Origin: Minisyncoccota bacterium | Lineage (GTDB): Bacteria > Patescibacteriota > Minisyncoccia > Phycocordibacterales > UBA9973 | Assembly: GCA_041664605.1 (NCBI GenBank) | Contig: JBAYKO010000001.1 | Coordinates: 83,586-147,585, forward strand | DNA: 64,000 nt | Direction: 5' to 3' | Shown: in pieces, positions 1-64,000 of the stretch | How positions within the stretch are numbered: the stretch's first letter is position 1 | How the letters are laid out: the number at the start of each line of letters is the position of its first letter | Made by a program: the position numbers and the translations under genes | Notes under the pieces: generated by a model | Databases searched by the model: none | The model's input: the letters and a program-made list of their open reading frames with translations, nothing else | Told to the model about the DNA's origin: nothing

Positions 1-1041
1 CGCACTACTTTAAATGGAATAGCACAAGAATTTATTGATAGATCAATTGAAATTACAAAAAACGCAATAAAAAATTCCCCATTTAAAATGGAAGAAATTG
101 ATGAAATAATTTTAGTTGGAGGACAAACAAGAATGCCAGCTATTGTTGATGCAGTTAAAGAATTATTTGGAAAAGAACCAAATAGATCAATCAATCCAGA
201 CGAAGTGGTAGCACTCGGCGCTGCTGTTCAAGGTGGAGTTTTGAAAGGTGAAGTTAGAGATGTTTTACTTTTGGATGTTATTCCACTTTCTTTAGGCATC
301 GAAACTCTTGGGTCTGTTGCAACTAAATTAATTGAGAGAAATACAACCATTCCAGCCTCAAAATCTCAAGTTTTTTCAACCGCAGTAGATAATCAAACTT
401 CTGTTGAAATTCATATTGTGCAAGGAGAAAGGCCAATGGCAACTGACAATAAAAGTCTCGGCAGATTTATATTAGATGGAATTCCACCAGCACCACGCGG
501 AATGCCACAAGTGGAAGTTACTTTTGATGTTGATTCAAATGGAATTTTAAATGTTAAAGCTATGGATAAAGCTTCCGGCAAGGTTCAATCAATCCGCATT
601 GAAGCAAGTTCTGGTTTGACTGACGAAGATATAAAGAGAATGCAAAAAGATGCGGAAATAAATGCCGAAGAAGATAAAAAGAAAAAAGAAATTGCTGATG
701 TAAAAAATGGTGCTGAAGTTATGATTTATACTGCCGAAAAAGCGTTGAAAGACAATGCAGATAAAATAAGTGATGATATTACAAAGGGAGTTGAAGAAAA
801 AATTTCTAGTTTGAAAAATGTAAAAGACCTGCCTACCGGACAGGCAGGTGGAAGCGATTTAGAAGTTATAAAAAAAGCAACAGATGAACTTTCAATTGAA
901 ATGAGTAAAATTGGGGAAGAGATTATAAAACAACAAAAAGAAAATCCTGCACAAGCAAATCCTGCACAAGCAAATCCTGAACAAAAAACCGATGAGGGAA
1001 ATGTCCGTGATGCAGAAGTAGAAGAAGAAAAAAAAGAATAA
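1..1041 (+). CDS. dnaK: Chaperone DnaK (Hsp70), C-terminal portion; start lies upstream of window
   Basis: Frame-1 translation from nt 1 continues the ORF. Substrate-binding-domain motifs are present ([39 protein letters not shown]). The C-terminal tail is acidic with NPAQA repeats. Confidence 0.93.
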
Positions 1042-1048
1042 TTTTTAA

Positions 1049-1089
1049 AAGGTGCGACCTTAAAAGTTTTACACCCAAGGTCGTTCCTT
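1049..1089 (+). repeat. 41-nt hairpin element copy 1 (AAGGTGCGACC-N19-GGTCGTTCCTT), 8 nt after dnaK stop
   Basis: Identical 41-mer recurs at 3178-3218 and inverted at 24510-24550. Predicted 11-bp stem with one U-U mismatch and a 19-nt loop. Confidence 0.7.
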
Positions 1090-1104
1090 GGAAAAATTTA
1101 AAAA

Positions 1105-1136
1105 TAAAAAACCCGCTCAACCGAGCGGATTTTTTA
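1105..1136. terminator. Bidirectional rho-independent terminator (CCGCTCAACCGAGCGG + T-run)
   Basis: GC stem 1113-1128 flanked by A-run and T-run. Lies between convergent dnaK (+) and lipoprotein gene (-). Same stem family recurs at 1599-1614 and 24160-24175. Confidence 0.8.
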
Positions 1137-1151
1137 AAGAACATAAAAAAC

Positions 1152-1568
1152 TTATTTTTTTGTTTTTGTTGTGTCAGACAAATCTAATGTTGGTGAAAGT
1201 TGGTCAACAGAATAAATGAAATAATATCCATCCATCCATATACACCATCCATTAAATACCACTGAATCAGTTTCTGCTTTATCAGAAAGTTGGTCATAAA
1301 TACTTTGGGGTATCCAAAGCACTGTAGAAACACTATTCTGAAATTTATCAGCAACAGTTCCATAGATTCCAACACCCAATTTTGTATCATAATCTTTTGG
1401 GTTTTTTACTCCATTAAAAGAACAACGATAATTTGACTTGCTACTGGCTTTTTCTTTTGTTGAACCACCAGTACAACCAAAAAATATTACAATAACAATA
1501 GCCATAATAAAAGCTAATAAATATTTCATAAATATGTATTTAAAGAATTTCTGGGTAGAGTTTATCAT
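1152..1568 (-). CDS. Putative lipoprotein (signal peptide with FFGC lipobox); likely true start at internal MKYLL (about 1529)
   Basis: Hydrophobic N-terminus MKYLLAFIMAIVIVIFFGC followed by a Ser/Lys-rich mature region. Confidence 0.55.
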   Translation of the reverse strand: MINSTQKFFKYIFMKYLLAFIMAIVIVIFFGCTGGSTKEKASSKSNYRCSFNGVKNPKDYDTKLGVGIYGTVADKFQNSVSTVLWIPQSIYDQLSDKAETDSVVFNGWCIWMDGYYFIYSVDQLSPTLDLSDTTKTKK

Positions 1569-1592
1569 ATATAATAAGATATGTCAATAAGT

Positions 1593-1622
1593 AAAAATCC
1601 GCTCAACTGAGCGGATTTTTTA
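1593..1622. terminator. Rho-independent terminator (CCGCTCAACTGAGCGG) downstream of minus-strand ORF 1643-1951
   Basis: Stem 1599-1614 with flanking T/A runs. Confidence 0.7.
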
Positions 1623-1642
1623 AAGAGCGAATGAACCAAAGA

Positions 1643-1951
1643 TTAAAGTTCGAAAGATTTTACACTGTCCATATAAAAGGCTTCGTCAGTATTAGTGTCA
1701 ACAAGGTCACGAAGCCCTTTTTCTCCAAGTGATATTCCAACATTATATTCTACTGCTATAAAATTATCAATTACTCTTTCTTTTGTTCCAACAGTAACTT
1801 TTTTTATAACTTTTCCAGAAGACATCGCCTCAAATAGAGGTTTTAAATCTTCTCTTAAATTCAAATCTTGCCAAGGTTTCCTGCGTATTCTCATCCATTT
1901 GTTTTTTAAAGTTTCTGCGCACATTCTAGTATAATTAAATTTAAATGTCAA
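1643..1951 (-). CDS. Hypothetical protein (102 aa) between dnaK and dnaJ on opposite strand
   Basis: ORF only; no recognisable motif. Confidence 0.4.
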   Translation of the reverse strand: MTFKFNYTRMCAETLKNKWMRIRRKPWQDLNLREDLKPLFEAMSSGKVIKKVTVGTKERVIDNFIAVEYNVGISLGEKGLRDLVDTNTDEAFYMDSVKSFEL

Positions 1952-2090
1952 CTCAGCGCACTAAATACCAAGTGTGTGAGTATGGTTTTAGATATTCCAA
2001 AAAACCTTTAAAAATGATATATTGATGTTTATGTTCAGTCCGACCAAAATCGGACTGCTCATAAATTATATTCATTTCATTCATTAATTT

Positions 2091-3167
2091 ATGGCAAAAG
2101 ACTACTACAAATTATTAGAAATAGAAAAAGGCGCTAATAAAGAAGAAATTAAAAAGGCTTTTCATAAGTTGGCTCACAAGTATCACCCTGATAAAAAGGG
2201 TGGAAATGAGGCCAAATTTAAGGAAATTAACGAGGCTTATCAAATCCTTTCAGATGACAAAAAACGTGCCGAATATGACAGATTTGGGACAACTGGAGGG
2301 GCTTCAGGCTTTCAAGGTGGTGGTTTTGGTGGCTTTCAAGGAGGTTTTGACCAAGGTGGTTTTCAGGACTTTGATTTTGGTAATTTAAACGACATTTTTT
2401 CAGAATTCTTTACTGGTGGAATGGGTAGAGGTAGGGCACAAGAAAGACGAGGTAGGGATATTTCTACCGAACTTAATATTTCTTTCTATGATTCAATTTT
2501 TGGAATAGAGAGAAATATTTTATTAACTAAGGTTTCAAAATGTGAGACTTGCAAAGGAAGTGGAGCTAAAACAGGTACTGATTTAAAAAAATGTTCTACT
2601 TGCAACGGACAAGGAAAAATTCACGAGACAAAAAGATCTTTTCTTGGTTCTTTTTCAACTGTAAAAATTTGTGAAGAGTGTGGAGGTACAGGCACAGTAC
2701 CAGTTGAAAAATGTTCTGATTGTAAAGGCAGTGGAATTGTAAAAAAACAAGAAGATATAAAAATCACAATTCCGGCTGGAATGAGAGATGGAGAAATGAT
2801 TAGAATTACTGGTGAAGGTGAAGCTATTTCAAAAGGTGCATCTGGTGATCTTTATATAAAAATAAATGTTGCGCCACATCCAACTTTCAAAAGAGAAGGG
2901 TCAAATTTGATAATGGATTTAAATTTAAAATTATCTGACGCTTTACTTGGAACAGAATATAAAATAAATACTTTGGACGGCGATATAAAAGTAAGAATCC
3001 CTGAAGGAGTTGGAATTGGAGAAGTTTTGAGAGTTAAAGAAAAAGGAGTGCCTGTTTCAAAAAACAAAAGAGGGGATTTGTTTATTAGGCTTCATATAAA
3101 AATACCAAATAAACTTTCTAAAAAAGCAAAAGAATTAGTTGAAAAAATGAAAGAAGAAGGCATCTAG
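2091..3167 (+). CDS. dnaJ: Chaperone DnaJ
   Basis: J-domain with HPD (AHKYHPDKK), G/F-rich linker, four CxxCxGxG zinc-finger repeats, C-terminal substrate-binding domain. Confidence 0.95.
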   Translation: MAKDYYKLLEIEKGANKEEIKKAFHKLAHKYHPDKKGGNEAKFKEINEAYQILSDDKKRAEYDRFGTTGGASGFQGGGFGGFQGGFDQGGFQDFDFGNLNDIFSEFFTGGMGRGRAQERRGRDISTELNISFYDSIFGIERNILLTKVSKCETCKGSGAKTGTDLKKCSTCNGQGKIHETKRSFLGSFSTVKICEECGGTGTVPVEKCSDCKGSGIVKKQEDIKITIPAGMRDGEMIRITGEGEAISKGASGDLYIKINVAPHPTFKREGSNLIMDLNLKLSDALLGTEYKINTLDGDIKVRIPEGVGIGEVLRVKEKGVPVSKNKRGDLFIRLHIKIPNKLSKKAKELVEKMKEEGI

Positions 3168-3177
3168 GAATTTTTAA

Positions 3178-3218
3178 AAGGTGCGACCTTAAAAGTTTTA
3201 CACCCAAGGTCGTTCCTT
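3178..3218 (+). repeat. 41-nt hairpin element copy 2, 10 nt after dnaJ stop
   Basis: 41/41 identical to copy 1. Confidence 0.7.
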
Positions 3219-3261
3219 AGAAAAATTTCTTTAAAATTATCAAATTTGTTAAAATATGGAC

Positions 3262-3398
3262 ATGTGAATCCTGTAGTAGATTTTCAAATTATTACAGGGT
3301 AATGATGAGATTTTAGGAACAATAAGTCGTAAAAAATATTAATCATAATTTAAAGTTTTAAATTCGTTTTTTAAAACAATTTGAAAATTCACTACGGG
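3262..3398 (+). repeat. Divergent member (F) of the start-codon-abutting inverted-repeat element family, flush against tyrS ATG
   Basis: Distal end ATGTGAATCCTGTAGTAGATTTT and proximal end AAAATTCACTACGGG form an imperfect 15-nt inverted repeat. The tyrS ATG follows immediately (GGG-ATG, as in the core family). Confidence 0.5.
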
Positions 3399-4649
3399 AT
3401 GAAATTATTATCAGAAGAATTGCAAAAAAGAGGTTTTATTTATCAGTTTTCAGAGGAAAAATTAGAAGATATAACAGATAAAGAAAAAAGAACTCTGTAT
3501 GTGGGTATTGATCCTACTGCTGATTCTCTGCACGTTGGTCATCTTGTTGCACTTTTAATGTTGCGACATTTTCAAAGCTACGGACATAAAATTATTATTA
3601 TTGTTGGTGGTGCAACTGGAATGATTGGTGACCCATCAGGGAAAAGCAAAGAAAGAAATTTACTTGATAATAAAACTCTTAAGAAAAATGTAAAAGGAAT
3701 AAAAGCTCAAGTAAAGAGTATTCTTGGAAATTCAAATTTTACAATTACAAATAACAATGATTGGTTTAAAAAGATCAAGGTTTTAGATTTTCTTCGAGAT
3801 ACAGGAAAACACTTTACAATCAACGCTTTAATTAAGAGAGATTCTATTGAAAAAAGAATGACAGGGGATGAGGGGATTTCTTATACAGAATTTAGTTATG
3901 TGCTTTTGCAATCTTACGACTTCTTACATTTATTTAAAAAATATGGGTGCAATCTTCAGATTGGTGGATCTGATCAATGGGGGAATATTGTTTCGGGGAT
4001 AGATTTAATTAGAAAAGTTGAAGATAAAAAGGTTTATGGAATAACTTGTCCTTTAATAATTAATGAAGCCACGGGGGAGAAATTTGGAAAATCAGAAGGT
4101 GGAAATGTTTGGTTGTCGGCTGAGAGAACTTCGTCTTTTGCTTTCTTTCAATTCTGGCTAAACGTTGATGACAAGAGCGCAGTAAAATATCTAAAAATTT
4201 ATAGTCCGCTTTCTATCGAAAAAATAAATGGCATAGAAAATGATTTTATAAAAAATCCTGAAAATAGATTAGCTCAGAAATCTTTGGCTTATGAAATGAC
4301 TAAGCTTATTCATGGAGAACAATCAGCAATTGCTTCAAAAAAAGTCTCAGAAATATTATTTGAAAACAAGGAAATAGAAAATTTATCTCAAGAAGAAAAG
4401 AAACTTTTGACTTCTGAAATCAAAAGCGTTTCAGCTAAAATTGGAGATGGAATTAAAATTGCTGACGCTTTAGTTATGGCAGAACTTACTCAATCAAAAG
4501 GGGAAGCAGGGAGACTCTTGAAAGAAGGCGGAGTTTCTGTAAATAATGAAAAAGTAGACGAAGAATACATTATAACTTCCAAAGATTCAAAAAACGGAAT
4601 AATTTTGATAAAAAAAGGAAAGAAAAACTTTGCCTGTCTTTTGGTGTAA
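3399..4649 (+). CDS. tyrS: Tyrosyl-tRNA synthetase (class I), with C-terminal S4-like domain
   Basis: HIGH motif variant (SLHVGHL), KMSKS variant (KFGKSEG), GGSDQWGNI. The ORF-track start at 3381 is a TTG inside element F. The ATG at 3399 matches the start-codon placement of the other family copies. Confidence 0.9.
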   Translation: MKLLSEELQKRGFIYQFSEEKLEDITDKEKRTLYVGIDPTADSLHVGHLVALLMLRHFQSYGHKIIIIVGGATGMIGDPSGKSKERNLLDNKTLKKNVKGIKAQVKSILGNSNFTITNNNDWFKKIKVLDFLRDTGKHFTINALIKRDSIEKRMTGDEGISYTEFSYVLLQSYDFLHLFKKYGCNLQIGGSDQWGNIVSGIDLIRKVEDKKVYGITCPLIINEATGEKFGKSEGGNVWLSAERTSSFAFFQFWLNVDDKSAVKYLKIYSPLSIEKINGIENDFIKNPENRLAQKSLAYEMTKLIHGEQSAIASKKVSEILFENKEIENLSQEEKKLLTSEIKSVSAKIGDGIKIADALVMAELTQSKGEAGRLLKEGGVSVNNEKVDEEYIITSKDSKNGIILIKKGKKNFACLLV

Positions 4650-4660
4650 ATTAAATTAAT

Positions 4661-4698
4661 AACATCCTTACTCCGACCATGGTCGGAGTAAGGATGTT
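4661..4698. terminator. Perfect 18-bp palindromic hairpin after tyrS (probable terminator/RNA stabiliser)
   Basis: AACATCCTTACTCCGACC-AT-GGTCGGAGTAAGGATGTT. No strong T-run follows, so terminator function is uncertain. Confidence 0.5.
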
Positions 4699-4770
4699 AT
4701 TAATGTTGACAAAATATTAAATTATTGATATATTGGAAATTAGAAAAAAGTTTTTTTTAATATAGATTTT

Positions 4771-5103
4771 ATGGCAGAACTTAATTTACAGTTACCGAGA
4801 TGGTTTTACGATAAATGGATTTTGTTAAACAATAAAGATCCCTTGATCAAAGAATTAATAAATTTTGCTCTTATTTTTGAGCAAGATATGGTAATTAAAA
4901 CACAGAATCAAAAACCACTGGAAGCTTCAGAAAAATTGGAAATCGGTTTTTTGGAAAAATTGCGCAAATCTTATGTAGAATGGAAAGATTCTGCCTATGA
5001 AGTTTTTTTAGGACCAGATTCTTCAGAAATAGAGAAAGTAATTAAAAAATTTCGTGAACACTATAAAGAGTATGTTCTTTTTTTAGAAGCTGGTTCTCTT
5101 TGA
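4771..5103 (+). CDS. Hypothetical small protein (110 aa)
   Basis: C-terminal KKFREHYKEYVLFLE is paralogous to the C-terminus of ORF 5369-5551. Followed by a terminator. Confidence 0.5.
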   Translation: MAELNLQLPRWFYDKWILLNNKDPLIKELINFALIFEQDMVIKTQNQKPLEASEKLEIGFLEKLRKSYVEWKDSAYEVFLGPDSSEIEKVIKKFREHYKEYVLFLEAGSL

Positions 5104-5107
5104 TTTT

Positions 5108-5136
5108 AAAAAACCCCGCAATTGCGGGGTTTTTTA
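5108..5136 (+). terminator. Rho-independent terminator (CCCCGCAATTGCGGGG + T7)
   Basis: Stem 5114-5129. Same stem family recurs at 5573-5588, 8959-8974 and 20877-20896. Confidence 0.85.
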
Positions 5137-5368
5137 TTTTGTTTAGGTCTTATGTTTATTATTTAATGTGTTTAATTGACAAAACAAAGAGGTCTGATAA
5201 TCTTAAATTAGAAAAGTTTTTAAAAAATTATTATGAGTCAAATGAAGTTACCAGCTTTTTTGTCAATACAATTGTTGTCAAATTTGGATACATTTGCAAT
5301 ACATCTAAAAAATGTTGCAACTCAAATAGAAGAGGACAAACTTCTAAAAACTCCAAAACAAAAACCCC

Positions 5369-5551
5369 ATGGAGGCAACTAGAAACAACACTATGGGAAT
5401 GGTATTGTGTACCGCCATTAAGACTGAATGGTATGTGGCAGGAAAAATATTAGTTGAACTAAAAAACAACGATTTAAAACAAGCTAACAGACTGATAAAA
5501 AAATTTAGGAGTTATTATAAAGATTACCTTTCATTTTTGGAATCAGAATAA
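5369..5551 (+). CDS. Hypothetical small protein (60 aa), paralog of the C-terminal part of ORF 4771-5103
   Basis: KKFRSYYKDYLSFLE aligns with KKFREHYKEYVLFLE. Followed by a terminator of the same family. Confidence 0.4.
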   Translation: MEATRNNTMGMVLCTAIKTEWYVAGKILVELKNNDLKQANRLIKKFRSYYKDYLSFLESE

Positions 5552-5565
5552 TCTTTTTGTTCTTC

Positions 5566-5594
5566 TTAAAATCCCCGCAATCGCGGGGTTTTTA
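5566..5594. terminator. Bidirectional terminator (CCCCGCAATCGCGGGG) between small ORF (+) and cysS (-)
   Basis: Stem 5573-5588 with T/A runs on both sides. Confidence 0.8.
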
Positions 5595-6920
5595 AATTTT
5601 AGTAATTCTAGGTCCAGATGGAGTATCTTCTATATTGTAACCAGCAGTAGCACTAATTTGGCGAAATCTATCAGCTTCTTCCCAGTTTTTTTCTTTACGA
5701 ACTATTTCTCTTGCTTCTACTAATTTTAAAATATCTTCTGGAATTTCTAAAGTTTCTTTTTCCAACAATTTAAAACCAAAAATTTGATCAATTATTTCGA
5801 TTGTTTTATATTTTCCCTCAGCATTCTCATCTCGTAAAAGTTCCCATAGTGAAGCCAATGCTTTGGGGGTGTTTAAATCTGAATTCATAGCTTCTTTAAA
5901 TTTGTCTAAATATTTTTCATTTATTTTTCCATCATTTTTTAAATCTTTAGAAATATTTTTTAGTCTGTTGTAGGAGTTTTGAGCATCGTCTAATGAATTT
6001 TTTGAAAAATCTGTTGGTTTCCTGTAGTGTGCCGATGTAACAAAATATCTTATAATTTCACCAGAATAACTTAGAAGTATGTCTCTTATTGTTTTAAAGT
6101 TTCCAAGGCTTTTACTCATTTTTATTCCATCGACATTTACCATTCCATTGTGAATCCAGAAATTTGCCATTTTTGCACCCCAAGCAGATTCACTTTGGGC
6201 AATCTCATCTTCATGGTGGGGAAAGATCAAATCTTGTCCACCTCCGTGAATGTCAAAAGGAATTCCCAGAATACTTTCAGACATAGCAGAACATTCTATA
6301 TGCCAACCTGGTCTACCTTTGCCAAATGGGGTATCCCATTCTGGTTCATTTGGTTTTGAAAATTTCCAAAGTACAAAATCTTCCTTATTCTTTTTTTCTC
6401 TATTTTCTAGAACCCGCGCACCAGATTTTAAATTTTCAATTTTTTGGTGGGACAGTTTTCCATATTCTTTGTATTTTGAAATATCAAAGTAAATTCCATC
6501 GTCTTTTATTGTATAAGCGTATTCTTTTTCAATAAGTAAAGTTACAAGATTTATCATTTGTTTGATATATTCTGTAGCTTTTGGTTCTACATCAGGTTTT
6601 TCTACTCCAATTTTCTCATAATCTTCAATATGAGCTTTTGTATTTTTTTCTGTTAAATCTTTTGTAGTCTCATGTAATTCGCGTGCTTTATCAATTATTT
6701 TGTCGTCAATATCAGTAATATTTGAAGCAAACATTACATCATAGCCTAGAAATCTTAAATATTTTCTTAAAATATCAAAAGTAATTTTCTGTCTTGCATG
6801 GCCTAAGTGGGGGACATCGTTTACTGTTGGTCCACAAACATACATTCTAACAGCACCTTCTTTTATGGGTTTAAATTCTTCTTCTTTTTTTGTGAGAGTG
6901 TTATAGAGTTTTAGAGACAT
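5592..6920 (-). CDS. cysS: Cysteinyl-tRNA synthetase
   Basis: HIGH (PHLGHAR), KMSKS (KMSKSLGN), CGPTVND zinc-site region. Confidence 0.93.
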   Translation of the reverse strand: MSLKLYNTLTKKEEEFKPIKEGAVRMYVCGPTVNDVPHLGHARQKITFDILRKYLRFLGYDVMFASNITDIDDKIIDKARELHETTKDLTEKNTKAHIEDYEKIGVEKPDVEPKATEYIKQMINLVTLLIEKEYAYTIKDDGIYFDISKYKEYGKLSHQKIENLKSGARVLENREKKNKEDFVLWKFSKPNEPEWDTPFGKGRPGWHIECSAMSESILGIPFDIHGGGQDLIFPHHEDEIAQSESAWGAKMANFWIHNGMVNVDGIKMSKSLGNFKTIRDILLSYSGEIIRYFVTSAHYRKPTDFSKNSLDDAQNSYNRLKNISKDLKNDGKINEKYLDKFKEAMNSDLNTPKALASLWELLRDENAEGKYKTIEIIDQIFGFKLLEKETLEIPEDILKLVEAREIVRKEKNWEEADRFRQISATAGYNIEDTPSGPRITKI

Positions 6921-6937
6921 TTCAGTAAAAACTTATT

Positions 6938-7849
6938 TTATCTTAACCATTTTTTACTTTTGAAAATAAGCATTATTATCAGCACAGAAATTATCATTAT
7001 TGCTAGAATAATTTCAAAAGCATTCGGGTTTTGGGTAAAAGGTACACTAACATCCATTCCAAACACAAGAGGAATCAGAGAAATTGTAATTGGAATAAAG
7101 GTCAACATTGTAAGAGTTCTAATTATTCTGTTAGTCTTACTTGTTAGAAGGGAGTCGTTTGTGTCACGAAGATCATTTAGAATTTCTTTATGACTTTCTA
7201 CTGCGTTGTGAACTTTATTAAATTCTCCAATCATTATTACTAAATAATAAGAAAATTCTTCTCCAAAAAACCTCTTAGCGGTAGCCTCAAAAGATTTTAA
7301 TATTTCGAAGTGGAATCGTATAGCTTGTTTAAAATCAAGAAGTTTTCTATTTACATTAGAAATAGCTTGAACCATTTCTCTTTCTTTTTCTTCAAAAATT
7401 TTAACTTCTATTTCTCTTAATGAATTATTTATATCATCTAATTTATAAGACAAATGCCTGTAAAGATCTTTTATAATATGGAAAAATAAAAATCCAGCAT
7501 GACTTCCTATATTATCTTTATTTAACATAGAATTAATTTCGAATTTCTTTTCAAATTCATGTAGTGTATTTACAAATTCATAATGAACTGTAATTAAAAA
7601 ATCTTTTCCTATTATAAAATCAATTTCTTGATCACCCGAATCTTCTTTTGTGTGAGAGCAAGGAAAATGGAGAATGAGATAGATAAGATTATCATAAAGA
7701 TCAACCTTTGATCTTATTGTTTTATTTATAACTTCTTCTTCAATAATTTGTGGAATTTTAAACTCTCTGGATATTTCATCAATCTCGTCTTTTGTAGGAG
7801 ATTCAATATCTATCCATACCAACTTCTTGTACTTGTGTCTTGAAATCAT
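6938..7849 (-). CDS. corA: CorA/MIT-family divalent cation transporter (GMD variant of the GMN motif)
   Basis: Cytoplasmic N-domain plus two C-terminal TM helices with VFGMDVS. Confidence 0.7.
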   Translation of the reverse strand: MISRHKYKKLVWIDIESPTKDEIDEISREFKIPQIIEEEVINKTIRSKVDLYDNLIYLILHFPCSHTKEDSGDQEIDFIIGKDFLITVHYEFVNTLHEFEKKFEINSMLNKDNIGSHAGFLFFHIIKDLYRHLSYKLDDINNSLREIEVKIFEEKEREMVQAISNVNRKLLDFKQAIRFHFEILKSFEATAKRFFGEEFSYYLVIMIGEFNKVHNAVESHKEILNDLRDTNDSLLTSKTNRIIRTLTMLTFIPITISLIPLVFGMDVSVPFTQNPNAFEIILAIMIISVLIIMLIFKSKKWLR

Positions 7850-8028
7850 AAAAATTAGTTTCTAGTAACTAGTGTCTCCCACCTTTGGACGGGACAGGTA
7901 GTTTCTAGGGTTTTTTATTTGTAATATTATCCTTAATTATATCTTATTTTATTAGCTCAACCAAGGTAAAAAGTCTCTAATAAAGGGGGTATTGCATTTT
8001 TTGTAGTTTTCTGTAATATATAATCATT

Positions 8029-8346
8029 ATGGAATTTGCAGTTATAGAAACAGGTGGAAAACAATATAAAGTCTCCGTTGGGGATATTTTAAAAGTTGAG
8101 AAATTAACTGGTGATTTTAAGGTGGGTGACAAGGTTACTTTTGATAAGGTTTTGCTTACAAGTAATGGAAAGGATATAGAAGTTGGTGCTCCTTACTTAG
8201 AGAAAGTAAAAGTGGAAGCTATTTTTCAAAAAGAAGGAAGAGGTCAAAAGGTTTTAGTTGTAAAATACAAAGCAAAAAGCCGATATCTAAAAAGAAATGG
8301 TCACAGACAGACTTTTAATGAAGTAAAAATTTCATCAATAAAATAA
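8029..8346 (+). CDS. rplU: 50S ribosomal protein L21
   Basis: MEFAVIETGGKQYKV...KYKAKSRYLKRNGHRQ, typical L21. Confidence 0.92.
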   Translation: MEFAVIETGGKQYKVSVGDILKVEKLTGDFKVGDKVTFDKVLLTSNGKDIEVGAPYLEKVKVEAIFQKEGRGQKVLVVKYKAKSRYLKRNGHRQTFNEVKISSIK

Positions 8347-8375
8347 AAAACCACTCCAAAAGAGTGGTTTTTTAT
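8344..8375 (+). terminator. Rho-independent terminator after rplU (CCACTCCAAAAGAGTGG + T-run)
   Basis: Stem 8351-8367 followed by TTTTTTATT. Confidence 0.85.
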
Positions 8376-8437
8376 TACCTTGACACGCAAGTAATGTTTA
8401 TGTTAGTCTTAGGTTAGAAATTGATAAAATAAGTACC

Positions 8438-8938
8438 ATGAAAAAAGTTTGGAAATTCAGTAAATTTATAATTTTTATTATTGTTTTTGGTGGGAGTGTA
8501 GTCGGATGTTACTTTTGGGATTACCCATATTTTTCTTCGAAAAGAATAGAAAAGATCAATATCTCTTCTTTTAAAGGAAGAGTAGTAAAAGCAGACTCTA
8601 TCTCACCTGGAACCTTTAAATTGGATGTTCCATTCGAATCATCATTGAAATGGAAAGAAAATGCAATTCTCTCTTATGGGGCAAATGGTTTTAATGATGG
8701 ATCGATTCAGGTTTGGAAACCAGACCCCTTAACTTCTGGGGTGTTTTTATACTCATACTATTCATATGAGGCGCCGTGGAATTATACAGTTGATAAAATT
8801 TGTTATAATTCTGGTTCAAATAGTCGTGAGATTGTTTTTAAAATGGGTCCAAAATTATTCTGGATTACATTAATCATTTTTGGCCAAATATGTCTTATTG
8901 TAATAGTCTGCGGTATAACCGCGGCAATCCTTTGGTAA
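8438..8938 (+). CDS. Hypothetical membrane protein (N- and C-terminal TM segments)
   Basis: Hydrophobic ends. Followed by a terminator at 8959-8974. Confidence 0.55.
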   Translation: MKKVWKFSKFIIFIIVFGGSVVGCYFWDYPYFSSKRIEKINISSFKGRVVKADSISPGTFKLDVPFESSLKWKENAILSYGANGFNDGSIQVWKPDPLTSGVFLYSYYSYEAPWNYTVDKICYNSGSNSREIVFKMGPKLFWITLIIFGQICLIVIVCGITAAILW

Positions 8939-8952
8939 TAAAAATATGATTT

Positions 8953-8984
8953 CAAAAACCCCGCAATTGTGGGGTTTTGTTTTG
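8953..8984 (+). terminator. Rho-independent terminator (CCCCGCAATTGTGGGG)
   Basis: Stem 8959-8974 plus T-run. Confidence 0.8.
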
Positions 8985-9046
8985 TATTGACAGAATGTAA
9001 TTTCTTGTGCTAATCTTTAGTCAGAAATATTTTAAATGTTATTTAG

Positions 9047-9274
9047 ATGGATTCATTTTTGAAAATATTAAACAGTATTATATTTTATTTATTTGGGTTT
9101 GTTTCAGGAATGTTATTTATTGGTATTATGGTTGTTCTTTTAAAAGAAGACATCCCGCCAAAGGTTATTTTTGAAAATAAAGATTTTATTATTTTTGAAT
9201 ATCAAGGTGGATATATAAATCCAATTGAGAAAAATTACAGGGAATCATTCCAAAAAATCACCCCTCAGGGGTGA
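9047..9274 (+). CDS. Hypothetical small membrane protein (75 aa)
   Basis: N-terminal TM helix. Terminator-like hairpin TCACCCCTCAGGGGTGA at 9259-9276. Confidence 0.45.
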   Translation: MDSFLKILNSIIFYLFGFVSGMLFIGIMVVLLKEDIPPKVIFENKDFIIFEYQGGYINPIEKNYRESFQKITPQG

Positions 9275-9341
9275 TTTTTTATTGACAGTTTTTTAAAGCA
9301 TTTTTGAAATAATTTTTATTAAAATATGCTATACTCAAATT

Positions 9342-9842
9342 ATGCTATCGCGGAATTTGAGTATAGAAGACAAAATTTTAAAACTTTTATTTGAGCCAAA
9401 ATATCGATATAAGGGTATGTTTGTCAGTACACTCGGTTTACCAGCCGTTTTTAAAAACAAAAAACAATCTATTACTAATGCTATTTATCGACTAAAGAAA
9501 GAAAATTATATCTTAAAAGAAGATAAGTGTATTCGAATACTTCCTAGGGGGGTAAAATATATTGAGAATAAAAAAAGCCGGCTTTTAATTTTTAATTCAT
9601 TGTATAAAAAAGGAGCACCCAAGAACCTATTAATTATGTTTGATATTCCAGAGATCAAAAAAGCCGAAAGGGAATGGTTTCGTTTTCACTTACGGAAGTT
9701 CGATTATTATATGATTCAAAAAAGCGTTTGGATTGGTCCTTCACCTTTACCGAAAGATTTTTTAGATTATTTAAAAGAAATTAAACTTGAAGAATGTATA
9801 AAAACATTCAAACTAGCCAAATCATTTAATACTCAAACTTAG
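9342..9842 (+). CDS. PadR-like winged-helix N-domain fused to a Cas2-like (VapD/Cas2 fold) C-domain; hypothetical regulator/nuclease
   Basis: The N-terminal about 90 aa resembles PadR-type wHTH. The C-terminal LLIMFDIPE...REWFRFHLRKFDYYMIQKSVW matches the Cas2 beta1 (hhhYDI) and RxxhxKxLxxyGxRhQxSVF signature. Confidence 0.5.
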   Translation: MLSRNLSIEDKILKLLFEPKYRYKGMFVSTLGLPAVFKNKKQSITNAIYRLKKENYILKEDKCIRILPRGVKYIENKKSRLLIFNSLYKKGAPKNLLIMFDIPEIKKAEREWFRFHLRKFDYYMIQKSVWIGPSPLPKDFLDYLKEIKLEECIKTFKLAKSFNTQT

Positions 9843-9886
9843 CTACCGCAAAGTTTGAGTATTAAAATTAATAATGATTAATTTCA

Positions 9887-10501
9887 TTATTGACGATTTT
9901 TTAATGCATTTTTTATTGTATCACTATCAGAATATTCAAGTTCTGTGCCAGTAGAAAGTCCACGTCCTAAACTTGAAATTTTAAAAGAATATTTTTCTTG
10001 AAGTGGTGATAACATTTTTCTTATATAGATATCTGTATGTTCGCCGTGAGGATTTAAAGACATTGCAATTATTATTTCTTTTAATCCATTTTCTTTCAAA
10101 TCCTTCTCTACTCTTTGTAACAATTCTCTAATGCGAATTCTTTTCTCTGTATCTTTTTCTGTGATTGGAACAAGTCCTCCTAATATAAAATAATTTCCAC
10201 CATAAGTTCCACTTTTTTTCATACTTTCATAATCAGCGTCTTTTTCAATAACCATAAGTAGTGATTTGTCTGTATTTTTTCCAATACATATTTCACAAAA
10301 TTCTCTATCAGGATATTCGAAGTGCTTAAAACACATTTTACATTGAGAAGTTTGTTTTTTTAATTCAGAAATTAGATGCGTGAGTTCACTCACATAATCT
10401 TTATTTGAGGATAAAAGAAAATAAACAAAACGCTTGGCTTGCCTTTCGCCAATTCCGGGGAATTTTGCAAAATATTGAGATAGTTTATCGATTGGATTCA
10501 C
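9887..10501 (-). CDS. recR: Recombination protein RecR
   Basis: HhH (FPGIGERQAKRF), C4 zinc finger (CKMCF...CEIC), Toprim domain. The ORF-track start at 10522 is a TTG inside the repeat element. A GTG at 10499-10501 directly follows the element, as in the other copies. Confidence 0.85.
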   Translation of the reverse strand: MNPIDKLSQYFAKFPGIGERQAKRFVYFLLSSNKDYVSELTHLISELKKQTSQCKMCFKHFEYPDREFCEICIGKNTDKSLLMVIEKDADYESMKKSGTYGGNYFILGGLVPITEKDTEKRIRIRELLQRVEKDLKENGLKEIIIAMSLNPHGEHTDIYIRKMLSPLQEKYSFKISSLGRGLSTGTELEYSDSDTIKNALKNRQ

Positions 10502-10645
10502 CCCATTAGAAATAGGAAACAATCAAACGACTGTTTGTTTGATTGTTTCCATAGCTTATTAATTGTTTTGATAAATTTATCGATTTCATTTTTTATATAA
10601 TTTTTATTTTAATATCTTAACTGATAGATTTCTAACGGGACTCAT
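10502..10645 (-). repeat. Start-codon-abutting inverted-repeat element, copy D (dnaB-recR spacer)
   Basis: Distal end CATGAGTCCCGTTAGAAATCT (rc of 10625-10645). Proximal end CCTATTTCTAATGGG sits immediately before the recR GTG. Internal sequence is about 80% identical to copy E. Confidence 0.75.
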
Positions 10646-10710
10646 GGCTGATTTTGTAAAATTCATTCTAAAGTTCTATAGAACTTTAGAATGAATGAAT
10701 TTATTTTCTT

Positions 10711-12105
10711 CTAGAAGTCTTCTAAACTCATACTACTACTCCCATTCATTGCTGGATTGCTTACATTGGTATTTTTTTCAACTGAAAGGAAACTTGTAGT
10801 TTTTTCATCAAAATAAAGTTCAATTTTTCCAATAGGGCCGTTTCTGTGTTTTTCTACTAGAATTTCTGCGATATTTTGTCTGTCAGAATCTTCTTTAAAT
10901 CTATCCTCTCTGTGAATAAACATAACAACATCGGCATCTTGTTCAATAGATCCAGAATCTCTCAAATCAGAGAGTTTTGGGCGTCCTCCGCGGGTTTCTA
11001 TGGCACGGGAAAGCTGGGATAGGGCAAGAACAGGGACATCAAGTTCACGAGCAAGACCTTTTAGGGATCTTGAAATTTCAGTAATTTGGTTAACCATAGA
11101 ATCATAGTTTTTACTCGTATTCATAAGTTGTAGGTAATCAACGACAATTAATCCAAGCTTATGTTCTAGTTTAAGTTTTCTGGCAATCGAACGCATTCTT
11201 GTTATTGAGTTTGAAGGGAAGTCATCGATAAAAATTGGCGCCTTAGAAAGTCTATCTAAGGAATCTCTTAATTTTTGAAATTCATGATCAGTGGAAAGTC
11301 TTCCCGTTCTTAAATTCCATGCGTTAACATGAGCTTCGGCTGCGAGCATTCTGTCTACTAATTGCTGAGCACTCATTTCAAGAGAAAAAATTCCAACTGG
11401 AATATTATATTTTGTTGCAGCAATACGAGCAATGTCTAGAGCAAGAGTAGTTTTACCAACAGATGGTCTAGCAGCTAAAATTATTAAATCAGAATTTTGG
11501 AAACCGGAAAGGATATTATCAAGATCAGGGAAGCCAGTCGGAACTCCGCGAAGTTTTCCTTTTGACTCATGAAGCATTTCGAGACGCTCCCATGCTTCAG
11601 TTAAAGTTTCTTTTATATTTATAAATTTTTGACTTTTTGGAGATGAAATAACAGAAAATATTTTTTTCTCAGCTAAATCTAAAATCTCATCAATATCGTC
11701 TTCTCCTTCTTTAAAACCAAGTTCAGAAACATAATCAGCAGCCTCTATTAAACTTCTCATTATAAATTTTTTATAAACTGTATCAGCATAATATTTTATA
11801 TTTGTAGATGCAGGAACTGTATTTGTAAGTTCTGTTAAATATGAACTCCCACCGATTTGTTCAAGCTGTTTTTTTTCTTTTAATCTAGTCGAAACAGAAA
11901 GAAGATCAATCGGGTCTCCTTTAGCTGAAAGATCGAGCATAATTTTATAAATATTTTTATGTTTTTCCGCATAAAAAGAATCAGGGAAAATAATATCACT
12001 GATTTCATTTATTGATCCTGGTCGAAGCATAATAGAACCAAGAACGGCTTTTTCAGATTCAATACTTTGAGGAGGAATTCTTAGATTTGATTTTTGCTGA
12101 ACCAT
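10711..12105 (-). CDS. dnaB: Replicative DNA helicase DnaB
   Basis: N-terminal DnaB domain, Walker A (GKTTLALDIARIAA), RecA-like core. 464 aa. Confidence 0.93.
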   Translation of the reverse strand: MVQQKSNLRIPPQSIESEKAVLGSIMLRPGSINEISDIIFPDSFYAEKHKNIYKIMLDLSAKGDPIDLLSVSTRLKEKKQLEQIGGSSYLTELTNTVPASTNIKYYADTVYKKFIMRSLIEAADYVSELGFKEGEDDIDEILDLAEKKIFSVISSPKSQKFINIKETLTEAWERLEMLHESKGKLRGVPTGFPDLDNILSGFQNSDLIILAARPSVGKTTLALDIARIAATKYNIPVGIFSLEMSAQQLVDRMLAAEAHVNAWNLRTGRLSTDHEFQKLRDSLDRLSKAPIFIDDFPSNSITRMRSIARKLKLEHKLGLIVVDYLQLMNTSKNYDSMVNQITEISRSLKGLARELDVPVLALSQLSRAIETRGGRPKLSDLRDSGSIEQDADVVMFIHREDRFKEDSDRQNIAEILVEKHRNGPIGKIELYFDEKTTSFLSVEKNTNVSNPAMNGSSSMSLEDF

Positions 12106-12243
12106 GTCAAAAGTTTAACATAAAGAGAAGGGGAGTAAAATTCAAAATGCTCAAAAACCTGTGACTAAGATGGGGAAAGAAATATTGACAAAATAAAGTA
12201 GTCTGATATATTATAATCAGAAAGTAATTTAAATATTATTAGT

Positions 12244-12549
12244 ATGAATATAGCTGATATAGGTTTAGCTGATAAAAAATTAGAAGAATTTTTTATTGAT
12301 AGCGTTTTACCTCAAGGAATAAATGAAGGAGGAAAACCAAAATTTCCCAGGGCTGAAAAATTTATCTCTAATAAGTCTAAACAGGATATTCTTACTCTTG
12401 CCGGTCTGTTTTACGGACAATGGGGGTATAAAATTAAAAAAGGATCAATAGATTCAATCTTTTATATACATCAGGAAGAACAAAAAATTTCTTGCATCCT
12501 AATTAATCCTTATGCTGGTGGAAACATGATTGAAATTAGCTCATCTTGA
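12244..12549 (+). CDS. Hypothetical protein (101 aa)
   Basis: ORF only. Confidence 0.4.
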   Translation: MNIADIGLADKKLEEFFIDSVLPQGINEGGKPKFPRAEKFISNKSKQDILTLAGLFYGQWGYKIKKGSIDSIFYIHQEEQKISCILINPYAGGNMIEISSS

Positions 12550-12633
12550 TACCTTGGCTATACACATAGAAACCCTCGAGAAATCGGGGGTTTTAATTTT
12601 GGGAATTTAACTCAATTTTGGTATTATAAAAGG

Positions 12634-13638
12634 ATGGAAAACAAAGAAAAAATCGTTTTAACAGGGGATAGGCCAACAGGAAAGCTTCATTTGGGTCATT
12701 ATATTGGCGCCCTTATTCAAAGAGTTGAATTACAAAAGAAATATAAGCAATTTGTTATGGTGGCTGATGTTCAAGCCTTGACCGACAATGCTGATAACCC
12801 AGAAAAAGTTAGAACTAATACTTTTGAAGTTACATTAGACAATCTAGCTGTTGGAGTTGATCCATCAAAGACTACTTTTTTTATTCAATCTCAAATTCCC
12901 GAACTCGCAGAACTTACTGTTTATTTTCTAAATTTAGTAACACTAGCTCGATTAAAAAGAAATCCAACAGTTAAAGATGAAATGAAGCAGAAAGGTTTCG
13001 GTGAAGATGTGCCAGTTGGTTTTTTGTGTTATCCAATTAGCCAGGCATCGGACATTTTGTCTTTCAAAGGAAATTTAGTGCCGGTTGGAGAAGATCAAGT
13101 TCCTGTTATTGAGCAAACAAATGAAATTGCAGAAAAGTTTAATAGTTTTTATGGAGAAGTTTTTCAAAAAGCAGAACCTCTTTTAACAAAAACCTCCCGA
13201 CTTGTTGGCATAGATGGAAAAGGAAAGATGAGTAAATCATTAGACAATGCAATTTATCTAGCTGATTCATCTGAAGTGATTGAAGAAAAAGTTATGTCTA
13301 TGTACACAGACCCAGACCATATAAAAGTAGAAGACCCTGGTAAGATCGAAGGTAATGTTGTTTTCACTTACCTAGATGCATTTGATACAGATAAAAAGGG
13401 ATTGGAAGAGTTAAAAGAAAAATATCAGAAGGGTGGAGTAGGGGACGTTCTAATCAAAAAAAGATTAATTGGGGTACTGCTTGAAATTTTAAATCCGATT
13501 CGCGAAAAAAGAGAATATTTAGAAAAAGATCCAAAGTATGTAATGGATATTTTAGAAGAAGGAACAAAGAAAGCTAGGAAGGTTGTTCAAGATACGCTCA
13601 AGGAAGTAAAACAAGCAATGAAGTTAAATTATTTTTAA
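12634..13638 (+). CDS. trpS: Tryptophanyl-tRNA synthetase
   Basis: HIGH variant (KLHLGHY), KMSKS (KMSKSLDN). About 334 aa, class Ic. Confidence 0.92.
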   Translation: MENKEKIVLTGDRPTGKLHLGHYIGALIQRVELQKKYKQFVMVADVQALTDNADNPEKVRTNTFEVTLDNLAVGVDPSKTTFFIQSQIPELAELTVYFLNLVTLARLKRNPTVKDEMKQKGFGEDVPVGFLCYPISQASDILSFKGNLVPVGEDQVPVIEQTNEIAEKFNSFYGEVFQKAEPLLTKTSRLVGIDGKGKMSKSLDNAIYLADSSEVIEEKVMSMYTDPDHIKVEDPGKIEGNVVFTYLDAFDTDKKGLEELKEKYQKGGVGDVLIKKRLIGVLLEILNPIREKREYLEKDPKYVMDILEEGTKKARKVVQDTLKEVKQAMKLNYF

Positions 13639-13659
13639 TTTTTCTTTTTTAGTAAATCT

Positions 13660-14514
13660 ATGTCTATAAAAAATAAAATTATTTTTTTTGTAATATTTTT
13701 TGTCATTCTATTTGGATTGTATACTCCGAACATTTTTGCTCAAACAGAAAACACAACCCCGGTCAATATTGGGTTTGTCCCTGGTAATATTTGGTATTCA
13801 CAAGATCCTTTTATGGAGGGTGATTTAATTAAAATTTACACACTGGTTTTTAATAATGGTAAGAACTCTATTTCAGGCACAGTTGAATTCTATGATAAAA
13901 ATGTAATTTTAGGAGATAAAAAATTTACACTTAAAGCCGGAGAAATTTTGCCAATTTATGTTGACTGGAAGGTTACTGCGGGAGATCATACTATGTCCGC
14001 AAAAATAATTGATTCTAAGATGGTTGTAAATAATACAACTGAATCTATCGTTTTAAAATATAGTCAAACAGACGAAGATGAGAGATTTGTTCCAAAAATT
14101 ATTCCTGCGAGCGAAAAAATTACAGACCAAACTAATAAACAAATAGAAAAAGTTACAAATTTTGTTTCTGAAAATACCCCTGCGTCTATAAAAGAACCTG
14201 TTATTTCAACTACAAAAAGTATTGAAGCTTTTAGAACAGATACTGCAGAAAAATTAGCTACTCAAAAAGAATCAACCCAAAAAGAAATAGAAGCTGTCGA
14301 TGAAAAAAGAGCTGAACAGTTAAAGAGTAATGGACAAGTTGATACTAGTACCAAAATAGAAAAACCACTCAAATATATAAAACTTTTTTTAATTAGTTTG
14401 TTTGCGTTTATTTTTAAAACAAAAGTAATTTTTTATCTATTAGCTCTTACTATTATTTTTTTAATTTTCAGATTTATTTTTAAGAAAATTTTCAAAAAGA
14501 AAAATGGTAAATAA
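13660..14514 (+). CDS. Hypothetical secreted/membrane-anchored protein (signal peptide plus C-terminal TM)
   Basis: N-terminal hydrophobic signal, C-terminal TM. Confidence 0.5.
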   Translation: MSIKNKIIFFVIFFVILFGLYTPNIFAQTENTTPVNIGFVPGNIWYSQDPFMEGDLIKIYTLVFNNGKNSISGTVEFYDKNVILGDKKFTLKAGEILPIYVDWKVTAGDHTMSAKIIDSKMVVNNTTESIVLKYSQTDEDERFVPKIIPASEKITDQTNKQIEKVTNFVSENTPASIKEPVISTTKSIEAFRTDTAEKLATQKESTQKEIEAVDEKRAEQLKSNGQVDTSTKIEKPLKYIKLFLISLFAFIFKTKVIFYLLALTIIFLIFRFIFKKIFKKKNGK

Positions 14515-14785
14515 GAATAATACACTATTTAGGATTCTTGCTGTAATATTTTTATTCATAAGTGTGTTATTTTTTCCTATCTGGATGACAATCCCACTTG
14601 GGATTATTTTTCTTTTTGTTTTTAATAATTTTTATGAATTTATAATACTTTCTTTGTTTAATGACTTGCTATATGGTGTGGAAGAACCAAGATTTTTCAC
14701 TATAAAATTTGTAACATTTTTAATTTCTTTAATTTTGTTTTTTGTGGTAAAAATACTGAAAAAGAAGATAAAATTTTACAGATAA
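14504..14785 (+). CDS. Hypothetical small membrane protein (3 TM)
   Basis: Highly hydrophobic 93 aa. Confidence 0.45.
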   Translation: MVNKNNTLFRILAVIFLFISVLFFPIWMTIPLGIIFLFVFNNFYEFIILSLFNDLLYGVEEPRFFTIKFVTFLISLILFFVVKILKKKIKFYR

Positions 14786-14791
14786 AACATT

Positions 14792-14935
14792 ATGAGTCCC
14801 GCCCGAAATCAATCAGTTAATATATTTAAATAAAAATTAAAATTACAATGAAATCAATAAATTTTGGAAAACAATCAATAAATTACGGAAATGCCAAAAC
14901 AGCTACTTGTTTAGGCATTTCCTATTTCTAACGGG
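14792..14935 (+). repeat. Start-codon-abutting inverted-repeat element, copy E (upstream ORF-PBP2 spacer)
   Basis: Begins 6 nt after the upstream stop codon with ATGAGTCCCGCCCGAAAT (degenerate distal repeat). Ends CCTATTTCTAACGGG directly before the PBP2 ATG. Internal hairpin GGAAATGCC...GGCATTTCC. Confidence 0.75.
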
Positions 14936-16636
14936 ATGAGAATATTCAAGAAAAAAAGAAAAATCTTTGAGATTGCTCCAGATGAAATATTTTTAGATTC
15001 AAAAAATATACCCCAATTTAATACCCAACAGATGGAGGGTAAAATTGAAAAACCAATCTCTAAAAAAACAACTGCTTTCCTGTGGTTATTTTTTCTCATA
15101 GTTATAAGTATTTTTACTTGGAAAATTTCAGCACTTCAGCTTGTAAAAGGTGAGTATTATTTTAAAAAAAGCCAAGATAACAGTTTAAATAGAAAAATTA
15201 TCTTTGCTGATAGGGGAATAATTTATGACAGGAATAATGTAAGACTTGCATGGAATAGTGAAATAATGGGTGACACTGGAGATATTAGTGAGAAATTTTT
15301 ACTTAGATCATATATAAAATCTCCAGGGTTATCTCATGTACTAGGATATGTTAGCTACCCTAAAAAAGATAAATCGGGAAATTACTGGAGAGAAGTATTT
15401 ACTGGAAAAGATGGCGTTGAAAAAAAATACGACAATATTTTAAAAGGAGAAAATGGTGAAAAACTTTTAGAAAAAGATGCCCTTAATACTATTCAGTCTG
15501 AGAGCGTTGTTAATCCATCTAAAAATGGTGATAATGTTGTTTTAAGTATTGACTCAGGAGTTCAAACAAAACTTTTTGAAGCTATAAAAAGTCTAGCAGG
15601 ATCTTCTTCTTATGTTGGTGGAGGTGGGGTTTTAATGGACATAAATAATGGAGAAATTTTAGCTATTACGAGTTACCCAGAATATGATTCCGAAATTATG
15701 TCACTAGGCAGTGATTCAAATACAATTGGAGATTATCAAAAAAGTAGTAGAAAACCATTTTTAAACAGAGCTTTAAATGTCTATGCTCCTGGATCTATTG
15801 TAAAACCCTTTATTGCTATGGGGGCATTAAATGAGCAGGTCATTGATCCATTAAAAAAAATATTAAGCACTGGATCTATTTCAATTCCTAATCCATATTT
15901 TCCAGATAAGCCATCTATTTTTAAAGACTGGAAGGCTCATGGTTGGGTAGATATGCGTCGTGCACTTGCAGTATCTTCTGACGTTTATTTTTATGAAGTT
16001 GGAGGGGGATACAAAGATCAAAAAGGTTTAGGAATTGTAAACATAGATAAGTATATGAAAATGTTTATGGTGGGAGAAAAAACTGGAGTTGATTTATATG
16101 GAGAAAATGAAGGAGTAATACCAACCCCAGAATGGAAAGAATTGAATTTTAATGGTGACCCATGGAGGGTTGGAGATACTTATCATACCTCAATTGGGCA
16201 ATATGGATTTCAGGTTTCCCCAATTCAAATGGTGCGTGCTATTTCTGCTATAGCAAATGACGGCACCCTTGTTTCTCCTCATGTTGTTTTGGGAGATAAA
16301 AATTTTGAAAATAAAACTGAAAAAATTGAATTAAATACAAGTTATTTTGATATTGTAAAAGAGGGGATGAGAGGAGTCGTAATGCCAGGAGGAACAGCTA
16401 CAATGCTTGATGTTCCTTATGTTAAAGTGGCAGCTAAAACTGGTAGTGCCCAAGTTGGAATTTCAAAAAAAAATATGCACGCCTGGGTTATAGGATTTTT
16501 CCCTTATGAAAAACCAAGATATGCTTTTGCAGTTTTAATGGAAAGTGGGCCATCTCAAGGAGCATCGGGAGCTCAATATGTAATGAGACAAGTTCTTGAT
16601 TGGATGAGTATAAATGCTCCGGAATATTTCAAGTAA
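14936..16636 (+). CDS. Class B penicillin-binding protein (PBP2/FtsI-type transpeptidase)
   Basis: N-terminal TM and dimerisation domain. Transpeptidase motifs SxxK (GSIVKPF), SSD (SxN), KTGS (KTGSAQ). Confidence 0.88.
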   Translation: MRIFKKKRKIFEIAPDEIFLDSKNIPQFNTQQMEGKIEKPISKKTTAFLWLFFLIVISIFTWKISALQLVKGEYYFKKSQDNSLNRKIIFADRGIIYDRNNVRLAWNSEIMGDTGDISEKFLLRSYIKSPGLSHVLGYVSYPKKDKSGNYWREVFTGKDGVEKKYDNILKGENGEKLLEKDALNTIQSESVVNPSKNGDNVVLSIDSGVQTKLFEAIKSLAGSSSYVGGGGVLMDINNGEILAITSYPEYDSEIMSLGSDSNTIGDYQKSSRKPFLNRALNVYAPGSIVKPFIAMGALNEQVIDPLKKILSTGSISIPNPYFPDKPSIFKDWKAHGWVDMRRALAVSSDVYFYEVGGGYKDQKGLGIVNIDKYMKMFMVGEKTGVDLYGENEGVIPTPEWKELNFNGDPWRVGDTYHTSIGQYGFQVSPIQMVRAISAIANDGTLVSPHVVLGDKNFENKTEKIELNTSYFDIVKEGMRGVVMPGGTATMLDVPYVKVAAKTGSAQVGISKKNMHAWVIGFFPYEKPRYAFAVLMESGPSQGASGAQYVMRQVLDWMSINAPEYFK

Positions 16637-16675
16637 GTTCATAAAGTTATAAAGTTCGTAAAGTTTATAAAGTAA
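16637..16675. repeat. Short tandem TATAAAGTT-like repeats immediately after PBP stop
   Basis: GTTCATAAAGTTATAAAGTTCGTAAAGTTTATAAAGT. Similar arrays at 20245-20260 and 54066-54090. Confidence 0.6.
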
Positions 16676-16700
16676 AAAACCGCCGGTTGGCGGTTTTTAG
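16674..16700 (+). terminator. Rho-independent terminator (CCGCCGGTTGGCGG + T-run)
   Basis: Stem 16680-16693 followed by TTTTTAG. Confidence 0.8.
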
Positions 16701-16738
16701 AGTTAAAAAATTAACTTTAATTTTTGTCTAAGCAATTA

Positions 16739-17107
16739 TTAAACTGGTGACTGTGTAGCAAGAAAATCAGTAAAATCCTTTCTTATCGCATTATTTTTTA
16801 CAACCACCTTAATACCATATTTTAAAGCAAGAATTATTTCTTCTTTCATTCCATCACTGAGGATTCTCCCATAAAGCCATAATTCATCAACCATACCTCG
16901 TCTGAAATATTCAATAGCTACTTTTTTAGCTAGGTTTTTAGATATCTCATCTTTTCCCAAATATTGTCTCCAAACAAAACTTGGAAAAATTGGAATGATT
17001 TTTCCAGATAAATGTAGTTGTTTACATATCTGTATCACTTTTTTAATATTTGCTTCAATATCTCCCGATATTGTGTGAGCGATAAATACTGTTTTCATTT
17101 TTCCCAT
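16739..17107 (-). CDS. DUF4406/nucleoside 2-deoxyribosyltransferase-like protein (start probably at MGKMKT)
   Basis: MKTVFIAHTISGD...ELWLYG...GMKEE pattern of the Rossmann-like deoxyribosyltransferase fold. The ORF-track start at 17191 sits inside a neighbouring terminator hairpin. Confidence 0.5.
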   Translation of the reverse strand: MGKMKTVFIAHTISGDIEANIKKVIQICKQLHLSGKIIPIFPSFVWRQYLGKDEISKNLAKKVAIEYFRRGMVDELWLYGRILSDGMKEEIILALKYGIKVVVKNNAIRKDFTDFLATQSPV

Positions 17108-17177
17108 ATAAAAAACATTTAAACTATCTGCACAAATAATAACAAAAAATATTAATTTTGTCAAACAAAAACCGCTG

Positions 17178-17561
17178 TTAAGCGGTTTCATTTTGAATAA
17201 CTTTACGATAATCCTCTTTAGTGAAATCCCATTCCCATGAAATACCTTTTTTCTTCCATCTTCCTTTCAGATAAATTCGATAAAATCTGGTTGATGTAAA
17301 GATTACAAAGCCTGATCCTAAAATATAAGGCCAAACAATAGGTAAAATTTGAACAAAGAGAATTACACAAACCAAGGAACAAAATTGAAAAACAAAAACA
17401 ATAAAATTAAAAGGTTCATTGTCTTGTAAGCTCCTTTTTGCGTAAACAAAAGCGAAAAATAAAGAAACAATGCCCAAGATAACCAAAAGAACAAAAAGAG
17501 CATAGTCTTCAAAAGTTAAAAGATCAAAATTACAGATTTTCATATAATTAATATTTAACAA
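17178..17561 (-). CDS. Hypothetical membrane protein (2-3 TM plus cytoplasmic tail)
   Basis: Hydrophobic N-half, basic C-tail. Confidence 0.5.
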   Translation of the reverse strand: MLNINYMKICNFDLLTFEDYALFVLLVILGIVSLFFAFVYAKRSLQDNEPFNFIVFVFQFCSLVCVILFVQILPIVWPYILGSGFVIFTSTRFYRIYLKGRWKKKGISWEWDFTKEDYRKVIQNETA

Positions 17562-17659
17562 ACTTCTGAGGGGAGTTTAGCATATTTAATATAGTTTGTC
17601 AAGTAAAAAATAATCTCAAAATCCTTTTAAATCAGGCCTAAATTTTATATAATAATAAA

Positions 17660-19108
17660 ATGCAAAATAGAATTTATATCAAAGATTTAAAAAAGGAAAT
17701 AGAAAAAGAAGTAATTTTGGCTGGTTGGGTTGATGTTAGACGCGATCAAGGTAAAATGGTTTTCTTTGATATGCGAGATATGACAGGCAAAGTTCAGTGC
17801 GTGGCGTTGCCGAATCGCGAAGAAGTAATTGGGCAGGCCAAGGAAATTCGTCCTGAATGGGTTTTGAAAATTACTGGTTTAGTAAATAAGCGTCCAGATA
17901 AAAATGTTAATCCTGAAATTTTAAATGGTGATATTGAACTTGAAGTTACAAATATTGAAGTATTAAATAAGGCCGAAGCATCACAAGTTGATTTATCTAC
18001 TGACGGATTAGAAATTGGTGAAGAGCATAGATTGAAATATCGATATTTAGATTTACGCCGAGATCGTCTACAAAAAAATATTCGTAACAGACATAAGATT
18101 GCAAAATTTATTCGTGGTTATTTAGACAAAGAAGGTTTTATTGAAATTGAAACTCCAATACTCTCAAAATCTACTGCTGAGGGTGCGAGAGATTTCATTG
18201 TTCCATCTCGTCTTGATCAAGGAAAATTCTATGCGCTTCCACAGGCTCCACAACAATATAAACAACTTCTAATGGCTTCTGGAATGGAAAAATATTTTCA
18301 GTTTGCAAAATGTATGCGTGACGAAGATTTGCGTGGCGACAGACAGCCAGAATTTACTCAACTCGATTTAGAAATGAGCTTTGTTGACCGTGAAGATGTA
18401 ATGAGCTTGAATGAGAAACTTTTAATTGAAATTGTAAAAAATCTTTATCCTGAAAAAGAAATTCAAGAGATTCCATTTCCAAGAATTACATATAAAGATG
18501 CGATTGAAAAATATGGATCTGATAGACCAGATTTAAGAAAAGATCCCGACGGACAAGCTGACGGGACAGGTAAAAATAATAAAAATCTTTTGGCTTTTTG
18601 TTGGGTGATTGATTTTCCATTTTTTGAAAAAGCAAACAAAGATAATAATCCACAAGCAGAAGGGGAATGGACATTTACCCATAATCCGTTTTCTGCAGCT
18701 CAACCGCAATTTCATGATGATTTATTAAATAAGAAAAATATTCCGGAAATTCTTACTGACCAATATGATATTATAATGAATGGTAATGAATTAGGCGGTG
18801 GTTCAATTCGAAATCATAAACCCGAAGCTCTTTTGGCAGTTTATGACATCATGGGAGTAAAAAGAGAAGAAGTTGAAAAAAATCTTTTCTATATGTTAGA
18901 AGCATTCAGGTCAGGAACTCCACCACATGGCGGAATTGCATGGGGTTTTGATCGATTTGTAATGTTACTTGAAAATGAACCAAACATTCGCGAGGTGATG
19001 GCTTTCCCAAAAAATGGAGAAGGAAAAGACTTGATGATGGATTCACCAAATGAAATTTCTGAAAAAAATCTTAAGGAATTAGGAATTAAATTAGATATAA
19101 ATAAGTAG
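17660..19108 (+). CDS. aspS: Aspartyl-tRNA synthetase (class IIb), bacterial type lacking the GAD insertion domain
   Basis: OB anticodon-binding fold; motif 1/2/3 region (FRDEDLRGDRQPEFTQLDLEMSF; GGGSIRNH; GFDRFVMLL); LPQAPQQYKQLLM. YGSDRPDLR is followed by only about 25 aa before WVIDFPFFE, where the bacterial GAD domain normally sits. Confidence 0.85.
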   Translation: MQNRIYIKDLKKEIEKEVILAGWVDVRRDQGKMVFFDMRDMTGKVQCVALPNREEVIGQAKEIRPEWVLKITGLVNKRPDKNVNPEILNGDIELEVTNIEVLNKAEASQVDLSTDGLEIGEEHRLKYRYLDLRRDRLQKNIRNRHKIAKFIRGYLDKEGFIEIETPILSKSTAEGARDFIVPSRLDQGKFYALPQAPQQYKQLLMASGMEKYFQFAKCMRDEDLRGDRQPEFTQLDLEMSFVDREDVMSLNEKLLIEIVKNLYPEKEIQEIPFPRITYKDAIEKYGSDRPDLRKDPDGQADGTGKNNKNLLAFCWVIDFPFFEKANKDNNPQAEGEWTFTHNPFSAAQPQFHDDLLNKKNIPEILTDQYDIIMNGNELGGGSIRNHKPEALLAVYDIMGVKREEVEKNLFYMLEAFRSGTPPHGGIAWGFDRFVMLLENEPNIREVMAFPKNGEGKDLMMDSPNEISEKNLKELGIKLDINK

Positions 19109-19152
19109 AAAATTTGTAAAGTTAAAAGCCGGATTAATCCGGCTTTTATAAA

Positions 19153-19380
19153 TTAACTCACTTTTCCATCAATAAGAAATAAATTTGTTCCTCCAGGAGT
19201 TTTTACTTCTGTAAAACTATTGTCATTTTCCCACCAATGTAATTTATTGCAGACATTACAAGGAAATGCTGATACTATTTGTTCACGCCCTTTTACATTC
19301 CTACTTAATACTGCATGTTTTTTTACATCAATGTGTCCAATACATTTCTGATCAGTACACTTTTTACTTTTTTTTGCCAT
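19153..19380 (-). CDS. Hypothetical small zinc-ribbon protein (75 aa)
   Basis: CxxC...CxxC pairs (KKCTDQKC ... CNVCNK). Confidence 0.45.
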   Translation of the reverse strand: MAKKSKKCTDQKCIGHIDVKKHAVLSRNVKGREQIVSAFPCNVCNKLHWWENDNSFTEVKTPGGTNLFLIDGKVS

Positions 19381-19485
19381 TACTAAAATTATTTTTTAAT
19401 TACATTTCTATAAATAGCTTATCATATTATTTATTCTTTGTCAAACATGTAAATATCTGTAAAATATTATAAAATATATACATAA

Positions 19486-20244
19486 ATGGATAAGACAGAT
19501 AGTTATCAAATTAAAACACCTATTTTTGAGGGTCCGCTGGACCTGCTTTTAAATCTTATCGAAAACAGAAAGCTTTTTGTGAATGAAATATCTTTGTCTC
19601 AGGTAACAGATGATTATATTGAATACATTAAAAATTTTCCCAAAACCGATATGGCAGAAATTTCCGGTTTTATTATTGTGGCTGCAACTTTAATTTTAAT
19701 TAAATCAAAATCTCTTTTACCAAACGTTTCTTTGACTGATGACGAAGAAGTGCAAATTAGTAATCTTGAAGATAGATTAAAAATTTATAAAACGATAAAA
19801 GATTTAAGCGTAAATATTAAAAATAATTTTGGTAAAAATATTATTTTTAATAAGTCAGATAGAGAAATAATGGAGCCAGTTTTTATGCCCGATGAAAAAA
19901 TAACGATTGAAAATTTATCTGGTCTTATAAGAAGCGTAATAGATAATTTACCTAAAAAAGAAATTTTACAAAAAGTATCAGTTAAAAAAGTTATAAGTAT
20001 AGAAGAGATGATAAATAGCCTGACTGATAGAATACAATCAAATCTAAAAACAAGTTTTAAAGAATTATCAAAAAATAATAATGGGTCGCCGGAAATGGTT
20101 AAAGAAAACAAAATTTATGTTATTGTAAGTTTCCTAGCCATTCTTGAATTAGTGAGACAAGGAGTGGTGGCAGTAATGCAAGATAATAATTTTGATGATA
20201 TTCAGATCGAAAAAAGTGAAATATTAATAACTGAGAATTTATAA
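19486..20244 (+). CDS. scpA: Segregation and condensation protein A
   Basis: FEGPLDLLLNLIENRKL...ISLSQVTDDYIEYI, typical ScpA N-terminus. Confidence 0.85.
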   Translation: MDKTDSYQIKTPIFEGPLDLLLNLIENRKLFVNEISLSQVTDDYIEYIKNFPKTDMAEISGFIIVAATLILIKSKSLLPNVSLTDDEEVQISNLEDRLKIYKTIKDLSVNIKNNFGKNIIFNKSDREIMEPVFMPDEKITIENLSGLIRSVIDNLPKKEILQKVSVKKVISIEEMINSLTDRIQSNLKTSFKELSKNNNGSPEMVKENKIYVIVSFLAILELVRQGVVAVMQDNNFDDIQIEKSEILITENL

Positions 20245-20314
20245 GTTTATAAAGTAAAAATTATGAATAATATTTTGTCATTTTGCAAAATGACAAAATA
20301 TTAAATAAAAAACT

Positions 20315-20866
20315 ATGGATATAAGCAGTAAAATTGAAGCAATACTTTTTATCAAGGGTGAACCGGTTTCTTTCAAAAAACTGGCTGATCTTTTGGAAGT
20401 TAATATTTCAGAAATAAAAGAAAGTTTAGAAATTTTGGAAAAAAATTTAGAAAGTAGGGGATTACAACTCATTATTAAAGAAGATGAGGTAATGTTAGGA
20501 ACAAGAAAAGACTTAAGTTCTCTTTTGGAATTAATTAAAAAAGATGAATTAAATAGAGAATTAAGTAAAGCAAGTTTAGAGACTTTAACCATTATTCTTT
20601 ATAAAGAACATCCAACAAGAAGTGATATAGACTATATCAGGGGAGTTAATTCTAGTTTTATTTTAAGAAACCTATTAATCAGGGGTTTAATTGAAAGAGA
20701 AACTCACCCAACCGATCAAAGAAAGTTTATTTACAAACCAACCTTTGATTTACTTTCTTATCTTGGATTATCAAAAATAGACGAGCTTCCAAATTATCAA
20801 GATTTTCAAAATATTTTAACTAAAAGTGCTGAAGAAATAAGTGAATTAGAACAAGAAGAAATTTAA
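20315..20866 (+). CDS. scpB: Segregation and condensation protein B
   Basis: IEAILFIKGEPVSFKKLADLL tandem winged-helix pattern. Confidence 0.85.
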   Translation: MDISSKIEAILFIKGEPVSFKKLADLLEVNISEIKESLEILEKNLESRGLQLIIKEDEVMLGTRKDLSSLLELIKKDELNRELSKASLETLTIILYKEHPTRSDIDYIRGVNSSFILRNLLIRGLIERETHPTDQRKFIYKPTFDLLSYLGLSKIDELPNYQDFQNILTKSAEEISELEQEEI

Positions 20867-20871
20867 AATAA

Positions 20872-20902
20872 TAAAACCCCGCAATTTCTCGCGGGGTTTT
20901 TT
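20872..20902. terminator. Bidirectional terminator (CCCCGCAATTTCTCGCGGGG + T-run)
   Basis: Stem 20877-20896 between scpB (+) and ORF 20904-21182 (-). Confidence 0.8.
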
Positions 20903-20903
20903 C

Positions 20904-21182
20904 TTACCCAATGGTAAATTCAATAGAACGAGGATCAATAAAAGGTGTTTCAATTTTAACTGTCACACCTAATCCTTCAAAAATACTTGTAAGACACCTT
21001 ACTACATAATCAATGTCCCGATGATCATGTTCAAACAAAATATCACATCCATTTCCAAATTCTTTTATTTGAAATTTTGAAATTAAGATAAAACATTTTG
21101 CGAAAGCGTCTTCAATAATTTTTTGAAGTGATTCCTGTTCTCCATTAATAATGGGTCGATAAAAATGAACTTCTACTTTCAT
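20904..21182 (-). CDS. Hypothetical protein (92 aa)
   Basis: ORF only. Confidence 0.45.
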   Translation of the reverse strand: MKVEVHFYRPIINGEQESLQKIIEDAFAKCFILISKFQIKEFGNGCDILFEHDHRDIDYVVRCLTSIFEGLGVTVKIETPFIDPRSIEFTIG

Positions 21183-21527
21183 ACTCTACTGTTTTGGTTT
21201 TACGCAAGTAGCAGAGTCAAGGGTATAATCCGTTCTTCTTTCGTGGGGTTGGATTACTTAACCCTTGGGATATCAAAAGCACATCTAGCCGTGTGTGGAC
21301 CTCTCAATATCTCGGTCGTGTCATCTTGTACTGTTATTTCTCTTTATTCAGATCATAAGATCCAGCTGTACACCAAATAGGTTTTCCCGTAAGCCATGAA
21401 TAAATGTGTAATGGGCTAGCAAAACGCGATCTAACAATTCAGATTAAAGTATAGCATGTTCAATATACTTTGTCAAATAATTAAAATATATTACGAAAAT
21501 TGCTTGACCCATACACAGTGTGTTGGG

Positions 21528-21555
21528 TTGACAAAATATTTCAATTTGCTATCAT
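21528..21555 (+). promoter_or_regulatory. Sigma70-like promoter (TTGACA-16-TATCAT)
   Basis: Near-consensus -35/-10 with 16-nt spacer, upstream of small ORF and tRNA-His. Shares the TTTGCTAT spacer/-10 junction with the promoter at 56098-56125. Confidence 0.45.
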
Positions 21556-21749
21556 ATACTCACAAATGAATTATATATTTGCAAAACATCATAGCGTAAA
21601 TCATCTCCCATAAGGGGTATTTTACGTTTTTGTTTTAAATAAACTCTTAAAGTAAATACCTCTTTCCGGAGGTTTTTTAATTTCTTTAGGAGTTTTTTTA
21701 TTTGTATTTAGTAATAAATAATTATTTAAATTAAGGAAAGGAGGTAAAA

Positions 21750-21815
21750 GTGAAATTCCCAAAGATTAATTGTTCATTTGGTGGATCTCTGGGTGGTGCA
21801 GGTGTGCATATCTAG
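21750..21815 (+). CDS. Small ORF (21 aa, MKFPKINCSFGGSLGGAGVHI) with strong SD, GTG start
   Basis: AAGGAAAGGAGGT followed by 5 nt then GTG. Followed by a 14-bp perfect hairpin and then tRNA-His. Confidence 0.3.
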   Translation: MKFPKINCSFGGSLGGAGVHI

Positions 21816-21825
21816 AGAAAAAAAT

Positions 21826-21864
21826 GAGAGAAATTTAACGGGCAAGACCTGTTAAATTTCTCTC
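21826..21864 (+). other. 14-bp perfect stem-loop (GAGAGAAATTTAAC...GTTAAATTTCTCTC) between small ORF and tRNA-His
   Basis: Perfect inverted repeat. No T-run follows, so it may be a processing/stability element rather than a terminator. Confidence 0.5.
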
Positions 21865-21871
21865 AACTTAT

Positions 21872-21948
21872 GGTCTTGGTAGCTCAATTAGAAGAGCGCT
21901 CCGTTGTGGTCGGAGTGGTTGAGGGTGCAAGTCCCTTCCAGGACCCCA
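21872..21948 (+). tRNA. tRNA-His (GUG) with genome-encoded G-1 and 3' CCA
   Basis: Manual cloverleaf: G-1:C73 pair, acceptor GTCTTGG/CCAGGAC, D-stem GCTC/GAGC, anticodon loop TTGTGGT, T-stem GAGGG/CCCTT, CCA encoded. Confidence 0.8.
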
Positions 21949-22163
21949 TACTTAGTGATTAGGTCACTAAGTAAAATTTAATAATTAATCTTCTGGCTAA
22001 TAGCTAGTCACTAGGAACTAGAAGCTAACTTATGAGTTATAAAAAGAAAAAAAGGAAAAAGAATATTATTAATCAACTCAATTACCGTTTTGGGTTGATT
22101 AAAATTGTTCTTTTAAAAATGTATAAAAGATTTTTCCAGAAAACACTTAAAAAAGGAGGGAAT

Positions 22164-22955
22164 ATGCAATTACAACAAACAAGATCAATTATGCAAAAGC
22201 TTCGCGAAAGAGCTAGAATTATTCGCCCCAACAATCTTCGGATTAATGATTGGGTAGATGAATACATTAATGAATGTATTTTAAATGGTAAACCGGTCGA
22301 AATTTTAGTTCAATGTTGTACAGCTCTTGGGCTTGAAAAGAGAAAGCAACAACAAGGAGGAAAATTTATTCCATTAAAAGCAGAGATTAAACTTATTAAA
22401 GAAGAAATACCTAGCGCTATTGATCTTTTTCTTTCCAATAATGTAGAGGTAAGTATATTCTTCACTTTTAATAGATCATATGTAACACAACGGCGTCTTT
22501 CAAATGAAACTTTTGAAGAATATATGACTATGATTAAAAATATTGATATGGATAAGCAAACTTCTTCAAGAATAGTTTTTTTAGATTGGGAAGAAGATGT
22601 TCTTGGGGAACTTCCTAAGCCAAACATTAATGTTCTTACTAATTTTGATCAAATTGTTTCAAAAGAAGCTATTTCAATTGAATTAAATAATTTTATTCAA
22701 ATCTTAAGTAGATATCCTGACAAACAAGTTTCAATTGATGAATTACGTAATGAAGCAAAATTTAGAATTTCTTGTGAGGCAGAGGAAGGGAGATTTTTAA
22801 CAAGCAAAGAATCACCATTTTCTAATGGAGAATTTATTTTGATTCCATTTGAGCTTCCAGAGAGATATGTTTTCTTTAAAATTTTGGCTCCTGATTTTCA
22901 AAAAAGAATTGTGCCAATTTTAAAGCCATATCCATGGCGGATGAACATTGAATAA
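22164..22955 (+). CDS. Hypothetical protein (263 aa from ATG with strong SD AAGGAGGG)
   Basis: ORF with strong RBS. The longer ORF from 22032 is less likely. No recognisable motif. Confidence 0.5.
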   Translation: MQLQQTRSIMQKLRERARIIRPNNLRINDWVDEYINECILNGKPVEILVQCCTALGLEKRKQQQGGKFIPLKAEIKLIKEEIPSAIDLFLSNNVEVSIFFTFNRSYVTQRRLSNETFEEYMTMIKNIDMDKQTSSRIVFLDWEEDVLGELPKPNINVLTNFDQIVSKEAISIELNNFIQILSRYPDKQVSIDELRNEAKFRISCEAEEGRFLTSKESPFSNGEFILIPFELPERYVFFKILAPDFQKRIVPILKPYPWRMNIE

Positions 22956-23054
22956 TTCAAAATTCGACAAAATGAAACAGCGGTTATTTAACCGCTGTTT
23001 TTTGTCTTAGACTAATGCAAATAATGATTTTTTATACTATAATAGACAAATAAT

Positions 23055-24113
23055 ATGACCATAAATATGGTAAAAGTCTTTTTTCCAGCCATAGCTTGCT
23101 TTATAATCGGAATATCAATAACTCCGCTTTTAACTCATTTTTTTTATAAATATAAGATGTGGAAAAAGGCTTCTAGAAGTGCTGAAAATTCCGAAGAAAT
23201 GTCTGTAAACTTTAAAAAGATTCATAATGAAAAAGAGGAGTTGAGAACACCTAGAGTTGGAGGAATAATAATCTGGCTTAGTATTTTAATTACTATTCTT
23301 TTGATATTTCTAGTTTCAAAAATTTTTCCAACTGGGGCTACCCAAAAACTGAATTTTCTAAGTAGAAATCAAACTCTCTTACCTTTGTTTACTTTAATTT
23401 TTGCATCTTTAATTGGATTAGTGGATGATCTTTTTCAAATTTACGGCAAGGGTAAGTATGCTCGCGATCCAATTTTTTACAGAAGAATCAAAATTGCGCT
23501 TATTGTTGGAATTGGATTAGTTGTTGGTCTTTGGTTTTTTTATAAATTAGGAATGAATTCAATTGCAATTCCATTTGCTCACGAACTTTATATTGGGTGG
23601 TTATTTATTCCATTTTTTATTTTAGTAATGCTCGCATTTTTTTCTAGTAGTGTCATTGATGGGATTGATGGATTATCTGGTGGAGTTTTGGCTCCCGTTT
23701 TTGTTGCCTTGGGAACAATTGCTTTTATGCATTTGCAAATAGACATAGCTGTGCTTTGTTCTGTTATAACAGCCGGAATTTTGGCATTTCTATGGTTTAA
23801 TATTCCACCAGCCCGATTTTATATGGGAGAAACTGGTATGATTGGTTTGACTGTGACAATTACAGTTATTGCATTTTTAACTGATACAGTTTTAATTTTA
23901 CCCTTGATTGCGTTACCACTTGTTCTAACATCTCTTTCTGTAATTATTCAAATGATTTCTAAAAAATATTTTCATAAAAAAGTTTTTAGAATTGCTCCAC
24001 TTCATCATCATTTTGAAGCCCTTGGCTGGCCCTCATATAAAGTAACAATGCGTTTTTGGATTATATCTACCTTCTGTGCACTCTTTGGTGTGGTTATTGC
24101 ATTGATAAGCTAA
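23055..24113 (+). CDS. mraY: Phospho-N-acetylmuramoyl-pentapeptide transferase MraY
   Basis: Ten TM helices, GLVDDLFQIYG, GIDGLSGG, HHHFE motifs. Confidence 0.9.
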   Translation: MTINMVKVFFPAIACFIIGISITPLLTHFFYKYKMWKKASRSAENSEEMSVNFKKIHNEKEELRTPRVGGIIIWLSILITILLIFLVSKIFPTGATQKLNFLSRNQTLLPLFTLIFASLIGLVDDLFQIYGKGKYARDPIFYRRIKIALIVGIGLVVGLWFFYKLGMNSIAIPFAHELYIGWLFIPFFILVMLAFFSSSVIDGIDGLSGGVLAPVFVALGTIAFMHLQIDIAVLCSVITAGILAFLWFNIPPARFYMGETGMIGLTVTITVIAFLTDTVLILPLIALPLVLTSLSVIIQMISKKYFHKKVFRIAPLHHHFEALGWPSYKVTMRFWIISTFCALFGVVIALIS

Positions 24114-24151
24114 GATAAAGAAATAAAGTATTATGAATTAAGTATGAGAAA

Positions 24152-24183
24152 TAAAAAAACCCGCTCGACTGAGCGGATTTTTG
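24152..24183. terminator. Bidirectional terminator (CCGCTCGACTGAGCGG)
   Basis: Stem 24160-24175 between mraY (+) and ORF 24185-24388 (-). Confidence 0.8.
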
Positions 24184-24184
24184 T

Positions 24185-24388
24185 TTACGAATGTAATTTT
24201 CTGCTTCTCAAATATTCACAAAGGAAATAAATAAATGATAAAAAACAATAAATTGCAATTGCAAGGAAAAAGAGACCTGTGTATTTAAACTCTCCTTTAT
24301 AATCATGAGATATGATTACATACATTAATAAAACAAAAGAAACAAAATCTGAAATTGTACCTAAAATAAGTATTATTTTATTAAACAT
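24185..24388 (-). CDS. Hypothetical small membrane protein (67 aa, 2 TM)
   Basis: Hydrophobic. Confidence 0.45.
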   Translation of the reverse strand: MFNKIILILGTISDFVSFVLLMYVIISHDYKGEFKYTGLFFLAIAIYCFLSFIYFLCEYLRSRKLHS

Positions 24389-24509
24389 ATATATAAGAAC
24401 TTAATTTAATTTTCTATTGTAGAGTCTATCACATATATAATATTTTGTCAACAACTTTAAAAATAAAAATATCCTTTCAAATAAAGCGATTTTTGGTATA
24501 ATTTTTTAC

Positions 24510-24550
24510 AAGGAACGATCTTGAGTGTAAAACTTTTAAGGTCGCACCTT
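24510..24550 (-). repeat. 41-nt hairpin element copy 3 (inverted orientation), 22 nt upstream of ftsW ATG
   Basis: Reverse complement matches copies 1/2 at 38/41 positions (CACTCAAGATCG vs CACCCAAGGTCG). Confidence 0.65.
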
Positions 24551-24572
24551 TCAAAAAATTTTACAAATTGAA

Positions 24573-25667
24573 ATGACAAAAAAAATAGATAAAGTTTTTT
24601 TCTTTACAGTAATTACCCTTGTTATTTTAGGGGTATTTATTTTTATATCTGCATCTCTTGGAGTGCTTGCAAAAAACCAAACAAAATTTTATTCAATATT
24701 ATTTAGTCAATTGGTATTAGGGCTTTGCGGGGGAACATTAGCATTAATTTTATTTTCTAAAATTGATTATAAATTTTGGAGAAAATATTCTTTTTATATT
24801 TTTTTAGTATCAATTGCTTTTACTTTACTTGTCTTTGTTCCTGGTATTGGTTTTAGTCACGGTGGAGCAAAAAGATGGATATCGCTTGGTTTTACAACTT
24901 TTCAACCTGTAGAATTTTTAAAGATAGGTTTTATTATGTATTTTGCGGCTTGGCTTTCTTGGGTTAAAAATAAAGTTCAGGATTTTAAGTTTAGTATTTT
25001 ACCAACAACAATTTTACTCGGTGTTGTTGCTTTAGTTTTATTAAAACAACCAGACACAAAAAGTGTTATTTTACTTGTTTTAGTTTCTTGTGGAATGCTT
25101 TTAATTTCTGGAGCAAAAATCAGATATTTAATTTTAACTTTTATTATAGCTGTAATGGCACTAGGGGGATTAATATTATTTAGGCCATATTTAGCGGAAA
25201 GAATGAAAACTTTTGTTGATCCTAGTAGGGATCCGTCCGGTTCTTCTTATCAACTCCAACAATCTTTGATTGCTGTCGGTTCAGGTGGGATGTTTGGTAG
25301 AGGTTTTGGACAAAGTATCCAAAAGTACAGTTATCTCCCAGAACCTCAAGGTGACTCAATTTTCGCTGTTATAGGGGAAGAATTTGGCTTTGTTGGTTCA
25401 GTTTTATTTATTATATTACTACTAGTTTTTGCCTTACGAGGTTTAAAAATAGCTAATAAGTCTCCTGACACCTTCAGTAGACTTTTTGTTGCTGGAATTG
25501 TTATACTTATAACAGCTCAGTCTTTTATTCACATAGCCTGTGCAATTGGAGTTTTTCCTTTAACTGGTTTACCTTTAGTTTTTGTTAGCCAAGGAGGAAC
25601 ATCACTTTTATTATCTCTCGCTGCAATAGGAATTATTTTAAATATTTCTAAATTTCAAAAGAGATAA
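24573..25667 (+). CDS. ftsW: SEDS-family peptidoglycan glycosyltransferase FtsW/RodA
   Basis: 10 TM helices; GAKRWISLGFTTFQPVEFLKIGF; GDSIFAVIGEEFGF. Confidence 0.88.
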   Translation: MTKKIDKVFFFTVITLVILGVFIFISASLGVLAKNQTKFYSILFSQLVLGLCGGTLALILFSKIDYKFWRKYSFYIFLVSIAFTLLVFVPGIGFSHGGAKRWISLGFTTFQPVEFLKIGFIMYFAAWLSWVKNKVQDFKFSILPTTILLGVVALVLLKQPDTKSVILLVLVSCGMLLISGAKIRYLILTFIIAVMALGGLILFRPYLAERMKTFVDPSRDPSGSSYQLQQSLIAVGSGGMFGRGFGQSIQKYSYLPEPQGDSIFAVIGEEFGFVGSVLFIILLLVFALRGLKIANKSPDTFSRLFVAGIVILITAQSFIHIACAIGVFPLTGLPLVFVSQGGTSLLLSLAAIGIILNISKFQKR

Positions 25668-25720
25668 ATAGGGGACTGACATTAATAATTTTTTAAAAAT
25701 AACCCTTCTATTAGCAGGGT

Positions 25721-26857
25721 ATGAAATATATGAAAATTCTTTTTACAGGAGGTGGAACGGGAGGGCATTTTTATCCGATTATTGCGGTTGCAGAAAAAGT
25801 AAATAAAATTTTAGACAAAGAAAAAATTATAAATTCTAAACTTTATTTTATGTCTGATTCTCCTTATGACAAGAAGGCTTTATTTGAAAATGGAATAATT
25901 TTTGAAAAAATTTATGCTGGTAAAATGAGAACTTATTTTTCTGTGAAAAATTTTTTTGATTTATTTAAAATTTTTTTTGGAATAATAGGGTCAATTTTTA
26001 AAGTTTATTCAATATACCCCGATGTTATATTTGCAAAAGGTGGGTATGCAAGTTTTCCTGTTTTAGTCGCTGCTAGAATTTTTAAAATTCCAGTAATTAT
26101 TCATGAATCAGATTCTGCTCCAGGAAGAGTAAATGTTTGGGCTTCAAAATTTGCTGAGAAAATAGCGATATCTTATGAGGAAGCTATAAAATATTTTCCT
26201 GTTGATAAAACAGCTTTTACAGGTCAACCAGTTAGAAAAGAAATTGAAAGACCAGTAAAAGAAGGGGCTTATGAATATTTAAAATTGGAAGAAAATATTC
26301 CTGTAATTCTTGTTTTAGGAGGATCTCAAGGAGCGGAAAGAATAAACAATACAATAACAGATACTCTTTCGGATTTAATTTCCAAATATCAGATTATTCA
26401 TCAAGTTGGAGAAAAAAACCTTCCTATTGTAAAAGAATTATCTGAAGGAATTTTAAACAATAGTGACTATAAAGATAGGTACAAACCATTCGGTTTTTTA
26501 AATGATTTAGCTATAAAAATGTCAGCCGGAGTTTCTGATCTAGTTATTTCAAGAGCGGGTTCTACTATTTTTGAGATTGCTTCATGGGGAATTCCATCGA
26601 TTATAATCCCAATAACAAATTCAAATGGAGATCACCAGAGAAAAAATGCTTTTAATTATGCAAGAGCTGGTGCTTGTGTGGTTATAGAAGAATCAAATCT
26701 TACACCATCAGTTTTGGTTGCTGAGATAGAAAAATTAATAAATGATAAAGAAAAAATAGCAAAAATGAAAAGTGCAGCTTCAAATTTTTACAAGGCAGAC
26801 GCTGCTGATAAAATAGCTCTAGAAATCGTTAAAATAGCTATAAAACATGAAAAGTAA
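25721..26857 (+). CDS. murG: UDP-GlcNAc:lipid I GlcNAc transferase MurG
   Basis: FTGGGTGGHFYP N-terminal signature, GT-B fold. ATG at 25730 (MKILFTGGG) may be the true start. Confidence 0.88.
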   Translation: MKYMKILFTGGGTGGHFYPIIAVAEKVNKILDKEKIINSKLYFMSDSPYDKKALFENGIIFEKIYAGKMRTYFSVKNFFDLFKIFFGIIGSIFKVYSIYPDVIFAKGGYASFPVLVAARIFKIPVIIHESDSAPGRVNVWASKFAEKIAISYEEAIKYFPVDKTAFTGQPVRKEIERPVKEGAYEYLKLEENIPVILVLGGSQGAERINNTITDTLSDLISKYQIIHQVGEKNLPIVKELSEGILNNSDYKDRYKPFGFLNDLAIKMSAGVSDLVISRAGSTIFEIASWGIPSIIIPITNSNGDHQRKNAFNYARAGACVVIEESNLTPSVLVAEIEKLINDKEKIAKMKSAASNFYKADAADKIALEIVKIAIKHEK

Positions 26858-28154
26858 AATTTTAAATATAAAATTACCTAAAAAAGAAAAACGGCAAATT
26901 TTTCTTTTAGTGGTTTTTGTTTTTATGCTATTGTTTTCTCCTAAAATTTTTGCTAAAACAGCAGATGAACTTCGTGATCAAATTCAACAAAAAAACGATG
27001 AGATTGTAAAATTGGAAAAAGAAATTGAAGAATATAGAAAACAACTGACAAGTCTTGGTACCCAAACAGGATCTTTAAAAAAATCTATAAAAGAACTTGA
27101 TTTAACAAAAAAGAAATTAATGGCTGATATAAAAGTAACTGAAAATAAGATAACTTCTGCTAATTTAGATATAAAAAAATTAGAGATGCAAATAGATGAA
27201 AAAGAAGAAAAAATAGGAGATAATAAAAAAGCTATTGCTGAAAGTCTAAGAAAAATAAACGAATTTGATTCCCAAAGTATTATAGAGCAACTTTTATCTA
27301 ATGAAAAAATTTCTGATACATGGAATGATATAGACAATATGAATAGTTTACAAAAAGAGATTAGTTTTGTTATTAATGATTTGAATCAATTAAAGCAAGG
27401 GCTTCAAGAAAATAAAACTGACACAGAAAGAGTTAGAAAAAGTTTAGTAGGCCTAAAAATTGATTTATCAGATGAGAAAAAAATTGTAGAACAAAATACT
27501 AAACAAAAAAATCAGTTATTAACTGAAACTAAAAATAAAGAATCAAATTATCAAAAACTTCTTAAGCAAAAACTTGTTCTGCAGGAAGCTTTTGAGAAAG
27601 AACTTCAAAATTATGAAGCTCAATTGAAATTCGTTTTAGATCCAAGTAAACTACCTAAAACAGGAATTGGTATTTTAAGTTGGCCTCTTGATAAAATTAT
27701 AATTACCCAGAGATTTGGAAATACAGCTGCAGCAAAAAGACTTTATGCTTCTGGGTGGCATAATGGAATGGACTTCGGAATACCAGTGGGGACTCCAGTA
27801 AAATCTATGGCTGATGGAATTATTTTAGGAACAGGGGATACAGATGTTACCTGCAAAGGAGCATCTTTTGGTAAGTGGGTTTTAATCAAATATAATAATG
27901 GGTTAGCTTCAACTTATGGCCACCTATCGATGATAAAGGTTTCTTCTGGAGAAAAGGTTACAAGAGGACAAGTTGTTGGTTATAGTGGAAATACAGGATA
28001 CTCAACAGGCCCACATCTTCATGTTTCTGTTTATGCAGGGGAGGCTGTAACTGTAAAAACTATGCCAAGTAAAACTTGTGGTGGGAGAATTTACACTATG
28101 CCAATTTCTGCTATTAATGCTTATCTTGATCCTGCTTTGTATTTACTAAAATAA
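26847..28154 (+). CDS. Coiled-coil M23-family metalloendopeptidase (EnvC-like)
   Basis: Signal/TM, long coiled coil, C-terminal M23 domain with HxxxD (GWHNGMDF) and HxH (GPHLHVSVY). Confidence 0.85.
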   Translation: MKSKILNIKLPKKEKRQIFLLVVFVFMLLFSPKIFAKTADELRDQIQQKNDEIVKLEKEIEEYRKQLTSLGTQTGSLKKSIKELDLTKKKLMADIKVTENKITSANLDIKKLEMQIDEKEEKIGDNKKAIAESLRKINEFDSQSIIEQLLSNEKISDTWNDIDNMNSLQKEISFVINDLNQLKQGLQENKTDTERVRKSLVGLKIDLSDEKKIVEQNTKQKNQLLTETKNKESNYQKLLKQKLVLQEAFEKELQNYEAQLKFVLDPSKLPKTGIGILSWPLDKIIITQRFGNTAAAKRLYASGWHNGMDFGIPVGTPVKSMADGIILGTGDTDVTCKGASFGKWVLIKYNNGLASTYGHLSMIKVSSGEKVTRGQVVGYSGNTGYSTGPHLHVSVYAGEAVTVKTMPSKTCGGRIYTMPISAINAYLDPALYLLK

Positions 28155-28231
28155 TATTTTATATAATGACACACAATAAAGTATTGTGTCAATACTTAAA
28201 ACAGGATTTAAAAATTATATAATTAATAAAC

Positions 28232-28537
28232 ATGCAATATATAAAAAAACAATCAGGATTTTTAAAACTTATTATACTTATTATTATCGCAGTTTTTATC
28301 TTAAGTTTTTTAAATGTGGACGTTCAATCAAAAATAGAATCACCTCAAATCAAAAATGATCTTGTTTATATAAAAGAAAATTCAATTATTGTTTGGGATA
28401 AATATTTATCTGAGCCATTATCGTATTTATGGAATAGTGTTTTTATAACAACTCTAGTAAATTCTTTTGTCGACGGAATAAAAAAACTTAAAAATGGAGA
28501 GCCAGTTGATTTCCAGCTTATGGCTCCGCAAGTTTAA
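28232..28537 (+). CDS. Hypothetical membrane-anchored protein (101 aa)
   Basis: N-terminal TM. Confidence 0.45.
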   Translation: MQYIKKQSGFLKLIILIIIAVFILSFLNVDVQSKIESPQIKNDLVYIKENSIIVWDKYLSEPLSYLWNSVFITTLVNSFVDGIKKLKNGEPVDFQLMAPQV

Positions 28538-28546
28538 TTAAAAAAA

Positions 28547-28828
28547 ATGAAAAAAATAATTCCTCTACTATTAATAATATGTTTCCTTTTTGGTGGCTTA
28601 AATTTGACCCAGGCTGCAACTAAAAATTCAAAGAGTACTAAAAGTACTAAGACCACGGTTATTAAAAAACAAAGTAAACAAAGTTCATCTGTTAGCAAAA
28701 AAAAGATTACAAAAAAAGTTGTAAAGAAAACTATTAAGAAAAAGGTTACGAAAAAGAAAAAGAAAGAAAAATTAGTTTTACATCCACCTAAAATTGATCC
28801 GAAAAACCCACCTGGAGGACTTGATTGA
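28547..28828 (+). CDS. Hypothetical secreted lysine-rich protein (93 aa)
   Basis: Signal peptide then K/T/S-rich low-complexity sequence. Confidence 0.45.
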   Translation: MKKIIPLLLIICFLFGGLNLTQAATKNSKSTKSTKTTVIKKQSKQSSSVSKKKITKKVVKKTIKKKVTKKKKKEKLVLHPPKIDPKNPPGGLD

Positions 28829-29238
28829 ATTAGGATTTTAAAGTTAGGGCTCAAAAGGTAGAGGATAGATGCATATGTATCAATTGAAAATGAACAGAAG
28901 GCTATTTTAAGCCTCTGATAACCCGTTCTTGGTTAAAAACATAGTATTTTATATAAATATGTTTAAGATTAATGTTTTTATTAAAATAAGTATGTACCAA
29001 AAGATATATTGTGCGACACTATATTAATTTTCAAATATAGTGTTTTTTTAATCCTCCCCCATGAATATGAATCAAAAATCAAATAATAGGAATTTTATAT
29101 AGATATTACAATTATTGTAAATATATTCTTATTTAAACATGAGAAGATACACCGTAAACAAAAAAGAGAATTTTAATGCGGAGAATAACAAATAACTATC
29201 TATTGACTAACTATCTATTGACATCAGTCCCCTATTTG

Positions 29239-30129
29239 TTATCTATTTTGCACACATTGATTAAATAACTCAACTTGTTTATTATACTCTACTATATTAG
29301 ATTTTATTTCAATAATTAACATATTATATTCTTCAACAAGCGCGTTATATTCTTTTGCTTTTTCTTGATATTTTGATCCATTGATATATGTAAAGATATA
29401 ATTTTTATCTAAATCTTCTTTCATTATTTTTAATGTATTATACATATCATCAGATTTGTTCTGACTACTCTCAATAATTGATTTTAAATCCTCATTTATT
29501 TGAGGACAAGAAGACAGCGGTAATCCAAAGTGTTGCACAATTATCCAAACTTCTTTATCTTTAAAAATTCCCTTTTTAGAATACACACCTATTTCAGAAT
29601 ATTTTTCATTTAAAATATTTGCTCTATGCCCAGCACTATTCATCCACGCTTCTATTACTCCAACTTCGTTTCCAAAATCTCCTAATGCAAGATTTTCTCC
29701 TATGGTTATATAATCATAACCATTTTCTTTTGCTAGGTCTCCCACTCCTTTGTTGTCTGGAGAAATATGTTCGAAGTATTGTTTTTTAAACATATCCTCA
29801 GTTTTTTCTTTAGCCGATTGGTCTAAGTCAATATTCTCTATAAGCATTGGTAAGTTACCATTCTTAACTCTTTCCGCATTAGTTAGTTTAATTATATTTG
29901 AGATGTTTATTTCACTATTTGTATCTTCATTCGGTTTTGAATATTTTTCTAATATTTTAAGTGGTCCTGGAGTATTAACCTTTTCAGAATAATTTAAAAC
30001 TTCATTCTCTTTCTTTGGAGCACTAGAATCGTGCTTAATAAAAGTATCCTGAAATATTATTACCAATAATACAACAACAATAATAATTGCTGTTTTAAAA
30101 AAACTTTTCAGATGTTCCCGTCTATTCAT
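29239..30129 (-). CDS. Membrane-anchored CAP/SCP/PR-1-like domain protein
   Basis: N-terminal TM. C-terminal GENLALGDF...AWMNSAGHRANILNEKYSEIGVY matches the CAP-domain signature. Confidence 0.6.
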   Translation of the reverse strand: MNRREHLKSFFKTAIIIVVVLLVIIFQDTFIKHDSSAPKKENEVLNYSEKVNTPGPLKILEKYSKPNEDTNSEINISNIIKLTNAERVKNGNLPMLIENIDLDQSAKEKTEDMFKKQYFEHISPDNKGVGDLAKENGYDYITIGENLALGDFGNEVGVIEAWMNSAGHRANILNEKYSEIGVYSKKGIFKDKEVWIIVQHFGLPLSSCPQINEDLKSIIESSQNKSDDMYNTLKIMKEDLDKNYIFTYINGSKYQEKAKEYNALVEEYNMLIIEIKSNIVEYNKQVELFNQCVQNR

Positions 30130-30377
30130 ATATATGATGATAAAACATTAGAATAAAAAATCAACCTAAATTTTATACCCAAAAATCAAAAAACCACATT
30201 TGCATGTGATTTTTTGAATGAGGCCAAAAAATTCTATCAATTTTTTAAGGATTGAATGGAATTCCCTTGCGGTACGACCTTCAAACTTTTTAACCTCGTA
30301 TAACATTCTATATAAAACAAATTATTACGCAAGTATACCTGTGGATAACTTTTAGACAATCTTTTGCTTATAAAAAA

Positions 30378-30404
30378 TAAAAACCCTGTTTCCAGGGTTT
30401 TTTA
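30378..30404. terminator. Rho-independent terminator (CCCTGTTTCCAGGG + T-run)
   Basis: Stem 30384-30397. On the minus strand it follows the stop of small ORF 30420-30566. Confidence 0.7.
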
Positions 30405-30419
30405 ATAGTTTTAAGTAAA

Positions 30420-30566
30420 CTATTTATCAAGAATATATTCTATAACAACAGAATCAGTTTTTAAATCAAATACTATTCTTCTATTATTATTTTTTAAGAT
30501 AGGACAATTAGCAAATGTTACACCTAGATCTTCCCACCCTTTTTCTATTAGTTCTAAATATCTCAT
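30420..30566 (-). CDS. Unlisted small ORF (48 aa, MRYLELIEKGWEDLGVTFANCPILKNNNRRIVFDLKTDSVVIEYILDK)
   Basis: Manual translation. ATG start, TAG stop immediately followed by a terminator hairpin. Below the 60-aa cutoff of the ORF track. Confidence 0.3.
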   Translation of the reverse strand: MRYLELIEKGWEDLGVTFANCPILKNNNRRIVFDLKTDSVVIEYILDK

Positions 30567-30653
30567 CTAATATAGAATTATAAAAACTTCTTCTCCTATA
30601 ATAGATAATATTTATTATTATGTCAAACGTGCGAACTTGTCTTAGAATTCATA

Positions 30654-31061
30654 TTAATTACAACTTGTTGATCTGGTATATCCTAGTTTTTGAGCCTCCT
30701 CTTCTGATCCAAAATATATCTTATTTTTTGAACTTAATTGTTTGGCTTGTGAACAAGAGGTTGGGTAGTATTTATTCCCCCTACTTGAAGCTACAAACGG
30801 TTTATTACTTGTATTTTGGCCATTTAAAGTGCTTTCTAGAGCTATATTTTGCGTTTTAAGACCCATTCCCTCTTCTTTTGTAGTATTTATTAAATTAGCC
30901 TGATTTTCCCAATTTTGAGTAGAATCTTTAATTTTTGAAAGCCTCCCTAGTCCAAAAGAGCTAAAGGCCACTAAAATTATAATAAAAATAGTATATAAAT
31001 TACGTCCTTTTTCAGTGTCTGAAAAGACCTTGATTTTTTCATATAAATCTTTTATACTCAT
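30654..31061 (-). CDS. Membrane-anchored protein with C-terminal Ada-like zinc-ribbon (sunset-type) domain
   Basis: N-terminal TM. C-terminal YYPTSCSQAKQLSSKNKIYFGSEEEAQKLGYTRSTSC fits CxxC...FxSxEEAxxxGY..C. Confidence 0.5.
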   Translation of the reverse strand: MSIKDLYEKIKVFSDTEKGRNLYTIFIIILVAFSSFGLGRLSKIKDSTQNWENQANLINTTKEEGMGLKTQNIALESTLNGQNTSNKPFVASSRGNKYYPTSCSQAKQLSSKNKIYFGSEEEAQKLGYTRSTSCN

Positions 31062-31127
31062 ATGTATATTAATTATATTGCATTTCTTTTAAAAAGCTAA
31101 TTTAGGCTTTTTAAAATTTAATTTATT

Positions 31128-31400
31128 ATGGCACATACGAAAGCTGGAGGATCAGCAAAAAACTTAAAAGACTCAAATCCTAAATACCTCGGAACAAAAT
31201 TATACGATGGCCAAAAAGCAAAAGCTGGCTCAGTTATTATAAGACAAAGAGGTACAAAAATTTTAGCTGGAACAAATGTTGGGACTGGTAAAGACCATAC
31301 ACTTTTTGCATTAAAGGAGGGAAAAGTAAAATTTGGTTCAAAAAGAAAAAAAGGTTTTAATGGAAAAACAACTATTAAGAAGGTAGCTAATATTATCTAA
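31128..31400 (+). CDS. rpmA: 50S ribosomal protein L27
   Basis: [24 protein letters not shown]...[16 protein letters not shown]. Confidence 0.93.
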
Positions 31401-31409
31401 TCTTTAATA

Positions 31410-31445
31410 AAATAAACCCCCGATCTAGATCGGGGGTTTATTTTA
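31410..31445. terminator. Bidirectional terminator (CCCCCGATCTAGATCGGGGG) between rpmA (+) and rplI (-)
   Basis: 20-nt palindromic GC stem 31417-31436 with A/T runs on both sides. Confidence 0.85.
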
Positions 31446-31889
31446 TTCTTCTCTTTCTATAATTAATTTAAAAGATGATTTTTTATTTTTTATATCAATC
31501 TGGATTTCGTATTCCCCAAGTTCCTTTATTGGTTTGTTTAAAACAAGAGCTTCTTCTGAAATTGTTATATTGTGAAGTTTTTGCATTTGAGAAATAATTT
31601 CTTTTTTGTTTACACCCGAGAATAAGCTTCCTGATTCACTTGCTCTTTCTTTTATTATTACAACTTTTCCTTTAATTTCGTCTAGATTTTTTATAAGAAG
31701 ATCATCTTGAATTTGTCTTTCTATTTGAACATTCTTTTTCATTTTTTCTATTTCCTTTGCAACTTCCGTGGTTGCAATTTTTGCTAATTTCTTGGGTATT
31801 AGAAAATTCATTGCAAATCCATCATTTACATCTTTGATATCATATTTATTTCCTATTCTAGGAACATTACTAAGTAATACAACTTTCAT
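31443..31889 (-). CDS. rplI: 50S ribosomal protein L9
   Basis: MKVVLLSNVPRIGNKYDIKDVNDGFAMNFLIP N-domain, long helix, C-domain. Confidence 0.9.
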   Translation of the reverse strand: MKVVLLSNVPRIGNKYDIKDVNDGFAMNFLIPKKLAKIATTEVAKEIEKMKKNVQIERQIQDDLLIKNLDEIKGKVVIIKERASESGSLFSGVNKKEIISQMQKLHNITISEEALVLNKPIKELGEYEIQIDIKNKKSSFKLIIEREE

Positions 31890-32015
31890 CCCATTAGAAG
31901 TAGATCGCGATCAATTCACGCATCTGGTTAATTAGGTTATTAATATTTATTATATTTGATTTCATAATTATTGTTTATTGTTTAAATTGCGATCGCGACT
32001 TCTAACGGGATTCAT
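31890..32015 (-). repeat. Start-codon-abutting inverted-repeat element, copy C (ctpA-rplI intercistronic spacer)
   Basis: Distal ATGAATCCCGTTAGAAGTCGCGATCGC and proximal GATCGCGATCTACTTCTAATGGG give an extended inverted repeat of about 25 nt including GATCGCGATC palindromes. It abuts the rplI ATG and begins 10 nt after the ctpA stop. Confidence 0.75.
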
Positions 32016-32024
32016 ATTAAAAAT

Positions 32025-33233
32025 TTATTTTAATAATTCAATGGCTTTATCAAATTGAGGATCTTTACCTTTTTCTGCGTCCTCTATTTTAAAAGGTACA
32101 CTAAAATCTGGGGTAAGTCCATTTTCTGAAATTGATATTCCGTTTGGAGTAAGCCATTTAGCAATAGTTATTTTCAGTGAAGTATCTGGAGTTACTTTTA
32201 TTAATTCTTGAACAGAACCTTTTCCAAAAGTCTTATCCCCCACCAACCTAGCTATTTTATGTTCTTGTAATGCACCTGCTAAAATTTCAGAGGCTGATGC
32301 AGATCCCCCATCTACAAGTATAATCATTTGTAAGTTTTCATTAAAAATATCATACCCCTTACTTCTATAAATTTCTTGTTCTTGTCTATTACCAAAATCT
32401 TCAATCACTACGGTTTTCCCCTCAGGTAAAAACCAACTAGCCATATCGATTGAAGCTTCTAAATATCCACCGGGGTTACCTCTTAAATCTAAAATTAATT
32501 TTGATGTTTTAGTTTCAGTAAATTTTAATAATGCTTGTCTAAATAATTCTGGAGAATTTGCAGAAAAATTATAAAGTCTTATCACAAAAATATCATCCTT
32601 TTGTTCTATATCTATTGTGGGAATATTTATTTTCTCCCTAGTTAGAGTTATTTCTTTTGGTTCCTTAAGACCAATTCTATATATTGTTAATTTGACCTTA
32701 GTTCCCACTTCCCCTCTTATTGTTTTTATTGCTTCGTCTATAGAAAAATCAGCAGTTGATTTATCGTCTATTTTTATTATTTTATCTCCAGTTTTAATTC
32801 CCGCTTTATACGCAGGAGTATCTTTAAGTGGCGCAATTACAGTTAAAATTTTATCTTTCATTCCAATTTCTATTCCAACTCCGCCAAATTCCCCGCTTAT
32901 TGTTTCTTCAAAAGCTTTATTTTCTTCGGGTGTAAAAAATGTTGTGTAAGGATCATTTAATGATGAAGTAAGACCTGATGTTGCTCCCCAGACTCTATCT
33001 TGATCAGATATATCTTTTGCCCAAGGAGATTTCTCGTTTATAAGATTCCAGACTTTCCAAAATGGTTCAAAATCCGCTTCAGATTTAAACGGTGTTTCTT
33101 TATTTAAAATATTTGTAATTTTTTGAACAGATGGCCTATTATTAAAACCTAAATAAACACCGAAAAAAAATATTCCGGCCACAATTAGCACTATTAATAT
33201 TATAGAAATTATATTTTTTTTATTTCTTACCAT
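32025..33233 (-). CDS. Carboxyl-terminal processing protease (S41, CtpA-like) with PDZ domain
   Basis: N-terminal TM, PDZ domain, catalytic LILDLRGNPGGYL, S41 Ser/Lys dyad region. Confidence 0.85.
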   Translation of the reverse strand: MVRNKKNIISIILIVLIVAGIFFFGVYLGFNNRPSVQKITNILNKETPFKSEADFEPFWKVWNLINEKSPWAKDISDQDRVWGATSGLTSSLNDPYTTFFTPEENKAFEETISGEFGGVGIEIGMKDKILTVIAPLKDTPAYKAGIKTGDKIIKIDDKSTADFSIDEAIKTIRGEVGTKVKLTIYRIGLKEPKEITLTREKINIPTIDIEQKDDIFVIRLYNFSANSPELFRQALLKFTETKTSKLILDLRGNPGGYLEASIDMASWFLPEGKTVVIEDFGNRQEQEIYRSKGYDIFNENLQMIILVDGGSASASEILAGALQEHKIARLVGDKTFGKGSVQELIKVTPDTSLKITIAKWLTPNGISISENGLTPDFSVPFKIEDAEKGKDPQFDKAIELLK

Positions 33234-33264
33234 ATCTTAGTTAAAAAATTACCTATTATAAAAA

Positions 33265-34476
33265 CTATTGAGAATCTAATGCTCCAATCGTATATGTATT
33301 TCCTGGATCCCAAATCATGAACGAATTAAGACCTGAATCATAAATTGCCTTTTTTTCGAGCCGTATCATTTCTGGTGTATAAGTTGCTCCCAAATTAAAA
33401 TCTTGTATCCAGGGTCTCATCTTTAGAGGGTTCTCTCCCATAACTTTTGCTCTTTCAACAGCTTTGTCCATTGCAAATTTAATTATTTCATAAGGTTTAC
33501 TTGCTGGATTTTTATAACCATTCCACCCTCTGGGATAGTGTGACGGATAAACCATAGGTGACACATAATCAAAATACGGAAGTGTATTTTCTAAAACTTG
33601 TCCAATATTTAAATCATCTTGGCTAGTTGCCACCAATCCAAAAACATCAGCGGACATTGGAATACCTGTATCTTTTAATTTTTCTCTTAAATATGAAAAG
33701 AAGTTTTTCATTACTTCTGACTTTGATAACCCATTACTTACCGGAAAATAAATATTTTGCATATCCCCGTCTGTTGGAAATCTTATATAGTCAAAATTTA
33801 TCTCGTCAAAACCAACAGCATATGCCTCCTTTGCAATAGCTACAGTATAATCCCACATATCTTCTGACCCGGCATCAATCCAACTTATTCCTTTTCTATC
33901 TTTCCATACCAAAGTTTTATCTGTTTTTTTCTTTACAGCTAAATCTGGTCTTTTTTTAATAAAATATGGATCTTGAAAGACAGCAATTCTCCCTATTACA
34001 TAAATATTTTTTTGGTGAAGTTCTGAAATAAATTCCCAAATATTTTTTATTCTATCTTTTGAAGATCCAATTTCTTTTAAATAGGGATCAGTGACATTAA
34101 AAGATATCATACCGGTGTAATCTTTTATGTCGATAACAAGAGAGTTTATTTCTGTCTCGTCTGCTATTTTTATTAATTTATTTCTAAAAGTTCTATCACT
34201 TGCAACCCAACTACTCATATATATAGCTTTTACTGCTTCTGGAGTTTTAATATGGGTCATTGGTGGTTTTTCATCTATTACAACTTCGTCTATCTTTACC
34301 TCCTGTTCATCAATTGTCTGACTTACATCTTTTACTTCATAATTTACTGGATATAATTTTGATAAATTTAAAAAGATAAATACTCCAAAAATTAATATAA
34401 AAAACCCCGAAATTAAAATATATTTCAAGGTCATATGTTTTCTAATTTTTGGTTGACTGTTATTCTTTGGTGTCAT
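33265..34476 (-). CDS. Membrane-anchored putative glycoside hydrolase (DUF4015/GHL-type TIM-barrel family)
   Basis: N-terminal TM. AVKAIYMSSW...INSLVIDIKDYTG...GFDEINFDYIRFP pattern typical of the DUF4015 family. Confidence 0.55.
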   Translation of the reverse strand: MTPKNNSQPKIRKHMTLKYILISGFFILIFGVFIFLNLSKLYPVNYEVKDVSQTIDEQEVKIDEVVIDEKPPMTHIKTPEAVKAIYMSSWVASDRTFRNKLIKIADETEINSLVIDIKDYTGMISFNVTDPYLKEIGSSKDRIKNIWEFISELHQKNIYVIGRIAVFQDPYFIKKRPDLAVKKKTDKTLVWKDRKGISWIDAGSEDMWDYTVAIAKEAYAVGFDEINFDYIRFPTDGDMQNIYFPVSNGLSKSEVMKNFFSYLREKLKDTGIPMSADVFGLVATSQDDLNIGQVLENTLPYFDYVSPMVYPSHYPRGWNGYKNPASKPYEIIKFAMDKAVERAKVMGENPLKMRPWIQDFNLGATYTPEMIRLEKKAIYDSGLNSFMIWDPGNTYTIGALDSQ

Positions 34477-34756
34477 TTAAATTATTTTGATATATCCCCT
34501 CTACTGCTTTCTTTTTTATTTCATGTCTATTGTCTGTAAAAGTGTTATACTTTTCTTCTTTTTTGGGCATTAAAGTTAATTTTTCTTTATGAATAAGGTA
34601 AGCTAGATACATTAAAGAAATCCCCGTTATCATTAAGAAAAATTTTTTCCAAGAGGTTGTAAGGCCTAAAAATGGTAGGATTAAAATCCAAAAGCCGAGT
34701 ATTAGAATAATTTTTTGTTTTGACATGCGTAGATTATAACAATAAATTAATATCAA
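34460..34756 (-). CDS. Hypothetical small membrane protein (98 aa, 2 TM)
   Basis: Hydrophobic N-half. Confidence 0.45.
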   Translation of the reverse strand: MILIYCYNLRMSKQKIILILGFWILILPFLGLTTSWKKFFLMITGISLMYLAYLIHKEKLTLMPKKEEKYNTFTDNRHEIKKKAVEGIYQNNLNDTKE

Positions 34757-35099
34757 AGCAAAAAGTTAATTGATTAAAGATTTATATTATTTAAGAAATT
34801 TAAAAACCCCTCAAATGAGGGGTTTTTGTTTTTGCCGGTTCTTGAGCCACTGGCTTATTGGGCTCTTCTGACGCGGCTGCCGGGTTTTTTAAATCAAAGA
34901 TGCATTTTTTGTCATTGTCGCTCGTTTCATAATGTAGCATTTTTTTGTTAAACAATCCGTGAATGAACTTATTTATTAATGTGTATATCTTAGCATATTG
35001 AAAATATTTGTCAAGCATTTTTATAATAAATATCTATTTTTAAAAAATCCTTATAAAATAATGATTTTTTACTATTCCCTATCACTTAAAAACTATAAC

Positions 35100-35660
35100 T
35101 TAGTAATAATATCCTCCCTTTACTTTAAATTTCTTTTTATCAAAAGTTACTACCATATACCAGTTCCAGGATACGGTCTTATCATCTTTTCCCACGAAAT
35201 CAAACCATATTCTTGGAAATATTTCTTTATTAATCCACCTTTCTGGTTCTTCTGACGCAGGATCGACAATAATTATATTTTTATCAGTTACATTTACAAC
35301 AACACTATAATGATCATCATTTTCATCAAACCAACCAATAATAACCGGTAATTTTTCTTCACGAATAAAATATTCCAATTCTTCTATTGATCCGTTTTCT
35401 TTTACATAAACAAAGCCACCAATTTCTTTTATGGCCTGGATCATTCCTTCATGCTCTGTCCCCTCACCTCTTCCCATTCCTGAAATACTACAAGCAACAT
35501 TAGCTAACTGTTCTTCTGTGTGATTTTTACCAAAATATGAAAGTAAAATTTTTAAAGAGGCTGGACCACAAAGTCCCATTGATTGTTGAAAAGGTTCCAC
35601 TTTAATTTTCTGCTCATCTCTGTTTACTGTATTTAATTTTTTCTTTTTCTTCCACATCAT
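35100..35660 (-). CDS. Papain-like cysteine peptidase, C39-like (Peptidase_C39_2-type) domain protein
   Basis: Catalytic Cys in GLCGPASLKILLSYFG and His in DDHYSVVVNV, with Asp/Asn downstream. Confidence 0.6.
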   Translation of the reverse strand: MMWKKKKKLNTVNRDEQKIKVEPFQQSMGLCGPASLKILLSYFGKNHTEEQLANVACSISGMGRGEGTEHEGMIQAIKEIGGFVYVKENGSIEELEYFIREEKLPVIIGWFDENDDHYSVVVNVTDKNIIIVDPASEEPERWINKEIFPRIWFDFVGKDDKTVSWNWYMVVTFDKKKFKVKGGYYY

Positions 35661-35763
35661 CCCATTAGAAATAGTTTATTTAAAACAAACTATATTTTTA
35701 CTCTGATAATTTAATCGCCTTTATTTTTAAAATTTTATTCCGCTAATTTCTAACGGGACAAGT
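35661..35763 (-). repeat. Start-codon-abutting inverted-repeat element, copy B (upstream of C39-like peptidase)
   Basis: Distal CTTGTCCCGTTAGAAATTAG (lacks the ATG). Proximal hairpin ATAGTTT...AAACTAT followed by TTTCTAATGGG then ATGATG. Confidence 0.7.
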
Positions 35764-35838
35764 AAATTTATTTTTTATAATCCCAGCACTAAAATTTTAA
35801 TTGTTCTAATAATTTTTTATTCTTATTCATCTATATAT

Positions 35839-36534
35839 CTACTTTTTATCTCTACTCAGATTATTTAAAAATTTAGTACGGGATAAATATTTTTTAATTA
35901 TTTGATCACCCCTCAAGTTTACCCAAGAATATTTCGCGTCTCCAGGATAAGCCCCGCCATGTTCTCTTCTTGTCTGTCTTTCTTTAGCCGAAGCAAAATC
36001 ATGCGCTGAATCATAAATCATCCCCTTTTTCATTAAATCTCTTTCATGTTGTTCATGAACTAATGTAAAAAATTTATCTTTCTCTCCTAAGCAGTTGTCC
36101 AACCAAATCTCATTTTGGGGAATATATTTATAAACATAATGATGGCCACCCATAACAAATTGTGGGTCTATATATTGTCTAATAATTGAACCTTCAACAT
36201 AACAAACTTTTAAACCTTCTATATTTTTTGTTCTTATATAAAAATTTGGTATTAGTCCTTTTTTACATAAAACTTTTTTTAAAAATTTACGGACATCTTT
36301 TACATTTTTACAACTCTTGGGAACTTTAGTATTTTTTAGTTTTATGAAAAAATCTAATTCTTCTTTAAAACAATAATCAAACCAAAATTTATTTTGAGGA
36401 ATATAAAATTTTGGATCATAAAAATCAGCTGGAGAATTTGTATATTCGTAAAAAACAGAAAAATCGTCATCTAGTGTTTGACGAATTAAAGCCCCATCCA
36501 CAAAGACTATATTTTCAATAGGTTTTTTCTGCAT
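35839..36534 (-). CDS. Hypothetical protein with internal tandem duplication (two about 60-aa repeats, YIPQNxxWxDxC motif)
   Basis: VFVDGALIRQTLD...FYIPQNKFWFDYC and CYVEGSIIRQYID...KYIPQNEIWLDNC align. His-rich HEQHERD segment. Confidence 0.5.
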   Translation of the reverse strand: MQKKPIENIVFVDGALIRQTLDDDFSVFYEYTNSPADFYDPKFYIPQNKFWFDYCFKEELDFFIKLKNTKVPKSCKNVKDVRKFLKKVLCKKGLIPNFYIRTKNIEGLKVCYVEGSIIRQYIDPQFVMGGHHYVYKYIPQNEIWLDNCLGEKDKFFTLVHEQHERDLMKKGMIYDSAHDFASAKERQTRREHGGAYPGDAKYSWVNLRGDQIIKKYLSRTKFLNNLSRDKK

Positions 36535-36573
36535 TAGCTCATTTTACCACAAAATAAGCCTGTAAACAACCCC

Positions 36574-46402: not shown

Positions 46403-47458
46403 TTAAACCATATCTTTGTTCACACTTGAAACATTTAAACCTGCTACATTGTTCATTAACCATATCAATTCTTCTTTGCTAAGAGTTTGCAGAAGTTGTT
46501 GTATCGCATAATTCCCTATAATCACTTCATCTTCAATCATTTTCCAAAAAGTTTCTTCAGTAAAATCTTCTGTTGAAGCATCATATATCCCATGTTCCTT
46601 AAGTAAATATTTTAATTCATTCATTCTTGCTTGAATTTCAGTTGGGTCATTCAAATATTCACTGCCACTATTAGCCATTTCGTTAAAAATAAATACGGTA
46701 AATGATTTTAGATTTTCACCAGACTGGTCCGCATCATGAGAAAATTCATGTGTTGAAACTGAATTAGTACCATAATTTAAGAAATCTGCTCTTATTTTTG
46801 TAGTATCACCATCAATATCATAAGAACCTAAAACTGTTCCACCTTCTAATAAACTTATGTCTTCTATACTGTCGACTACATAAATTTTCCCATTACTTAA
46901 TGAGTAAAGACGATAGTTAATTTCTTTTTCAATATCTTCTATTTCACTTATTGGAATATTAGAAGTATCTGGATCTGGTAATAATTCTGCTAACCTTTCT
47001 GTATCATCAGGGTTTGTTTCAATTCTTAAAGTATCATCGTCTTTATAATCTTTATTTTCACTTGGTTTTGAATTAGCTAAATAATTATTATAAATTTCTG
47101 GGTAATTATGACTTCTTAAATATTCTTTTGTAAGTCTTTCTTTAAACTTTGGAGATTGAATATAATCTTTAAACCACGATCTTTGTTCTTCAATCATTTT
47201 TTCAATATTTTCTTTTTTTGAACTATCAATATTTACTTGCCATTCTATTTTATGTTTATCTTCTAAAACACCACTTTTATTAAATCGCTGATTGTCATTA
47301 TCTTGTGCATGAGCTTGCCCAAAACCAATCATTGTAGACACAATAATAATCTTTAAAATTTTTTTTATCTGTTCCGGTGATCCCTCTAATATTTTTTTAA
47401 ATATATAACTTTTGTTTTGGGCTTTTTCTATTTTGTTAAAGTTGTTTAAATTTTTCAT
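46403..47458 (-). CDS. Secreted hypothetical protein with HExxH (HEFSH) zinc-metallopeptidase-like motif
   Basis: Signal peptide (MIGFGQAHA), STHEFSHDAD motif, acidic repeats. Confidence 0.45.
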   Translation of the reverse strand: MKNLNNFNKIEKAQNKSYIFKKILEGSPEQIKKILKIIIVSTMIGFGQAHAQDNDNQRFNKSGVLEDKHKIEWQVNIDSSKKENIEKMIEEQRSWFKDYIQSPKFKERLTKEYLRSHNYPEIYNNYLANSKPSENKDYKDDDTLRIETNPDDTERLAELLPDPDTSNIPISEIEDIEKEINYRLYSLSNGKIYVVDSIEDISLLEGGTVLGSYDIDGDTTKIRADFLNYGTNSVSTHEFSHDADQSGENLKSFTVFIFNEMANSGSEYLNDPTEIQARMNELKYLLKEHGIYDASTEDFTEETFWKMIEDEVIIGNYAIQQLLQTLSKEELIWLMNNVAGLNVSSVNKDMV

Positions 47459-47462
47459 ATTT

Positions 47463-47795
47463 TTACTCCCAGAAAATTAAGACTAAAGAAAATACTCCTA
47501 GTATCATTCCAATTATTTGAATTTTATTTGTCGTCTCACTGTAAAAATAAAGACCAATAATCAAAGCTAAGATAGCGGAAGCGATGGAAAAAATAATCGC
47601 TCCACGGGCAAGACCTGAGCCAGTTTTAATACTCCAAAGCCAAAAAATATTAGCAATAATATAGCCTGAAATTGCCAAGACCCAAAAATACCAATGACCT
47701 TTAAGTGAATACTCTTTAGCTAAAATATCAGCAATACTTTCAAATATTATTAAAAAAATTAAAGGAATTATCCAAAACATTTTATTTGATTCCAT
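47463..47795 (-). CDS. SMR/DMT-superfamily 4-TM small membrane transporter
   Basis: Four TM helices with conserved TM1 glutamate (IFESIADILAKEYS), EmrE-like. 110 aa. Confidence 0.55.
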   Translation of the reverse strand: MESNKMFWIIPLIFLIIFESIADILAKEYSLKGHWYFWVLAISGYIIANIFWLWSIKTGSGLARGAIIFSIASAILALIIGLYFYSETTNKIQIIGMILGVFSLVLIFWE

Positions 47796-48645
47796 TAAAC
47801 AATTTTAATCTGGCTTCGACAACTTTTTCTATCTCTTCAACTGATTTTTTTTCTAATTTATATGGCGCAATTTCTTCAGGGTTCTCTTTTAGTGATTCTT
47901 CAAGTCCTTTTCTAAAAGCCACTCTTATTTCTGTGTTGATATGGATTATTGAAATTCCGGCCTCAATTGCTTTTATAAAATCTTCATCTGTTATTCCAGA
48001 TCCACCATGTAAAACAAGTGGTACTCCACACTCAACCCTGATTTGTTTTATTCTTTCAATATTCAAGCTCGGATTTGGCATATCTTTAAACATTCCATGA
48101 ATATTACCCACTGACGGGGAAAACAAATCCACACCAGTTTCTTCCACATATTTTTTTGCATCTTCGGGTGTAGTAAAAGTCTCAGGAGAAATACCTTCTG
48201 GAATTTTATCTAACATTTTTGATGAAGTCCCAATATAACCAAGTTCTCCTTCAACTAATATGTTTGGGTTGATACTTTTTGCATACAGAACACATTGTTT
48301 TGTAATTTTGATATTTTCTTCAATTGGTAATTTTGCTCCATCAAAAATAACTGCATCATAACCAGCATCGATTACTGCTTTTACAGATTCAAAACTATAG
48401 TGATGGTCGGCATTTAAAAATATTGGATAATTATCTTTCTCCCGAATTTCTTTAATTAAAGCTACTGCTTCATTTTTTCCAAAAAATTCTTCCTCTCCTT
48501 CTGAAAGTCCAATAATCACTGGTAAATTTAATTTTTTCGCCACTTGATAGATTCCATGCAAGGCTTCTAAGTTTGAAATATTAAAATGTCCAATGGCTTT
48601 ATGGTTTTTATCAGCTTCCAATATATACTCTTTTAAAGTTTTCAT
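47782..48645 (-). CDS. fba: Class II fructose-bisphosphate aldolase
   Basis: GHFN, LNADHH, LVLHGGSG zinc/phosphate-binding motifs. Confidence 0.85.
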   Translation of the reverse strand: MKTLKEYILEADKNHKAIGHFNISNLEALHGIYQVAKKLNLPVIIGLSEGEEEFFGKNEAVALIKEIREKDNYPIFLNADHHYSFESVKAVIDAGYDAVIFDGAKLPIEENIKITKQCVLYAKSINPNILVEGELGYIGTSSKMLDKIPEGISPETFTTPEDAKKYVEETGVDLFSPSVGNIHGMFKDMPNPSLNIERIKQIRVECGVPLVLHGGSGITDEDFIKAIEAGISIIHINTEIRVAFRKGLEESLKENPEEIAPYKLEKKSVEEIEKVVEARLKLFNGIK

Positions 48646-48698
48646 ACATCTAATTATAACATATTGAAGTTCTTTAATTTATTTAAATATGATAAAAT

Positions 48699-49742
48699 AT
48701 GGGCATGTTTAATAAAAAACCTAAGAAAATAGATTTTTTAGCTGTTGGTGATATGACCACAGATGCCTTTATAAGATTAAAAGATGCTGAAGCTTTAATG
48801 AATAATGGCACACTAGAACTTTGTGTTCGCTTTGGAGACAAGGTTCCTTATGAATCAGTGGAAGTTGTCAGAGCTGTTGGAAATAGTGCTAATGCTGCAG
48901 TTTCGGCTGCTAAATTTGGACTCACATCAGCTTTATTTGTAAACATTGGAGATGATGAAAACGGGAGAGAATGCGTTGATGTTCTAAAAAAATCAAATGT
49001 TTTAACAAATTATATAAAAATAAATAAAGGCCTACCAACAAATTATCATTATGTTCTTTGGTATGGTGCTGATAGAACGATTTTAGTAAAACATACAGAA
49101 TATGATTATAAATTTCCACAAGACCTTGAAGAACCGAGTTGGATTTATTTAAGTTCTCTTGCAGAAAATACAGAAAAATTTCATTTAGAAATTGCTGAAT
49201 ATCTCAAAAAACATCCTGATGTAAAATTATCTTTTCAGCCAGGAACTTTCCAAATGAAACTAGGGACAGATAAATTAAAAGACCTTTATAAACTTTCTGA
49301 ATTATTTTTTTGTAACACAGATGAAGCTAGAAGAATTTTAAATATTGGAAACTCCCTAAACACTTCAGAAAAAGTGTCGGGCAAGGAAGATATTTTAGAA
49401 TTATTAAAAAAAATGCACGAGCTTGGACCAAGAATTGTTTTTATAACAGATGGACCAAAAGGAGCTTACGCGTATAACGGCGCAGATGCTTTATTTATTC
49501 CTTGTTACCCTGATATAAAGCCTCCTTTAAACAGAACTGGTGCTGGAGACGCTTTTGCTTCAACTATTACATCAATGCTTGCACTGGGAAAAACTTTACC
49601 TGAAGCACTAATGATGGGACCAGTTAACTCAATGCATGTTGTTCAATATGTTGGTGCCCAAAAAGGTTTACTTACTATCAAAGAAATAGAAGAGTATCTT
49701 AAAAATGCACCCGAAGATTATAAAGTTAAAAAAATTAATTAA
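48699..49742 (+). CDS. PfkB-family carbohydrate kinase (ribokinase-like)
   Basis: GD-motif N-terminus (AVGDMTTDAF), GG region (GNSANAAV), C-terminal TGAGDAFAS anion hole. Confidence 0.8.
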   Translation: MGMFNKKPKKIDFLAVGDMTTDAFIRLKDAEALMNNGTLELCVRFGDKVPYESVEVVRAVGNSANAAVSAAKFGLTSALFVNIGDDENGRECVDVLKKSNVLTNYIKINKGLPTNYHYVLWYGADRTILVKHTEYDYKFPQDLEEPSWIYLSSLAENTEKFHLEIAEYLKKHPDVKLSFQPGTFQMKLGTDKLKDLYKLSELFFCNTDEARRILNIGNSLNTSEKVSGKEDILELLKKMHELGPRIVFITDGPKGAYAYNGADALFIPCYPDIKPPLNRTGAGDAFASTITSMLALGKTLPEALMMGPVNSMHVVQYVGAQKGLLTIKEIEEYLKNAPEDYKVKKIN

Positions 49743-49766
49743 TCACGAAAAAGAGATTACTCTCTC

Positions 49767-50330
49767 GTGATAGAAAATATGTTTTTAAAAAGTAATAAAA
49801 AAATAGAAAGAATCATTACAGAAAAAAGAAACAAGGGTGAAGATATGACTGAAGAAAAAAAGACCCATGATTTAATTAAAAAAGAATCAGTAGAACTCCC
49901 TGATTATATTTTTGATGAGATATATGAAAGAATATTAATAAAAATAGACAATCTTGGAACAAAAGTAGAGGCATTGAAAACAGAATTTAAAGAAAATGAA
50001 AAAATTTATGATGAGTTAGAAAAACAAAAAGATTACATTAGTAATAAAATAGATGCTATTGAAGAACAATATCATGAAAAATTTATAGCTATGCCAGAAC
50101 TTAAGGGAGATTTTAAAGATATAGAAATATTAATTGGAAATTTAGGAGAATTAACTCTAAAACTAGAAGAATTAACAAACACAATTTCACTCATAAAAAC
50201 TAACCAGTTAAAAATTGAAGAAAAATTAGACTACTTTGAAACCGCATTTAACGATCTCAAAAAATCAATAATTGGTGAAGATAAAGAAGGAAAGGAGATG
50301 GTTGAATTCCCTAATGCTAAACTTAATTAA
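49767..50330 (+). CDS. Hypothetical coiled-coil protein (187 aa)
   Basis: E/K-rich heptad pattern. Confidence 0.45.
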   Translation: MIENMFLKSNKKIERIITEKRNKGEDMTEEKKTHDLIKKESVELPDYIFDEIYERILIKIDNLGTKVEALKTEFKENEKIYDELEKQKDYISNKIDAIEEQYHEKFIAMPELKGDFKDIEILIGNLGELTLKLEELTNTISLIKTNQLKIEEKLDYFETAFNDLKKSIIGEDKEGKEMVEFPNAKLN

Positions 50331-50332
50331 TT

Positions 50333-51319
50333 TTATTTCCCTAAAAATTTTTTAATAGTTTCTGTTATAGATTCTGAATCTAATCCGTAATGTTTGTATA
50401 ATTCTTCTGGATTTCCAGATTGCCCAAATTCATCTTTAATCCCAATAAATCTTATTGGGATTGGAAAATTTTCTGCCAAAACTTCAGCCACAGCACTCCC
50501 TAATCCCCCAGCAATTTGATGATCTTCAATAGTGACAACAGCATTAGTTTTTTTAGCTAATTCAATTATTTTTTCTCTATCGATTGGTTTTATTGTATGC
50601 AAATTCAAAACGATACTTCCAATCCCCTCTTCTTCTAATTTTTTTGCAGAAATTAAAGCATTATAAATTATTGGTCCACAACTTATTATTAAAACTTGTG
50701 GATTCTCTGATTCAAATAAAATATTTGCTTTACCTATTTCAAAGGGAGAATCTTCTGTGGTGATTAGTGGACTTTTTTCACGAATCAATCTTAGATATTG
50801 TGGCCCATCAGTCTTTACCATAGCTATTGTTGCCTTCTTAGCTTCAATTGAATCACACGGAACAACTATCTGCATTCGGGGAAGAACTCTCATTAAAGCA
50901 ATATCTTCTAATGCTTGATGTGATCCTCCATCGGGACCAACAGAAAGTCCAGCATGAGATCCTATTATTTTTACATTTGTATTGTTATAACAAATATTTG
51001 TTCTAATTTGTTCCCAATTTCTTCCCGGTGAAAAAATCGCATACGATGTCGCAAATGGAATTTTACCAACCGAAGCCATCCCTGAAGCTACACTTACTAA
51101 ATTTTGTTCAGCTATTCCAACTTCAAAAAATCTTTCTGGAAACTTTTCTACAAATTTATCTATTTTTACTGATTCTCTTAAATCCGCAGTTAAGACAACT
51201 ACATTTTTATTTTTTTCTCCCGCCTCTAAAAGTCCATCGCCAAAACCATTGCGAATTAATTCTTTTTCGACATCTTTATCAAATAATTTTTTATTTAGTT
51301 TTTGATTTTTATTTAACAT
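50333..51319 (-). CDS. Transketolase, C-terminal subunit (pyrimidine-binding plus C-terminal domain)
   Basis: Split-transketolase subunit B: GIAEQNLVSVASGMA, HAGLSVGPDGGSHQ. Confidence 0.88.
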   Translation of the reverse strand: MLNKNQKLNKKLFDKDVEKELIRNGFGDGLLEAGEKNKNVVVLTADLRESVKIDKFVEKFPERFFEVGIAEQNLVSVASGMASVGKIPFATSYAIFSPGRNWEQIRTNICYNNTNVKIIGSHAGLSVGPDGGSHQALEDIALMRVLPRMQIVVPCDSIEAKKATIAMVKTDGPQYLRLIREKSPLITTEDSPFEIGKANILFESENPQVLIISCGPIIYNALISAKKLEEEGIGSIVLNLHTIKPIDREKIIELAKKTNAVVTIEDHQIAGGLGSAVAEVLAENFPIPIRFIGIKDEFGQSGNPEELYKHYGLDSESITETIKKFLGK

Positions 51320-51342
51320 TATACTTTATGACTTTACAAACT

Positions 51343-52203
51343 TTATGAACTTGATAATTCATTCAGTGCTTTTTCACCCGTTTCTTTATCAATAGTTTTT
51401 CCATGCCATTTATAATCATTTTCAAATTCTTTTACACCTTTTCCAGGAATCGTATGCGCAATAACAATTGAAGCCTTGCCAGAATTTTGAGCTTTTTCTA
51501 TTCCATTAAATATTTCTTCAAAATTATTTCCATCAATTTCTAAAACATTTAAATTAAATGCTTCCAATTTTTCTTTTAATGGTTCAAGAGGTAAAATATC
51601 TTCCGTATTTCCGTCAAGTTGAATTTTATTTCTATCAATAATAATTATTAAATTTTCTAATTTACCCGCCTGCTCCCGACCATTTGGGAGGGCGGGCAGG
51701 TTTTTTCCTGCCAAAAGAAGTGCCTCCCATGTTTGCCCTTCATCAAATTCCCCATCACTCATCAAGCAATAAACTTTATTTTTTTTATCATCTAATCTAA
51801 GTCCGAGAGCCATACCAACAGCCTGAGAAAGCCCTTCTCCAAGTGGTCCCGATGAAGTCTCAACAAGTGGTAAGAAATCACGATGTGGATGCCCTTGAAG
51901 ACGAGAATTCAGCTTTCTTAAGGTCATTAACTCTTCTAATGGAAAATACCCGGAGTGAGCCATTGTAGCGTATAAAACAGGACAAATATGACCATTTGAA
52001 AGCACTAACCTGTCCCTTTTTTCTGAAAGCGGGTTTTTAGGATCATGTTTTAAAATTCCAAAATAAAGAGCTGTAAAAATATCAGCCATTCCAAGTGCTC
52101 CACCTGGGTGCCCAGAACCTACTTCCACAAGCATTTCTATAATAGATTTTCTTATGCTATTTGCTTTGATTTCCAAATCTTTTATTTTTTCTTGAGACAA
52201 CAT
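51343..52203 (-). CDS. Transketolase, N-terminal subunit (TPP-binding)
   Basis: GSGHPGGALGMADI, GDGEFDEGQTWEA TPP/Mg-binding motifs. Confidence 0.88.
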   Translation of the reverse strand: MLSQEKIKDLEIKANSIRKSIIEMLVEVGSGHPGGALGMADIFTALYFGILKHDPKNPLSEKRDRLVLSNGHICPVLYATMAHSGYFPLEELMTLRKLNSRLQGHPHRDFLPLVETSSGPLGEGLSQAVGMALGLRLDDKKNKVYCLMSDGEFDEGQTWEALLLAGKNLPALPNGREQAGKLENLIIIIDRNKIQLDGNTEDILPLEPLKEKLEAFNLNVLEIDGNNFEEIFNGIEKAQNSGKASIVIAHTIPGKGVKEFENDYKWHGKTIDKETGEKALNELSSS

Positions 52204-52242
52204 AATTAAGCTAAGTATACCAAAATAAAACTACAAAAACTA

Positions 52243-52274
52243 CAAAAACCCCCGACCTAGGTCGGGGGTTTTAA
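52243..52274. terminator. Bidirectional terminator (CCCCCGACCTAGGTCGGGGG)
   Basis: Palindromic GC stem 52249-52268 with A/T runs. Confidence 0.8.
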
Positions 52275-52282
52275 AAACATAA

Positions 52283-52597
52283 TCAGAAGATTATTTTTAT
52301 TTTTTTAATAACAGTTCCATTATCAAAAACGAAATTGTTGTATTTTAAAATATCTTCTTTCCTAAGTGTCCTTGCAGAACTTTTGGGGAAATAAACATTA
52401 GTGGATTCAGGATCAAAAACCCAATTTCCAACCCAGTAATTTTTTGTTTTTCCTGTGATTTCAACAATATTGGGTTTTTTCCTACTCACATCAACGGGAT
52501 TTTTCAAAATATTTATTATTGATGCCTTTGTAGCCATCATGTATCGAGGTTTGATTTGAACAATTTTTTCCTCTTCTACAATTTCTCCTTCTGTCAT
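52283..52597 (-). CDS. Hypothetical protein (104 aa)
   Basis: ORF only. Confidence 0.45.
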   Translation of the reverse strand: MTEGEIVEEEKIVQIKPRYMMATKASIINILKNPVDVSRKKPNIVEITGKTKNYWVGNWVFDPESTNVYFPKSSARTLRKEDILKYNNFVFDNGTVIKKIKIIF

Positions 52598-52663
52598 GGA
52601 TTATTTGAATAAAAACTTTTATCTAAATAATGTTATACCTCATTTAAAATAAAAATCAAGTAG

Positions 52664-53350
52664 TTACATATTTTTTAACTCTTCTATTGTCTCCTCAATA
52701 TCCAAACTCTTAAAAATCGCTGAACCCACGACAAGTCTATCTGCGCCAGCATTTTTTAAATCTTCTGCATTTTCTAAATTTACTCCCCCATCTACACTTA
52801 TTGTAAGTTCAGGATATTCTTTTCTTAAATCAGAAATTTTTTCAAGAACTTTATTATCAAAAGATTTACCCTGAAAACCTACTTCTTCTATTGCCATACA
52901 TTGCACAAAATCAACATTGGGAATTATTTTTTTAATAGATTCAATTTGAACATCTAAATTTATAGAAATTCCTATTTCCACACTTTCCCTAACATAGATA
53001 TCAATATTTTTTACAAGCTCATTAAATTCTTCAAAATCATCATCTTTTGTAATATGAAATATTATTCTACTCGCACCCAACTTAAGAAAAAATTCTAAAT
53101 CCTTTATTGCATCTTTTATCATTAAATGAAACTCATAACTTATATCTTCCCAATAAGGCATTCCGTCTTTTTCATTTAAAATCGAGTTTAAACTAGTTTC
53201 ATCTTTTTCTTGAAATGGCCATGTGACATTATCGCAAAGATTTCCATTCATAAGATCAAGTTGTACATAAGGCACAAAAGAAACCACCCGAGAGACTTTC
53301 TCTTTTATTTCGTTAAAATTTTTTGGAATAATTGCAGGAATGACTTGCAT
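52664..53350 (-). CDS. rpe: Ribulose-phosphate 3-epimerase-like TIM-barrel protein
   Basis: VQLDLMNG, HLMI, VDGGV motifs of the Rpe family. Adjacent to rpiB. Confidence 0.65.
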   Translation of the reverse strand: MQVIPAIIPKNFNEIKEKVSRVVSFVPYVQLDLMNGNLCDNVTWPFQEKDETSLNSILNEKDGMPYWEDISYEFHLMIKDAIKDLEFFLKLGASRIIFHITKDDDFEEFNELVKNIDIYVRESVEIGISINLDVQIESIKKIIPNVDFVQCMAIEEVGFQGKSFDNKVLEKISDLRKEYPELTISVDGGVNLENAEDLKNAGADRLVVGSAIFKSLDIEETIEELKNM

Positions 53351-53375
53351 AGGTTTATAGGTTATAGGTTGTAGG

Positions 53376-53819
53376 TTATAGTGAATCTATCTTGTCGATT
53401 CTTCTTAAATGCCGTGCATCTCCAGAAAACTTAGTCTCAAGAAATTTTTTCACAGATTGTATTGCCTCATCTTCATCCATAAATCTTACCCCCAGTGAAA
53501 GAATATTCGCGTCGTTGTGTTCTCTTCCTAATTTAATTATATCCATATTTTTTCCATAATATTCTATGGCCCTAACTCCCTCTACTCTATTTGCATCCAT
53601 TGCTTCCCCTTCTCCTGATCCACCCATAATAATTCCAAAACTTCCCTTATCTTCAGCCACCGCTTTTGCAACAGGAGTTATAAAATCAGGATAATCATCA
53701 TTTGGATTAAACTCATATGCACCCTTATCTTCAACTTGATAACCAAGCTCTTTTAAAAAAGGAATTAATTTTTCCTTTAATTCAAACCCAGCATGATCTG
53801 TTCCGATGTATACTTTCAT
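53376..53819 (-). CDS. rpiB: Ribose-5-phosphate isomerase B (RpiB/LacAB family)
   Basis: MKVYIGTDHAGFELK...GIIMGGSGEGEAMDANR. Confidence 0.88.
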   Translation of the reverse strand: MKVYIGTDHAGFELKEKLIPFLKELGYQVEDKGAYEFNPNDDYPDFITPVAKAVAEDKGSFGIIMGGSGEGEAMDANRVEGVRAIEYYGKNMDIIKLGREHNDANILSLGVRFMDEDEAIQSVKKFLETKFSGDARHLRRIDKIDSL

Positions 53820-53820
53820 A

Positions 53821-54060
53821 TTAATTTTTTAATCCTTTATATCTTAAACAATCTTTAAATAATCTTTCTTGATTATCTAGCCATGCCTGGCTATTAATAA
53901 ACTCTTGATTATGAGAAAAATTATATAAAAATGTTTCATTATTACAATTCTTCCTTATATGTGCAGGTCTTAATTGAAACCAGTAAAAACCCCCACCCAA
54001 AATAATAATAATTAAAATAATAAACCTCCAATTATTTAATTCTTTTAAAACTTTTTTCAT
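53821..54060 (-). CDS. Hypothetical small membrane protein (79 aa)
   Basis: One TM helix. Preceded by TAACTTTATAACTTT repeats. Confidence 0.4.
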   Translation of the reverse strand: MKKVLKELNNWRFIILIIIILGGGFYWFQLRPAHIRKNCNNETFLYNFSHNQEFINSQAWLDNQERLFKDCLRYKGLKN

Positions 54061-54158
54061 ATTATTTATAACTTTATAACTTTATAACTTTCTACCTTAT
54101 CATCTTCCCTACTTTAATTACATGATCAACTAATGTATAAGCCTGCCCGCACACTTGT

Positions 54159-55193
54159 TTAATTAATAAATTTCCCCGCCCTTACCACATGATCAACTAG
54201 TGTGTGAGTATACCCCATTTCGTTATCATACCAAGCTAAAACTTTTACTAAATTTCCACCAACTACTCTTGTTAATCCCAAATCAGCAATGGAACCATGT
54301 GGGTTTCCTAAAATATCACTTGAAACGAGTTCTTCTTCGGTCACATCAAAAATACCTTGCCAACGAGGATCGCTTGCTGCCTTTTTTAAAATCTCATTCA
54401 CTTCTTCTTTGGTAGTATTTCTTTTTGAAATAAAAGTAACATCAACAATAGATCCAGAAACAATCGGCACCCTAATTGAAATTCCATCAAAAAGACCTTC
54501 TAGTTGCGGAATAGCTTTGGTTATTGATATCGCTGCTCCTGTTGAAGTGGGAACAATATTATGTCCAGCTGATCTTCCTTCTCTCCAATTGTTTTTATTT
54601 GGTGCATCTACTGTTGGCTGATTGATAGTGTTTGCATGAGTTGTATTTAATAATGCTTTTTCAATACCTAATGCTTCATCTAAAATAGCAATGAGTGGAC
54701 TCCCAGCATTTGTTGTACAAGAAGCATTTGAAGTAATAATACATCTTTCTAATTCTTTTTCATTAATTCCCATTAAAACTGTAGCCCCAGGAATATCACT
54801 GGAAGGTTCATCTTTCATCGGACCAGTAACAACAACTTTTTTAGCTCCACAATCTAAATGAAATTTTGATTTTTCGAAAGAAGTGAAAAGTCCTGTGCTT
54901 TCAACCACTACATCGATATTTAAATCTTTCCACGGTAATTTTGTAGTGTCTTTTTCTGATAAAAATTTTATAGTTTTTCCTTCAATAATTAAATCTGTCC
55001 CAACTACTTCAATTTTTTTATCCCATTTTCCATAAACAGTATCGTGATGAAGTAAGTAAGCCATATTTGATATGTCACCCAAATCATTTGCTGCCACTAT
55101 TTCAATCTCGGGACGCTCCCAGGCGATTTTCAAAAAAGCTCTCCCAACTCTTCCAAAACCATTTATTGCTACACGTGTTGTTTTATTTGCCAT
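54159..55193 (-). CDS. gap: Glyceraldehyde-3-phosphate dehydrogenase (type I)
   Basis: NGFGRVGR NAD-binding, catalytic ASCTTN. Confidence 0.93.
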   Translation of the reverse strand: MANKTTRVAINGFGRVGRAFLKIAWERPEIEIVAANDLGDISNMAYLLHHDTVYGKWDKKIEVVGTDLIIEGKTIKFLSEKDTTKLPWKDLNIDVVVESTGLFTSFEKSKFHLDCGAKKVVVTGPMKDEPSSDIPGATVLMGINEKELERCIITSNASCTTNAGSPLIAILDEALGIEKALLNTTHANTINQPTVDAPNKNNWREGRSAGHNIVPTSTGAAISITKAIPQLEGLFDGISIRVPIVSGSIVDVTFISKRNTTKEEVNEILKKAASDPRWQGIFDVTEEELVSSDILGNPHGSIADLGLTRVVGGNLVKVLAWYDNEMGYTHTLVDHVVRAGKFIN

Positions 55194-55305
55194 AATTTCT
55201 TGTCCTGCGAAGCCTTGGCGAAGCAGGATGATTAATTTTTTACTTTTCAGCCATAGGCTGATCCGCCTTGGGCGGAATAACTTTTAACTTACTTGTATTA
55301 TATCA

Positions 55306-55382
55306 CCCTGTAGTGAATTTTGGAAAAATACAAAGTATAAAATCTGATTAAAATCAGATTATTTCCAAAATCTACTACGGGG
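55306..55382 (-). repeat. Divergent short member (G) of the inverted-repeat element family (F-type ends), 110 nt upstream of gap
   Basis: CCCTGTAGTGAATTTTGG ... CCAAAATCTACTACGGGG inverted repeat, similar to copy F ends. Internal palindrome AATCTGATT/AATCAGATT. Does not abut a start codon. Confidence 0.45.
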
Positions 55383-55394
55383 TACTAAATTTAA

Positions 55395-55423
55395 ATAAAA
55401 AAAACCCCGCCGTAGCGGGGTTT
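55395..55423. terminator. Bidirectional terminator (CCCCGCCGTAGCGGGG)
   Basis: Stem 55404-55419 with A7 upstream and T-run downstream. Confidence 0.7.
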
Positions 55424-55649
55424 AGGGTGCAATAGCTCTTTTATTTTTTTACCGCATCAGCGTATAGGTCTGGGATAATAGCCCGAGAGTGCCTTGATAA
55501 ATCAAGATCTCCACCATTTCCATGGCCTACCGGTGAATCTACAGGGGTCAATCGTAACTGACTTGCTTTCGTGTTGTTTTTTAAAAAATTTTAACTACTG
55601 CAAAATTACTATATCAAATCAATAATATAAGTCAAGCCTTAAAATTAAA

Positions 55650-55680
55650 TAAAAAAAGCCCCGGCTGCTGCCGGGGCTGT
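55650..55680 (-). terminator. Rho-independent terminator on minus strand (AGCCCCGGCTGCTGCCGGGGCT + A/T run)
   Basis: Stem 55658-55678. On the minus strand it is followed by TTTTTTTATTT. Confidence 0.7.
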
Positions 55681-56095
55681 AATATCCAAAGACCCACTCT
55701 TTAGATACTTTCCAGTTTACTAGGAAAAATTGCTGGTGACTTTATGGGTTTGGTCCAAAGTCAATACTCCATCAATAAATCCTAACTGTGTTTCGAAAAT
55801 TGTCTTCGAGGTTTAAACGCAAAACTTGCTACTTTTTCGCCTAGGTGCCGGCATTATTTACTCTTTGAAAGCTTAACTAATGGTTTGGGGGCACCTTCTT
55901 TCCGCCTATGCTTAATTGTACCTTTATACGTACGTTTCAGCTGATCTGCCTTGCCGAGGGGCGATATATCGCGTACCTGTGGCGTTGTATGGCGGGGCTT
56001 TTTATAAAACACCCGGGGGTTCCCGATGGAGATAAAACTCCGCTGCAATGGGGCTACCCGGTGACTAATAACCTTTGAAGAACAATTTTGTAACT
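55681..56095 (-). ncRNA. Candidate structured ncRNA (GC-rich about 400-nt gene-free block; family unassigned, strand uncertain)
   Basis: About 45% GC versus about 30% background. No credible ORF. Bracketed by a promoter-like TTGACA-16-TATACT (minus) at 56098-56125 and a minus-strand terminator at 55658-55678. Many local helices. Contains a GGAAAG/GGUGCC...GGCACC pairing that could be P4-like, but no full consensus match. Confidence 0.35.
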
Positions 56096-56097
56096 AA

Positions 56098-56125
56098 AGT
56101 ATAGCAAATCTATTAGATTTGTCAA
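56098..56125 (-). promoter_or_regulatory. Sigma70-like promoter on minus strand (TTGACA-16-TATACT)
   Basis: The reverse complement of 56098-56125 reads TTGACAAATCTAATAGATTTGCTATACT. Confidence 0.4.
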
Positions 56126-56180
56126 GTACTATTTAAATATTTAAAATACCCTTATTTTTCAAGCTATTTTTGAAATAAAT

Positions 56181-56214
56181 AAAACCCCAGTTGCGACCTA
56201 ACTGGGGTTTTATA
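56181..56214. terminator. Bidirectional terminator hairpin (CCCCAGTTGCGACCTAACTGGGG)
   Basis: Stem 56185-56207 with A/T runs on both sides. Confidence 0.65.
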
Positions 56215-56328
56215 ACGTTCTTTGAAATAGTGTACTCGTGGAGTAAACCTTCAAGGATGGATAAGAACGATTGGGCCGCTTGTTTAATAGGATAGCATAT
56301 TCAATTTTATTGTCAACTATTATTCATT

Positions 56329-56380
56329 AAGTGACACAATTTCTGCAGGTGCAGAAATTGTGTCACTTCGTGTTTTTTGC
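56329..56380 (+). terminator. 19-bp perfect hairpin plus T6 (plus-strand terminator geometry) immediately 3' of gatB stop
   Basis: AAGTGACACAATTTCTGCAG-GTG-CTGCAGAAATTGTGTCACTT then CGTGTTTTTTG. Confidence 0.6.
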
Positions 56381-56384
56381 TTAA

Positions 56385-57818
56385 CTATTTAAGTAATTCT
56401 TTTATTATTTCAATTACCACCTTGGGATTTGCGCTTCCTTTTGTTTCTTTAATCACCTGCCCAACTAAAGACATAATCGCATTTTCTTTGCCACTTTTAT
56501 AATCAGCTACAACTTTTTCATTTGCATCTAGAATTTTTTGCGCAATTATTTTTAATTCCCCTTCATCATTTTTCTGAAGTAAATTATTTTCTTTGGCATA
56601 TTCGCGAATATTTTTCCCGACTTCAAAATTCTTTCCCATTAAAATAATATCTTTCGCAGAACGAGAGTTTAATTCACTTTTTGAAACCATCAAAACTACC
56701 TCGGCTAATAATTCTGGACTTATAAACTCCCCCACTATTTTTCCTGAGCCAACAAGGTCGTTTGAAATAAAATTTGAAGTAATCCTTATTAATTCTTTAT
56801 CTTGTTTAAAATGTTTTAAAACCGCTTCAAAATATTTCCCTAATTCTTGATTATTCACATAACTCTCAATATCTTCATCTTTAATTTCAAAATCTTTTTT
56901 ATATCTATCTCTCTTCTGCCATGGAAGTTCTGGAAGAGAGTTCTTGATTTCATCTAAATCAAAAGCTTCATGAAGTTTTAATTTTGGTAAATCTGGATCA
57001 GGAAAATATCGATAGTCATGACTAGATTCTTTTTTACGCTGTGAAAATGTTTCTTGTTTATTTTCATCCCAACCACGAGTTTCTTGGACTATTTCACTTC
57101 CCTTTCCGTTTTCTAAAAGCGCAGTCATTCTTTCTATTTCAAATTTTATAGCTCTCTCAACAGTTCTAAATGAGTTTAAGTTTTTTACCTCAACTTTTGT
57201 TCCAAATTTTTCTGTATCACTCACTGAAATATTCGCTTCCACCCTCATTTCACCTTTTTCCATATTTGCTTCTGATACTCCTAAATATTTTAAAAGTAAT
57301 TGAAGTTCGCGTGCAAACTTACTTGCATCTTCTGCTGAATGAATTACTGGTTCTGTTACAAGCTCCATTAATGGCACCCCGGCACGATTAAAATCAATTA
57401 AAGAATAATCTCCTCTATCATGTTTTGAAGTAGCAGTGTCCTCTTCTAAATGCACTCGAGTAATATCTATTCCGTTTAATTTTCCACCTGAAACTATCGG
57501 GTATTTATATTGAGAAATCTGATAACCTTTTGGAATGTCTGGATAAAAATAATTTTTCCTATCAAATTCAGTAAAATCTGCAATATTCCCATCCACTGCC
57601 AAACCAACCTTAATCACATGTTCTACTGCCTTTTTGTTTATAACAGGAAGAGTTCCTGGCTGAGCTGTACAGACAGGACAAATATTTACATTTGGATTTA
57701 TTTCGTCAGGATCATTTTTAGAATCACAAAACATTTTTGTGTTAGTCTTTAGTTCCGCATGAATTTCTAATCCTATTGTGGGTTTATATTCACTCATAAT
57801 ATCTAAGTATTTTACCAA
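56385..57818 (-). CDS. gatB: Asp/Glu-tRNA amidotransferase subunit B
   Basis: PTIGLEIHAELKT N-terminus, GatB catalytic core, C-terminal YqeY-like domain. Confidence 0.92.
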   Translation of the reverse strand: MVKYLDIMSEYKPTIGLEIHAELKTNTKMFCDSKNDPDEINPNVNICPVCTAQPGTLPVINKKAVEHVIKVGLAVDGNIADFTEFDRKNYFYPDIPKGYQISQYKYPIVSGGKLNGIDITRVHLEEDTATSKHDRGDYSLIDFNRAGVPLMELVTEPVIHSAEDASKFARELQLLLKYLGVSEANMEKGEMRVEANISVSDTEKFGTKVEVKNLNSFRTVERAIKFEIERMTALLENGKGSEIVQETRGWDENKQETFSQRKKESSHDYRYFPDPDLPKLKLHEAFDLDEIKNSLPELPWQKRDRYKKDFEIKDEDIESYVNNQELGKYFEAVLKHFKQDKELIRITSNFISNDLVGSGKIVGEFISPELLAEVVLMVSKSELNSRSAKDIILMGKNFEVGKNIREYAKENNLLQKNDEGELKIIAQKILDANEKVVADYKSGKENAIMSLVGQVIKETKGSANPKVVIEIIKELLK

Positions 57819-57898
57819 AAATTTTAATTAAACTAAACCATTGACAATGTTTTTTATAATGATAATCTAAGAACAGAAAAGAACATTAACTGATTAAT

Positions 57899-58441
57899 AT
57901 GAAAATAAAACCAACAAATGTCCCTGGTTTAAAAGATTATTATAGTGAATTTGTAAGAGTTGCACACTTACAACAGGAAGCAGACACTATTATTTTGGTG
58001 ACCGCTAGGCGAATGGCGCAAAAAATCATTGCTAATTTCCCAACACACGAAGAGTTAGTTTTAAAACTCTTAGAACTCCCTGTAACATTGACTACAGGAA
58101 TCGACTTAATTGATTGGGTGGATGAAAAAATAACATTACTAGATGTAATTTTTTTAACAGCTATCAAACAATCACAAGAAAAGGGTTCAGAAGGACCAAT
58201 ACGTGCTCACTTTCTTTCAGTTTCGAAAGAATCTCTTATTTCTGAGTGTAAGTTTCATAATTACTATAGTATTAACAAGGGAGACAATTTTAAGGAAATG
58301 GAAGAAACTTGTGTAAAAATAGGGCAACACACGAATTCTTTCATTTTTCTTATGCCATCAAAAAGTAATCAACTGACTGAATATCAATTTGTGTTTCATT
58401 GCGACTTTTCCAAAAAATTTCCTACGTTTCCCTCTGTTTGA
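57899..58441 (+). CDS. Hypothetical protein (180 aa)
   Basis: ORF only. Confidence 0.45.
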   Translation: MKIKPTNVPGLKDYYSEFVRVAHLQQEADTIILVTARRMAQKIIANFPTHEELVLKLLELPVTLTTGIDLIDWVDEKITLLDVIFLTAIKQSQEKGSEGPIRAHFLSVSKESLISECKFHNYYSINKGDNFKEMEETCVKIGQHTNSFIFLMPSKSNQLTEYQFVFHCDFSKKFPTFPSV

Positions 58442-58465
58442 TGCCTGAAATTTCATATTTTAAAA

Positions 58466-58494
58466 AACCACCCAATTGGGTGGTTTTTTATTTA
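58466..58494 (+). terminator. Rho-independent terminator (CCACCCAATTGGGTGG + T-run)
   Basis: Stem 58468-58483. Same family at 59099-59114. Confidence 0.8.
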
Positions 58495-58553
58495 CTTGAC
58501 AGTTATATCTTAAAATAGTATCCTATCAACAGACATTTAGTAAAGACAAAAAA

Positions 58554-59081
58554 ATGAAAAAGTTCTTATTATTTTTGAGTTTTATTTTATTAAGCACAGT
58601 AACAGTAAAAAGTCAGATCAGACTAGATTCATTTATAGTCGATACCCCTATCACAGATTTGAAGGATATTGAAAAATATTTTCCAGGTGATTTTGGGGAT
58701 GAATTATCTTCTTGCTGTCTTAAATATGATACCGGAGGAAGAACCATAATCATTAAGTTGGTAAAATTGCGTGGCAGTAATGTCACAGGAATTTTAAAAC
58801 AAATTGACAGTCTTGGTTTTAAACCTGTTCCAACTCCATATCTTCTTGGATTGGGAATGAAATATTCATATTCAAAAATGTTTTGTGATTCTAAAAATCA
58901 TTTAGGGTGGCCAGATATTATTTCTCTGGACACCAATAATATTTGTTTCAGCAAAACTATGAGTGAAAATAGTTTTATCTATTTAACGGGTCATAGTGGG
59001 CCAGGAATTACAATTGGCAAGGTGAGATTTAGCATTATATTCCACCCAAAAGAATGGTCTTTTGCCGTGATGAAAAAATAA
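58554..59081 (+). CDS. Hypothetical secreted protein (175 aa, signal peptide)
   Basis: MKKFLLFLSFILLSTVTVKSQ signal. Confidence 0.5.
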   Translation: MKKFLLFLSFILLSTVTVKSQIRLDSFIVDTPITDLKDIEKYFPGDFGDELSSCCLKYDTGGRTIIIKLVKLRGSNVTGILKQIDSLGFKPVPTPYLLGLGMKYSYSKMFCDSKNHLGWPDIISLDTNNICFSKTMSENSFIYLTGHSGPGITIGKVRFSIIFHPKEWSFAVMKK

Positions 59082-59092
59082 AAAGTTCTTTT

Positions 59093-59120
59093 AAAAAACC
59101 ACCCGATCGGGTGGTTTTTA
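59093..59120. terminator. Bidirectional terminator (CCACCCGATCGGGTGG)
   Basis: Stem 59099-59114. Confidence 0.8.
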
Positions 59121-60119
59121 TTTTTCTTCTAAAATTTTTACAAGGCTATCTGAAAATTGTTTTATAGAATTATCGTCGTATAGAGTAATTGTAAATACTT
59201 TCTTTTTGGATTTTTCTCCACCCGAGGCGGATCCGCCTAAAGCGGAAAATTTCTTTATATTTGCTTTTATTGTCTTTTCATCAACCAAATCAGTTTTTGT
59301 CAGTAAAATTATTTCTTCTTTTTCTACAAGATCCTCCCCGTATTTTTCTAACTCTTTTCTAATTTGTTTATAGATTGCAACCATATCCTCTTTTTCAAAA
59401 GAAATTAGATGAATTAACATTTTTGTTCTTTTTATGTGTTTTAAAAATTTTGTTCCAAGTCCTTTTCCTTCGGATGCTCCTTCAATAAGTCCTGGAATAT
59501 CAGCAATTACAAAACCATAAAAACTCCCTAAATTTGGATCAAGTGTTGTAAATTGATAACTTCCAATTTTTGCCTTCGCATTGGTTAAAGAATTAAGTAA
59601 ACTTGATTTTCCAGCATTAGGAAGCCCGATCAAACCAATATCAGCGAAAAGTTGGAGTTCTATAAAAAATTCAGCATCATCCCCAGGTTTCCCAAATGTG
59701 CACTCTTTTGGTGTTGTATTAGTAGAACTTTTAAAATGCTCATTCCCTAGTCCACCATTTCCACCCTCGAGAAGTAGTTCTCTTTGTCCTTCTTTGACTA
59801 AAGAAATTACTTTATCAGTTTTTAAATTCGTTACTATTGATCCAATTGGAAGTTCTATAATACAGTCCTCTCCATTTGCTCCGTGAATATTATTACTTCC
59901 CCCATCTTCTCCTCTTTCGGCTATAAATTCTTTCTGGTTTTTATACTTAGCAAGAATATAAACATCTCTTATTGCTTCTACATAAACGTTCCCACCTCTA
60001 CCTGCATTTCCACCACCTGGACCCATTAAAGGCTTTCCCTTCTCATGGCGCCATCTAACAACGCCGTTTCCACCGTCGCCTGCCTTTGCATATATTTTAA
60101 TTTCATCTGTAAAAGCCAT
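59118..60119 (-). CDS. obg: GTPase Obg
   Basis: Obg fold (GGNGGRGGNVY glycine-rich N-domain), G1 GLPNAGKSSLL, G3 DIPG, G4 TKTD. Confidence 0.92.
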   Translation of the reverse strand: MAFTDEIKIYAKAGDGGNGVVRWRHEKGKPLMGPGGGNAGRGGNVYVEAIRDVYILAKYKNQKEFIAERGEDGGSNNIHGANGEDCIIELPIGSIVTNLKTDKVISLVKEGQRELLLEGGNGGLGNEHFKSSTNTTPKECTFGKPGDDAEFFIELQLFADIGLIGLPNAGKSSLLNSLTNAKAKIGSYQFTTLDPNLGSFYGFVIADIPGLIEGASEGKGLGTKFLKHIKRTKMLIHLISFEKEDMVAIYKQIRKELEKYGEDLVEKEEIILLTKTDLVDEKTIKANIKKFSALGGSASGGEKSKKKVFTITLYDDNSIKQFSDSLVKILEEK

Positions 60120-60122
60120 TGT

Positions 60123-61043
60123 CTATGATTCTAGCGCAATTTGAGCTAATTTGATAGCCCCTTCTTTAGAATTAGCTGTTGCAATAAAAAGATTTTTATG
60201 ACAAAAAAGTGCATCAGGAACACCTGAAACTTGTGCCAATTCTTCACCTGTTAAACCGCCCCAGCTTTTTGGTAAATCTTTTCTATTTACAAAAGAATTA
60301 GAATCGTCTCTTATTGTAAGAATTTGCCATTTATTATCTGCATCTTTTGGAAAAACAACAAAAAGTGGTTCTTTGTGTTTACTTAAAACAGGGTCTCTTG
60401 GATAACCTTTGTCTAAAACTATTATTCTTTTGTCTTCTGTATTTTTATAAATTTCTTCAACAAATTTTTCACCTTCAAAATTATCTTTAGTTTTAGAAAT
60501 TTCTCTTTGTATCAAAATTTTTGCAACTTCTACAATTTTTAAAAAAGTTCCGTCTTGAATATTTCTATCTTCTTTCCAACTTGGCAAAAAAGCATCTATT
60601 AAATTCCCTAGATCGTAAGAATGTACATCTTTTTTTATATCTTCTGAAAGTTTTATTCCACTATCGAATGCGTCAATTGATTGGACTAATTTTTTATCTA
60701 ATTCATCTGAAATTTCCTTTGAACCACAAACTCTTTCCCCAAATTTTTTCCAAACTAAACCAAATGAGGCAAAAGGTATTCCATTTTGTCTTTCCCCCGC
60801 TCCTTCTATTTGGTGATGATCAAATAAATTTTTATCAGGATTATTAATCCAACCCACATCAACTAAAAATATATCTTGATTATTAAATCCACTCTTTATT
60901 GCCGTTTCATCTCTTGTTCTCAAAATATCAAATTCTTTACCTTCTTGTTCAAAAAAAATAGATAGAGTTGCACAGGTAAAAATTTCATCCGCATGAAATG
61001 ATCCATTATGTGTAATTATTTTAATTTTATTTTTAATTTCCAT
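60123..61043 (-). CDS. MYG1/UPF0160-family metal-dependent hydrolase
   Basis: ITHNGSFHADEIF N-terminal signature of MYG1-like proteins. Confidence 0.75.
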   Translation of the reverse strand: MEIKNKIKIITHNGSFHADEIFTCATLSIFFEQEGKEFDILRTRDETAIKSGFNNQDIFLVDVGWINNPDKNLFDHHQIEGAGERQNGIPFASFGLVWKKFGERVCGSKEISDELDKKLVQSIDAFDSGIKLSEDIKKDVHSYDLGNLIDAFLPSWKEDRNIQDGTFLKIVEVAKILIQREISKTKDNFEGEKFVEEIYKNTEDKRIIVLDKGYPRDPVLSKHKEPLFVVFPKDADNKWQILTIRDDSNSFVNRKDLPKSWGGLTGEELAQVSGVPDALFCHKNLFIATANSKEGAIKLAQIALES

Positions 61044-61102
61044 ATTTGTTTTAATCTATTCGCATATTCGTGCGAATTAGCCGTTGTAAATTTTAATGAT
61101 TT

Positions 61103-61741
61103 TTATTTTTCTATTTCTTTTTGGCCATTTCCATTTCCATTTCCATTTTTAAGTCCTCTAAAAAATTCAACAAAGACGGTGGCAATTTTTTCAAATGACA
61201 TAAAGGCAAAAATAAGCAATAAAATTATTAATAAGAATTTATTAACATTTTTACTTATAGAAAGCGCAACTGCACTAAAAAAATAACCTAAACCAAAAAT
61301 GTACGACATCCAAATTATTGTTGAAAAAAGCTCTGCTTTAAAATAAGTTTTAAAATTTATTTTTGAAAAACCCGCAAATACCAAAGTAACATGATTTATT
61401 CCAACAATAAATTTTGAGAAAAATATTGACCAAAACGGTTTTTCCACAAGTCTCGGGAAAAAGAAGATTATTCTTTTTTGTAAATAAATCAAAAACTTAC
61501 TATTGGGAAATTTCCTTCCAAGTAAATCACCTATGTAGTAACCCAACATTGTCTTTACCATTGCCCCTAAAAAAGCGACAAGTAAAACAGGAAATGCTTG
61601 AAAGACTCCCAAATGAGACATCACCCCGAAACTTATAATAACAACCTCTCCCTCAATAATAACCCCTAAAAAGAGAACAATATATGCCCAAGCGGCATGA
61701 AGTTCAAAGAAATGTCTAAAAAATAAAATTGTATTATGCAT
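61103..61741 (-). CDS. DedA/TVP38-family membrane protein
   Basis: Multi-TM with VIIEGEVVIISFG motif. C-terminal (NG)4 repeat. Confidence 0.55.
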   Translation of the reverse strand: MHNTILFFRHFFELHAAWAYIVLFLGVIIEGEVVIISFGVMSHLGVFQAFPVLLVAFLGAMVKTMLGYYIGDLLGRKFPNSKFLIYLQKRIIFFFPRLVEKPFWSIFFSKFIVGINHVTLVFAGFSKINFKTYFKAELFSTIIWMSYIFGLGYFFSAVALSISKNVNKFLLIILLLIFAFMSFEKIATVFVEFFRGLKNGNGNGNGQKEIEK

Positions 61742-61744
61742 ATT

Positions 61745-62080
61745 TTATCCGACAATTCTTTTTAAAATCCAGTTAAATATTGAAATTAACAATGCTCCAA
61801 AGAAAGCTGACGCAAAACCATTAATAGTAAACCCTGGAATTACGTAAGCTAAAAAATAAAATATTAACCCATTTAAAACTAGAGAAAACAATCCTAGGGT
61901 TAAAATATTTATCGGTAAAGTTAAAATTTTAATTATTGGTTTAATTATAAGATCTATAAACATCAAACATGCCCCAATCACAAAAATTATATAAAAAGGA
62001 TTTATCCCGATTCCATGAATAATAAAAGGTAAAATAAAAATAGCCAAAGATAGCAAAAGCCAATGTAGAACGATTTTCAT
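61745..62080 (-). CDS. DUF360 (4-TMS phage-holin-IV-like) membrane protein
   Basis: Four TM helices with PFIIHGIGINPFY...IPGFTINGFASAFFGALLISIFNW pattern. Confidence 0.6.
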   Translation of the reverse strand: MKIVLHWLLLSLAIFILPFIIHGIGINPFYIIFVIGACLMFIDLIIKPIIKILTLPINILTLGLFSLVLNGLIFYFLAYVIPGFTINGFASAFFGALLISIFNWILKRIVG

Positions 62081-62102
62081 AATTTTTTATTATTTATAAA
62101 TT

Positions 62103-62555
62103 TTAATTTAATAAAGCATCGACAATTTCTTTAATAATTTGCCCATCTGCCTTCCCTTTTAAATCTTTCATAACCCCCGCCATTAACATCCCGGCTTTAC
62201 TTTTATCTGTAATACCAAGCTCTTCTTTTTTGGCTTTTATAATTTTTTCAACTTCATCACGATTCATCATTTCTGGTAAATATTTTTCAAGATATGGAAG
62301 TTCATCTCTCTCTTTCTCTGCCAAATCTTCACGGTTCCCTTTTGTGAATTGTTCTATTGAATCTTTTCTTTGTTTTACTAATCTTGAAATAACGGGAATC
62401 GCTTCTTCATCAGAAAGCTCCTCGCTTGGCTTTCTTTTTTTGGCTACGAGCTCGTTTGTAAATGATGATAAGATATTTCTTAAAACCTCTAATCGCAAAG
62501 ATTCCTTTTTTATCATTGCATCTTTTATTTCGTCTCTTATTTGTTGGTGTAACAT
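62103..62555 (-). CDS. GatB/YqeY-domain protein
   Basis: IRDEIKDAMIKKESLRLEVLRNIL...YLPEMMNRDEVEKII, YqeY family. Confidence 0.8.
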   Translation of the reverse strand: MLHQQIRDEIKDAMIKKESLRLEVLRNILSSFTNELVAKKRKPSEELSDEEAIPVISRLVKQRKDSIEQFTKGNREDLAEKERDELPYLEKYLPEMMNRDEVEKIIKAKKEELGITDKSKAGMLMAGVMKDLKGKADGQIIKEIVDALLN

Positions 62556-62608
62556 AATTTTATTATAGCATGAATTATTTATTTATAATTTTTCCCTTTT
62601 TATAAAAG

Positions 62609-62629
62609 TGCGAAAGTCTTGCTTTCGCA
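62609..62629 (+). repeat. REP hairpin 1 (TGCGAAAG-TCTTG-CTTTCGCA) flanking RAYT gene
   Basis: 8-bp stem, 5-nt loop. Inverted copy at 63344-63364. Direct copy inside the CDS at 63027-63047. Confidence 0.7.
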
Positions 62630-62635
62630 AAACCA

Positions 62636-63319
62636 TTATTCTTTAGTATTTAACCAATCTAATATTTCTTTATTAAAATCTTTCATATCAAAAAAATATT
62701 TTGGAAAATTTTTTAAATCAATGATTTTATTTTCTTGTCTATTGTAATTTTGAAAATCAACATAACTACTCCATTTGTATTTATTTAAAAATTCTAATGA
62801 TTTTTTTACATCCCTGATTCCTTCTTCTTTCCATTTTAAGTCAATAAGTTTTATTGGATTCAAATGAATATATGAAAAAAGATATTTTGCTTGATTGTCC
62901 TTTTCTATGTGAACAGACTTATACTTTCCTTCAAAAAGTCCACCATTACGTTCATATTTGGCATTAAAATATTTTGAGTAAGCAGTTAAAACTTTTTGCA
63001 TAAACATAGCAATAGCACTCGAATTCTGCGAAAGTCTTGCTTTCGCATTTGGTGTAAGATATATATGAAAATGATTTGGCATTAAAACCCAAGCACCAAT
63101 AAAAACTATTGATTCTCCTTTATCAAAATCCCATGCATTAATTTTTGCTCTTACAATTTGTTCTCTGAAATCAATTCTTTCTTTAGAATTACAAATGTAT
63201 AAAAGTTTTAAAAAACGATCACGATCTTCGTTATCTAAAAAAATTTCTTGTTTGCTATTTCCCCTATTGTAAATATGATAATACTCCCCATCTATAAGTG
63301 GAATTTTGCGTATAGACAT
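62636..63319 (-). mobile_element. IS200/IS605-like Y1 (HUH) transposase of the REP-associated (RAYT) type
   Basis: YHIYNRGN N-terminus, HUH motif (HFHIY), catalytic Tyr region (YIHLNPIK). 227 aa, longer than IS200 TnpA. Flanked by inverted REP hairpins. Confidence 0.75.
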
Positions 63320-63343
63320 ATGAATATTATATAAAAACCAGTT

Positions 63344-63364
63344 TGCGAAAGCAAGACTTTCGCA
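63344..63364 (-). repeat. REP hairpin 2 (inverted copy: TGCGAAAG-CAAGA-CTTTCGCA)
   Basis: Reverse complement of REP 1, 24 nt upstream of the RAYT start. Confidence 0.7.
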
Positions 63365-63403
63365 AACTCTTAGTTTTTAATCAAGATGTGATAAAATAGA
63401 AAA

Positions 63404-64000
63404 ATGTATAAATTAATTTTTTTTGATACAGAAACAACAGGAAATACAGATAAAGATTTCTTGTGCCAATTGGCTTATAAATTAGAAAATGAGTCTTTTA
63501 ATGAATTGTATAAACCTCTTATTAAGATTCCACCTGAAGCTTCAGCTGTGCACCATATTACAAATAAAATGATTACTGAAAAAAATGCCTTTAAAGAAAG
63601 CCTAGATTTTGAAAAAATAAAAAATCTTTTTGAAAGCGATGATTCTATCGCAATAGCTCATAATGCCCCGTTTGATTTGATGATGTTTAAAAAAGAAGGA
63701 ATTGAACCAAAGAAATTTATTTGTACATTACGACTTGCAAGATATTTAGATCCCGAAGGAAAAATTGAAAAGTATAATTTACAATATTTACGATACTTAC
63801 TTGATCTTGATGTGGAAGCTCAAGCTCATGATGCAATGGGTGATGTTTTAGTACTAGAAAAACTTTTTGAAAGACTGAAGAAAAAGTTTCTAGAAAATGA
63901 GAGTATGGACAAAGATGAAGCGCTGGATAAAATGATAGAAATTTCTTCTCACCCATCGTTACTTAAATTTATAAATTTCGGCAAACATAATGGAAAAGAG
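63404..64000 (+). CDS. DEDDh 3'-5' exonuclease (DnaQ/epsilon-like), N-terminal part; continues beyond window
   Basis: Manual translation of an ORF with no stop before the window end: Exo I FFDTETTG, Exo II HNAPFDLMM, Exo III AHDAMGDV (DEDDh). Confidence 0.7.
   Translation, partial: MYKLIFFDTETTGNTDKDFLCQLAYKLENESFNELYKPLIKIPPEASAVHHITNKMITEKNAFKESLDFEKIKNLFESDDSIAIAHNAPFDLMMFKKEGIEPKKFICTLRLARYLDPEGKIEKYNLQYLRYLLDLDVEAQAHDAMGDVLVLEKLFERLKKKFLENESMDKDEALDKMIEISSHPSLLKFINFGKHNGKE

Follow-up and report, generated by a model that had tools for sequence, protein, structure and literature searches.

Elements at tyrS and gap

The stretch of DNA analyzed here, referred to as the window, comprises 64 kb. 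The gene for a tyrosine–tRNA ligase of 416 amino acids, tyrS (positions 3399–4649, plus strand; Pfam PF00579 and PF22421), has the same start as a database entry that is 100% identical. Upstream of it lies an extended –10-like box, TGTTAAAAT (3247–3255, plus strand), which was read from the sequence as the putative tyrS promoter and which is located 6 nt upstream of an ATG at 3262 that at once meets a TGA. The initial annotation had described a unit of about 137 nt at this location, with the outermost sequences ATGTGAATCCTGTAGTAGATTTT (distal, from 3262) and AAAATTCACTACGGG (proximal, to 3398) followed by the tyrS ATG. We confirmed the position of this unit and refined it to an element of 131 nt, designated F (3269–3399, plus strand), that runs from TCCT to GGGA, is T-ended, contains no ORF, and has pairing ends of 22 nt (5′ arm, 3269–3290; 3′ arm, 3378–3399). 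The unit indeed begins with the ATG at 3262, but its first seven bases, ATGTGAA (3262–3268), belong to the host flank and not to the element.

An exact 4-bp direct repeat, TGAA, flanks F on both sides, with the left copy at 3265–3268 and the right copy (3400–3403) corresponding to bases 2–5 of tyrS. F ends at 3399 with a base that also serves as the A of the tyrS ATG. As judged from sequence, F was inserted into TGAA at bases 2–5 of a tyrS gene, and the ATG of tyrS was rebuilt from the terminal A of F and the duplicated TG. The reconstructed empty site, ...GGACATG[TGAA]ATTATTA (without F, GGACATGTGAAATTATTATC), yields an in-frame start that reads GTG AAA TTA. The GGG-ATG junction, which had been thought to be a motif shared with the core family described below, is a by-product of the insertion, given that the T-ended variant ends in ...GGGA and that its last A forms ATG with the TG of the target.

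The initial annotation had also placed a 77-nt relative of F upstream of gap, and an element with the same ends as F, designated G, was found at exactly that position (55306–55382, minus strand). G is C-ended, reads CCCCGTAGTAGATTTTGG...CCAAAATTCACTACAGGG on the minus strand, and points at gap in the same orientation as F points at tyrS. The 344-amino acid ORF downstream of G (54159–55193, minus strand) is glyceraldehyde-3-phosphate dehydrogenase–like, and its NH2-terminus reads MANKTTRVAINGFGRVGR; we take it to be gap from its apparent resemblance to GAPDH NH2-termini. An extended –10 box of gap, TGATATAAT (55297–55305, minus strand), assigned by consensus match only (10 of 12 positions), abuts the 3′ end of G, and a –35-like hexamer, TTTCCA (55321–55326, minus strand), is located inside G 18 nt upstream of this box. 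G would thus have been inserted at the extended –10 box, with its arm now in the –35 position. The flanks of G did not contain a clean target duplication (TAGTA versus TGATA). A third copy, H (102 nt, 35782–35883, minus strand), extends from TCCCGTACTAAATTTT to AAAATTTTAGTGCTGGG. Reading frames in F, G, and H consisted only of runs of 2 to 22 codons, each of which started in the host flank.

The predicted fold of F had an energy of –34.1 kcal/mol (z = –4.1), and that of G as DNA had a z value of –8.0. G folds into a textbook Y shape, in which a 21-bp stem carries the two hairpins AATCTGATT..AATCAGATT and ATAC..GTAT (both within 55306–55382, minus strand).

The window also contains five copies of a core family. 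C1 (10501–10640, minus strand), before recR, is flanked by TGAG/TGAA and ends in G, giving rise to a GTG start. C2 (14797–14936, plus strand) is T-ended, is flanked by TGAG/TGAG, and contributes its last A as the A of the downstream ATG. C3 (31889–32010, minus strand), before rplI, is flanked by TGAA/TGAA, and its arms GAAGT/ACTTC are compensatory relative to GAAAT/ATTTC. C4 (35660–35758, minus strand), directly downstream of H, has no duplication, and C5 (42316–42436, minus strand) is flanked by TGAG/TGAG.

Copies and anatomy of the family

A consensus for one arm, with up to two mismatches allowed, had seven matches in the window compared with 1.4 expected, and none of 100 shuffled sequences reached seven. 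The two-arm pattern had two matches in the window compared with 0.00 expected in shuffles. Among bacteria represented by one genome per species, this pattern was found at at least 116 loci, with the estimated chance number being about 4. The proposal that the ends of F and G are not chance repeats, which was to fall if no further copies were found in a wider search, is thus upheld. Nearly all of the matches listed were from Patescibacteria, in which they were distributed over many classes with several copies per MAG, and they included Nomura-, Yanofsky-, Wolfe-, Zambryski-, Kaiser-, Wildermuth-, Moran-, and Gottesmanbacteria as well as Paceibacterota. Matches in Pirellulaceae (GTAGTGGATTTTGCTAAAAATCC) and one in Campylobacter were unrelated and were not accepted as family members, and the two-arm pattern had no match in viral contigs.

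Each copy is bounded by YCCN-GTAGTRRATTTT and four to five additional pairing bases, and its ends form a 21-bp stem with a conserved G·U/A·C mismatch pair. The inverted repeat reaches positions –4/+4, where 91 copies have C/G and 14 have T/A. Inner stem positions 1–4 were of the Watson-Crick type in 100 to 105 of 108 copies, compared with 40 to 59 when partners were shuffled, indicating that pairing is under selection. Exact duplications of 3 to 7 bp, mostly 4 to 5 bp, flanked 92 of 109 distinct copies, compared with about 18 for shuffled partners. By length, duplications of 4 bp were found at 54 copies, of 5 bp at 27, of 3 bp at 9, and of 7 bp at 1, with none apparent at 17; the corresponding values for shuffled partners were 4.0, 0.9, 3.1, 0.02, and 91. 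The duplicated sequences conform to a loose YN(N)NR type. A six-base duplication that includes the T/A ends was rejected, with positions –9/+4 and –4/+9 agreeing in only 31% to 32% of cases.

The commonest class, accounting for 66 of 108 copies, is a Y-shaped form of 65 to 72 nt in which a 21-bp stem leads into two inner hairpins. Interiors of this short class were structured (fold z = –2.9), with two hairpins in 49 of the 66 copies, whereas the interior of the long class was no more structured than shuffled sequences (z of approximately 0). The suggestion that G is a decayed or internally deleted copy therefore does not hold. Nested insertions were apparent at four loci (L030, L091, L018, and L149) and a tandem array at one (L067), and 154 neighboring genes fell into 139 different clusters.

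F and G are thus shorter than about 300 bp without an ORF, possess terminal inverted repeats, and have relatives at many unrelated loci; a target duplication is present at F and throughout the family, but not at G itself. An empty allele was not found, so that movement was deduced from the duplications only. The initial annotation had likened the elements to MITEs, and a short, dispersed family with inverted-repeat ends and duplications at 92 of 109 copies agrees with that view, which is further supported by the nested and tandem copies, by the Y-shaped form, and by both the placement of F-like copies and the probable full-length units described below. We conclude that F and G are very probably ORF-less, MITE-like members of a hairpin-ended mobile family that is distributed across Patescibacteria.

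F and G had been regarded as a divergent subfamily of the core element. They do form one family, and sequence features make it plausible that this family is related to the core family (CCCGTTAGAAAT...). Both families share terminal YCCNGT..AG and a T-ended variant at start codons; 4-bp duplications like those of the F/G family, TGAG or TGAA, are present at four core copies in the window, and core-type copies elsewhere show the same 4-bp duplications in 8 of 14 cases. Copies of the two families also occur at shared or nested sites (L054 and L091). We considered whether the core copies might be integron attC sites, in which R″ (RYYYAAC) precedes R′ (GTTRRRY) on the cassette strand. The core arms show the boxes in the opposite order, GTTAGAA...TTCTAAC, whichever strand is read, and this possibility was rejected for that reason; F/G arms do not contain the boxes.

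The family resembles Correia elements (NEMIS/CREE) of Neisseria and other MITEs in its size of 70 to 150 nt, terminal inverted repeats, target duplication, and many dispersed copies near gene starts. Correia elements form long hairpins when transcribed and have ends that can supply promoter hexamers, properties that the F/G family would share. The F/G duplication is 4 to 5 bp with the sequence YN(N)NR, however, whereas that of Correia elements is TA, and the ends are unrelated in detail. The F/G family also spans a superphylum rather than one genus, and its sites, unlike those of Correia elements, are concentrated at –35 boxes, extended –10 boxes, and leaderless start codons. Little mobile DNA is generally attributed to CPR bacteria. 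Present in many classes, and in multiple copies in a given genome, the family constitutes a sizable and previously unrecognized part of the scant noncoding DNA of these organisms, and its copies will mislead annotation of gene starts and promoters. The literature searched contained no description of this family, of MITEs in CPR bacteria, or of leaderless genes in these bacteria.

GIY-YIG units flanked by family arms

All 10 clusters of small GIY-YIG genes that were inspected in full (L078, P0122, P0127, P0151, P0126, P0141, P0190, P0230, P0234, and P0196) were found between family arms in units of 314 to 320 nt. Both arms were also present at P0166, without a duplication, and L050, for which only tblastn flanks were inspected in part, showed variant arms and a TTATG duplication. 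Spacing within the unit is fixed (GATT-ATG), with the stop codon in or at the 3′ arm. The encoded protein of 88 to 98 amino acids is a bare GIY-YIG domain (Pfam PF01541, E = 1e-14 to 1e-18) with invariant catalytic residues. The structure model of the nuclease (pLDDT of 85) was nearest to UPF0213 BH0048, Slx1, and At-HIGLE, ahead of I-TevI. Unpaired arms in the fetched loci were mostly chance matches or decayed copies, with the exception of L078, which is a GIY-YIG unit. Nuclease genes were also present inside hairpin-armed insertions in a 16S rRNA gene (L024) and a 23S rRNA gene (L103). The 64-kb window contains no GIY-YIG gene, and global alignment of the F interior with the nuclease gene revealed matches at the ends only, with no convincing similarity inside.

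The GIY-YIG unit is likely the full-length form of the family, and the chance that its nuclease is the mobilizing enzyme appears to be about even. The nuclease, supplied in trans, would recognize extruded hairpin ends and make a staggered cut in the target, and ORF-less copies such as F and G would be moved in this manner. We know of no strand-transfer or joining activity of a lone GIY-YIG nuclease, so host functions would be needed. If the nuclease does move the elements, transposition would be achieved by an element of about 0.3 kb without a DDE, HUH, serine, or tyrosine enzyme. The searched literature contained no description of GIY-YIG elements that combine inverted repeats with duplications. 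We consider a MITE-like family with the GIY-YIG unit as its full-length form and with insertions at tyrS and gap to be probably the best explanation overall.

Alternatively, F and G might be MITEs of a DDE transposon, such as one of the IS1380/piggyBac lineage, with the GIY-YIG gene having been picked up as a passenger. Members of this lineage have CC termini and duplications of 4 to 5 bp (4 bp for piggyBac), and the CC(C) termini and 4- to 5-bp duplications of the F/G family fit this description. The core arm CCCGTTAGAAAT also resembles the piggyBac end, CCCTAGAAAG, and IS1380 serves as the prokaryotic outgroup of piggyBac (PMC10813416). On the other hand, in 0.9 Mb of loci near MITE copies we found neither a long element with family ends nor an unpaired arm beside a transposase-sized ORF, and no arm pairs separated by 300 to 3500 nt surrounded such an ORF, although this negative result is a weak one. 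The targets are not TTAA, and each covarying arm variant would require a matching transposase. The position of the nuclease gene is fixed relative to arms that have themselves diverged, which argues for long codescent rather than capture. We therefore consider the passenger explanation unlikely and retain the GIY-YIG unit as the likely full-length form.

Several other known systems share features with this arrangement. REP/REPIN sequences and their RAYT genes likewise combine ORF-less hairpin repeats with a single small gene located between such repeats, and a GTAG is conserved at the base of the hairpin. The gene flanked by F/G arms encodes a GIY-YIG nuclease rather than an HUH/Y1 RAYT, however, and the F/G family differs from REPINs in its Y shape with two inner hairpins. 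REPINs are also not known to have target duplications, which the F/G family possesses. The candidate autonomous partner of the family is a 90-amino acid nuclease unit, whereas that of Correia elements is a DDE insertion sequence. The family nuclease shares its catalytic domain and selfish-gene context with GIY-YIG homing endonucleases (I-TevI and Seg proteins), but it consists of only 88 to 98 amino acids without a DNA-binding domain, and its modeled fold appears nearer to Slx1/UPF0213 than to I-TevI. The family sites are many, varied, and flanked by duplications, unlike those expected of homing by repair.

GIY-YIG ORFs have been reported in insertions of CPR rRNA genes that belong to neither the group I nor the group II introns and that do not resemble homing (PMC11270868); a term search of this paper returned no mention of inverted repeats or hairpins. 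The insertions it describes resemble the L024 and L103 units, whereas F and G are located at a start codon and a promoter, and the family would tie these unexplained rRNA insertions to a general mobile-element family. The stem of about 21 bp and the relatives in 16S and 23S rRNA genes are also reminiscent of the 23S rRNA intervening sequences excised by RNase III.

Insertion sites and probably leaderless genes

Among 78 insertion sites, 16 overlapped TTGAC[AT], 13 overlapped TGnTAnnnT, and 12 overlapped the ATG of an ORF, compared with 0.5, 2.6, and 2.4, respectively, for nearby control positions. All 18 F-like copies were T-ended, were in the sense orientation, and abutted an ATG, and they preceded 16 different genes; those behind the 120-nt F-like unit include topA, rpiB, HIT, fusA, hpf, aldolase, and atp genes, among others. 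The mean identity of F to seven copies in other genomes was 83%. A –10-like box was present 4 to 8 nt before the duplicated ATG for 12 of the 18 F-like copies. No Shine-Dalgarno signal was detected in the window, in which the most frequent position of –10 boxes is 6 nt upstream of the ATG and 14 of 57 genes have a box spacing like that of tyrS. We infer that the genes that carry F-like copies are leaderless, and the data suggest that uncultured organisms of this kind commonly express genes without a leader.

Given that the –10 box lies 6 nt before the start, tyrS was itself presumably leaderless before the insertion, and the distal ATG is likely the start of the tyrS transcript. Transcription from the old promoter would now include F as a 137-nt leader, in which the stem of F would pair the 5′ end with the bases immediately upstream of the ATG. 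Translation of tyrS would then depend on this stem being either opened by ribosomes initiating at the 5′-terminal AUG or cleaved by RNase III, as occurs for rRNA intervening sequences. The RNase III gene, rnc, is retained in at least 90% of CPR genomes (PMC12641178). We consider such an RNA-level step at tyrS possible, though on balance somewhat doubtful. A scan of F for consensus promoters revealed no site aimed at the ATG, and the notion of an internal promoter that drives tyrS is thereby weakened. For comparison of tyrS leaders among orthologs there was no close relative, the nearest TyrRS showing 51% identity. The placement at start codons provides a natural test of how leaderless genes tolerate a structured leader of 130 nt.

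A more far-reaching and rather improbable proposal, which we put forward tentatively, is that the 314- to 320-nt units are the smallest autonomous transposable elements known and that they move by a new mechanism. A 90-amino acid Slx1-like, structure-specific nuclease would act on hairpins extruded from the ends of the element that encodes it and make staggered target cuts of 4 to 5 nt. The elements would survive in streamlined CPR genomes by insertion at contact points of RNA polymerase (–35, extended –10, and +2 to +5 of leaderless genes), where the duplication rebuilds the signal, and the 21-bp stem would allow RNase III or ribosomes initiating at the 5′ end to neutralize the insert in RNA. 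F, G, and the core family would all be ORF-less derivatives.

The elements might instead be mainly modules that serve the host, as stems for RNase III, insulators against read-through, or portable –35 boxes, with mobility being secondary. The conservation of the arms and of the 21-bp stem length across CPR classes would suit such a role, as would arms that provide, 18 nt upstream of –10 boxes, hexamers resembling TTTCCA or TTGCCA, the arms that enclose tRNA genes at L114 and L112, and relatives in rRNA genes that resemble intervening sequences (PMC11270868). The strict sense orientation and position of F-like copies, together with 12-nt arms that are nearly invariant across CPR classes, are more suggestive of functional constraint than of a repeat that is selfish only. 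The duplications, nesting, and tandem reinsertion nevertheless represent insertion events rather than evolution in place, and both the sites and the neighboring genes are diverse. As a primary explanation host service is thus quite improbable, and it is compatible with a mobile MITE-like family rather than opposed to it.

F might also be a leader RNA specific for tyrS, such as a T-box or another riboswitch, given that it is strongly folded, that it is preceded by a promoter-like box and followed by the tyrS start, and that tyrS is controlled by a T-box in Firmicutes. The whole window was scanned against Rfam with gathering-score cutoffs, and the regions of F and G were also scanned with E-value limits of 10 and 1. 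The window contained only tRNAs and matches to generic hairpins, with no family reaching threshold at F and the best matches being generic hairpins with E > 0.02. The F-like unit also precedes 16 unrelated genes, F has a target duplication, and the interior of the long class does not fold better than shuffled sequence. The riboswitch explanation is, for practical purposes, refuted. A chance origin of the F and G ends as inverted repeats of AT-rich DNA, a possibility raised by the 30% G+C of the window and by short inverted repeats being very common in it (3321 pairs), is refuted by the zero expectation for the two-arm pattern in shuffles and by the more than 100 copies elsewhere with matching architecture.

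Translational bypass of the type described for T4 gene 60, in which ribosomes would take off at GGG-TAA within the hairpin and land on the GGG that precedes the ATG, was also considered and was rejected. The GG[GA]-stop is missing in three of eight F-like copies (L042, L074, and L048), and the landing codon differs in L023.

Copies in the window and in other genomes

The 131-nt element F (3269-3399) abuts the initiation codon of tyrS and reads, with its flanks, ATG TGAA / TCCTGTAGTAGATTTTCAAATT ... AATTTGAAAATTCACTACGGGA / TGAA ATT, and the 77-nt element G (55306-55382), which is located upstream of gap, reads CCCCGTAGTAGATTTTGG ... CCAAAATTCACTACAGGG on the minus strand. Both sequences are present as the initial annotation had described them, and the repeat that they define is real. 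The polarity of G matches that of F (5' arm ..TAGTAGA.., 3' arm ..TTCACTA..), G is directed at gap, and the exact complement of its plus-strand 3' arm is the 5' arm of F. TGAA is duplicated on either side of F, and no target duplication is apparent at G (TAGTA versus TGATA). In the window, the G+C content of which is 30%, the one-arm consensus gave 7 matches versus 1.4 expected and the two-arm pattern 2 matches versus 0.00 expected. The extra one-arm matches included a third copy, H (35782-35883), with a copy of the core family immediately downstream of it; the core family is a group of inverted-repeat elements with copies C1 to C5 in the window. A Candidatus Paceibacterota (CPR/Patescibacteria) metagenome-assembled genome (MAG) encodes a protein identical to the window TyrRS, and the next relative is only 51% identical. 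A repeat of 58-73 nt unlike F and G, GGTGCGACCTTAAAAGTTTTACACCCAAGGTCGTTCC, occurs at 1037-1099, at 3171-3228 and, inverted, at 24500-24557, with copies 84-90% identical; it directly follows stop codons, as it does behind dnaJ and shortly ahead of the tyrS promoter, and has the appearance of a hairpin module for 3' ends.

In place of the genome-wide search for further copies proposed in the initial annotation, bacterial and archaeal genomes, one for each species, were scanned with the pattern GTAGTRRATTTT-N41-101-AAAATYYACTAC, and the scan yielded at least 116 loci, with approximately 4 expected by chance according to our estimate. The matches listed come from a broad range of patescibacterial classes (Nomura-, Yanofsky-, Wolfe-, Zambryski-, Kaiser-, Wildermuth-, Moran- and Gottesmanbacteria and Paceibacterota among them), save for one Campylobacter match and a distinct Pirellulaceae repeat; they include several MAGs with 3-10 copies each and fall into two length classes, 65-72 nt (G-like) and 118-125 nt (F-like). 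The Pirellulaceae repeat, dispersed in one MAG (loci L045, L057, L066, L075, L077, L109 and L113; arms GTAGTGGATTTTGCTAAAAATCC...GGATTTTTAGCAAAATCCACTAC), fits the search pattern and differs from the F/G family in flanks and inner stems. F showed a mean identity of 83% to seven copies in two other genomes, and ten more distinct copies came from metagenome contigs searched for F-specific arms. The family appears to be undescribed in open-access papers and preprints.

Anatomy and evidence of insertion

For 109 non-identical copies, with the asymmetric dinucleotide AG..TC setting the orientation, the inverted repeat extends to -4/+4 as YCCN...NGGR; 91 copies have C/G as the outermost pair, and 14 have T/A. 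Inside the 12-nt arms, four to five further positions pair in 100-105 of 108 copies, versus 40-59 with shuffled partners, giving a stem of approximately 21 bp; the sequence of this inner pairing is variable (GGCA, CGGC, GACA, CAAA, CGAT and others). A conserved G.U plus A.C is found in mid-stem, on either strand. The interior of the short class is far more stable than shuffled sequences on both strands (mean z = -2.9), with two inner hairpins generating a Y shape in 49 of 66 copies, and the AT-rich interior of the long class is no more structured than shuffled sequences. G folds as a typical copy of the short class, and the earlier suggestion that it is decayed or internally deleted was wrong. 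The gap leader (55194-55296, minus strand) contains two G+C-rich hairpins, CCGCCCAAGGCGG and CCTGCTTCGCCAAGGCTTCGCAGG, that are similar to inner hairpins seen in G-type copies from other genomes.

Just outside YCCN/NGGR, 54 copies have an exact direct repeat of 4 bp, 27 one of 5 bp, 9 one of 3 bp and 1 one of 7 bp, and 17 have none; the corresponding counts for shuffled partners were 4.0, 0.9, 3.1, 0.02 and 91. Given that agreement beyond the repeats did not exceed background, they are genuine 4-5 bp duplications of the target, which loosely favour Y..R. Nested copies carry their own duplications: F/G-type in F/G-type (L030, L018), core-type in G-type (L091, TTTA) and G-type in a full-length unit (L149). 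Neighbouring copies share one 4-nt spacer in L003, L010 and L054, and in L067 (2211-2522) a 69-nt G-type copy occurs four times in tandem without sequence change, once every 81 nt; element ends plus a single 4-nt spacer (CAAG in the oriented frame) make up each junction. The 154 neighbour genes of the copies form 139 clusters. Duplications, nesting, the tandem array and diverse flanks thus support the initial interpretation of the family as MITEs, which is largely right. The putative kinship with the core family is based on termini, duplication length and site type in common and on nesting, rather than on a shared full-length element.

Units enclosing a GIY-YIG nuclease

A 317-nt unit, TATG / CCCGGTAGTGAATTTTCAAC...GTTGAAAATCTACTACCGGG / TATG, was traced from an arm without a partner in L078 and encloses a 91-amino acid ORF with a GIY-YIG domain; units of this kind are probably the full-length form of the family. 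Searching the loci with tblastn revealed five more such ORFs: one in L050, with variant arms and a TTATG duplication; two in hairpin-armed insertions in rRNA genes (L024, 1668-1916, 16S; L103, 4658-4894, 23S); and two adjoining G-type copies. The L024 arms (CCCAGCATC.../...GGTGCTGGG) resemble one arm of H (CCCAGCAC...). Ten further proteins from a homologue search, whose genomic places were inspected, all lie between family arms (10/10), in units of 314-320 nt. Eight aligned units share the 5' context GATT-ATG, with the stop codon within or just ahead of the 3' arm. Six units (including that of P0166, without a duplication) are T-ended, run in the sense direction and are placed at a host gene's start codon, as at TATAAT-aaaaat-A[TGAA]T...A[TGAA] for P0151 and TGCTATACT-atatgg-A[TGGA] for P0141; in three of the six, the stop codon of the nuclease gene and the host start codon overlap as ATGA. 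The arms of the units differ and the nucleases remain 61-90% identical with catalytic residues retained, which argues for long joint descent of arms and nuclease rather than capture. The nuclease gene was not found within the 64-kb window.

The nuclease profile matched 2,891 cluster representatives at E <= 1e-10. Its predicted structure (pLDDT 85) is closest to those of UPF0213 BH0048, Slx1 and the plant Slx1 homologue HIGLE, with I-TevI being further; Slx1 cleaves branched DNA, according to the titles of entries 6SEH and 7CQ4. A 2024 survey of CPR rRNA insertions describes insertions that carry GIY-YIG ORFs, belong to neither group I nor group II introns and seemingly lie outside homing, and a term search of that paper for inverted repeats or hairpins returned nothing (PMC11270868). 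Arms also flank tRNA genes. In L114 (4820-5030), core-type arms CCCCGTTAGAAAT...ATTTCTAACGGGG surround an intact tRNA-Val(CAC), the unit lying within the anticodon-loop region of an outer tRNA-like gene with a D-loop insert of approximately 40 nt; ARAGORN called only the inner tRNA. In L112 (approximately 6398-6510), related arms (CCGTAAGAAAGCGG / CCGCTTTTCTACGG) lie on either side of a tRNA-Ser gene.

Target sites and proposed mode of movement

Empty sites rebuilt computationally from the flanks revealed recurrent targets: TTGA/CA of the -35 hexamer, TGnTA/TAAT of the extended -10 element and the start codon (A/TGAA, A/TGGA or TATG), with ends of tRNA genes also targeted (L090, L032/L078). 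Among 78 well-flanked sites, 16 overlap a -35 hexamer, 13 an extended -10 and 12 a start codon, compared with 0.5, 2.6 and 2.4, respectively, at control positions 25-150 nt away. The arm of G places TTTCCA 18 nt upstream of the gap box TGATATAAT; many relatives of G have TTGCCA or ATGCCA at the corresponding position, so that insertion exactly at TGnTA retains usable promoter geometry.

All 18 F-like copies are T-ended (TCCN...NGGA; flanks TGAA, TGGA or TGA) and in sense orientation, their terminal A doubling as the first base of an ORF's initiating ATG; the genes that follow include tyrS, topA, rpiB, fusA, hpf, atp genes and those for HIT, histidine-kinase-like, P-type ATPase, aldolase and leucyl-tRNA-synthetase-like proteins. 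The GGG-ATG junction noted initially is composed of the element end GGGA joined to the target TGAA. Four of the five core copies in the window (C1, C2, C3, C5) form such a start-codon junction, with TGAG or TGAA; the terminal G of C1 provides a GTG start for recR. A -10-like box, often TGnTATAAT, precedes the upstream ATG copy by 4-8 nt in 12 of the 18 F-like copies. For tyrS it is TGTTAAAAT (3247-3255), the distal ATG at 3262 is followed directly by TGA, and the reconstructed empty site has the in-frame start GTG AAA TTA. In the window, no Shine-Dalgarno enrichment was detected before starts, and 14 of 57 genes have a strict -10-like hexamer 5-9 nt before ATG, with a peak at 6 nt. From these sequence features we infer that genes carrying F-like copies are leaderless, with insertion at +2 to +5 of the transcript; the pattern across the window suggests that this CPR organism commonly makes leaderless mRNAs.

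We propose that the nuclease recognizes hairpins extrudable from element ends and makes a staggered cut in the target, and that copies lacking the ORF, such as F and G, would be moved by it in trans. A DDE transposase bounded by F/G-family ends, not found in the DNA examined near copies, is a less likely alternative. Only insertions whose duplication rebuilds a -35 box, -10 box or start codon would persist in these dense genomes; the site pattern may be due either to targeting or to survival of harmless insertions. The sense orientation of F-like copies matches that for expression of a full-length unit from the host promoter. F would be transcribed from the old tyrS promoter as a leader, in which the 21-bp stem would pair the 5' end with the bases preceding ATG. 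Ribosomes starting at the 5'-terminal AUG, whose reading frame is a start-stop in F and spans 12-22 codons over the 5' arm in other copies, might open this stem for tyrS expression, or RNase III might cut it, by analogy with rRNA intervening sequences; rnc is retained in at least 90% of CPR genomes (PMC12641178). The candidate autonomous form and the choice of sites are unusual and merit experimental follow-up.

In L078 (3500-3840), the GIY-YIG unit has entered an RNase Y-like gene at TATG, three codons short of its stop; Ala-Arg-stop, encoded by the displaced GCGAGATAA, is encoded again by the element end CCCGGTAG.

Follow-up and report, generated by a model that had tools for sequence, protein, structure and literature searches.

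A short gene lying between two matching palindromes

The strongest feature of the locus described here is a cognate pair of palindromes bracketing a short gene, which codes for a winged helix (wHTH) joined to a Cas2-like domain. The same arrangement recurs at about 80 relatives in ultra-small Paceibacteria, where the gene sits between two matching 40-bp palindromes. The bracketing is new, whereas the architecture of winged helix and Cas2-like domain is already known; literature searches on PaaX and Cas2-like regulators brought up no account of this short family or of its palindromes. Our best reading, which we hold to be probable, is a dimeric autoregulatory DNA-binding protein with paralogue-specific operators. 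The features are listed below with their positions in the window, that is, the whole 64-kb stretch of DNA that was analysed.

9279..9327, decayed second copy of the recR 3' end, reading ...YFKNALKNCQ* on the minus strand and abutting the left palindrome
9327..9335, plus strand, extended -10 promoter, TGC-TATACT, whose end lies 6 nt short of the ATG
9329..9366, upstream palindrome (proposed operator 1), CTATACTCAAATT-ATGCTATCGCGG-AATTTGAGTATAG, with its centre TATC at 9346-9349
9342..9842, plus strand, PaaX-like protein gene, an ORF with an ATG start and 166 aa
9363..9581 (residues 8-80), plus strand, winged helix, from the full-length structure model
9627..9812 (residues 96-157), plus strand, Cas2-like b-a-b-b-a-b domain, from Pfam and structure models
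9825..9866, downstream palindrome (proposed operator 2), TTTAATACTCAAACTTAGC-TACC-GCAAAGTTTGAGTATTAAA, with arms as in the upstream copy
9887..9935, minus strand, true recR 3' end, ...SDSDTIKNALKNRQ*, direct-repeat partner of 9279-9327
56327..56370, orphan palindrome, built alike but with different arms, GTGACACAATTTCTGC-AGGT-GCAGAAATTGTGTCAC, 16/16 positions paired

The upstream palindrome has perfect 13-nt arms and takes in both the -10 box and the start codon, and the downstream one overlaps the stop codon (9840-9842). No Shine-Dalgarno sequence accompanies the gene, whose mRNA is therefore probably leaderless. Only these two cognate sites occur in the window, both at the gene itself. The arms of the orphan palindrome are those of the paralogue groups L046, L055, L063 and L065. 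No family gene lies beside it, and tblastn of the window with all paralogues gave no second family gene, neither at the orphan palindrome nor at the window end; Rfam returned two tRNAs only for the orphan region and the whole window.

Domain composition and relation to PaaX and Cas2

The C-terminal signature quoted in an earlier sequence-only reading of this DNA proved exact (LLIMFDIPE at residues 96-104, REWFRFHLRKFDYYMIQKSVW at residues 110-130), and Pfam and the structure models agree with its proposal of a winged helix joined to a domain of Cas2/VapD fold. Pfam PaaX_M (PF20803, "PaaX protein central Cas2-like domain") matched residues 97-159 with 47.4 bits against a cut-off of 24 (E 2e-12). 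Pfam CRISPR_Cas2 (PF09827) reached about half that score, 24.1 bits against a cut-off of 23.8, and NCBIfam cas2 (TIGR01573) gave 24.1 bits against 24.5; eleven Cas2 models of PADLOC matched residues 96-148, with a best E of 4e-7. The AF2 model of residues 90-166 (pLDDT 84) has the topology b-a-b-b-a-b and retrieved Cas2 and VapD first among its PDB matches, the relationship anticipated from the signature, with 3exc at the top (prob 1.0, TM 0.60) and 8ia4, 2ivy, 3ui3 and 4qr0 among the others. The "PadR-type" label given to the N-terminal domain found no specific support, the protein falling short of a Pfam PF03551 match. The Pfam PaaX N-domain (PF07848) likewise had no match in the 166-aa protein, nor did PaaX_C (PF08223), the chain stopping 7-9 residues past the middle domain. 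Among PDB sequences, phmmer with the 166-aa protein found no match and a profile of 63 homologues gave marginal ones only (TcaR, E 0.18; Cas2 3exc, E 0.23). When the family profile was compared with E. coli PaaX by hhalign, 36 residues of the winged helix were aligned with a probability of 4.7%, so that the link to PaaX rests on Pfam PaaX_M and on the comparison of folds. The protein is best read as a short PaaX-family DNA-binding protein, a PaaX core without PaaX_C.

PaaX is a phenylacetyl-CoA-responsive repressor in which PaaX_C forms a helical domain beside the effector crevice. Pfam divides the E. coli protein (PDB 8a39) into PaaX (residues 19-87), PaaX_M (104-172) and PaaX_C (190-280), and the window protein resembles it in having an N-terminal winged helix followed by a central Cas2-like domain, with PaaX_M above cut-off. 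The fusion therefore does not count as new, the winged helix and Cas2-like domain being already the core of PaaX. The window protein differs from PaaX in ending at residue 166 and in having no Pfam match to the PaaX N-domain, in scoring 12.7 bits with the PaaX equivalog TIGR02277 (cut-off 264.55), in carrying FDIPE and QKSVW where E. coli PaaX has LSEGL and APSLM, and in belonging to a short family with a second site at the gene 3' end and paralogue-specific arms. No paa genes were found near family genes in the contexts called, and IMG names many homologues PaaX. The uncharacterised PaaX-like protein Rv0674 of M. tuberculosis (PDB 3kfw) is longer, at 234 aa, and 9-12% identical to the window protein.

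With Cas2 (3exc, 2ivy, 4qr0, 7cr6) the protein shares the fold, the hhhhFDI...QKSVW signature and the conserved Asp that closes beta1 and binds metal in Cas2, D101, which is kept in at least 90% of the 63 homologues and aligns with the Asp of VYDVSDD in 3exc. Cas2 proteins stand alone, at about 80-110 aa, or are fused to Cas1, Cas3 or DEDDh, whereas the window protein has 166 aa with an N-terminal winged helix, scores at the Cas2 thresholds and lacks cas1 or an array nearby, and its family has several copies per genome, each with flanking palindromes. VapD (HP0315, 3ui3; H. influenzae VapD, 6zn8) has a Cas2-like fold too, but the window protein is a fusion, has no VapX-like partner, and is chromosomal and syntenic. 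The Cas2 signature, lost in PaaX but still present in this family, makes the family a link between Cas2/VapD and the middle domain of PaaX. The retention of D101 and of the QKSVW motif, both lost by E. coli PaaX, hints that the domain may do something beyond dimerisation.

Members of the Lrp/AsnC family, with an N-terminal HTH, a C-terminal b-a-b-b-a-b oligomerisation domain and autoregulation through palindromic sites, are similar in size and logic, by analogy only. Assignment to this family was rejected: its structures 2p5v and 4pcq appeared at low probability only, no AsnC-type match was given by Pfam or NCBIfam, and the fold favours Cas2 and PaaX.

Paired palindromes across the family

The homologues, more than 824 proteins of about 160-170 aa, belong to a family of 1075 clusters at 50% identity (E<=1e-10), and the sites were analysed at 83 homologue loci. 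Palindromes of about 40 bp with the architecture [variable arm]-TCTGC-NATN-GCAGA-[arm] stand on both sides of the gene in 77 of these. Several conserved positions were not imposed by the search, namely the central AT (95-97%), a T at -5 (86%) and CA/TG in the arms (61-84%). The upstream element is present as well at two distant relatives (E about 1e-23 to 1e-28 with the family profile), one of which also has the downstream element, and a 24%-identical paralogue has a palindrome pair of its own. Within 1.27 Mb about 60 elements lie at the ends of family genes and about 7 elsewhere, at least one of which (at L019) is a displaced flanking copy; a high-copy repeat of the REP/RAYT kind was dismissed on this count, only ~7 of ~67 elements being away from a family gene.

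In 48 of the 83 family genes the distance between -10 box and ATG is 6-7 nt, and none of the 83 has an SD-like motif. Across paralogues the upstream copy is mostly located upstream of the -10 box and covers the -35 region; at the level of sequence the palindromes overlap the promoter in about 77 of the 83 loci.

The arms differ between paralogues and agree within a locus: over 77 loci, upstream and downstream arms matched at 7.4 of 10 positions within a locus and at 3.9 between loci, a level of matching reached in 0 of 2000 permutations. The four half-sites of a locus are equivalent, left and right halves agreeing as well across the two elements of a locus (0.642) as within one element (0.652; p 0.22, 76 loci), and mismatches in the palindromes show no bias of G-U over A-C. 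Together with the position of the elements, these patterns point to sites that probably act at the level of DNA rather than RNA.

Variation in the protein is concentrated in the winged helix, mean pairwise identity being 0.39 for the N-domain and 0.73 for the C-domain. Arm identity follows N-domain identity (rho 0.39; 0.23 among distant pairs) and shows no correlation with C-domain identity (0.18; 0.03 among distant pairs), and the columns most informative on the arms include residues 41, 42, 46, 50 and 52 in the predicted recognition helix and 58-59 in the wing. The correlation of arms with winged helices is confounded by common ancestry. With a readable cognate site for each paralogue, the family offers a ready-made specificity code of recognition helix against arm, amenable to work in vitro without culturing the host organisms.

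Genomic context

Family genes are found among housekeeping genes that differ by paralogue group (rplU, recR and dnaB; or pur genes; or pgk, HIT and recJ), and the search for a conserved functional partner gene was accordingly unsuccessful. All ten members of the window clade lie between rplU and recR, and 83% of pairs at 70% identity or more have the same neighbours. Synteny of the gene holds over deep divergence, and its conservation exceeds that of the housekeeping neighbours RecR and L21. Genomes hold 2-3 diverged copies, ~50% identical and with different arms.

The gene stands outside any CRISPR context, as had been claimed for the window, where an array scan found no repeat-spacer array; 1.33 Mb around 83 homologues was likewise free of arrays, and gene calls over 3-10 kb in five contexts included no cas genes.

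A probable autoregulatory DNA-binding protein

Of the toxin-like and regulatory roles envisaged by the sequence-only reading, the regulatory one is the best supported. PaaX is a repressor that dimerises through its middle Cas2-like domain; it binds TGATTC-N27-GAATCA, a pair of inverted half-sites that overlaps promoters, the one of PaaX among them (PMC9493321). With its half-sites ~27 bp apart, this arrangement appears similar in geometry to the 40-bp palindromes. In the mechanism that we propose, the winged helix would read DNA and the Cas2-like domain would dimerise the protein, as the same domain does in PaaX, with one dimer on each ~40-bp site of two-fold symmetry. The two variable winged helices would read the outer, paralogue-specific arms of 8-10 bp (ATACTCAAA in the window), and the near-invariant Cas2-like dimer would lie over the conserved centre TCTGC-NATN-GCAGA. 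To judge from the sequences, the binder of the sites would be the family protein itself rather than another factor. One site overlaps the putatively leaderless extended -10 promoter of the gene, in the window from about -16 to +24, and for this reason binding should repress the protein's own transcription. Two dimers may connect this site with the second, identical one at the stop codon, an arrangement that would loop the 0.5-kb gene. Since the gene on the downstream side is convergent in 55 of 82 loci, the downstream site does not serve as another gene's promoter.

An operator placed where the gene ends has no obvious regulatory use and counts against a regulator, and regulation of the protein by itself only does not account for a conservation above that of RecR or L21. 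Recognisable regulators are very few in Paceibacteria, and a large family with 2-3 paralogues per genome bears on regulation in ultra-small bacteria. It also suggests that a Cas2-like dimer may work while bound to DNA in a setting other than CRISPR.

Insertion footprints and a possible cassette

Plain regulation leaves unaccounted the downstream site, the 2-3 diverged copies per genome, duplications of 21-61 bp, an empty site and a low dS, features which suggest a past or present insertion cassette. In the window, a 560-bp unit is flanked by the two copies of the recR 3' end (9279-9327 and 9887-9935), a direct repeat with 24 of 27 positions identical (shuffle p<0.005). Orthologues translated by eye read QNALKNRQ*, ENTLKNRQ* and similar on the minus strand at the same place. 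This repeat is present in the window and in L014, with protein-like conservation of both copies; those of L014 show 6 differences, 5 of them synonymous. A repeat of the uvrC promoter and 5' end is 52/61 identical in L025 and occurs also in L030 and L044 (UvrC confirmed), and in L039 the duplication, 21/21 identical, consists of the final 21 bp of a gene for a UvrD-like helicase. A 462-aa ORF beside the L044 unit, considered as TnpB-like, had no Pfam match.

The unit of palindrome, promoter, gene and palindrome might therefore be, or descend from, a small insertion cassette, its protein acting as an end-binding protein and possibly as a Cas2-like metal-dependent nuclease or synapsis factor, with insertion at the ends of housekeeping genes and target duplication of 21-61 bp. 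We regard this as unlikely, though it accounts for several observations. Six of the 83 loci have direct repeats outside both palindromes (shuffle p<=0.005; ~0.4 loci expected), and in three cases the repeated sequence is the end of a neighbouring gene (recR, uvrC, helicase); counting L025 and L030 in addition to these six, most loci have no duplication. A relative of similar divergence (L090/L091) has an empty rplU/recR junction of 44 bp, this test covering a single lineage, since the metagenome scan for recR relatives gave 3 loci. The diverged copies in each genome fit as well, two of them lying 10 kb apart on one contig, as does L085, whose context differs although five members of the helicase-adjacent group are 74-79% identical to it. 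Compared with five flanking genes, synonymous sites are conserved more strongly, with a same-codon fraction of 0.63 where 0.50 was expected. Inverted repeats overlap the promoter in many insertion sequences, and the likeness to these, by analogy only, extends to matching and presumably protein-specific sites at both ends of a small gene, the left one over the promoter, and to flanking direct target duplications in some loci.

Against an insertion cassette, no near-identical copies exist within a genome and the arms of paralogues differ. Positions are stable, as seen in the common neighbours of most close pairs and in the uniform placement of the window clade, a synteny over deep divergence that sets the family apart from insertion sequences, and a dS of about 1.3 means that no recent spread has taken place. 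The protein matches PaaX_M and Cas2 only and has no known transposase or recombinase fold or motif, nor a HUH motif. The duplications abut the palindromes inconsistently, with gaps of 0 to about 80 nt, and typical target-site duplications of insertion sequences are much shorter. IMG/VR viral contigs held no relative, and PHROGs gave nothing credible. The lone empty site is explained equally well by loss.

A more specific version, to which we give still less credence, has the unit as a minimal mobile or integrative cassette whose only protein, a wHTH-Cas2-like factor, would recognise both palindromic ends and join them; each insertion, at the end of a gene, would duplicate 21-61 bp of the target. 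Elsewhere, target duplications this long are typical of the way Cas1-Cas2 duplicates CRISPR repeats, and Cas2 is the DNA-bridging subunit of the CRISPR integrase. If true, the cassette would be a new kind of mobile element, for which the insertion footprints leave room as a new type of small cassette, and a candidate relative of the ancestral source of Cas2 and of the PaaX dimerisation domain.

Less likely readings: RNA hairpins, a toxin, CRISPR adaptation

The palindromes could alternatively work as hairpins in the RNA, stabilising or terminating it at the 3' end and structuring the surroundings of the start codon at the 5' end, with the Cas2/VapD-like domain, a member of an RNase-type family, binding or cutting its own mRNA. 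The window elements do fold stably as RNA (-18 to -21 kcal/mol, z -6 to -10), the downstream one lies at the 3' end of the mRNA, and RNase activity is reported for Cas2 and VapD homologues (PDB titles). We nevertheless judge this improbable: complementarity is as good across elements as within them, the mismatches are mostly non-wobble with no G-U bias, no T-tract follows the hairpins, and a terminator scan was negative at the downstream element. In most paralogues the upstream copy precedes the -10 box, so that transcripts from this promoter would not include it.

A self-contained toxin module, in which a VapD/Cas2-type nuclease is joined to a DNA-binding domain that autoregulates it, is more improbable again. 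It would draw on the Cas2/VapD fold of the C-domain and on the retained beta1 Asp, which is catalytic in Cas2, and palindromic autoregulatory sites are typical of toxin-antitoxin operons. A toxin-like role found no support, however, in a gene that is syntenic and more conserved than its housekeeping neighbours, unlike typical toxin modules; there is no antitoxin partner gene, neighbours vary by paralogue group, and PaaX, which among relatives sharing this core of two domains is the closest to have been characterised, acts as a repressor and uses the domain to dimerise.

Finally, the identity of the protein as a genuine CRISPR adaptation Cas2, serving a CRISPR-Cas system elsewhere in the genome, is effectively refuted and its likelihood negligible: the marginal Pfam CRISPR_Cas2 score, the PADLOC matches and the naming of some homologues as Cas2 by PGAP are outweighed by the far higher PaaX_M score, the NCBIfam cas2 score under its cut-off, the winged-helix fusion, the multiple copies per genome with their own palindromes, and the lack of arrays near the 83 family genes and of cas genes in the contexts called. 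Public pipelines label family members "CRISPR-associated endonuclease Cas2", "PaaX" or "hypothetical"; the family is not a CRISPR component, and counting its members as such inflates the presence of CRISPR in Patescibacteria.

A short PaaX-like protein outside of a CRISPR context

The family gene of the window and its two flanking palindromes are positioned as follows.

9342..9842, + strand: open reading frame with an ATG start, 166 aa
9329-9341 / 9354-9366: upstream palindrome, spanning the -10 box TATACT and the ATG
9825-9843 / 9848-9866: downstream palindrome, spanning the stop codon

The sequence-only reading had described the product as a winged helix fused to a Cas2/VapD-like domain away from any CRISPR locus, and both motifs that it quoted are found in the translation. 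Residues 97-159 matched PF20803, 'PaaX protein central Cas2-like domain' (Pfam, E 2e-12, 47.4 bits for a cut-off of 24), as well as Pfam CRISPR_Cas2 slightly above its cut-off (24.1 versus 23.8 bits); the NCBIfam cas2 score was 24.1 for a cut-off of 24.5, and 11 PADLOC Cas2 models matched residues 96-148 (best E 4e-7). A full-length AlphaFold2 model built on an alignment of 63 homologues (pLDDT 80) displayed a winged helix (residues 8-80) followed by a b-a-b-b-a-b domain (96-157), which reached a pLDDT of 84 when modelled by itself. Cas2 and VapD structures headed the Foldseek list for this C-domain (probability 0.99-1.0, TM 0.56-0.60). Strand beta1 reads LLIMFDIPE and beta2-beta3 reads IQKSVW; Asp101 is nearly invariant in the family and lies opposite the Asp of VYDVSDD in Cas2 3exc in a profile alignment. 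The 64-kb window carries no repeat-spacer array, as had been claimed, and housekeeping genes (rplU, recR, dnaB, trpS and a PBP gene) lie within 10 kb. Domain searches, models, array scan and neighbours together confirm the fusion of a winged helix to a Cas2-like domain outside of CRISPR.

PaaX has the same domain order, from winged helix to Cas2-like domain. E. coli PaaX (PaaX 19-87, PaaX_M 104-172 and PaaX_C 190-280 in Pfam) possesses PaaX_C, whereas the window protein ends after the middle domain, and it reads LLLLSEGL and LAPSLM where the window protein keeps the Cas2-like LLIMFDIPE and IQKSVW. There are no paa genes near the window gene. A word-indexed search returned 824 family matches, nearly all of 158-175 aa, and an exhaustive profile search (E<=1e-10) 1075 clusters at 50% identity, mostly of 150-230 aa; those sources in the first search that name the organism place the homologues in Paceibacterota, Nomurabacteria or Parcubacteria. 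Because PaaX domain order is combined with retained Cas2 sequence features, homologues are called 'Cas2', 'PaaX' or 'hypothetical' by turns, and even near-identical members carry one of three names according to the pipeline used: 'CRISPR-associated endonuclease Cas2', 'DNA-binding transcriptional regulator PaaX' or 'hypothetical protein'. The first of these names misleads: compared to known systems, the family is a PaaX core minus the effector domain, with the Cas2 signature kept and with proposed operators that bracket its own gene.

Paralogue-specific palindromes at both ends of the family genes

Perfect 13-nt inverted repeats, read by eye and then confirmed computationally, are present at both ends of the window gene, and the two elements are 79% identical. 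We inspected both flanks of each family gene in 80 loci from species-representative genomes, and a credible element was found on each side in 77 of the 83 distinct family genes for which both flanks were available. The consensus of about 40 bp is (arm of 8-10 nt)-A(C/T)TTCTGC-(T/G)AT(C/A)-GCAGAGTT-(arm, reverse complement). Positions that the search did not impose are strongly conserved as well (central AT 95-97%, T at -5 86%, arm-internal CA/TG 61-84%). Upstream and downstream arms match at 7.4 of 10 positions within a locus and at 3.9 of 10 between loci, a difference reached in 0 of 2000 permutations.

Arms of the elements in the window clade (orthologues sited between rplU and recR) and at five loci fetched around other homologues
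Window clade: ATACTCAAA
L024: ACTCACCA
L028: TCTACAAAC
L037: TGTTACAA
L046: TGACACA
L084: AATACAAAC

A paralogue with 24% identity has its own element pair with a different core. Of two more remote relatives, which match the family profile at E about 1e-23 and 1e-28, L093 carries an element on both sides of the gene and L094 a detectable upstream element alone. Of the elements seen in 1.27 Mb of flanking sequence, about 60 are at the ends of family genes and about 7 at other places. The half-sites, some 25-30 bp apart, resemble in geometry the PaaX operator TGATTC-N27-GAATCA (PMC9493321).

A -10 box (TATAAT or TATACT; window 9327-9344) occurs precisely 6-7 nt upstream of the ATG in 48/83 family genes, often preceded by TGn, and no SD-like motif was found at -16 to -5 in any of the 83; the mRNAs are therefore probably leaderless. 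The centre of the upstream element lies between -37 and -49 in most paralogue groups, its right arm falling on the -35 position, and at +4 in the window clade, over the -10 box and start codon. In either arrangement, protein bound there would block access to the core promoter.

Sequence varies in the N-domain (0.39 mean pairwise identity) and is conserved in the C-domain (0.73). Arm similarity correlates with N-domain similarity (rho 0.39, or 0.23 for distant pairs) and does not follow that of the C-domain (0.18 and 0.03). The most arm-informative columns, albeit confounded by shared ancestry, include, in the predicted recognition helix, residues 41, 42, 46, 50 and 52 and, in the wing, residues 58-59. 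Despite this confounding, the correlation fits a simple model in which the arms, which vary, are read by winged helices that also vary, and an invariant Cas2-like dimer occupies the invariant core. The best explanation, which we consider fairly probable, is that the protein is PaaX-like, binds DNA as a dimer and regulates its own gene through 40-bp operators specific to each paralogue.

Possible traces of insertion at gene ends

Plain autoregulation does not explain several observations. The second site falls on the stop codon, and in 55/82 loci the gene that follows is convergent. Many genomes hold 2-3 diverged paralogues. Between genomes that keep synteny and show 58%, 59%, 71%, 36% and 42% identity in RecR, L21, DnaB, TrpRS and CysRS, the window-clade protein retains 70-75%. 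The dS of its gene is about 1.3, the neighbours being saturated, and for the same genome pairs (L009-L017 versus window 9342-9842) its synonymous sites are better conserved than those of rplU, recR, dnaB, trpS and cysS. At identical residues the same codon is used in a fraction of 0.63 against 0.50 expected per amino acid; this conservation extends over the whole gene, is most marked for codons of Leu, Arg, Ser, Thr and Val, and peaks over codons 1-12, where gene and palindrome overlap.

Direct repeats outside both palindromes were also detected in 6/83 loci (shuffle p<=0.005). The true 3' end of recR, at 9887-9935, has a second copy at window 9279-9327 (KNALKNCQ*, versus KNALKNRQ* for the true end), and orthologues translated by eye on the - strand at the place of 9279-9327 read QNALKNRQ*, ENTLKNRQ* and NKNALRNRQ*. 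The two recR-end copies of L014 differ at 6 positions, 5 of them synonymous. At L025, L030 and L044 the unit of palindromes, promoter and gene is flanked by two copies of the uvrC promoter and start (52/61 nt in L025; UvrC identity confirmed), and in L039 a perfect duplication covers the final 21 bp of a gene for a UvrD-like helicase. Finally, in a relative at similar divergence rplU and recR lie tail to tail, 44 bp apart, without the unit. Together with the lack of further cognate sites in the window, these observations suggest that the unit was inserted at the ends of genes and that long stretches of the target were duplicated in the process.

The main rival to autoregulation, or an extension of it, is that the unit is a relic or slow-moving insertion cassette and the protein its end-binding factor. 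In its favour is the layout, that of an insertion sequence: the sites at the two ends match, and one overlies the promoter. The direct repeats, the empty junction and the diverged paralogues also speak for it. Current mobility is opposed, however, by the absence of near-identical copies within one genome, by neighbours common to 83% of pairs at >=70% identity, by a dS far from zero, by irregular gaps between duplication and palindrome, by the lack of a known transposase fold in the protein and by the family not being found on viral contigs. We regard this reading as unlikely.

Half-site agreement and action at the RNA level

The window elements are predicted to fold stably as RNA, which would favour action of the palindromes in the transcript. 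In 76 loci, however, half-sites agree no better within one element (0.652) than across the two elements of a locus (0.642, p 0.22), and element mismatches show no bias for G-U over A-C. The four half-sites of a locus are thus equivalent copies of one recognition sequence, a pattern to be expected of a symmetric protein-binding site and not of a selected hairpin; an RNA-level role is quite improbable. The toxin-like role that had been offered as a candidate is more improbable still, and function as a true CRISPR Cas2 the least probable of all.

Other features around the elements

DNA repair or replication genes adjoin several paralogue groups (recR-dnaB, recJ, rnhA, uvrC and a UvrD-like helicase-nuclease) in genomes that are small and housekeeping-dense. 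Just downstream of the unit in L044 (3295-4683) and L030 (10990-12312), a 440-462-aa ORF without Pfam match, its N-terminus TnpB-type-like by eye only, follows a truncated uvrC start (MIRQD...), where L025 has an intact uvrC. Between rplU and the window unit (8438-9274) are a 166-aa predicted membrane protein and a 75-aa ORF, both without Pfam match; since rplU is about 60-200 bp from the family gene at several orthologous sites (L010, L014, L016), they resemble another lineage-specific insertion in this place. In L078 (9049-9092) the order is element, 227-aa secreted-looking ORF, element, family gene, element, and in L019 (8141-8184) a polysaccharide lyase 14 gene separates the family-gene stop codon from the downstream element. 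Insertion may be favoured at the elements.

Window 55200-56330 is 1.1 kb without an ORF longer than about 70 aa, with a GC content of 38-43% against 30% window-wide. Candidate terminator-like hairpins are seen by eye near 55395, 55650 and 56180-56215. The stretch resembles a set of two or three small RNA genes, but Rfam gave no match there, even at E<=0.01. Facing it, at a distance of 15 nt from the stop codon of gatB and with no family gene nearby, is an orphan palindrome built like those of the family.

56327-56370: GTGACACAATTTCTGC-AGGT-GCAGAAATTGTGTCAC, 16/16 paired, with arms of other paralogue groups

Its cognate paralogue may be located outside the window.

Follow-up and report, generated by a model that had tools for sequence, protein, structure and literature searches.

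Several described systems share part of what is found at the locus analysed here. The Correia elements (CREE) of Neisseria resemble the present family in being non-coding, multi-copy sequences of ~100–150 bp with terminal inverted repeats and flanking direct repeats, which are inserted beside genes and co-transcribed with them, which allows the repeats to pair into an mRNA stem. Correia stems are cleaved by RNase III and alter how the adjacent gene is expressed. These elements duplicate the dinucleotide TA and have no known matching autonomous element, whereas here the ATGNN of a start codon is duplicated, not a single base separates the element from the host start codon, and a long form encodes a GIY-YIG nuclease rather than a DDE transposase. 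The long form in turn resembles the free-standing GIY-YIG homing genes of phage T4 (seg) and I-TevI, small selfish genes that are wedged between host genes and overlap their start and stop signals. Homing genes have no terminal inverted repeats, leave no target duplication and spread by break repair at the same locus of a naive allele. In contrast, the family here has repeats, ATGNN direct repeats, many unrelated host genes and short non-coding derivatives, and the first three of these features argue against spread by same-locus homing.

Other comparisons are more partial. The UPF0213/COG2827 proteins (1ZG2, Bacillus halodurans BH0048; Slx1-like URI domain) have the same domain and size class as the nuclease of the long form, and their genes are regarded as ordinary and single-copy, with a role that is unknown or in repair; we know of no description of repeats, a duplication or a start-codon position for them. 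Rickettsia palindromic elements (RPE) are likewise short and palindromic, are tolerated inside genes or at their edges and mislead the calling of open reading frames (ORFs), but they lie in frame and become part of the translated host product. Here the element lies ahead of the first codon of the host protein, and most reading frames across it are closed: at the locus under study, homologues of the host protein RecR lack the extension, and reading from the upstream ATG gives 13 codons before a stop. Integron attC sites and IS200/IS605 ends share with the family a strand-specific hairpin, pairing on one strand and a tolerance of wobble-type mismatches. The element here carries neither an integrase nor a HUH transposase, and IS200/IS605 elements leave no duplication and lack terminal inverted repeats. 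An attC assignment was considered and dropped, the core motifs being in the opposite order. No published description of such an element was found in the literature searched, whose coverage excluded most subscription journals. As far as we found, what is newly linked is a minimal GIY-YIG gene bounded by inverted repeats with a base-precise residence at start codons accompanied by duplication, as well as short non-coding derivatives before essential genes in very small genomes that hardly use Shine–Dalgarno (SD) sequences.

The window, by which we mean the whole 64,000-nt stretch of DNA that was analysed, contains one such short derivative, copy D, and the sequence confirms that it is located between dnaB and recR, where the first-pass annotation had placed it. 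The features of this junction are as follows:

10711-12105, minus strand: dnaB, the upstream neighbour, with its TAG at 10711-10713
10661-10696, minus strand: perfect 36-nt palindrome ATTCATTCTAAAGTTCTA/TAGAACTTTAGAATGAAT, between the dnaB stop and copy D and outside the element
10502-10645, minus strand: element copy D, a short non-coding (MITE-like) derivative, counted with its upstream ATGAGT hexamer
10640-10645, minus strand: hexamer ATGAGT on the upstream side, resembling a start codon; in the family this position has the first of the two host ATGNN copies, followed by T
10628-10639, minus strand: left terminal inverted repeat CCCGTTAGAAAT
10604-10645, minus strand: short ORF from the upstream ATG, 13 codons then a stop, reading the left repeat in the nuclease frame of the full element
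10515-10550, minus strand: inner 14-bp hairpin GGAAACAATCAAAC...GTTTGATTGTTTCC
10506-10589, minus strand: internal 27-codon ORF MKSINLSKQLISYGNNQTNSRLIVSYF, which stops at the TAA within the right repeat, 4 nt before the recR GTG
10502-10513, minus strand: right terminal inverted repeat ATTTCTAATGGG, whose T forms a G-U wobble with the left repeat
9887-10501, minus strand: recR, 204 codons, with its GTG start at 10499-10501

Copy D matches the family profile with an nhmmer E-value of 2.6e-33, and both of its terminal repeats are intact, as had been read from the letters alone. The distal 21-mer CATGAGTCCCGTTAGAAATCT lies at 10626-10646 on the minus strand and has one further exact match in the window, at 42422-42442, with 0 expected, and the proximal 18-mer TTTCCTATTTCTAATGGG lies at 10502-10519. 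The inverted repeats are 12 bp long with one G-T pair, and pairing runs 1–2 bp into the flanks. Two details of the earlier description changed. The element was said to fill the dnaB–recR spacer, but it occupies 145 of the 209 nt separating the dnaB stop from the recR GTG; and the perfect palindrome described before it is present, though with a length of 36 nt rather than 30. By its structure copy D would be classed as a MITE, with the Neisseria Correia element as the closest functional analogue known to us: it is 145 nt long, contains short ORFs only, is one of five copies in the 64 kb, has terminal inverted repeats and has a longer coding counterpart with the same ends (units of ~278 bp with a GIY-YIG ORF).

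All five copies in the window are recovered by the nhmmer profile (E 2.6e-33 to 1.2e-17), and each has its terminal GGG immediately before a start codon, every time that of a different gene. Counting both strands, there are nine occurrences of the 12-mer CCCRTTAGAAAT where 1.1 are expected: four pairs that face each other and one single end, belonging to copy A. The other four copies are:

14791-14935, plus strand: copy A, abutting the ATG of a penicillin-binding transpeptidase gene; degenerate left repeat CCCGCCCGAAAT
31890-32015, minus strand: copy B, abutting the ATG of rplI (ribosomal protein L9); compensated repeat variant AGAAGT/ACTTCT
35661-35757, minus strand: copy C, abutting the ATG of a C39 peptidase gene; 5′ flank ACTTGT rather than ATGNNT
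42317-42441, minus strand: copy E, abutting the ATG of a peptide chain release factor gene; ATGAGT on both sides

At copy B, the Pfam N-terminal domain of L9 aligns from residue 1, showing that the ATG after GGG is the true start. Copy D has diverged from the others, with a best identity of 74% (to copy E), which marks it as an old non-autonomous copy. Copies A, D and E all carry the upstream hexamer ATGAGT (at 14791, 10640 and 42436), while the first six bases of the respective host genes are ATGAGA, GTGAAT and ATGAGT, a hint that the hexamer on the upstream side may travel with the element or be homogenised between copies. A weak partial match to the 3′-end of the element (TTTGCTATACCTAATGGG; nhmmer E 0.26) was also seen at 44876-44937, directly after a GC-rich hairpin and followed by GTAAAT, and could be a solo remnant or a chance match.

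The same ends bound a longer, coding element in other genomes. The full unit measures ~278 bp (275–281 nt) and consists of 12–14-bp terminal inverted repeats, CCCGTTAGARAT...ATYTCTAACGGG, around one GIY-YIG gene of 86–95 aa; in copies of 278–281 nt the complete small ORF between the repeats matches PF01541 with E-values of 1e-17 to 2e-18. The reading frame takes in the repeats at both ends. It runs from the upstream ATG through the left repeat, read as M-x-PVR[D/N], into the nuclease, and the right repeat supplies the last nuclease codons, RFL[S/F]LTG, with the TGA of gggATGA as a stop that overlaps the regenerated host ATG. In two full-length loci (L117 and L118) the next gene starts 4 nt before the nuclease stop, in an ATGA overlap. 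A protein search returned 5325 relatives, and among the best 120 of these, 70 start with MNPVRD and 89 end with RFLSLTG, indicating that gene callers begin at the duplicated upstream ATG and stop directly past the right repeat. A scan of metagenomes yielded 78 full-length units, mostly of 275 or 278 nt, of which 55 have an ATG and a long ORF after them. Among these full-length copies, 44 of 48 have the same NN after ATG on either side, and 29 of 49 have a frame that opens at the upstream ATG and stays open across the unit as far as the xTGA overlap. Ten genes downstream of full-length units are mutually unrelated and include a class II aminoacyl-tRNA synthetase, SecA, YchF, Nramp and glycosyltransferases. 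In two further loci (L041 and L083) a right-repeat/left-repeat junction is found where the nuclease ORF ends.

Copy D is homologous to such full-length elements (for example L117) at both ends and in the subterminal ACGGAAAC/GTTTCC repeat, and ACGGAAAC, which is conserved inside the short copies, corresponds to the DLRKR codons of the nuclease ORF. The inner hairpin of copy D is the remnant of the full element's long-range inverted repeat, formed by the DLRKR and RFL codons. The GIY-YIG catalytic domain itself is present in the long relatives and absent from copy D, and the 64-kb window holds no full-length GIY-YIG copy, as tblastn matches there were confined to the repeats. A transposase of the DDE, HUH, serine or tyrosine class was not found in the long form, whose only ORF is the PF01541 one, with no other family matched. 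The best NCBIfam match of the nuclease is to TIGR01453 (group I intron endonuclease), at 29 bits against a cut-off of 56, and the only solved relative found by sequence is the UPF0213 protein 1ZG2 (E 5e-4).

To describe the family more widely, we surveyed one genome per species by scanning for the 3′-end motif, which gave at least 116 stretches; the conservation of that motif among them is therefore by construction. The stretches are mostly from Patescibacteria among the matches listed, with a variant in some Thermodesulfobacteriota and Omnitrophota metagenome-assembled genomes. The proportions that follow likewise refer to the matches listed. Among 116 elements with both repeats, an ATG follows directly in 92, and a start codon with an ORF of at least 50 codons follows directly in 91. 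In 68 of these 91 short copies a second ATG stands upstream, at −6 to −4, and the NN after ATG is the same on both sides in 63 of the 68, whereas 2000 shuffles gave a mean of 26.7 and a maximum of 39. This identity indicates a duplication of ATGNN at the host start codon. Copy D is among the exceptions, its ATGAG matching the host GTGAA at 3 of 5 positions. As a crude neutral expectation from the same loci, ~27% of ATGNR sites outside ORF bodies lie at predicted starts, compared with ~95% of the elements. At the fifth target base, ATGN[R], 64 of 65 distinct copies have a purine, reflecting a preferred type of target or else selection for a base that can pair with the AUG's U; by our own tally, ~42% of window genes have a pyrimidine at that base. 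Tandem copies occur (L037 and L090), as does a short subfamily whose interior is inverted relative to the host gene. In a check for carriage by phage, the two-repeat pattern had no match in viral contigs.

Some members of the survey depart from the usual arrangement. A 96-nt copy (L015, 991-1087) has ATGGAT on one side and, on the other, a 128-codon open frame with no new start codon, and may be an in-frame insertion just behind a start codon. The variant outside Patescibacteria (L020, L027, L047, L060, L061, L063, L085 and L096, from Thermodesulfobacteriota and Omnitrophota), and the same longer-repeat form in L170, L190, L196, L199 and L202, has TTCAC or TTTAC plus CCCGTTAGARAT at one end and ATYTCTAACGGG plus GTGAA or GTAAA at the other, such that the GTGAA flank belongs to the inverted repeat. 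This longer-repeat variant is not located at start codons.

Our preferred reading, to which we assign a probability of roughly 0.8, is that a very small mobile element, widespread in Patescibacteria, gave rise to copy D, which is old, has an internal deletion and is non-autonomous. In the intact element the upstream duplicated ATG could start the nuclease frame through the left repeat, and the right repeat would encode the nuclease C-terminus (FL[S/F]LTG), with the TGA stop overlapping the regenerated host ATG. Copy D would have lost the nuclease gene while retaining the two repeats and the subterminal hairpin. It would have been inserted at the recR start, in a formerly tight dnaB–recR junction, leaving recR to be translated from the GTG after the right repeat. 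The GIY-YIG protein may be what moves the element. Translation of the host gene would be kept by direct initiation beside the stem, by termination and reinitiation after short ORFs, or by processing of the stem, and these routes are plausible in an organism that hardly uses SD sites and has many leaderless genes.

The insertion step can be compared with relatives in which the junction is empty. There, dnaB and recR are separated by 3 nt (TAA agt ATGAACCCT, L122) or 6 nt (L124) and recR starts with ATGAAC, a tight arrangement that identifies copy D as an insertion at the start codon. From the family and these empty sites, copy D appears to have entered the recR start in this lineage. The empty-site relatives share just 61–64% RecR identity. 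A near-identical contig from another sample (L205) has copy D, with one SNP in 271 nt, and as the sole contig of its kind it provides no filled/empty polymorphism. One relative (L123, 429-571) has a 143-nt dnaB–recR spacer with no trace of the element.

What moves the element is less secure than the points that the sequences show directly, namely the identity of copy D and its place in the family, the ATGNN duplication, the association with start codons, the link to the GIY-YIG gene, the recR start and the co-variation of the repeats. The preference for start codons is strong, while its mechanism is at present a proposal. It is possible, though we hold this only tentatively, that the ~278-bp unit represents a new class of bacterial transposable element and is smaller than any other autonomous one known. 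On this proposal the 86–95-aa GIY-YIG nuclease mobilises the unit into start codons and co-opts the host start signal, often a leaderless 5′ AUG. Translation is returned through the ATGA overlap, and the mRNA stem then becomes indispensable to the host gene. Such dependence of the host on the stem would account for the persistence of decayed copies, D among them, in streamlined genomes, and if the nuclease drives movement, it would represent a new transposition chemistry and a record-small mobile element. A competing account, which we find unlikely though it deserves weight, accepts the family as real and assigns its movement to an unlinked transposase or recombinase or to host recombination, with the nuclease as cargo or as a homing enzyme acting on alleles only. 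To our knowledge no GIY-YIG nuclease is a transposase, nor do we know of GIY-YIG homing enzymes that leave a 5-bp duplication. The direct repeats could come from site-specific recombination at a short shared core, given that copies A, D and E share ATGAGT while their hosts differ, and the window has no full-length copy. This account fits poorly with repeats that lie inside the nuclease's reading frame at both ends, with a nearly constant length of 275–278 bp, and with thousands of copies in different contexts in which the nuclease is the unit's only ORF.

The repeats also have properties expected of a paired structure. Copy D folds into a 13-bp outer stem and the 14-bp inner hairpin at −37.2 kcal/mol (z = −5.2). 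For the stem count we took 65 distinct repeat pairs, all from copies located at start codons: pairing holds in 93.4% of cells, and seven pairs are altered on both sides (47 cells), which none of 500 shuffles matched. As a control, sliding the partners by 1–3 columns left <47% paired. Between the base that precedes the left repeat and the initial base of the start codon, the pair is UA in 60 cases, CG in 3 and UG in 1, and the single UG pair is that of copy D, in which ATG has turned into GTG. The base opposite the U of AUG gives 48 A-U pairs, 16 G-U and 1 other. At the fourth stem pair, copies at start codons show 9 G-U and no A-C, and in general their G-T wobbles fall on the sense strand only, whereas two full-length units off start codons (L136 and L154) have A-C instead of G-U at that pair. 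Wobbles restricted to one strand suggest that selection acts on the sense transcript or else on a single strand of the DNA, and we infer that the repeats act as a stem in one of these. The co-variation can also stem from recognition of both ends by a protein. A C-to-T change in the right repeat of copy D (10498-10506), which is also seen in copies B and C, creates a two-codon ORF overlapping the host start (AUG-GGG-UGA in D, AUG-GGA-UGA in B and C), and this change could have been selected for reinitiation rather than for G-U pairing.

The translation context of the organism bears on how a stem beside a start codon would be accommodated. An SD-like motif precedes 2 of 50 long window ORFs, and a −10 box (often TGnTATAAT) lies 6–8 nt ahead of the ATG in 12 of 50. 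The same −10 spacing is found before the upstream ATG in 30 of 68 short copies among the matches listed, 19 of them with an extended TG, and an SD-like motif in 3 of these 68. This spacing and the scarcity of SD motifs make many target genes look leaderless, with the element becoming the 5′-end of the mRNA, and the source organism appears to rely largely on leaderless or SD-independent initiation. A ribosome crossing the right repeat either ends at most 4 nt from the host start (at TAA, or at TGA if the start is ATGA) or enters the host gene. In 40 of 91 short copies the right-repeat TAA closes an ORF that begins with ATG and has 10 or more codons, compared with 7 of 91 in each other frame, again among the matches listed. 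Copy D has the 13-codon ORF from the upstream ATG, the 27-codon ORF to the TAA and the two-codon AUG-GGG-UGA overlapping the GTG. A conserved peptide product of the internal ORF was considered and rejected, the peptides being diverse save for residues fixed by conserved nucleotides; if anything, the act of translation rather than the peptide would matter. An internal promoter for recR in copy D was also rejected, with one sigma-70-like match against 1.7 expected from shuffles and no conservation of this match in the other copies. If the stem matters for translation, the family offers a natural handle on how leaderless or SD-less initiation copes with structure beside an AUG.

These same properties could be read as those of a host cis-regulatory leader RNA (a riboswitch, an attenuator or a translational operator) placed before co-regulated genes, rather than of mobile DNA. 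The strong conserved stem with its sense-strand G-U wobbles and compensatory changes would suit such a leader, as would the terminator-like inner hairpin followed by a U-rich tract and, in those 40 of the 91 listed copies, the short ORF that passes through the hairpin to end 4 nt before the start codon. We nevertheless consider a leader RNA improbable, since the downstream genes are functionally unrelated, ATGNN duplications flank the element, in one subfamily the interior is turned round with respect to the host gene, tandem copies exist, the sequence is a derivative of a GIY-YIG gene that has these same ends, and relatives lack the element at recR. Nor is there a match to an Rfam family: at the gathering score the whole window gave two tRNAs only, and at E up to 1 the region 10400-10800 gave only matches at chance level. 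Some copies of what we take to be a mobile element may secondarily have been co-opted as regulatory leaders.

The presence of copy D has a direct consequence for the annotation of recR. The ORF list gives recR as 9887-10522, 211 aa, and its TTG start at 10520-10522 falls within copy D, in accordance with the original reading of the sequence. That reading had also placed a GTG at 10499-10501 directly after the GGG at 10502-10504, like the ATG of the other copies, and this arrangement is confirmed. It further proposed that recR starts MNPIDKL, to be checked against the N-termini of RecR relatives. We compared the best 120 homologues, from Nomurabacteria and other Paceibacteria: these start M(N/D)PI(D/E)KL, generally as MNPI(D/E)KL or something very similar, a length of exactly 204 aa is shared by 77, and an MFPISNG-like extension is present in none of the 120. 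On these sequence comparisons and the empty junctions of relatives, recR begins at the GTG right after copy D. The competing idea, that the TTG at 10520-10522 is the true start and the right repeat encodes a genuine N-terminal extension, MFPISNGV, has in its favour that the frame is open and that some pipelines call the 211-aa form (P0243). It is very improbable in view of the homologues and of the FPISNG codons, which are simply the right terminal repeat read in frame, with the same repeat preceding four unrelated window genes. The same artefact is seen at copy E, where the listed start of the release factor ORF (41342-42409) is an ATG within the element, producing a false 31-codon extension that ends in FRFPISNG.

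Public annotations of this RecR protein are themselves divided, with JGI and NCBI calling 204 aa (GTG) and ENA/Logan 211 aa (TTG). The database entry that is 100% identical is the JGI 204-aa call starting at the GTG codon, and its 90% cluster also holds the NCBI 204-aa call and the ENA/Logan 211-aa call. The correction of the recR start is therefore sound but ordinary, being already in some databases, and the main interest lies in the element family rather than in this correction. The repeat family systematically misleads start-codon calling in Patescibacteria, here giving false N-terminal extensions to both recR and the release factor gene.

Finally, the notion that copy D simply terminates dnaB or represents a generic palindromic unit of the REP type, with no relation to the start-codon position of the other copies, can draw on the two terminator-like hairpins in the spacer but has a negligible chance of being correct, as copy D aligns end to end with the four other copies, the repeats and subterminal hairpin are common to all, and terminators in this genome are typically GC-rich hairpins that belong to another family. 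The 36-nt palindrome at 10661-10696 occurs once in the window and is AT-rich, unlike those GC-rich terminators; it may be the dnaB terminator or a stabilising hairpin, with an operator or a remnant as alternatives. GC-rich hairpins followed by T-runs (AAAAACCCCGCAATTGCGGGGTTTTT) are found at 5104-5140, 5563-5599, 8949-8985, 34797-34833, 58458-58494, 59089-59125 and other positions, and are probably the genome's standard intrinsic terminators. Another repeat of 89 nt, unrelated to the start-codon element, lies at gene ends: its copies at 1011-1099 and 3140-3228 share 84% identity and contain GGTGCGACCTTAAAAG...AAGGTCG, with a similar sequence near 24540.

Follow-up and report, generated by a model that had tools for sequence, protein, structure and literature searches.

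Judged from its sequence, the segment lying between the gene for a PBP2-type transpeptidase and the ORF upstream of it is one insertion (copy E) from a widespread patescibacterial family of non-autonomous, MITE-like elements. Several of the features by which MITEs are recognized are found here: the element is short and has no transposase coding, carries terminal inverted repeats, is flanked by a target duplication and occurs as dispersed copies, with empty sites elsewhere. We consider it probable, at roughly seven chances in ten, that insertion of a MITE-like element on start codons, together with a conserved fold and translational pass-through, is the whole explanation.

In the window (the whole 64 kb stretch of DNA that was analysed), the stop codon TAA of the upstream 93-aa ORF, read from the sequence at 14783–14785, is followed by six bases (aacatt) and then by copy E from position 14792, as the earlier note had placed it; the 93-aa ORF has no Pfam match. 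Copy E and all of its parts are on the forward strand, like the host gene. It opens with ATGAG (14792–14796, with the TGAG repeat at 14793–14796), the 5′ copy of the duplicated target, which we take for the old PBP2 start codon because the empty site of a relative (L145) reads ..TAGATACA ATGAGATTT. The 5′ terminal inverted repeat TCCCGCCCGAAAT (14797–14809) is degenerate, with CCC in place of TTA, so that three of the 13 pairs are broken. Short ORF 1 (14792–14833; MSPARNQSVNIFK and a stop) begins at the old start codon, and short ORF 2 (14848–14931; MKSINFGKQSINYGNAKTATCLGISYF and a stop) starts 14 nt downstream of the ORF 1 stop. The sub-terminal hairpin (14887–14922), which has a GGAAA/TTTCC foot and adjoins the closing stem, is located inside this second ORF of 27 codons, whose TAA (14929–14931) falls within the 3′ terminal inverted repeat ATTTCTAACGGGA (14924–14936). 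The final base of the 3′ arm is the A of the PBP2 ATG (gene at 14936–16636; 3′ TGAG copy at 14937–14940). Copy E had thus rightly been said to end on this ATG, but its end had been set at 14935, one base short of the arm.

Six copies are present in the window, five canonical and one with variant arms, and all six adjoin a start codon. The terminal inverted repeats of the element are 13 nt long (TCCCGTTAGAAAT...ATTTCTAACGGGA), and the last A of the 3′ repeat serves as the first base of the host start codon. The length of the element is given as 97–140 nt, and the elements considered for coding capacity span 77–140 nt. An arm motif, GAGTCCCGNNNGAAAT, is seen five times in the window, compared with 0.54 expected. 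Four of the canonical copies are on the reverse strand. Copy D (10499–10645), upstream of recR, comprises the 5′ ATGAG (10645–10641), the 5′ arm (10640–10628), an ORF 2 (10589–10506), a hairpin (10550–10515) and the 3′ arm (10513–10501), which ends in G and gives a GTG start at 10501. Copy C (42314–42441; arms 42436–42424 and 42328–42316) lies upstream of a release-factor gene with ATGAGT flanks on both sides, and copy B (31887–32015; arms 32010–31998 and 31901–31889) lies upstream of the gene for ribosomal protein L9 (rplI) with ATGAA flanks on both sides and an internal ORF (MKSNIININNLINQMRELIAIYF and a stop). Copy A (35658–35763; arms 35758–35746 and 35672–35660), upstream of a C39 peptidase gene, belongs to a class with an ‘ACTTG’ 5′ flank and no duplicated ATG. 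The sixth copy, on the forward strand (3265–3403; element 3269–3399), has the variant arms TCCTGTAGTAGATTTTC...GAAAATTCACTACGGGA and TGAA repeats at 3265–3268 and 3400–3403, and ends on the ATG of a 416-aa ORF. Copies D and E, separated by 4 kb, are on opposite strands and each follows the direction of its own gene; a replication-directed orientation of the IS200/IS605 type was rejected on these grounds. A prfB-like programmed frameshift at CTT TAG in the copy C hairpin was also discarded, as there is no upstream ORF in that frame. As a side observation on the start-codon calls in the window, recR is listed from TTG 10522 and the release-factor gene from ATG 42409.

An exact-arm scan of GTDB species genomes returned at least 120 loci, and the family counts given here refer to the matches listed. 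About 90% of the listed loci are from Patescibacteria, and among the matches listed the family is found in more than 100 species of these ultra-small CPR/Patescibacteria; the same pattern gave no match in 2.9 million viral contigs. The arms are near-identical across genomes of 30% to 55% GC, and at arm positions 2–13 of the listed copies 1417 of 1452 cells are Watson–Crick, a conservation that is in part an ascertainment effect as the scan required exact arms. The flanking direct repeat measures 3–5 nt (A|TGNN). It is perfect over 4 nt in 75 of the 122 listed oriented copies and matches at three of four positions in 12 more, compared with two perfect cases for the next 4 nt as a control. Its bases 3 and 4 vary among the listed copies and agree within a copy (TGAA 48, TGAG 11, TGGA 9 and others). 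Copies away from start codons are also flanked by repeats (TATG, CATA, TAAA, TTTA, CTTA), and tandem copies have one TGAA in common, with the junction CGGGA-TGAA-TCCCG. The genes downstream of the 122 listed copies fall into 105 clusters. Moreover, 23 PBP2 orthologues are without the element, some of them with a single ATGAG-type start adjoining the upstream stop, and in relatives 3 nt separate dnaB from recR, which begins with ATGAAC, two syntenic dnaB–recR sites being without the element. Within species no presence/absence polymorphism was seen: the other assemblies with the same PBP2 are of the same strain and carry the same, identical element.

Of the 157 listed copies, 122 adjoin, in exactly one orientation, a start codon that opens an ORF of 60 codons or more; none does so in both. 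Were a preference for the sequence ATGRR the only factor, about 40% of copies would be expected at gene starts, compared with the 78% observed, which leaves an extra step of targeting or selection to be accounted for. The flanking repeat is of variable length (3–5 nt) and yet anchored on ATG, which is unusual for a fixed staggered cut. No covariation between the flanking repeat and arm positions 12–13, of the kind expected for a guide, was visible by eye. The ORFs encoded by the elements are all of 45 codons or fewer, and eight of the encoded peptides gave no Pfam family match. The search for an autonomous partner found no arm pairs 0.17–4 kb apart in 868 kb of flanks of the fetched loci, one chance match only in plasmids and none in viral contigs, and we know of no parent IS for this family. 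In the literature the arm sequences occur only in unrelated primers, and our search met no paper combining Saccharibacteria or Patescibacteria with MITEs.

The relationship between copies D and E, proposed in the earlier note to extend along their whole length, is well founded. Copy E (14792–14938) and copy D (10645–10499, reverse strand) align end to end without a gap, with 111 of 147 positions identical, and the inner 113 nt reach an alignment score of 49 compared with 0.8 ± 5.3 (maximum 24) in 1000 shuffles; the segments quoted as common to both are all found in this alignment. The two hairpins before the start codon are likewise as described, each of 36 nt, with the GGAAA/TTTCC foot and AAACAG in common and with different stems: GGAAACAATCAAAC/GTTTGATTGTTTCC in copy D (14 bp, 10550–10515), and GGAAATGCC/GGCATTTCC plus AAACA/TGTTT in copy E (14887–14922). 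Four adjacent double substitutions preserve the pairing (C-G to U-A, A-U to G-C, A-U to C-G and U-A to C-G), and the neighbouring pair is broken in copy E (A.A). The RNA folds have z-scores of −6.6 (D) and −2.8 (E). The D/E differences in ORF 2 are distributed as 7, 7 and 9 over codon positions 1, 2 and 3, so the peptide is not conserved. A conserved leader peptide (MSPVRN...) was rejected on this count, and also because peptides are unrelated between subfamilies and the frame at the 5′ arm depends on how long the repeat is, TCCCG being preceded by ATGN, ATGNN or ATGNNN.

The covariation of the hairpin had been taken as the mark of a selected structure. For D and E alone it is ambiguous, as one template-switch or recombination event could equally have produced the eight clustered substitutions; across the family that reading is supported, and the signal strengthens as more copies are aligned, in the hairpin, in a long-range helix and at arm positions. 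All 13 closing pairs form in 103 of 121 minimum-free-energy folds of the listed copies, in a stem of 13–20 bp whose base is exactly at the A of the AUG. At one position ten distinct 7-bp hairpins have every cell paired and four of seven pairs changed on both sides, with a covariation score reached by none of 500 shuffles, for sequences that were chosen because they form hairpins. At the hairpin position across the family, changes proceed stepwise by single pairs with G.U intermediates, and hairpins of differing sequence stand at the same place in dozens of species. The long-range helix, which has a fixed geometry and a conserved 4-nt bulge on its 3′ side, belongs to subfamilies other than that of D and E and is fully paired in 29 of 60 copies, compared with nine expected when partners are swapped between copies. 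Arm positions 12–13 covary as well (AU/GC/CG and UA/CG/AU). Since the hairpin and the long-range helix covary across the family, the fold is selected. The hairpin is thus a family-wide sub-terminal module which, with the closing stem and elsewhere the long-range helix, forms a conserved fold of the forward strand. On the sense strand the stem holds 23 G.U compared with five A.C; the excess points to selection on a single strand, although one subfamily contributes six of the 11 G.U pairs at arm position 5. Such selection is not required by plain cut-and-paste transposition. Both DNA strands fold equally well, so that the covariation does not tell RNA from single-stranded DNA. Outside the stems the interior is AT-rich and variable, with no conserved core. 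Rfam 15 gave only two tRNAs for the whole window at the gathering threshold and nothing credible for copies E and B at E below 5. A hammerhead-like core (AUGAGUCCCG...CGAAAU) was dismissed as superficial, with no stem II and no Rfam match.

One reading frame of the element is also singled out. Among the listed copies, stop density is 0.043 in the frame ending at the arm TAA, 0.083 (the highest) in the host frame, 0.074 in the third frame and 0.062–0.064 in the antisense frames (bootstrap probability of no difference below 0.001). Frames open for at least 19 codons are found in 75 of 121 listed copies (shuffle mean 32, maximum 46), and element length is divisible by three in 58 listed copies, the two remaining length classes holding 31 and 32. 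Of the 94 ORFs that open at the 5′ ATG, 24 close precisely on the arm TAA (shuffle mean 5.1, maximum 11) and seven on an overlapping ATGA, 31 in all; in 30 further copies the arm TAA closes an internal ORF of 15 codons or more. An ORF of that length closed by the arm stop is missing from about one-third of the copies that have a 5′ ATG. None of the 94 listed copies with a 5′ ATG is fused in frame to the host ORF. The main stop lies 4 nt upstream of the host ATG (TAA CGGG ATG), and the ATGA overlap arises in a second frame only, the TGA flank being present in 87 of 121 listed copies. The asymmetric interior (bulge or hairpin side) is co-oriented with the gene in 60 copies and opposite in five. 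The host genome has no Shine–Dalgarno sequences and many of its genes look leaderless; 41 of 94 copies have a −10-like box at −14 to −11 relative to the 5′ ATG, compared with 28% of control genes (p = 0.002), and the presence of the box shows no association with the open frame (Fisher p = 0.8–1.0).

These features suggest that the element may be tolerated on start codons through translational transparency. Ribosomes would start at the old start codon, which often lies 6–8 nt after a −10 box and would then be a leaderless start, and would read the element in its stop-depleted frame; in copies D and E this reading would need a relay of two short ORFs, with reinitiation across the 14-nt gap. Translation of the element would melt the stem that otherwise buries the host AUG. 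Termination would occur either at the UAA of the 3′ repeat, which precedes the host AUG by 4 nt, or at an overlapping AUGA, and would be followed by reinitiation on the host gene, whose start codon is rebuilt from the duplicated TG and the terminal A of the 3′ repeat. The inverted repeats are presumably kept for a transposase, and selection on pass-through may be the source of the strong orientation bias. We therefore infer, from sequence features, translational pass-through by termination–reinitiation of the kind proposed for mycobacterial MIRUs. We would hold only tentatively, and think it somewhat doubtful, that the family actively seeks start codons, recognizing the starts of leaderless genes (as a melted open complex or a 5′-terminal AUG), inserting in fixed orientation and carrying a ‘ribosome relay’ (open frame, stop in the terminal repeat, rebuilt start codon), and so would be a translation-transparent parasite across the superphylum, moved by a conserved enzyme that acts on a folded single strand.

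Among the closest known systems are the MIRUs (Supply et al. 1997), which PMC12548453 describes as mobile units that insert at start codons and possess an internal ORF coupled to the host gene. Both are short mobile repeats at start codons in lineages rich in leaderless genes, with an internal ORF co-oriented with the host gene and ending at its start, and the coupling in MIRUs limits the harm of insertion. By the same description, MIRUs are direct and often tandem units without terminal inverted repeats, known from mycobacteria only, and are coupled through a −4 overlap (ATGA), whereas the main stop here lies 4 nt before the ATG. The present element instead folds back on itself as a palindrome, its inverted ends being 13 nt and its target duplication 3–5 nt long; it is found across Patescibacteria, mostly with one copy per site. 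Bacterial MITEs (Neisseria Correia/NEMIS, pneumococcal RUP and MITEAba12; PMC6382973) resemble it in size (about 100–150 bp), terminal inverted repeats, short target-site duplication, many dispersed intergenic copies and lack of a transposase gene, as well as in the foldback RNA formed if transcribed and in effects on the expression of neighbouring genes. However, known MITEs insert at TA or AT-rich targets anywhere in intergenic DNA and in either orientation, whereas about 78% of the copies of this family are at a start codon, which is re-formed with the element's own terminal base; their orientation follows the gene 60 to 5, and one frame is kept open. Rickettsia palindromic elements, attributed to Ogata et al. 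(2000), reportedly insert in frame inside ORFs and are translated within the host protein. They too are palindromic mobile elements of about 100–150 bp, compatible with translation, whose contact with coding sequence is tolerated in a reduced genome; here, in contrast, none of the 94 copies is an in-frame fusion, the ORF of the element is closed ahead of the host start, and stop density in the host frame is 0.083.

A cis-regulatory leader RNA (riboswitch, thermosensor or protein-binding leader), in which the closing stem would hide the start codon until a signal arrives, is an unlikely alternative reading of the same fold. It would agree with a stable structure that is better than shuffles in all five copies, with a closing stem ending exactly at the start codon, with the sense-strand G.U excess of 23 to 5 and the interior co-orientation of 60 to 5, and with the covarying hairpin and long-range helix. 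Yet the downstream genes are unrelated (105 clusters among 122 listed copies), PBP2 and RecR have orthologous loci without the element, target duplications flank the copies, there is neither a conserved core beyond the stems nor an Rfam match, and frame-specific stop avoidance would be left unexplained. The leader RNA tuned to PBP2 that the earlier note had implied is not supported, given the target-site duplication, the empty PBP2 and RecR sites and the unrelated downstream families; the structure belongs to the mobile element.

Selection of the fold at the DNA level only, as in an attC- or REPIN-like folded single-stranded site moved by a tyrosine or HUH recombinase, seems to us quite unlikely. 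Variable-sequence flanking duplications are not made by attC or HUH mechanisms, and the copies are scattered at housekeeping genes and not in cassette arrays: single copies stand before PBP2, recR, rplI and the release-factor gene, with no integrase-adjoining array. No recurring recombinase gene was found in the 868 kb of flanks, which were inspected only for arm pairs, and the open reading frame would be left unexplained. What recommends such a site is the strand asymmetry (the 3′-side 4-nt bulge, and G.T tolerated on one strand), a size of 97–140 nt and a variable apex reminiscent of attC, tandem junctions resembling recombinase core sites, a strong orientation bias relative to the target and folding of both DNA strands. 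The features in common with attC are several: a span of about 60–140 nt, imperfect inverted ends with GTT/AAC boxes, extrahelical bases on one strand, a variable apex, a structure more conserved than its sequence and a fixed orientation to the downstream ORF. An integron attC was nevertheless rejected as the box order is reversed, R′′ (RYYYAAC) being 5′ and R′ (GTTRRRY) 3′ in attC, whereas here GTTAGAA is in the 5′ arm and TTCTAAC in the 3′ arm; moreover, the ends are conserved in sequence here and flanking duplications are present.

We find it very improbable that the element is a processing or punctuation signal, at which a double-strand-specific RNase would cut the stem at the AUG to release a leaderless mRNA from a longer transcript. 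A genome with no Shine–Dalgarno sequences and many leaderless-looking genes would suit this, as would a 13–20 bp stem ending exactly at the A of the AUG and the fact that copies E and B span the entire intercistronic gap, but RNase III cleaves within helices and not at their base, many copies lie directly behind a −10 box, so that processing would be unneeded, and the duplicated ATGNN, the frame-specific stop avoidance and the zero in-frame fusions are left unexplained. Template switching can create perfect hairpin complementarity with no selection. Least probable of all is that D and E hold no selected structure, their hairpin tops stemming from template switching or copy exchange and their similarity from recent common descent: the eight hairpin differences are indeed clustered in four adjacent pairs beside a broken one, a single event is more parsimonious than eight substitutions and the ORF 2 peptide is not conserved, but the stepwise changes with G.U intermediates at the same hairpin position family-wide, the covariation of two other helices and the unlike hairpins at the same place in dozens of species speak against it.

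Insertion of a MITE-like element with a conserved fold and translational pass-through thus remains our preferred reading. CPR/Patescibacteria genomes are tiny and had been regarded as poor in mobile DNA; in this window, one element family appears to hold the start of about one gene in ten. For annotation, the elements create spurious upstream ATGs and small ORFs and thereby shift start-codon calls, and their insertion patterns could mark strains in CPR population studies. If pass-through is true, the family would be the second and independent case, after MIRUs, of selfish DNA sitting on a start codon without silencing the gene. Its copies would then form a natural series of termination–reinitiation constructs in organisms with no Shine–Dalgarno sequences, against which ideas on 70S scanning and leaderless initiation could be tested.

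The earlier note had placed copy E of the element between an upstream stop codon and the PBP2 start codon, and both boundaries hold: the 93-aa ORF stops at 14783–14785, six bases follow, ATGAGTCCCG... begins at 14792 and the 3′ terminus ...CCTATTTCTAACGGG leads into the ATG at 14936 of a PBP2-type transpeptidase gene with Transpeptidase and PBP_dimer domains. Copy D lies in front of recR on the minus strand (10645–10499), with RecR homologues (204 aa) confirming the GTG at 10501 as the recR start. The two copies are, as claimed, homologous along their full length (111 of 147 positions identical, zero gaps), and their inner 113 nt give an alignment score of 49, compared with 0.8 ± 5.3 (maximum 24) in 1000 shuffles. 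Immediately 5′ of the 3′ arm, both carry the described hairpin, which is 36 nt long with a common GGAAA/TTTCC foot; the compensatory changes between D and E are also real, with both sides altered in four adjacent pairs, next to which one pair is broken in E. In the region 12634–14785 (plus strand), a 334-aa ORF upstream of the PBP2 cluster matches tRNA-synt_1b (Trp/Tyr-tRNA synthetase class) and not MreB. Two further ORFs, of 284 aa and 93 aa, separate it from PBP2; neither had a match in a Pfam search, so that the labels MreC and MreD are putative at best for both.

A relaxed search found five copies in the window. A 13-nt arm TCCCGTTAGAAAT lies close to the 5′ terminus of each and its complement ATTTCTAAYGGGR sits at the 3′ terminus, with 73–114 nt from arm to arm, and in all five the last arm base opens the start codon of the host gene (C39 peptidase, L9, release factor, RecR and PBP2 for copies A to E, respectively). 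The arms have diverged (TCCTGTAGTAG.../...CACTACGGGA) in a sixth copy (3265–3403, plus strand), which terminates on the ATG at 3399 of a 416-aa ORF, so the family includes arm variants that an exact-arm scan misses; a TGAA repeat stands at each flank of its arms, TCCTGTAGTAGATTTTC...GAAAATTCACTACGGGA. On its 5′ side, 6 nt downstream of a TAAAAT box, ATG TGA forms a start codon followed at once by a stop. In every window copy the arms are predicted to form a closing stem with a second helix stacked on top, and the RNA fold z-scores range from −2.8 to −6.6. Copy C and its release-factor gene (PCRF and RF-1 domain matches) occupy 41342–42441 on the minus strand; an in-frame ATG at 42409 within the element leaves the host frame open, so that ORF callers lengthen the release factor by 31 residues. 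A prfB-like frameshift at the CTT TAG of the copy C hairpin was rejected, as there is no such ORF upstream. The window also holds a separate 89-nt intergenic repeat (...AATTTTTAAAAGGTGCGACCTTAAAAGTTTTACACCCAAGGTCGTTCC...) at 1011–1099 and 3140–3228 (two copies, 84% identical), with a related piece preceding the gene at 24573, and terminator-like hairpins AAAAACCCCGCAATTGCGGGGTTTTTT with covarying stems at eight sites (families D1–D3; for example 5099–5140, 5558–5599, 8944–8988 and 58453–58497), which resemble intrinsic terminators of the usual kind.

One genome per GTDB species was scanned with the pattern TCCCGTTAGAA-N71-121-TTCTAAYGGGR, in which no start codon was required, giving at least 120 loci. 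Among the matches listed, about 90% of the loci are from Patescibacteria of many classes (Nomura-, Kaiser-, Jorgensen-, Zambryski-, Yanofsky-, Doudna-, Levy- and Kerfeldbacteria, Kazan and Saccharibacteria), the genome GC of carriers is about 30% to 55%, and a few loci are from Omnitrophota or Planctomycetota MAGs. The same arm pattern had zero matches in 2.9 million viral contigs. When two mismatches per arm core were permitted, the matches listed comprised 157 elements, a set from which copy E is absent because of three changes in its 5′ arm; 122 of these 157 adjoin, in one orientation only, an ATG, GTG or TTG with 60 or more open codons behind it, and no element does so in both orientations.

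The flanks of the element carry the marks of mobility. The 4 nt before the 5′ arm equal the 4 nt after the 3′ arm in 75 of the 122 listed copies and agree at three of four positions in 12 further copies, compared with identity in only 2 of the 122 for the adjoining next 4 nt, taken as a control. These repeats vary between copies and agree within a copy (TGAA, TGAG, TGGA, TGCG, TGGG and TGTA, or TATG, CATA, TAAA, TTTA and CTTA at copies not on start codons), and versions of 3 nt (ATGG, ATGA) and 5 nt (ATGCAA) are also present. The terminal arm pair covaries (T..A or C..G), so the terminal base belongs to the element, and it restores the ATG or GTG together with the duplicated TG. The element occurs in none of 23 PBP2 orthologues (50–60% identity), and in relatives with the syntenic small upstream ORF the stop of this ORF is 0–6 nt from the PBP2 start; the empty site in the relative L145 reads TAGATACA-ATGAGATTT, compared with TAAAACATT-ATGAG[element]ATGAGAATA in the window. 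In two relatives the dnaB–recR gap is 3 nt and recR starts with ATGAAC, compared with ATGAG[element]GTGAAT in the window. Given this short gap, the terminator-like hairpin at 10655–10705 (minus strand), a perfect 17-bp palindrome and then a T run between the dnaB stop (10711) and copy D, is probably a second lineage-specific insertion at the junction. Neighbouring tandem copies have a single TGAA in common, and the 122 listed downstream genes form 105 unrelated clusters. This diversity of downstream genes, the empty orthologous sites and the flanking repeats all contradict a gene-specific leader or riboswitch: in copy E, a transposon-like element has inserted on the start codon of PBP2. By all sequence criteria except a known parent transposase, the family would be classed as a MITE; no partner element for the arms was found in flanks, plasmids or viral contigs.

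Tandem or nested copies with one common 4-nt spacer (CGGGA-TGAA-TCCCG) were seen at loci L012 (7673–7896), L096 (2572–2706), L112 (6503–6721), L118, L080 (3873–3900), L076 and L088. The MAG FK_Sedi_B_Bin.322 carries five or more copies within some 16 kb, of which at least three are near-identical, which suggests recent activity. A subclass with a conserved ACTTG or ACCTG as its 5′ flank lacks the duplicated ATGNN (L003 at 4051, L018, L019, L035, L046 at 4812, L065, L098, L101, L106 at 5101, L113 and window copy A at 35763, of the ACTTG/TCCCG class and without a duplicated ATG); a TATAAT-like box or the remnant of another 3′ arm (L101 and L019) often precedes it, and most of its copies have the G·U variant TAATGGGA in the 3′ arm. 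The copies outside the Patescibacteria (L013, L041, L058 and L099, from Omnitrophota, Planctomycetota and ‘delta proteobacterium’ MAGs) lie off start codons and mostly end in CCCCG...CGGGG, with TTTA or TAAA as flanking repeats; they may stem from horizontal transfer, with another preference of target, or from mis-binning of contigs.

The copy E hairpin is part of a fold conserved throughout the family. All 13 closing pairs are present in the minimum-energy fold of 103 of the 121 listed copies, a measure of arm conservation that is biased upward by the gathering of copies via exact arms, and arm positions 12 (AU 58, GC 50, CG 6) and 13 (UA 71, CG 35, AU 7) covary among the matches listed. In one large subfamily, the seven bases after the arm pair across the whole element, and a 4-nt bulge (ATCT, ACCT or TCCT) is conserved on the 3′ side; the complete set of seven pairs is present in 29 of 60 listed copies, compared with nine expected with partners swapped between copies, and two positions covary. 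Another subfamily, to which window copies C, D and E belong, has a local hairpin in place of this long-range helix. Its ten distinct 7-bp versions are 100% paired, with four of the seven pairs altered on both sides and two G·U intermediates, and their covariation score was reached by 0 of 500 shuffles; as the ten sequences were picked for forming the hairpin, this is supporting evidence and not a blind test. With more copies aligned, the covariation proposed in the earlier note for the hairpin thus stands, and it extends to the arms and the long-range helix; what has to be revised is its object, which is a mobile palindrome family and not a PBP2 leader. For the D/E pair taken alone, mutation by itself may have produced the hairpin difference, but it does not account for the family-wide pattern. 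Both DNA strands fold about as well as the RNA, so the covariation does not tell which molecule folds. On the sense strand of the gene, the closing stems of the listed copies contain 23 G·U and 5 A·C pairs, about half of the G·U cases coming from one subfamily, and this excess would favour one folding strand. An attC- or REPIN-like recombination site in folded ssDNA would account for the strand asymmetry, but the variable flanking duplications would be unexplained and the order of the GTT/AAC boxes does not fit.

The host genome has no Shine–Dalgarno motifs, and many window genes have a TATAAT-like box 6–8 nt upstream of the ATG (for example the starts at 9342, 17660 and 23055 and, on the minus strand, those of 47782–48645 and 62103–62555). 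Such a box at this distance is a signature of leaderless mRNAs, which suggests that they may be widespread in this Nomurabacteria-like genome. At the 5′ duplicated ATG, a −14 to −11 box is found in 41 of 94 listed copies, compared with 28% of other genes at the same loci (odds ratio 2.0, p = 0.002). The asymmetric interior of the element runs along the gene in 60 listed copies and against it in 5, and open frames are short in the reversed copies. Replication direction was rejected as the cause of this orientation, D and E being 4 kb apart on opposite strands, each along its own gene. ATGRR sites in the window number 34 at gene starts versus 59 in intergenic regions; 78% of the listed copies are on gene starts, compared with about 40% of surviving copies under an ATGRR preference alone, which argues for more specific targeting or strong selection against other intergenic sites.

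The 3′ arm reads TTC TAA CGG GAT G and therefore sets a stop codon 4 nt upstream of the host ATG. Stop density among the matches listed is 0.043 in the frame of this TAA, 0.083 in the host frame, 0.074 in the third frame and 0.062–0.064 in the three antisense frames, a difference kept in 1000 of 1000 bootstraps and also when each locus contributes a single copy. In 75 of 121 listed copies (shuffle mean 32, maximum 46) the TAA frame runs for 19 codons or more without a stop, and element length is a multiple of three in 58 listed copies, compared with 31 and 32 in the other classes. Among the 94 listed copies with a 5′ duplicated ATG, the ORF from this codon ends at the arm TAA in 24 (shuffle mean 5.1, maximum 11), ends at a TGA overlapping the host ATG in 7 and continues in frame into the host protein in none; 63 stop early, 30 of which carry an ORF of 15 or more codons from an internal ATG to the arm TAA, and about one third of the 94 are without a suitable ORF. 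The element peptides are not conserved and gave no family match in a Pfam search. Copies D and E are of a relay type, in which the old start codon opens an ORF of 13 codons (14792–14833 in E) and, after a 14-nt gap, a second ORF of 27 codons reaches the arm TAA (14848–14931 in E, 10589–10506 in D) and contains the 36-nt hairpin. These hairpins exceed the common 18-nt hairpin by 18 nt, a multiple of three. Differences between D and E are spread evenly over codon positions (7, 7 and 9), and it is the open frame that is kept, not the peptide. If the element were an RNase punctuation signal, these frame statistics would be left unexplained.

For the copies on start codons, the most likely mechanism on sequence grounds is pass-through translation followed by reinitiation. 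Ribosomes would initiate at the old start codon, often a would-be leaderless start, and translate the stop-free frame of the element, thereby opening the stem that would bury the host AUG; they would then terminate at the arm UAA and reinitiate 4 nt further downstream. Pass-through would explain the closed host frame, the open TAA frame, the bias towards multiples of three and the fixed orientation. It would also fit each of the two current models for translational coupling, namely RNA unfolding and ribosome scanning (PMC12548453). The principle is already known from mycobacterial MIRUs, which are described as mobile repeats that insert on start codons and whose internal ORF is coupled to the host gene (PMC12548453), although the Patescibacteria element differs from them in structure and superphylum. 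No description of the family was found in Rfam, Pfam or the searchable literature. These mobile palindromes associated with start codons form a new family, a MITE in structure and MIRU-like in its presumed function.
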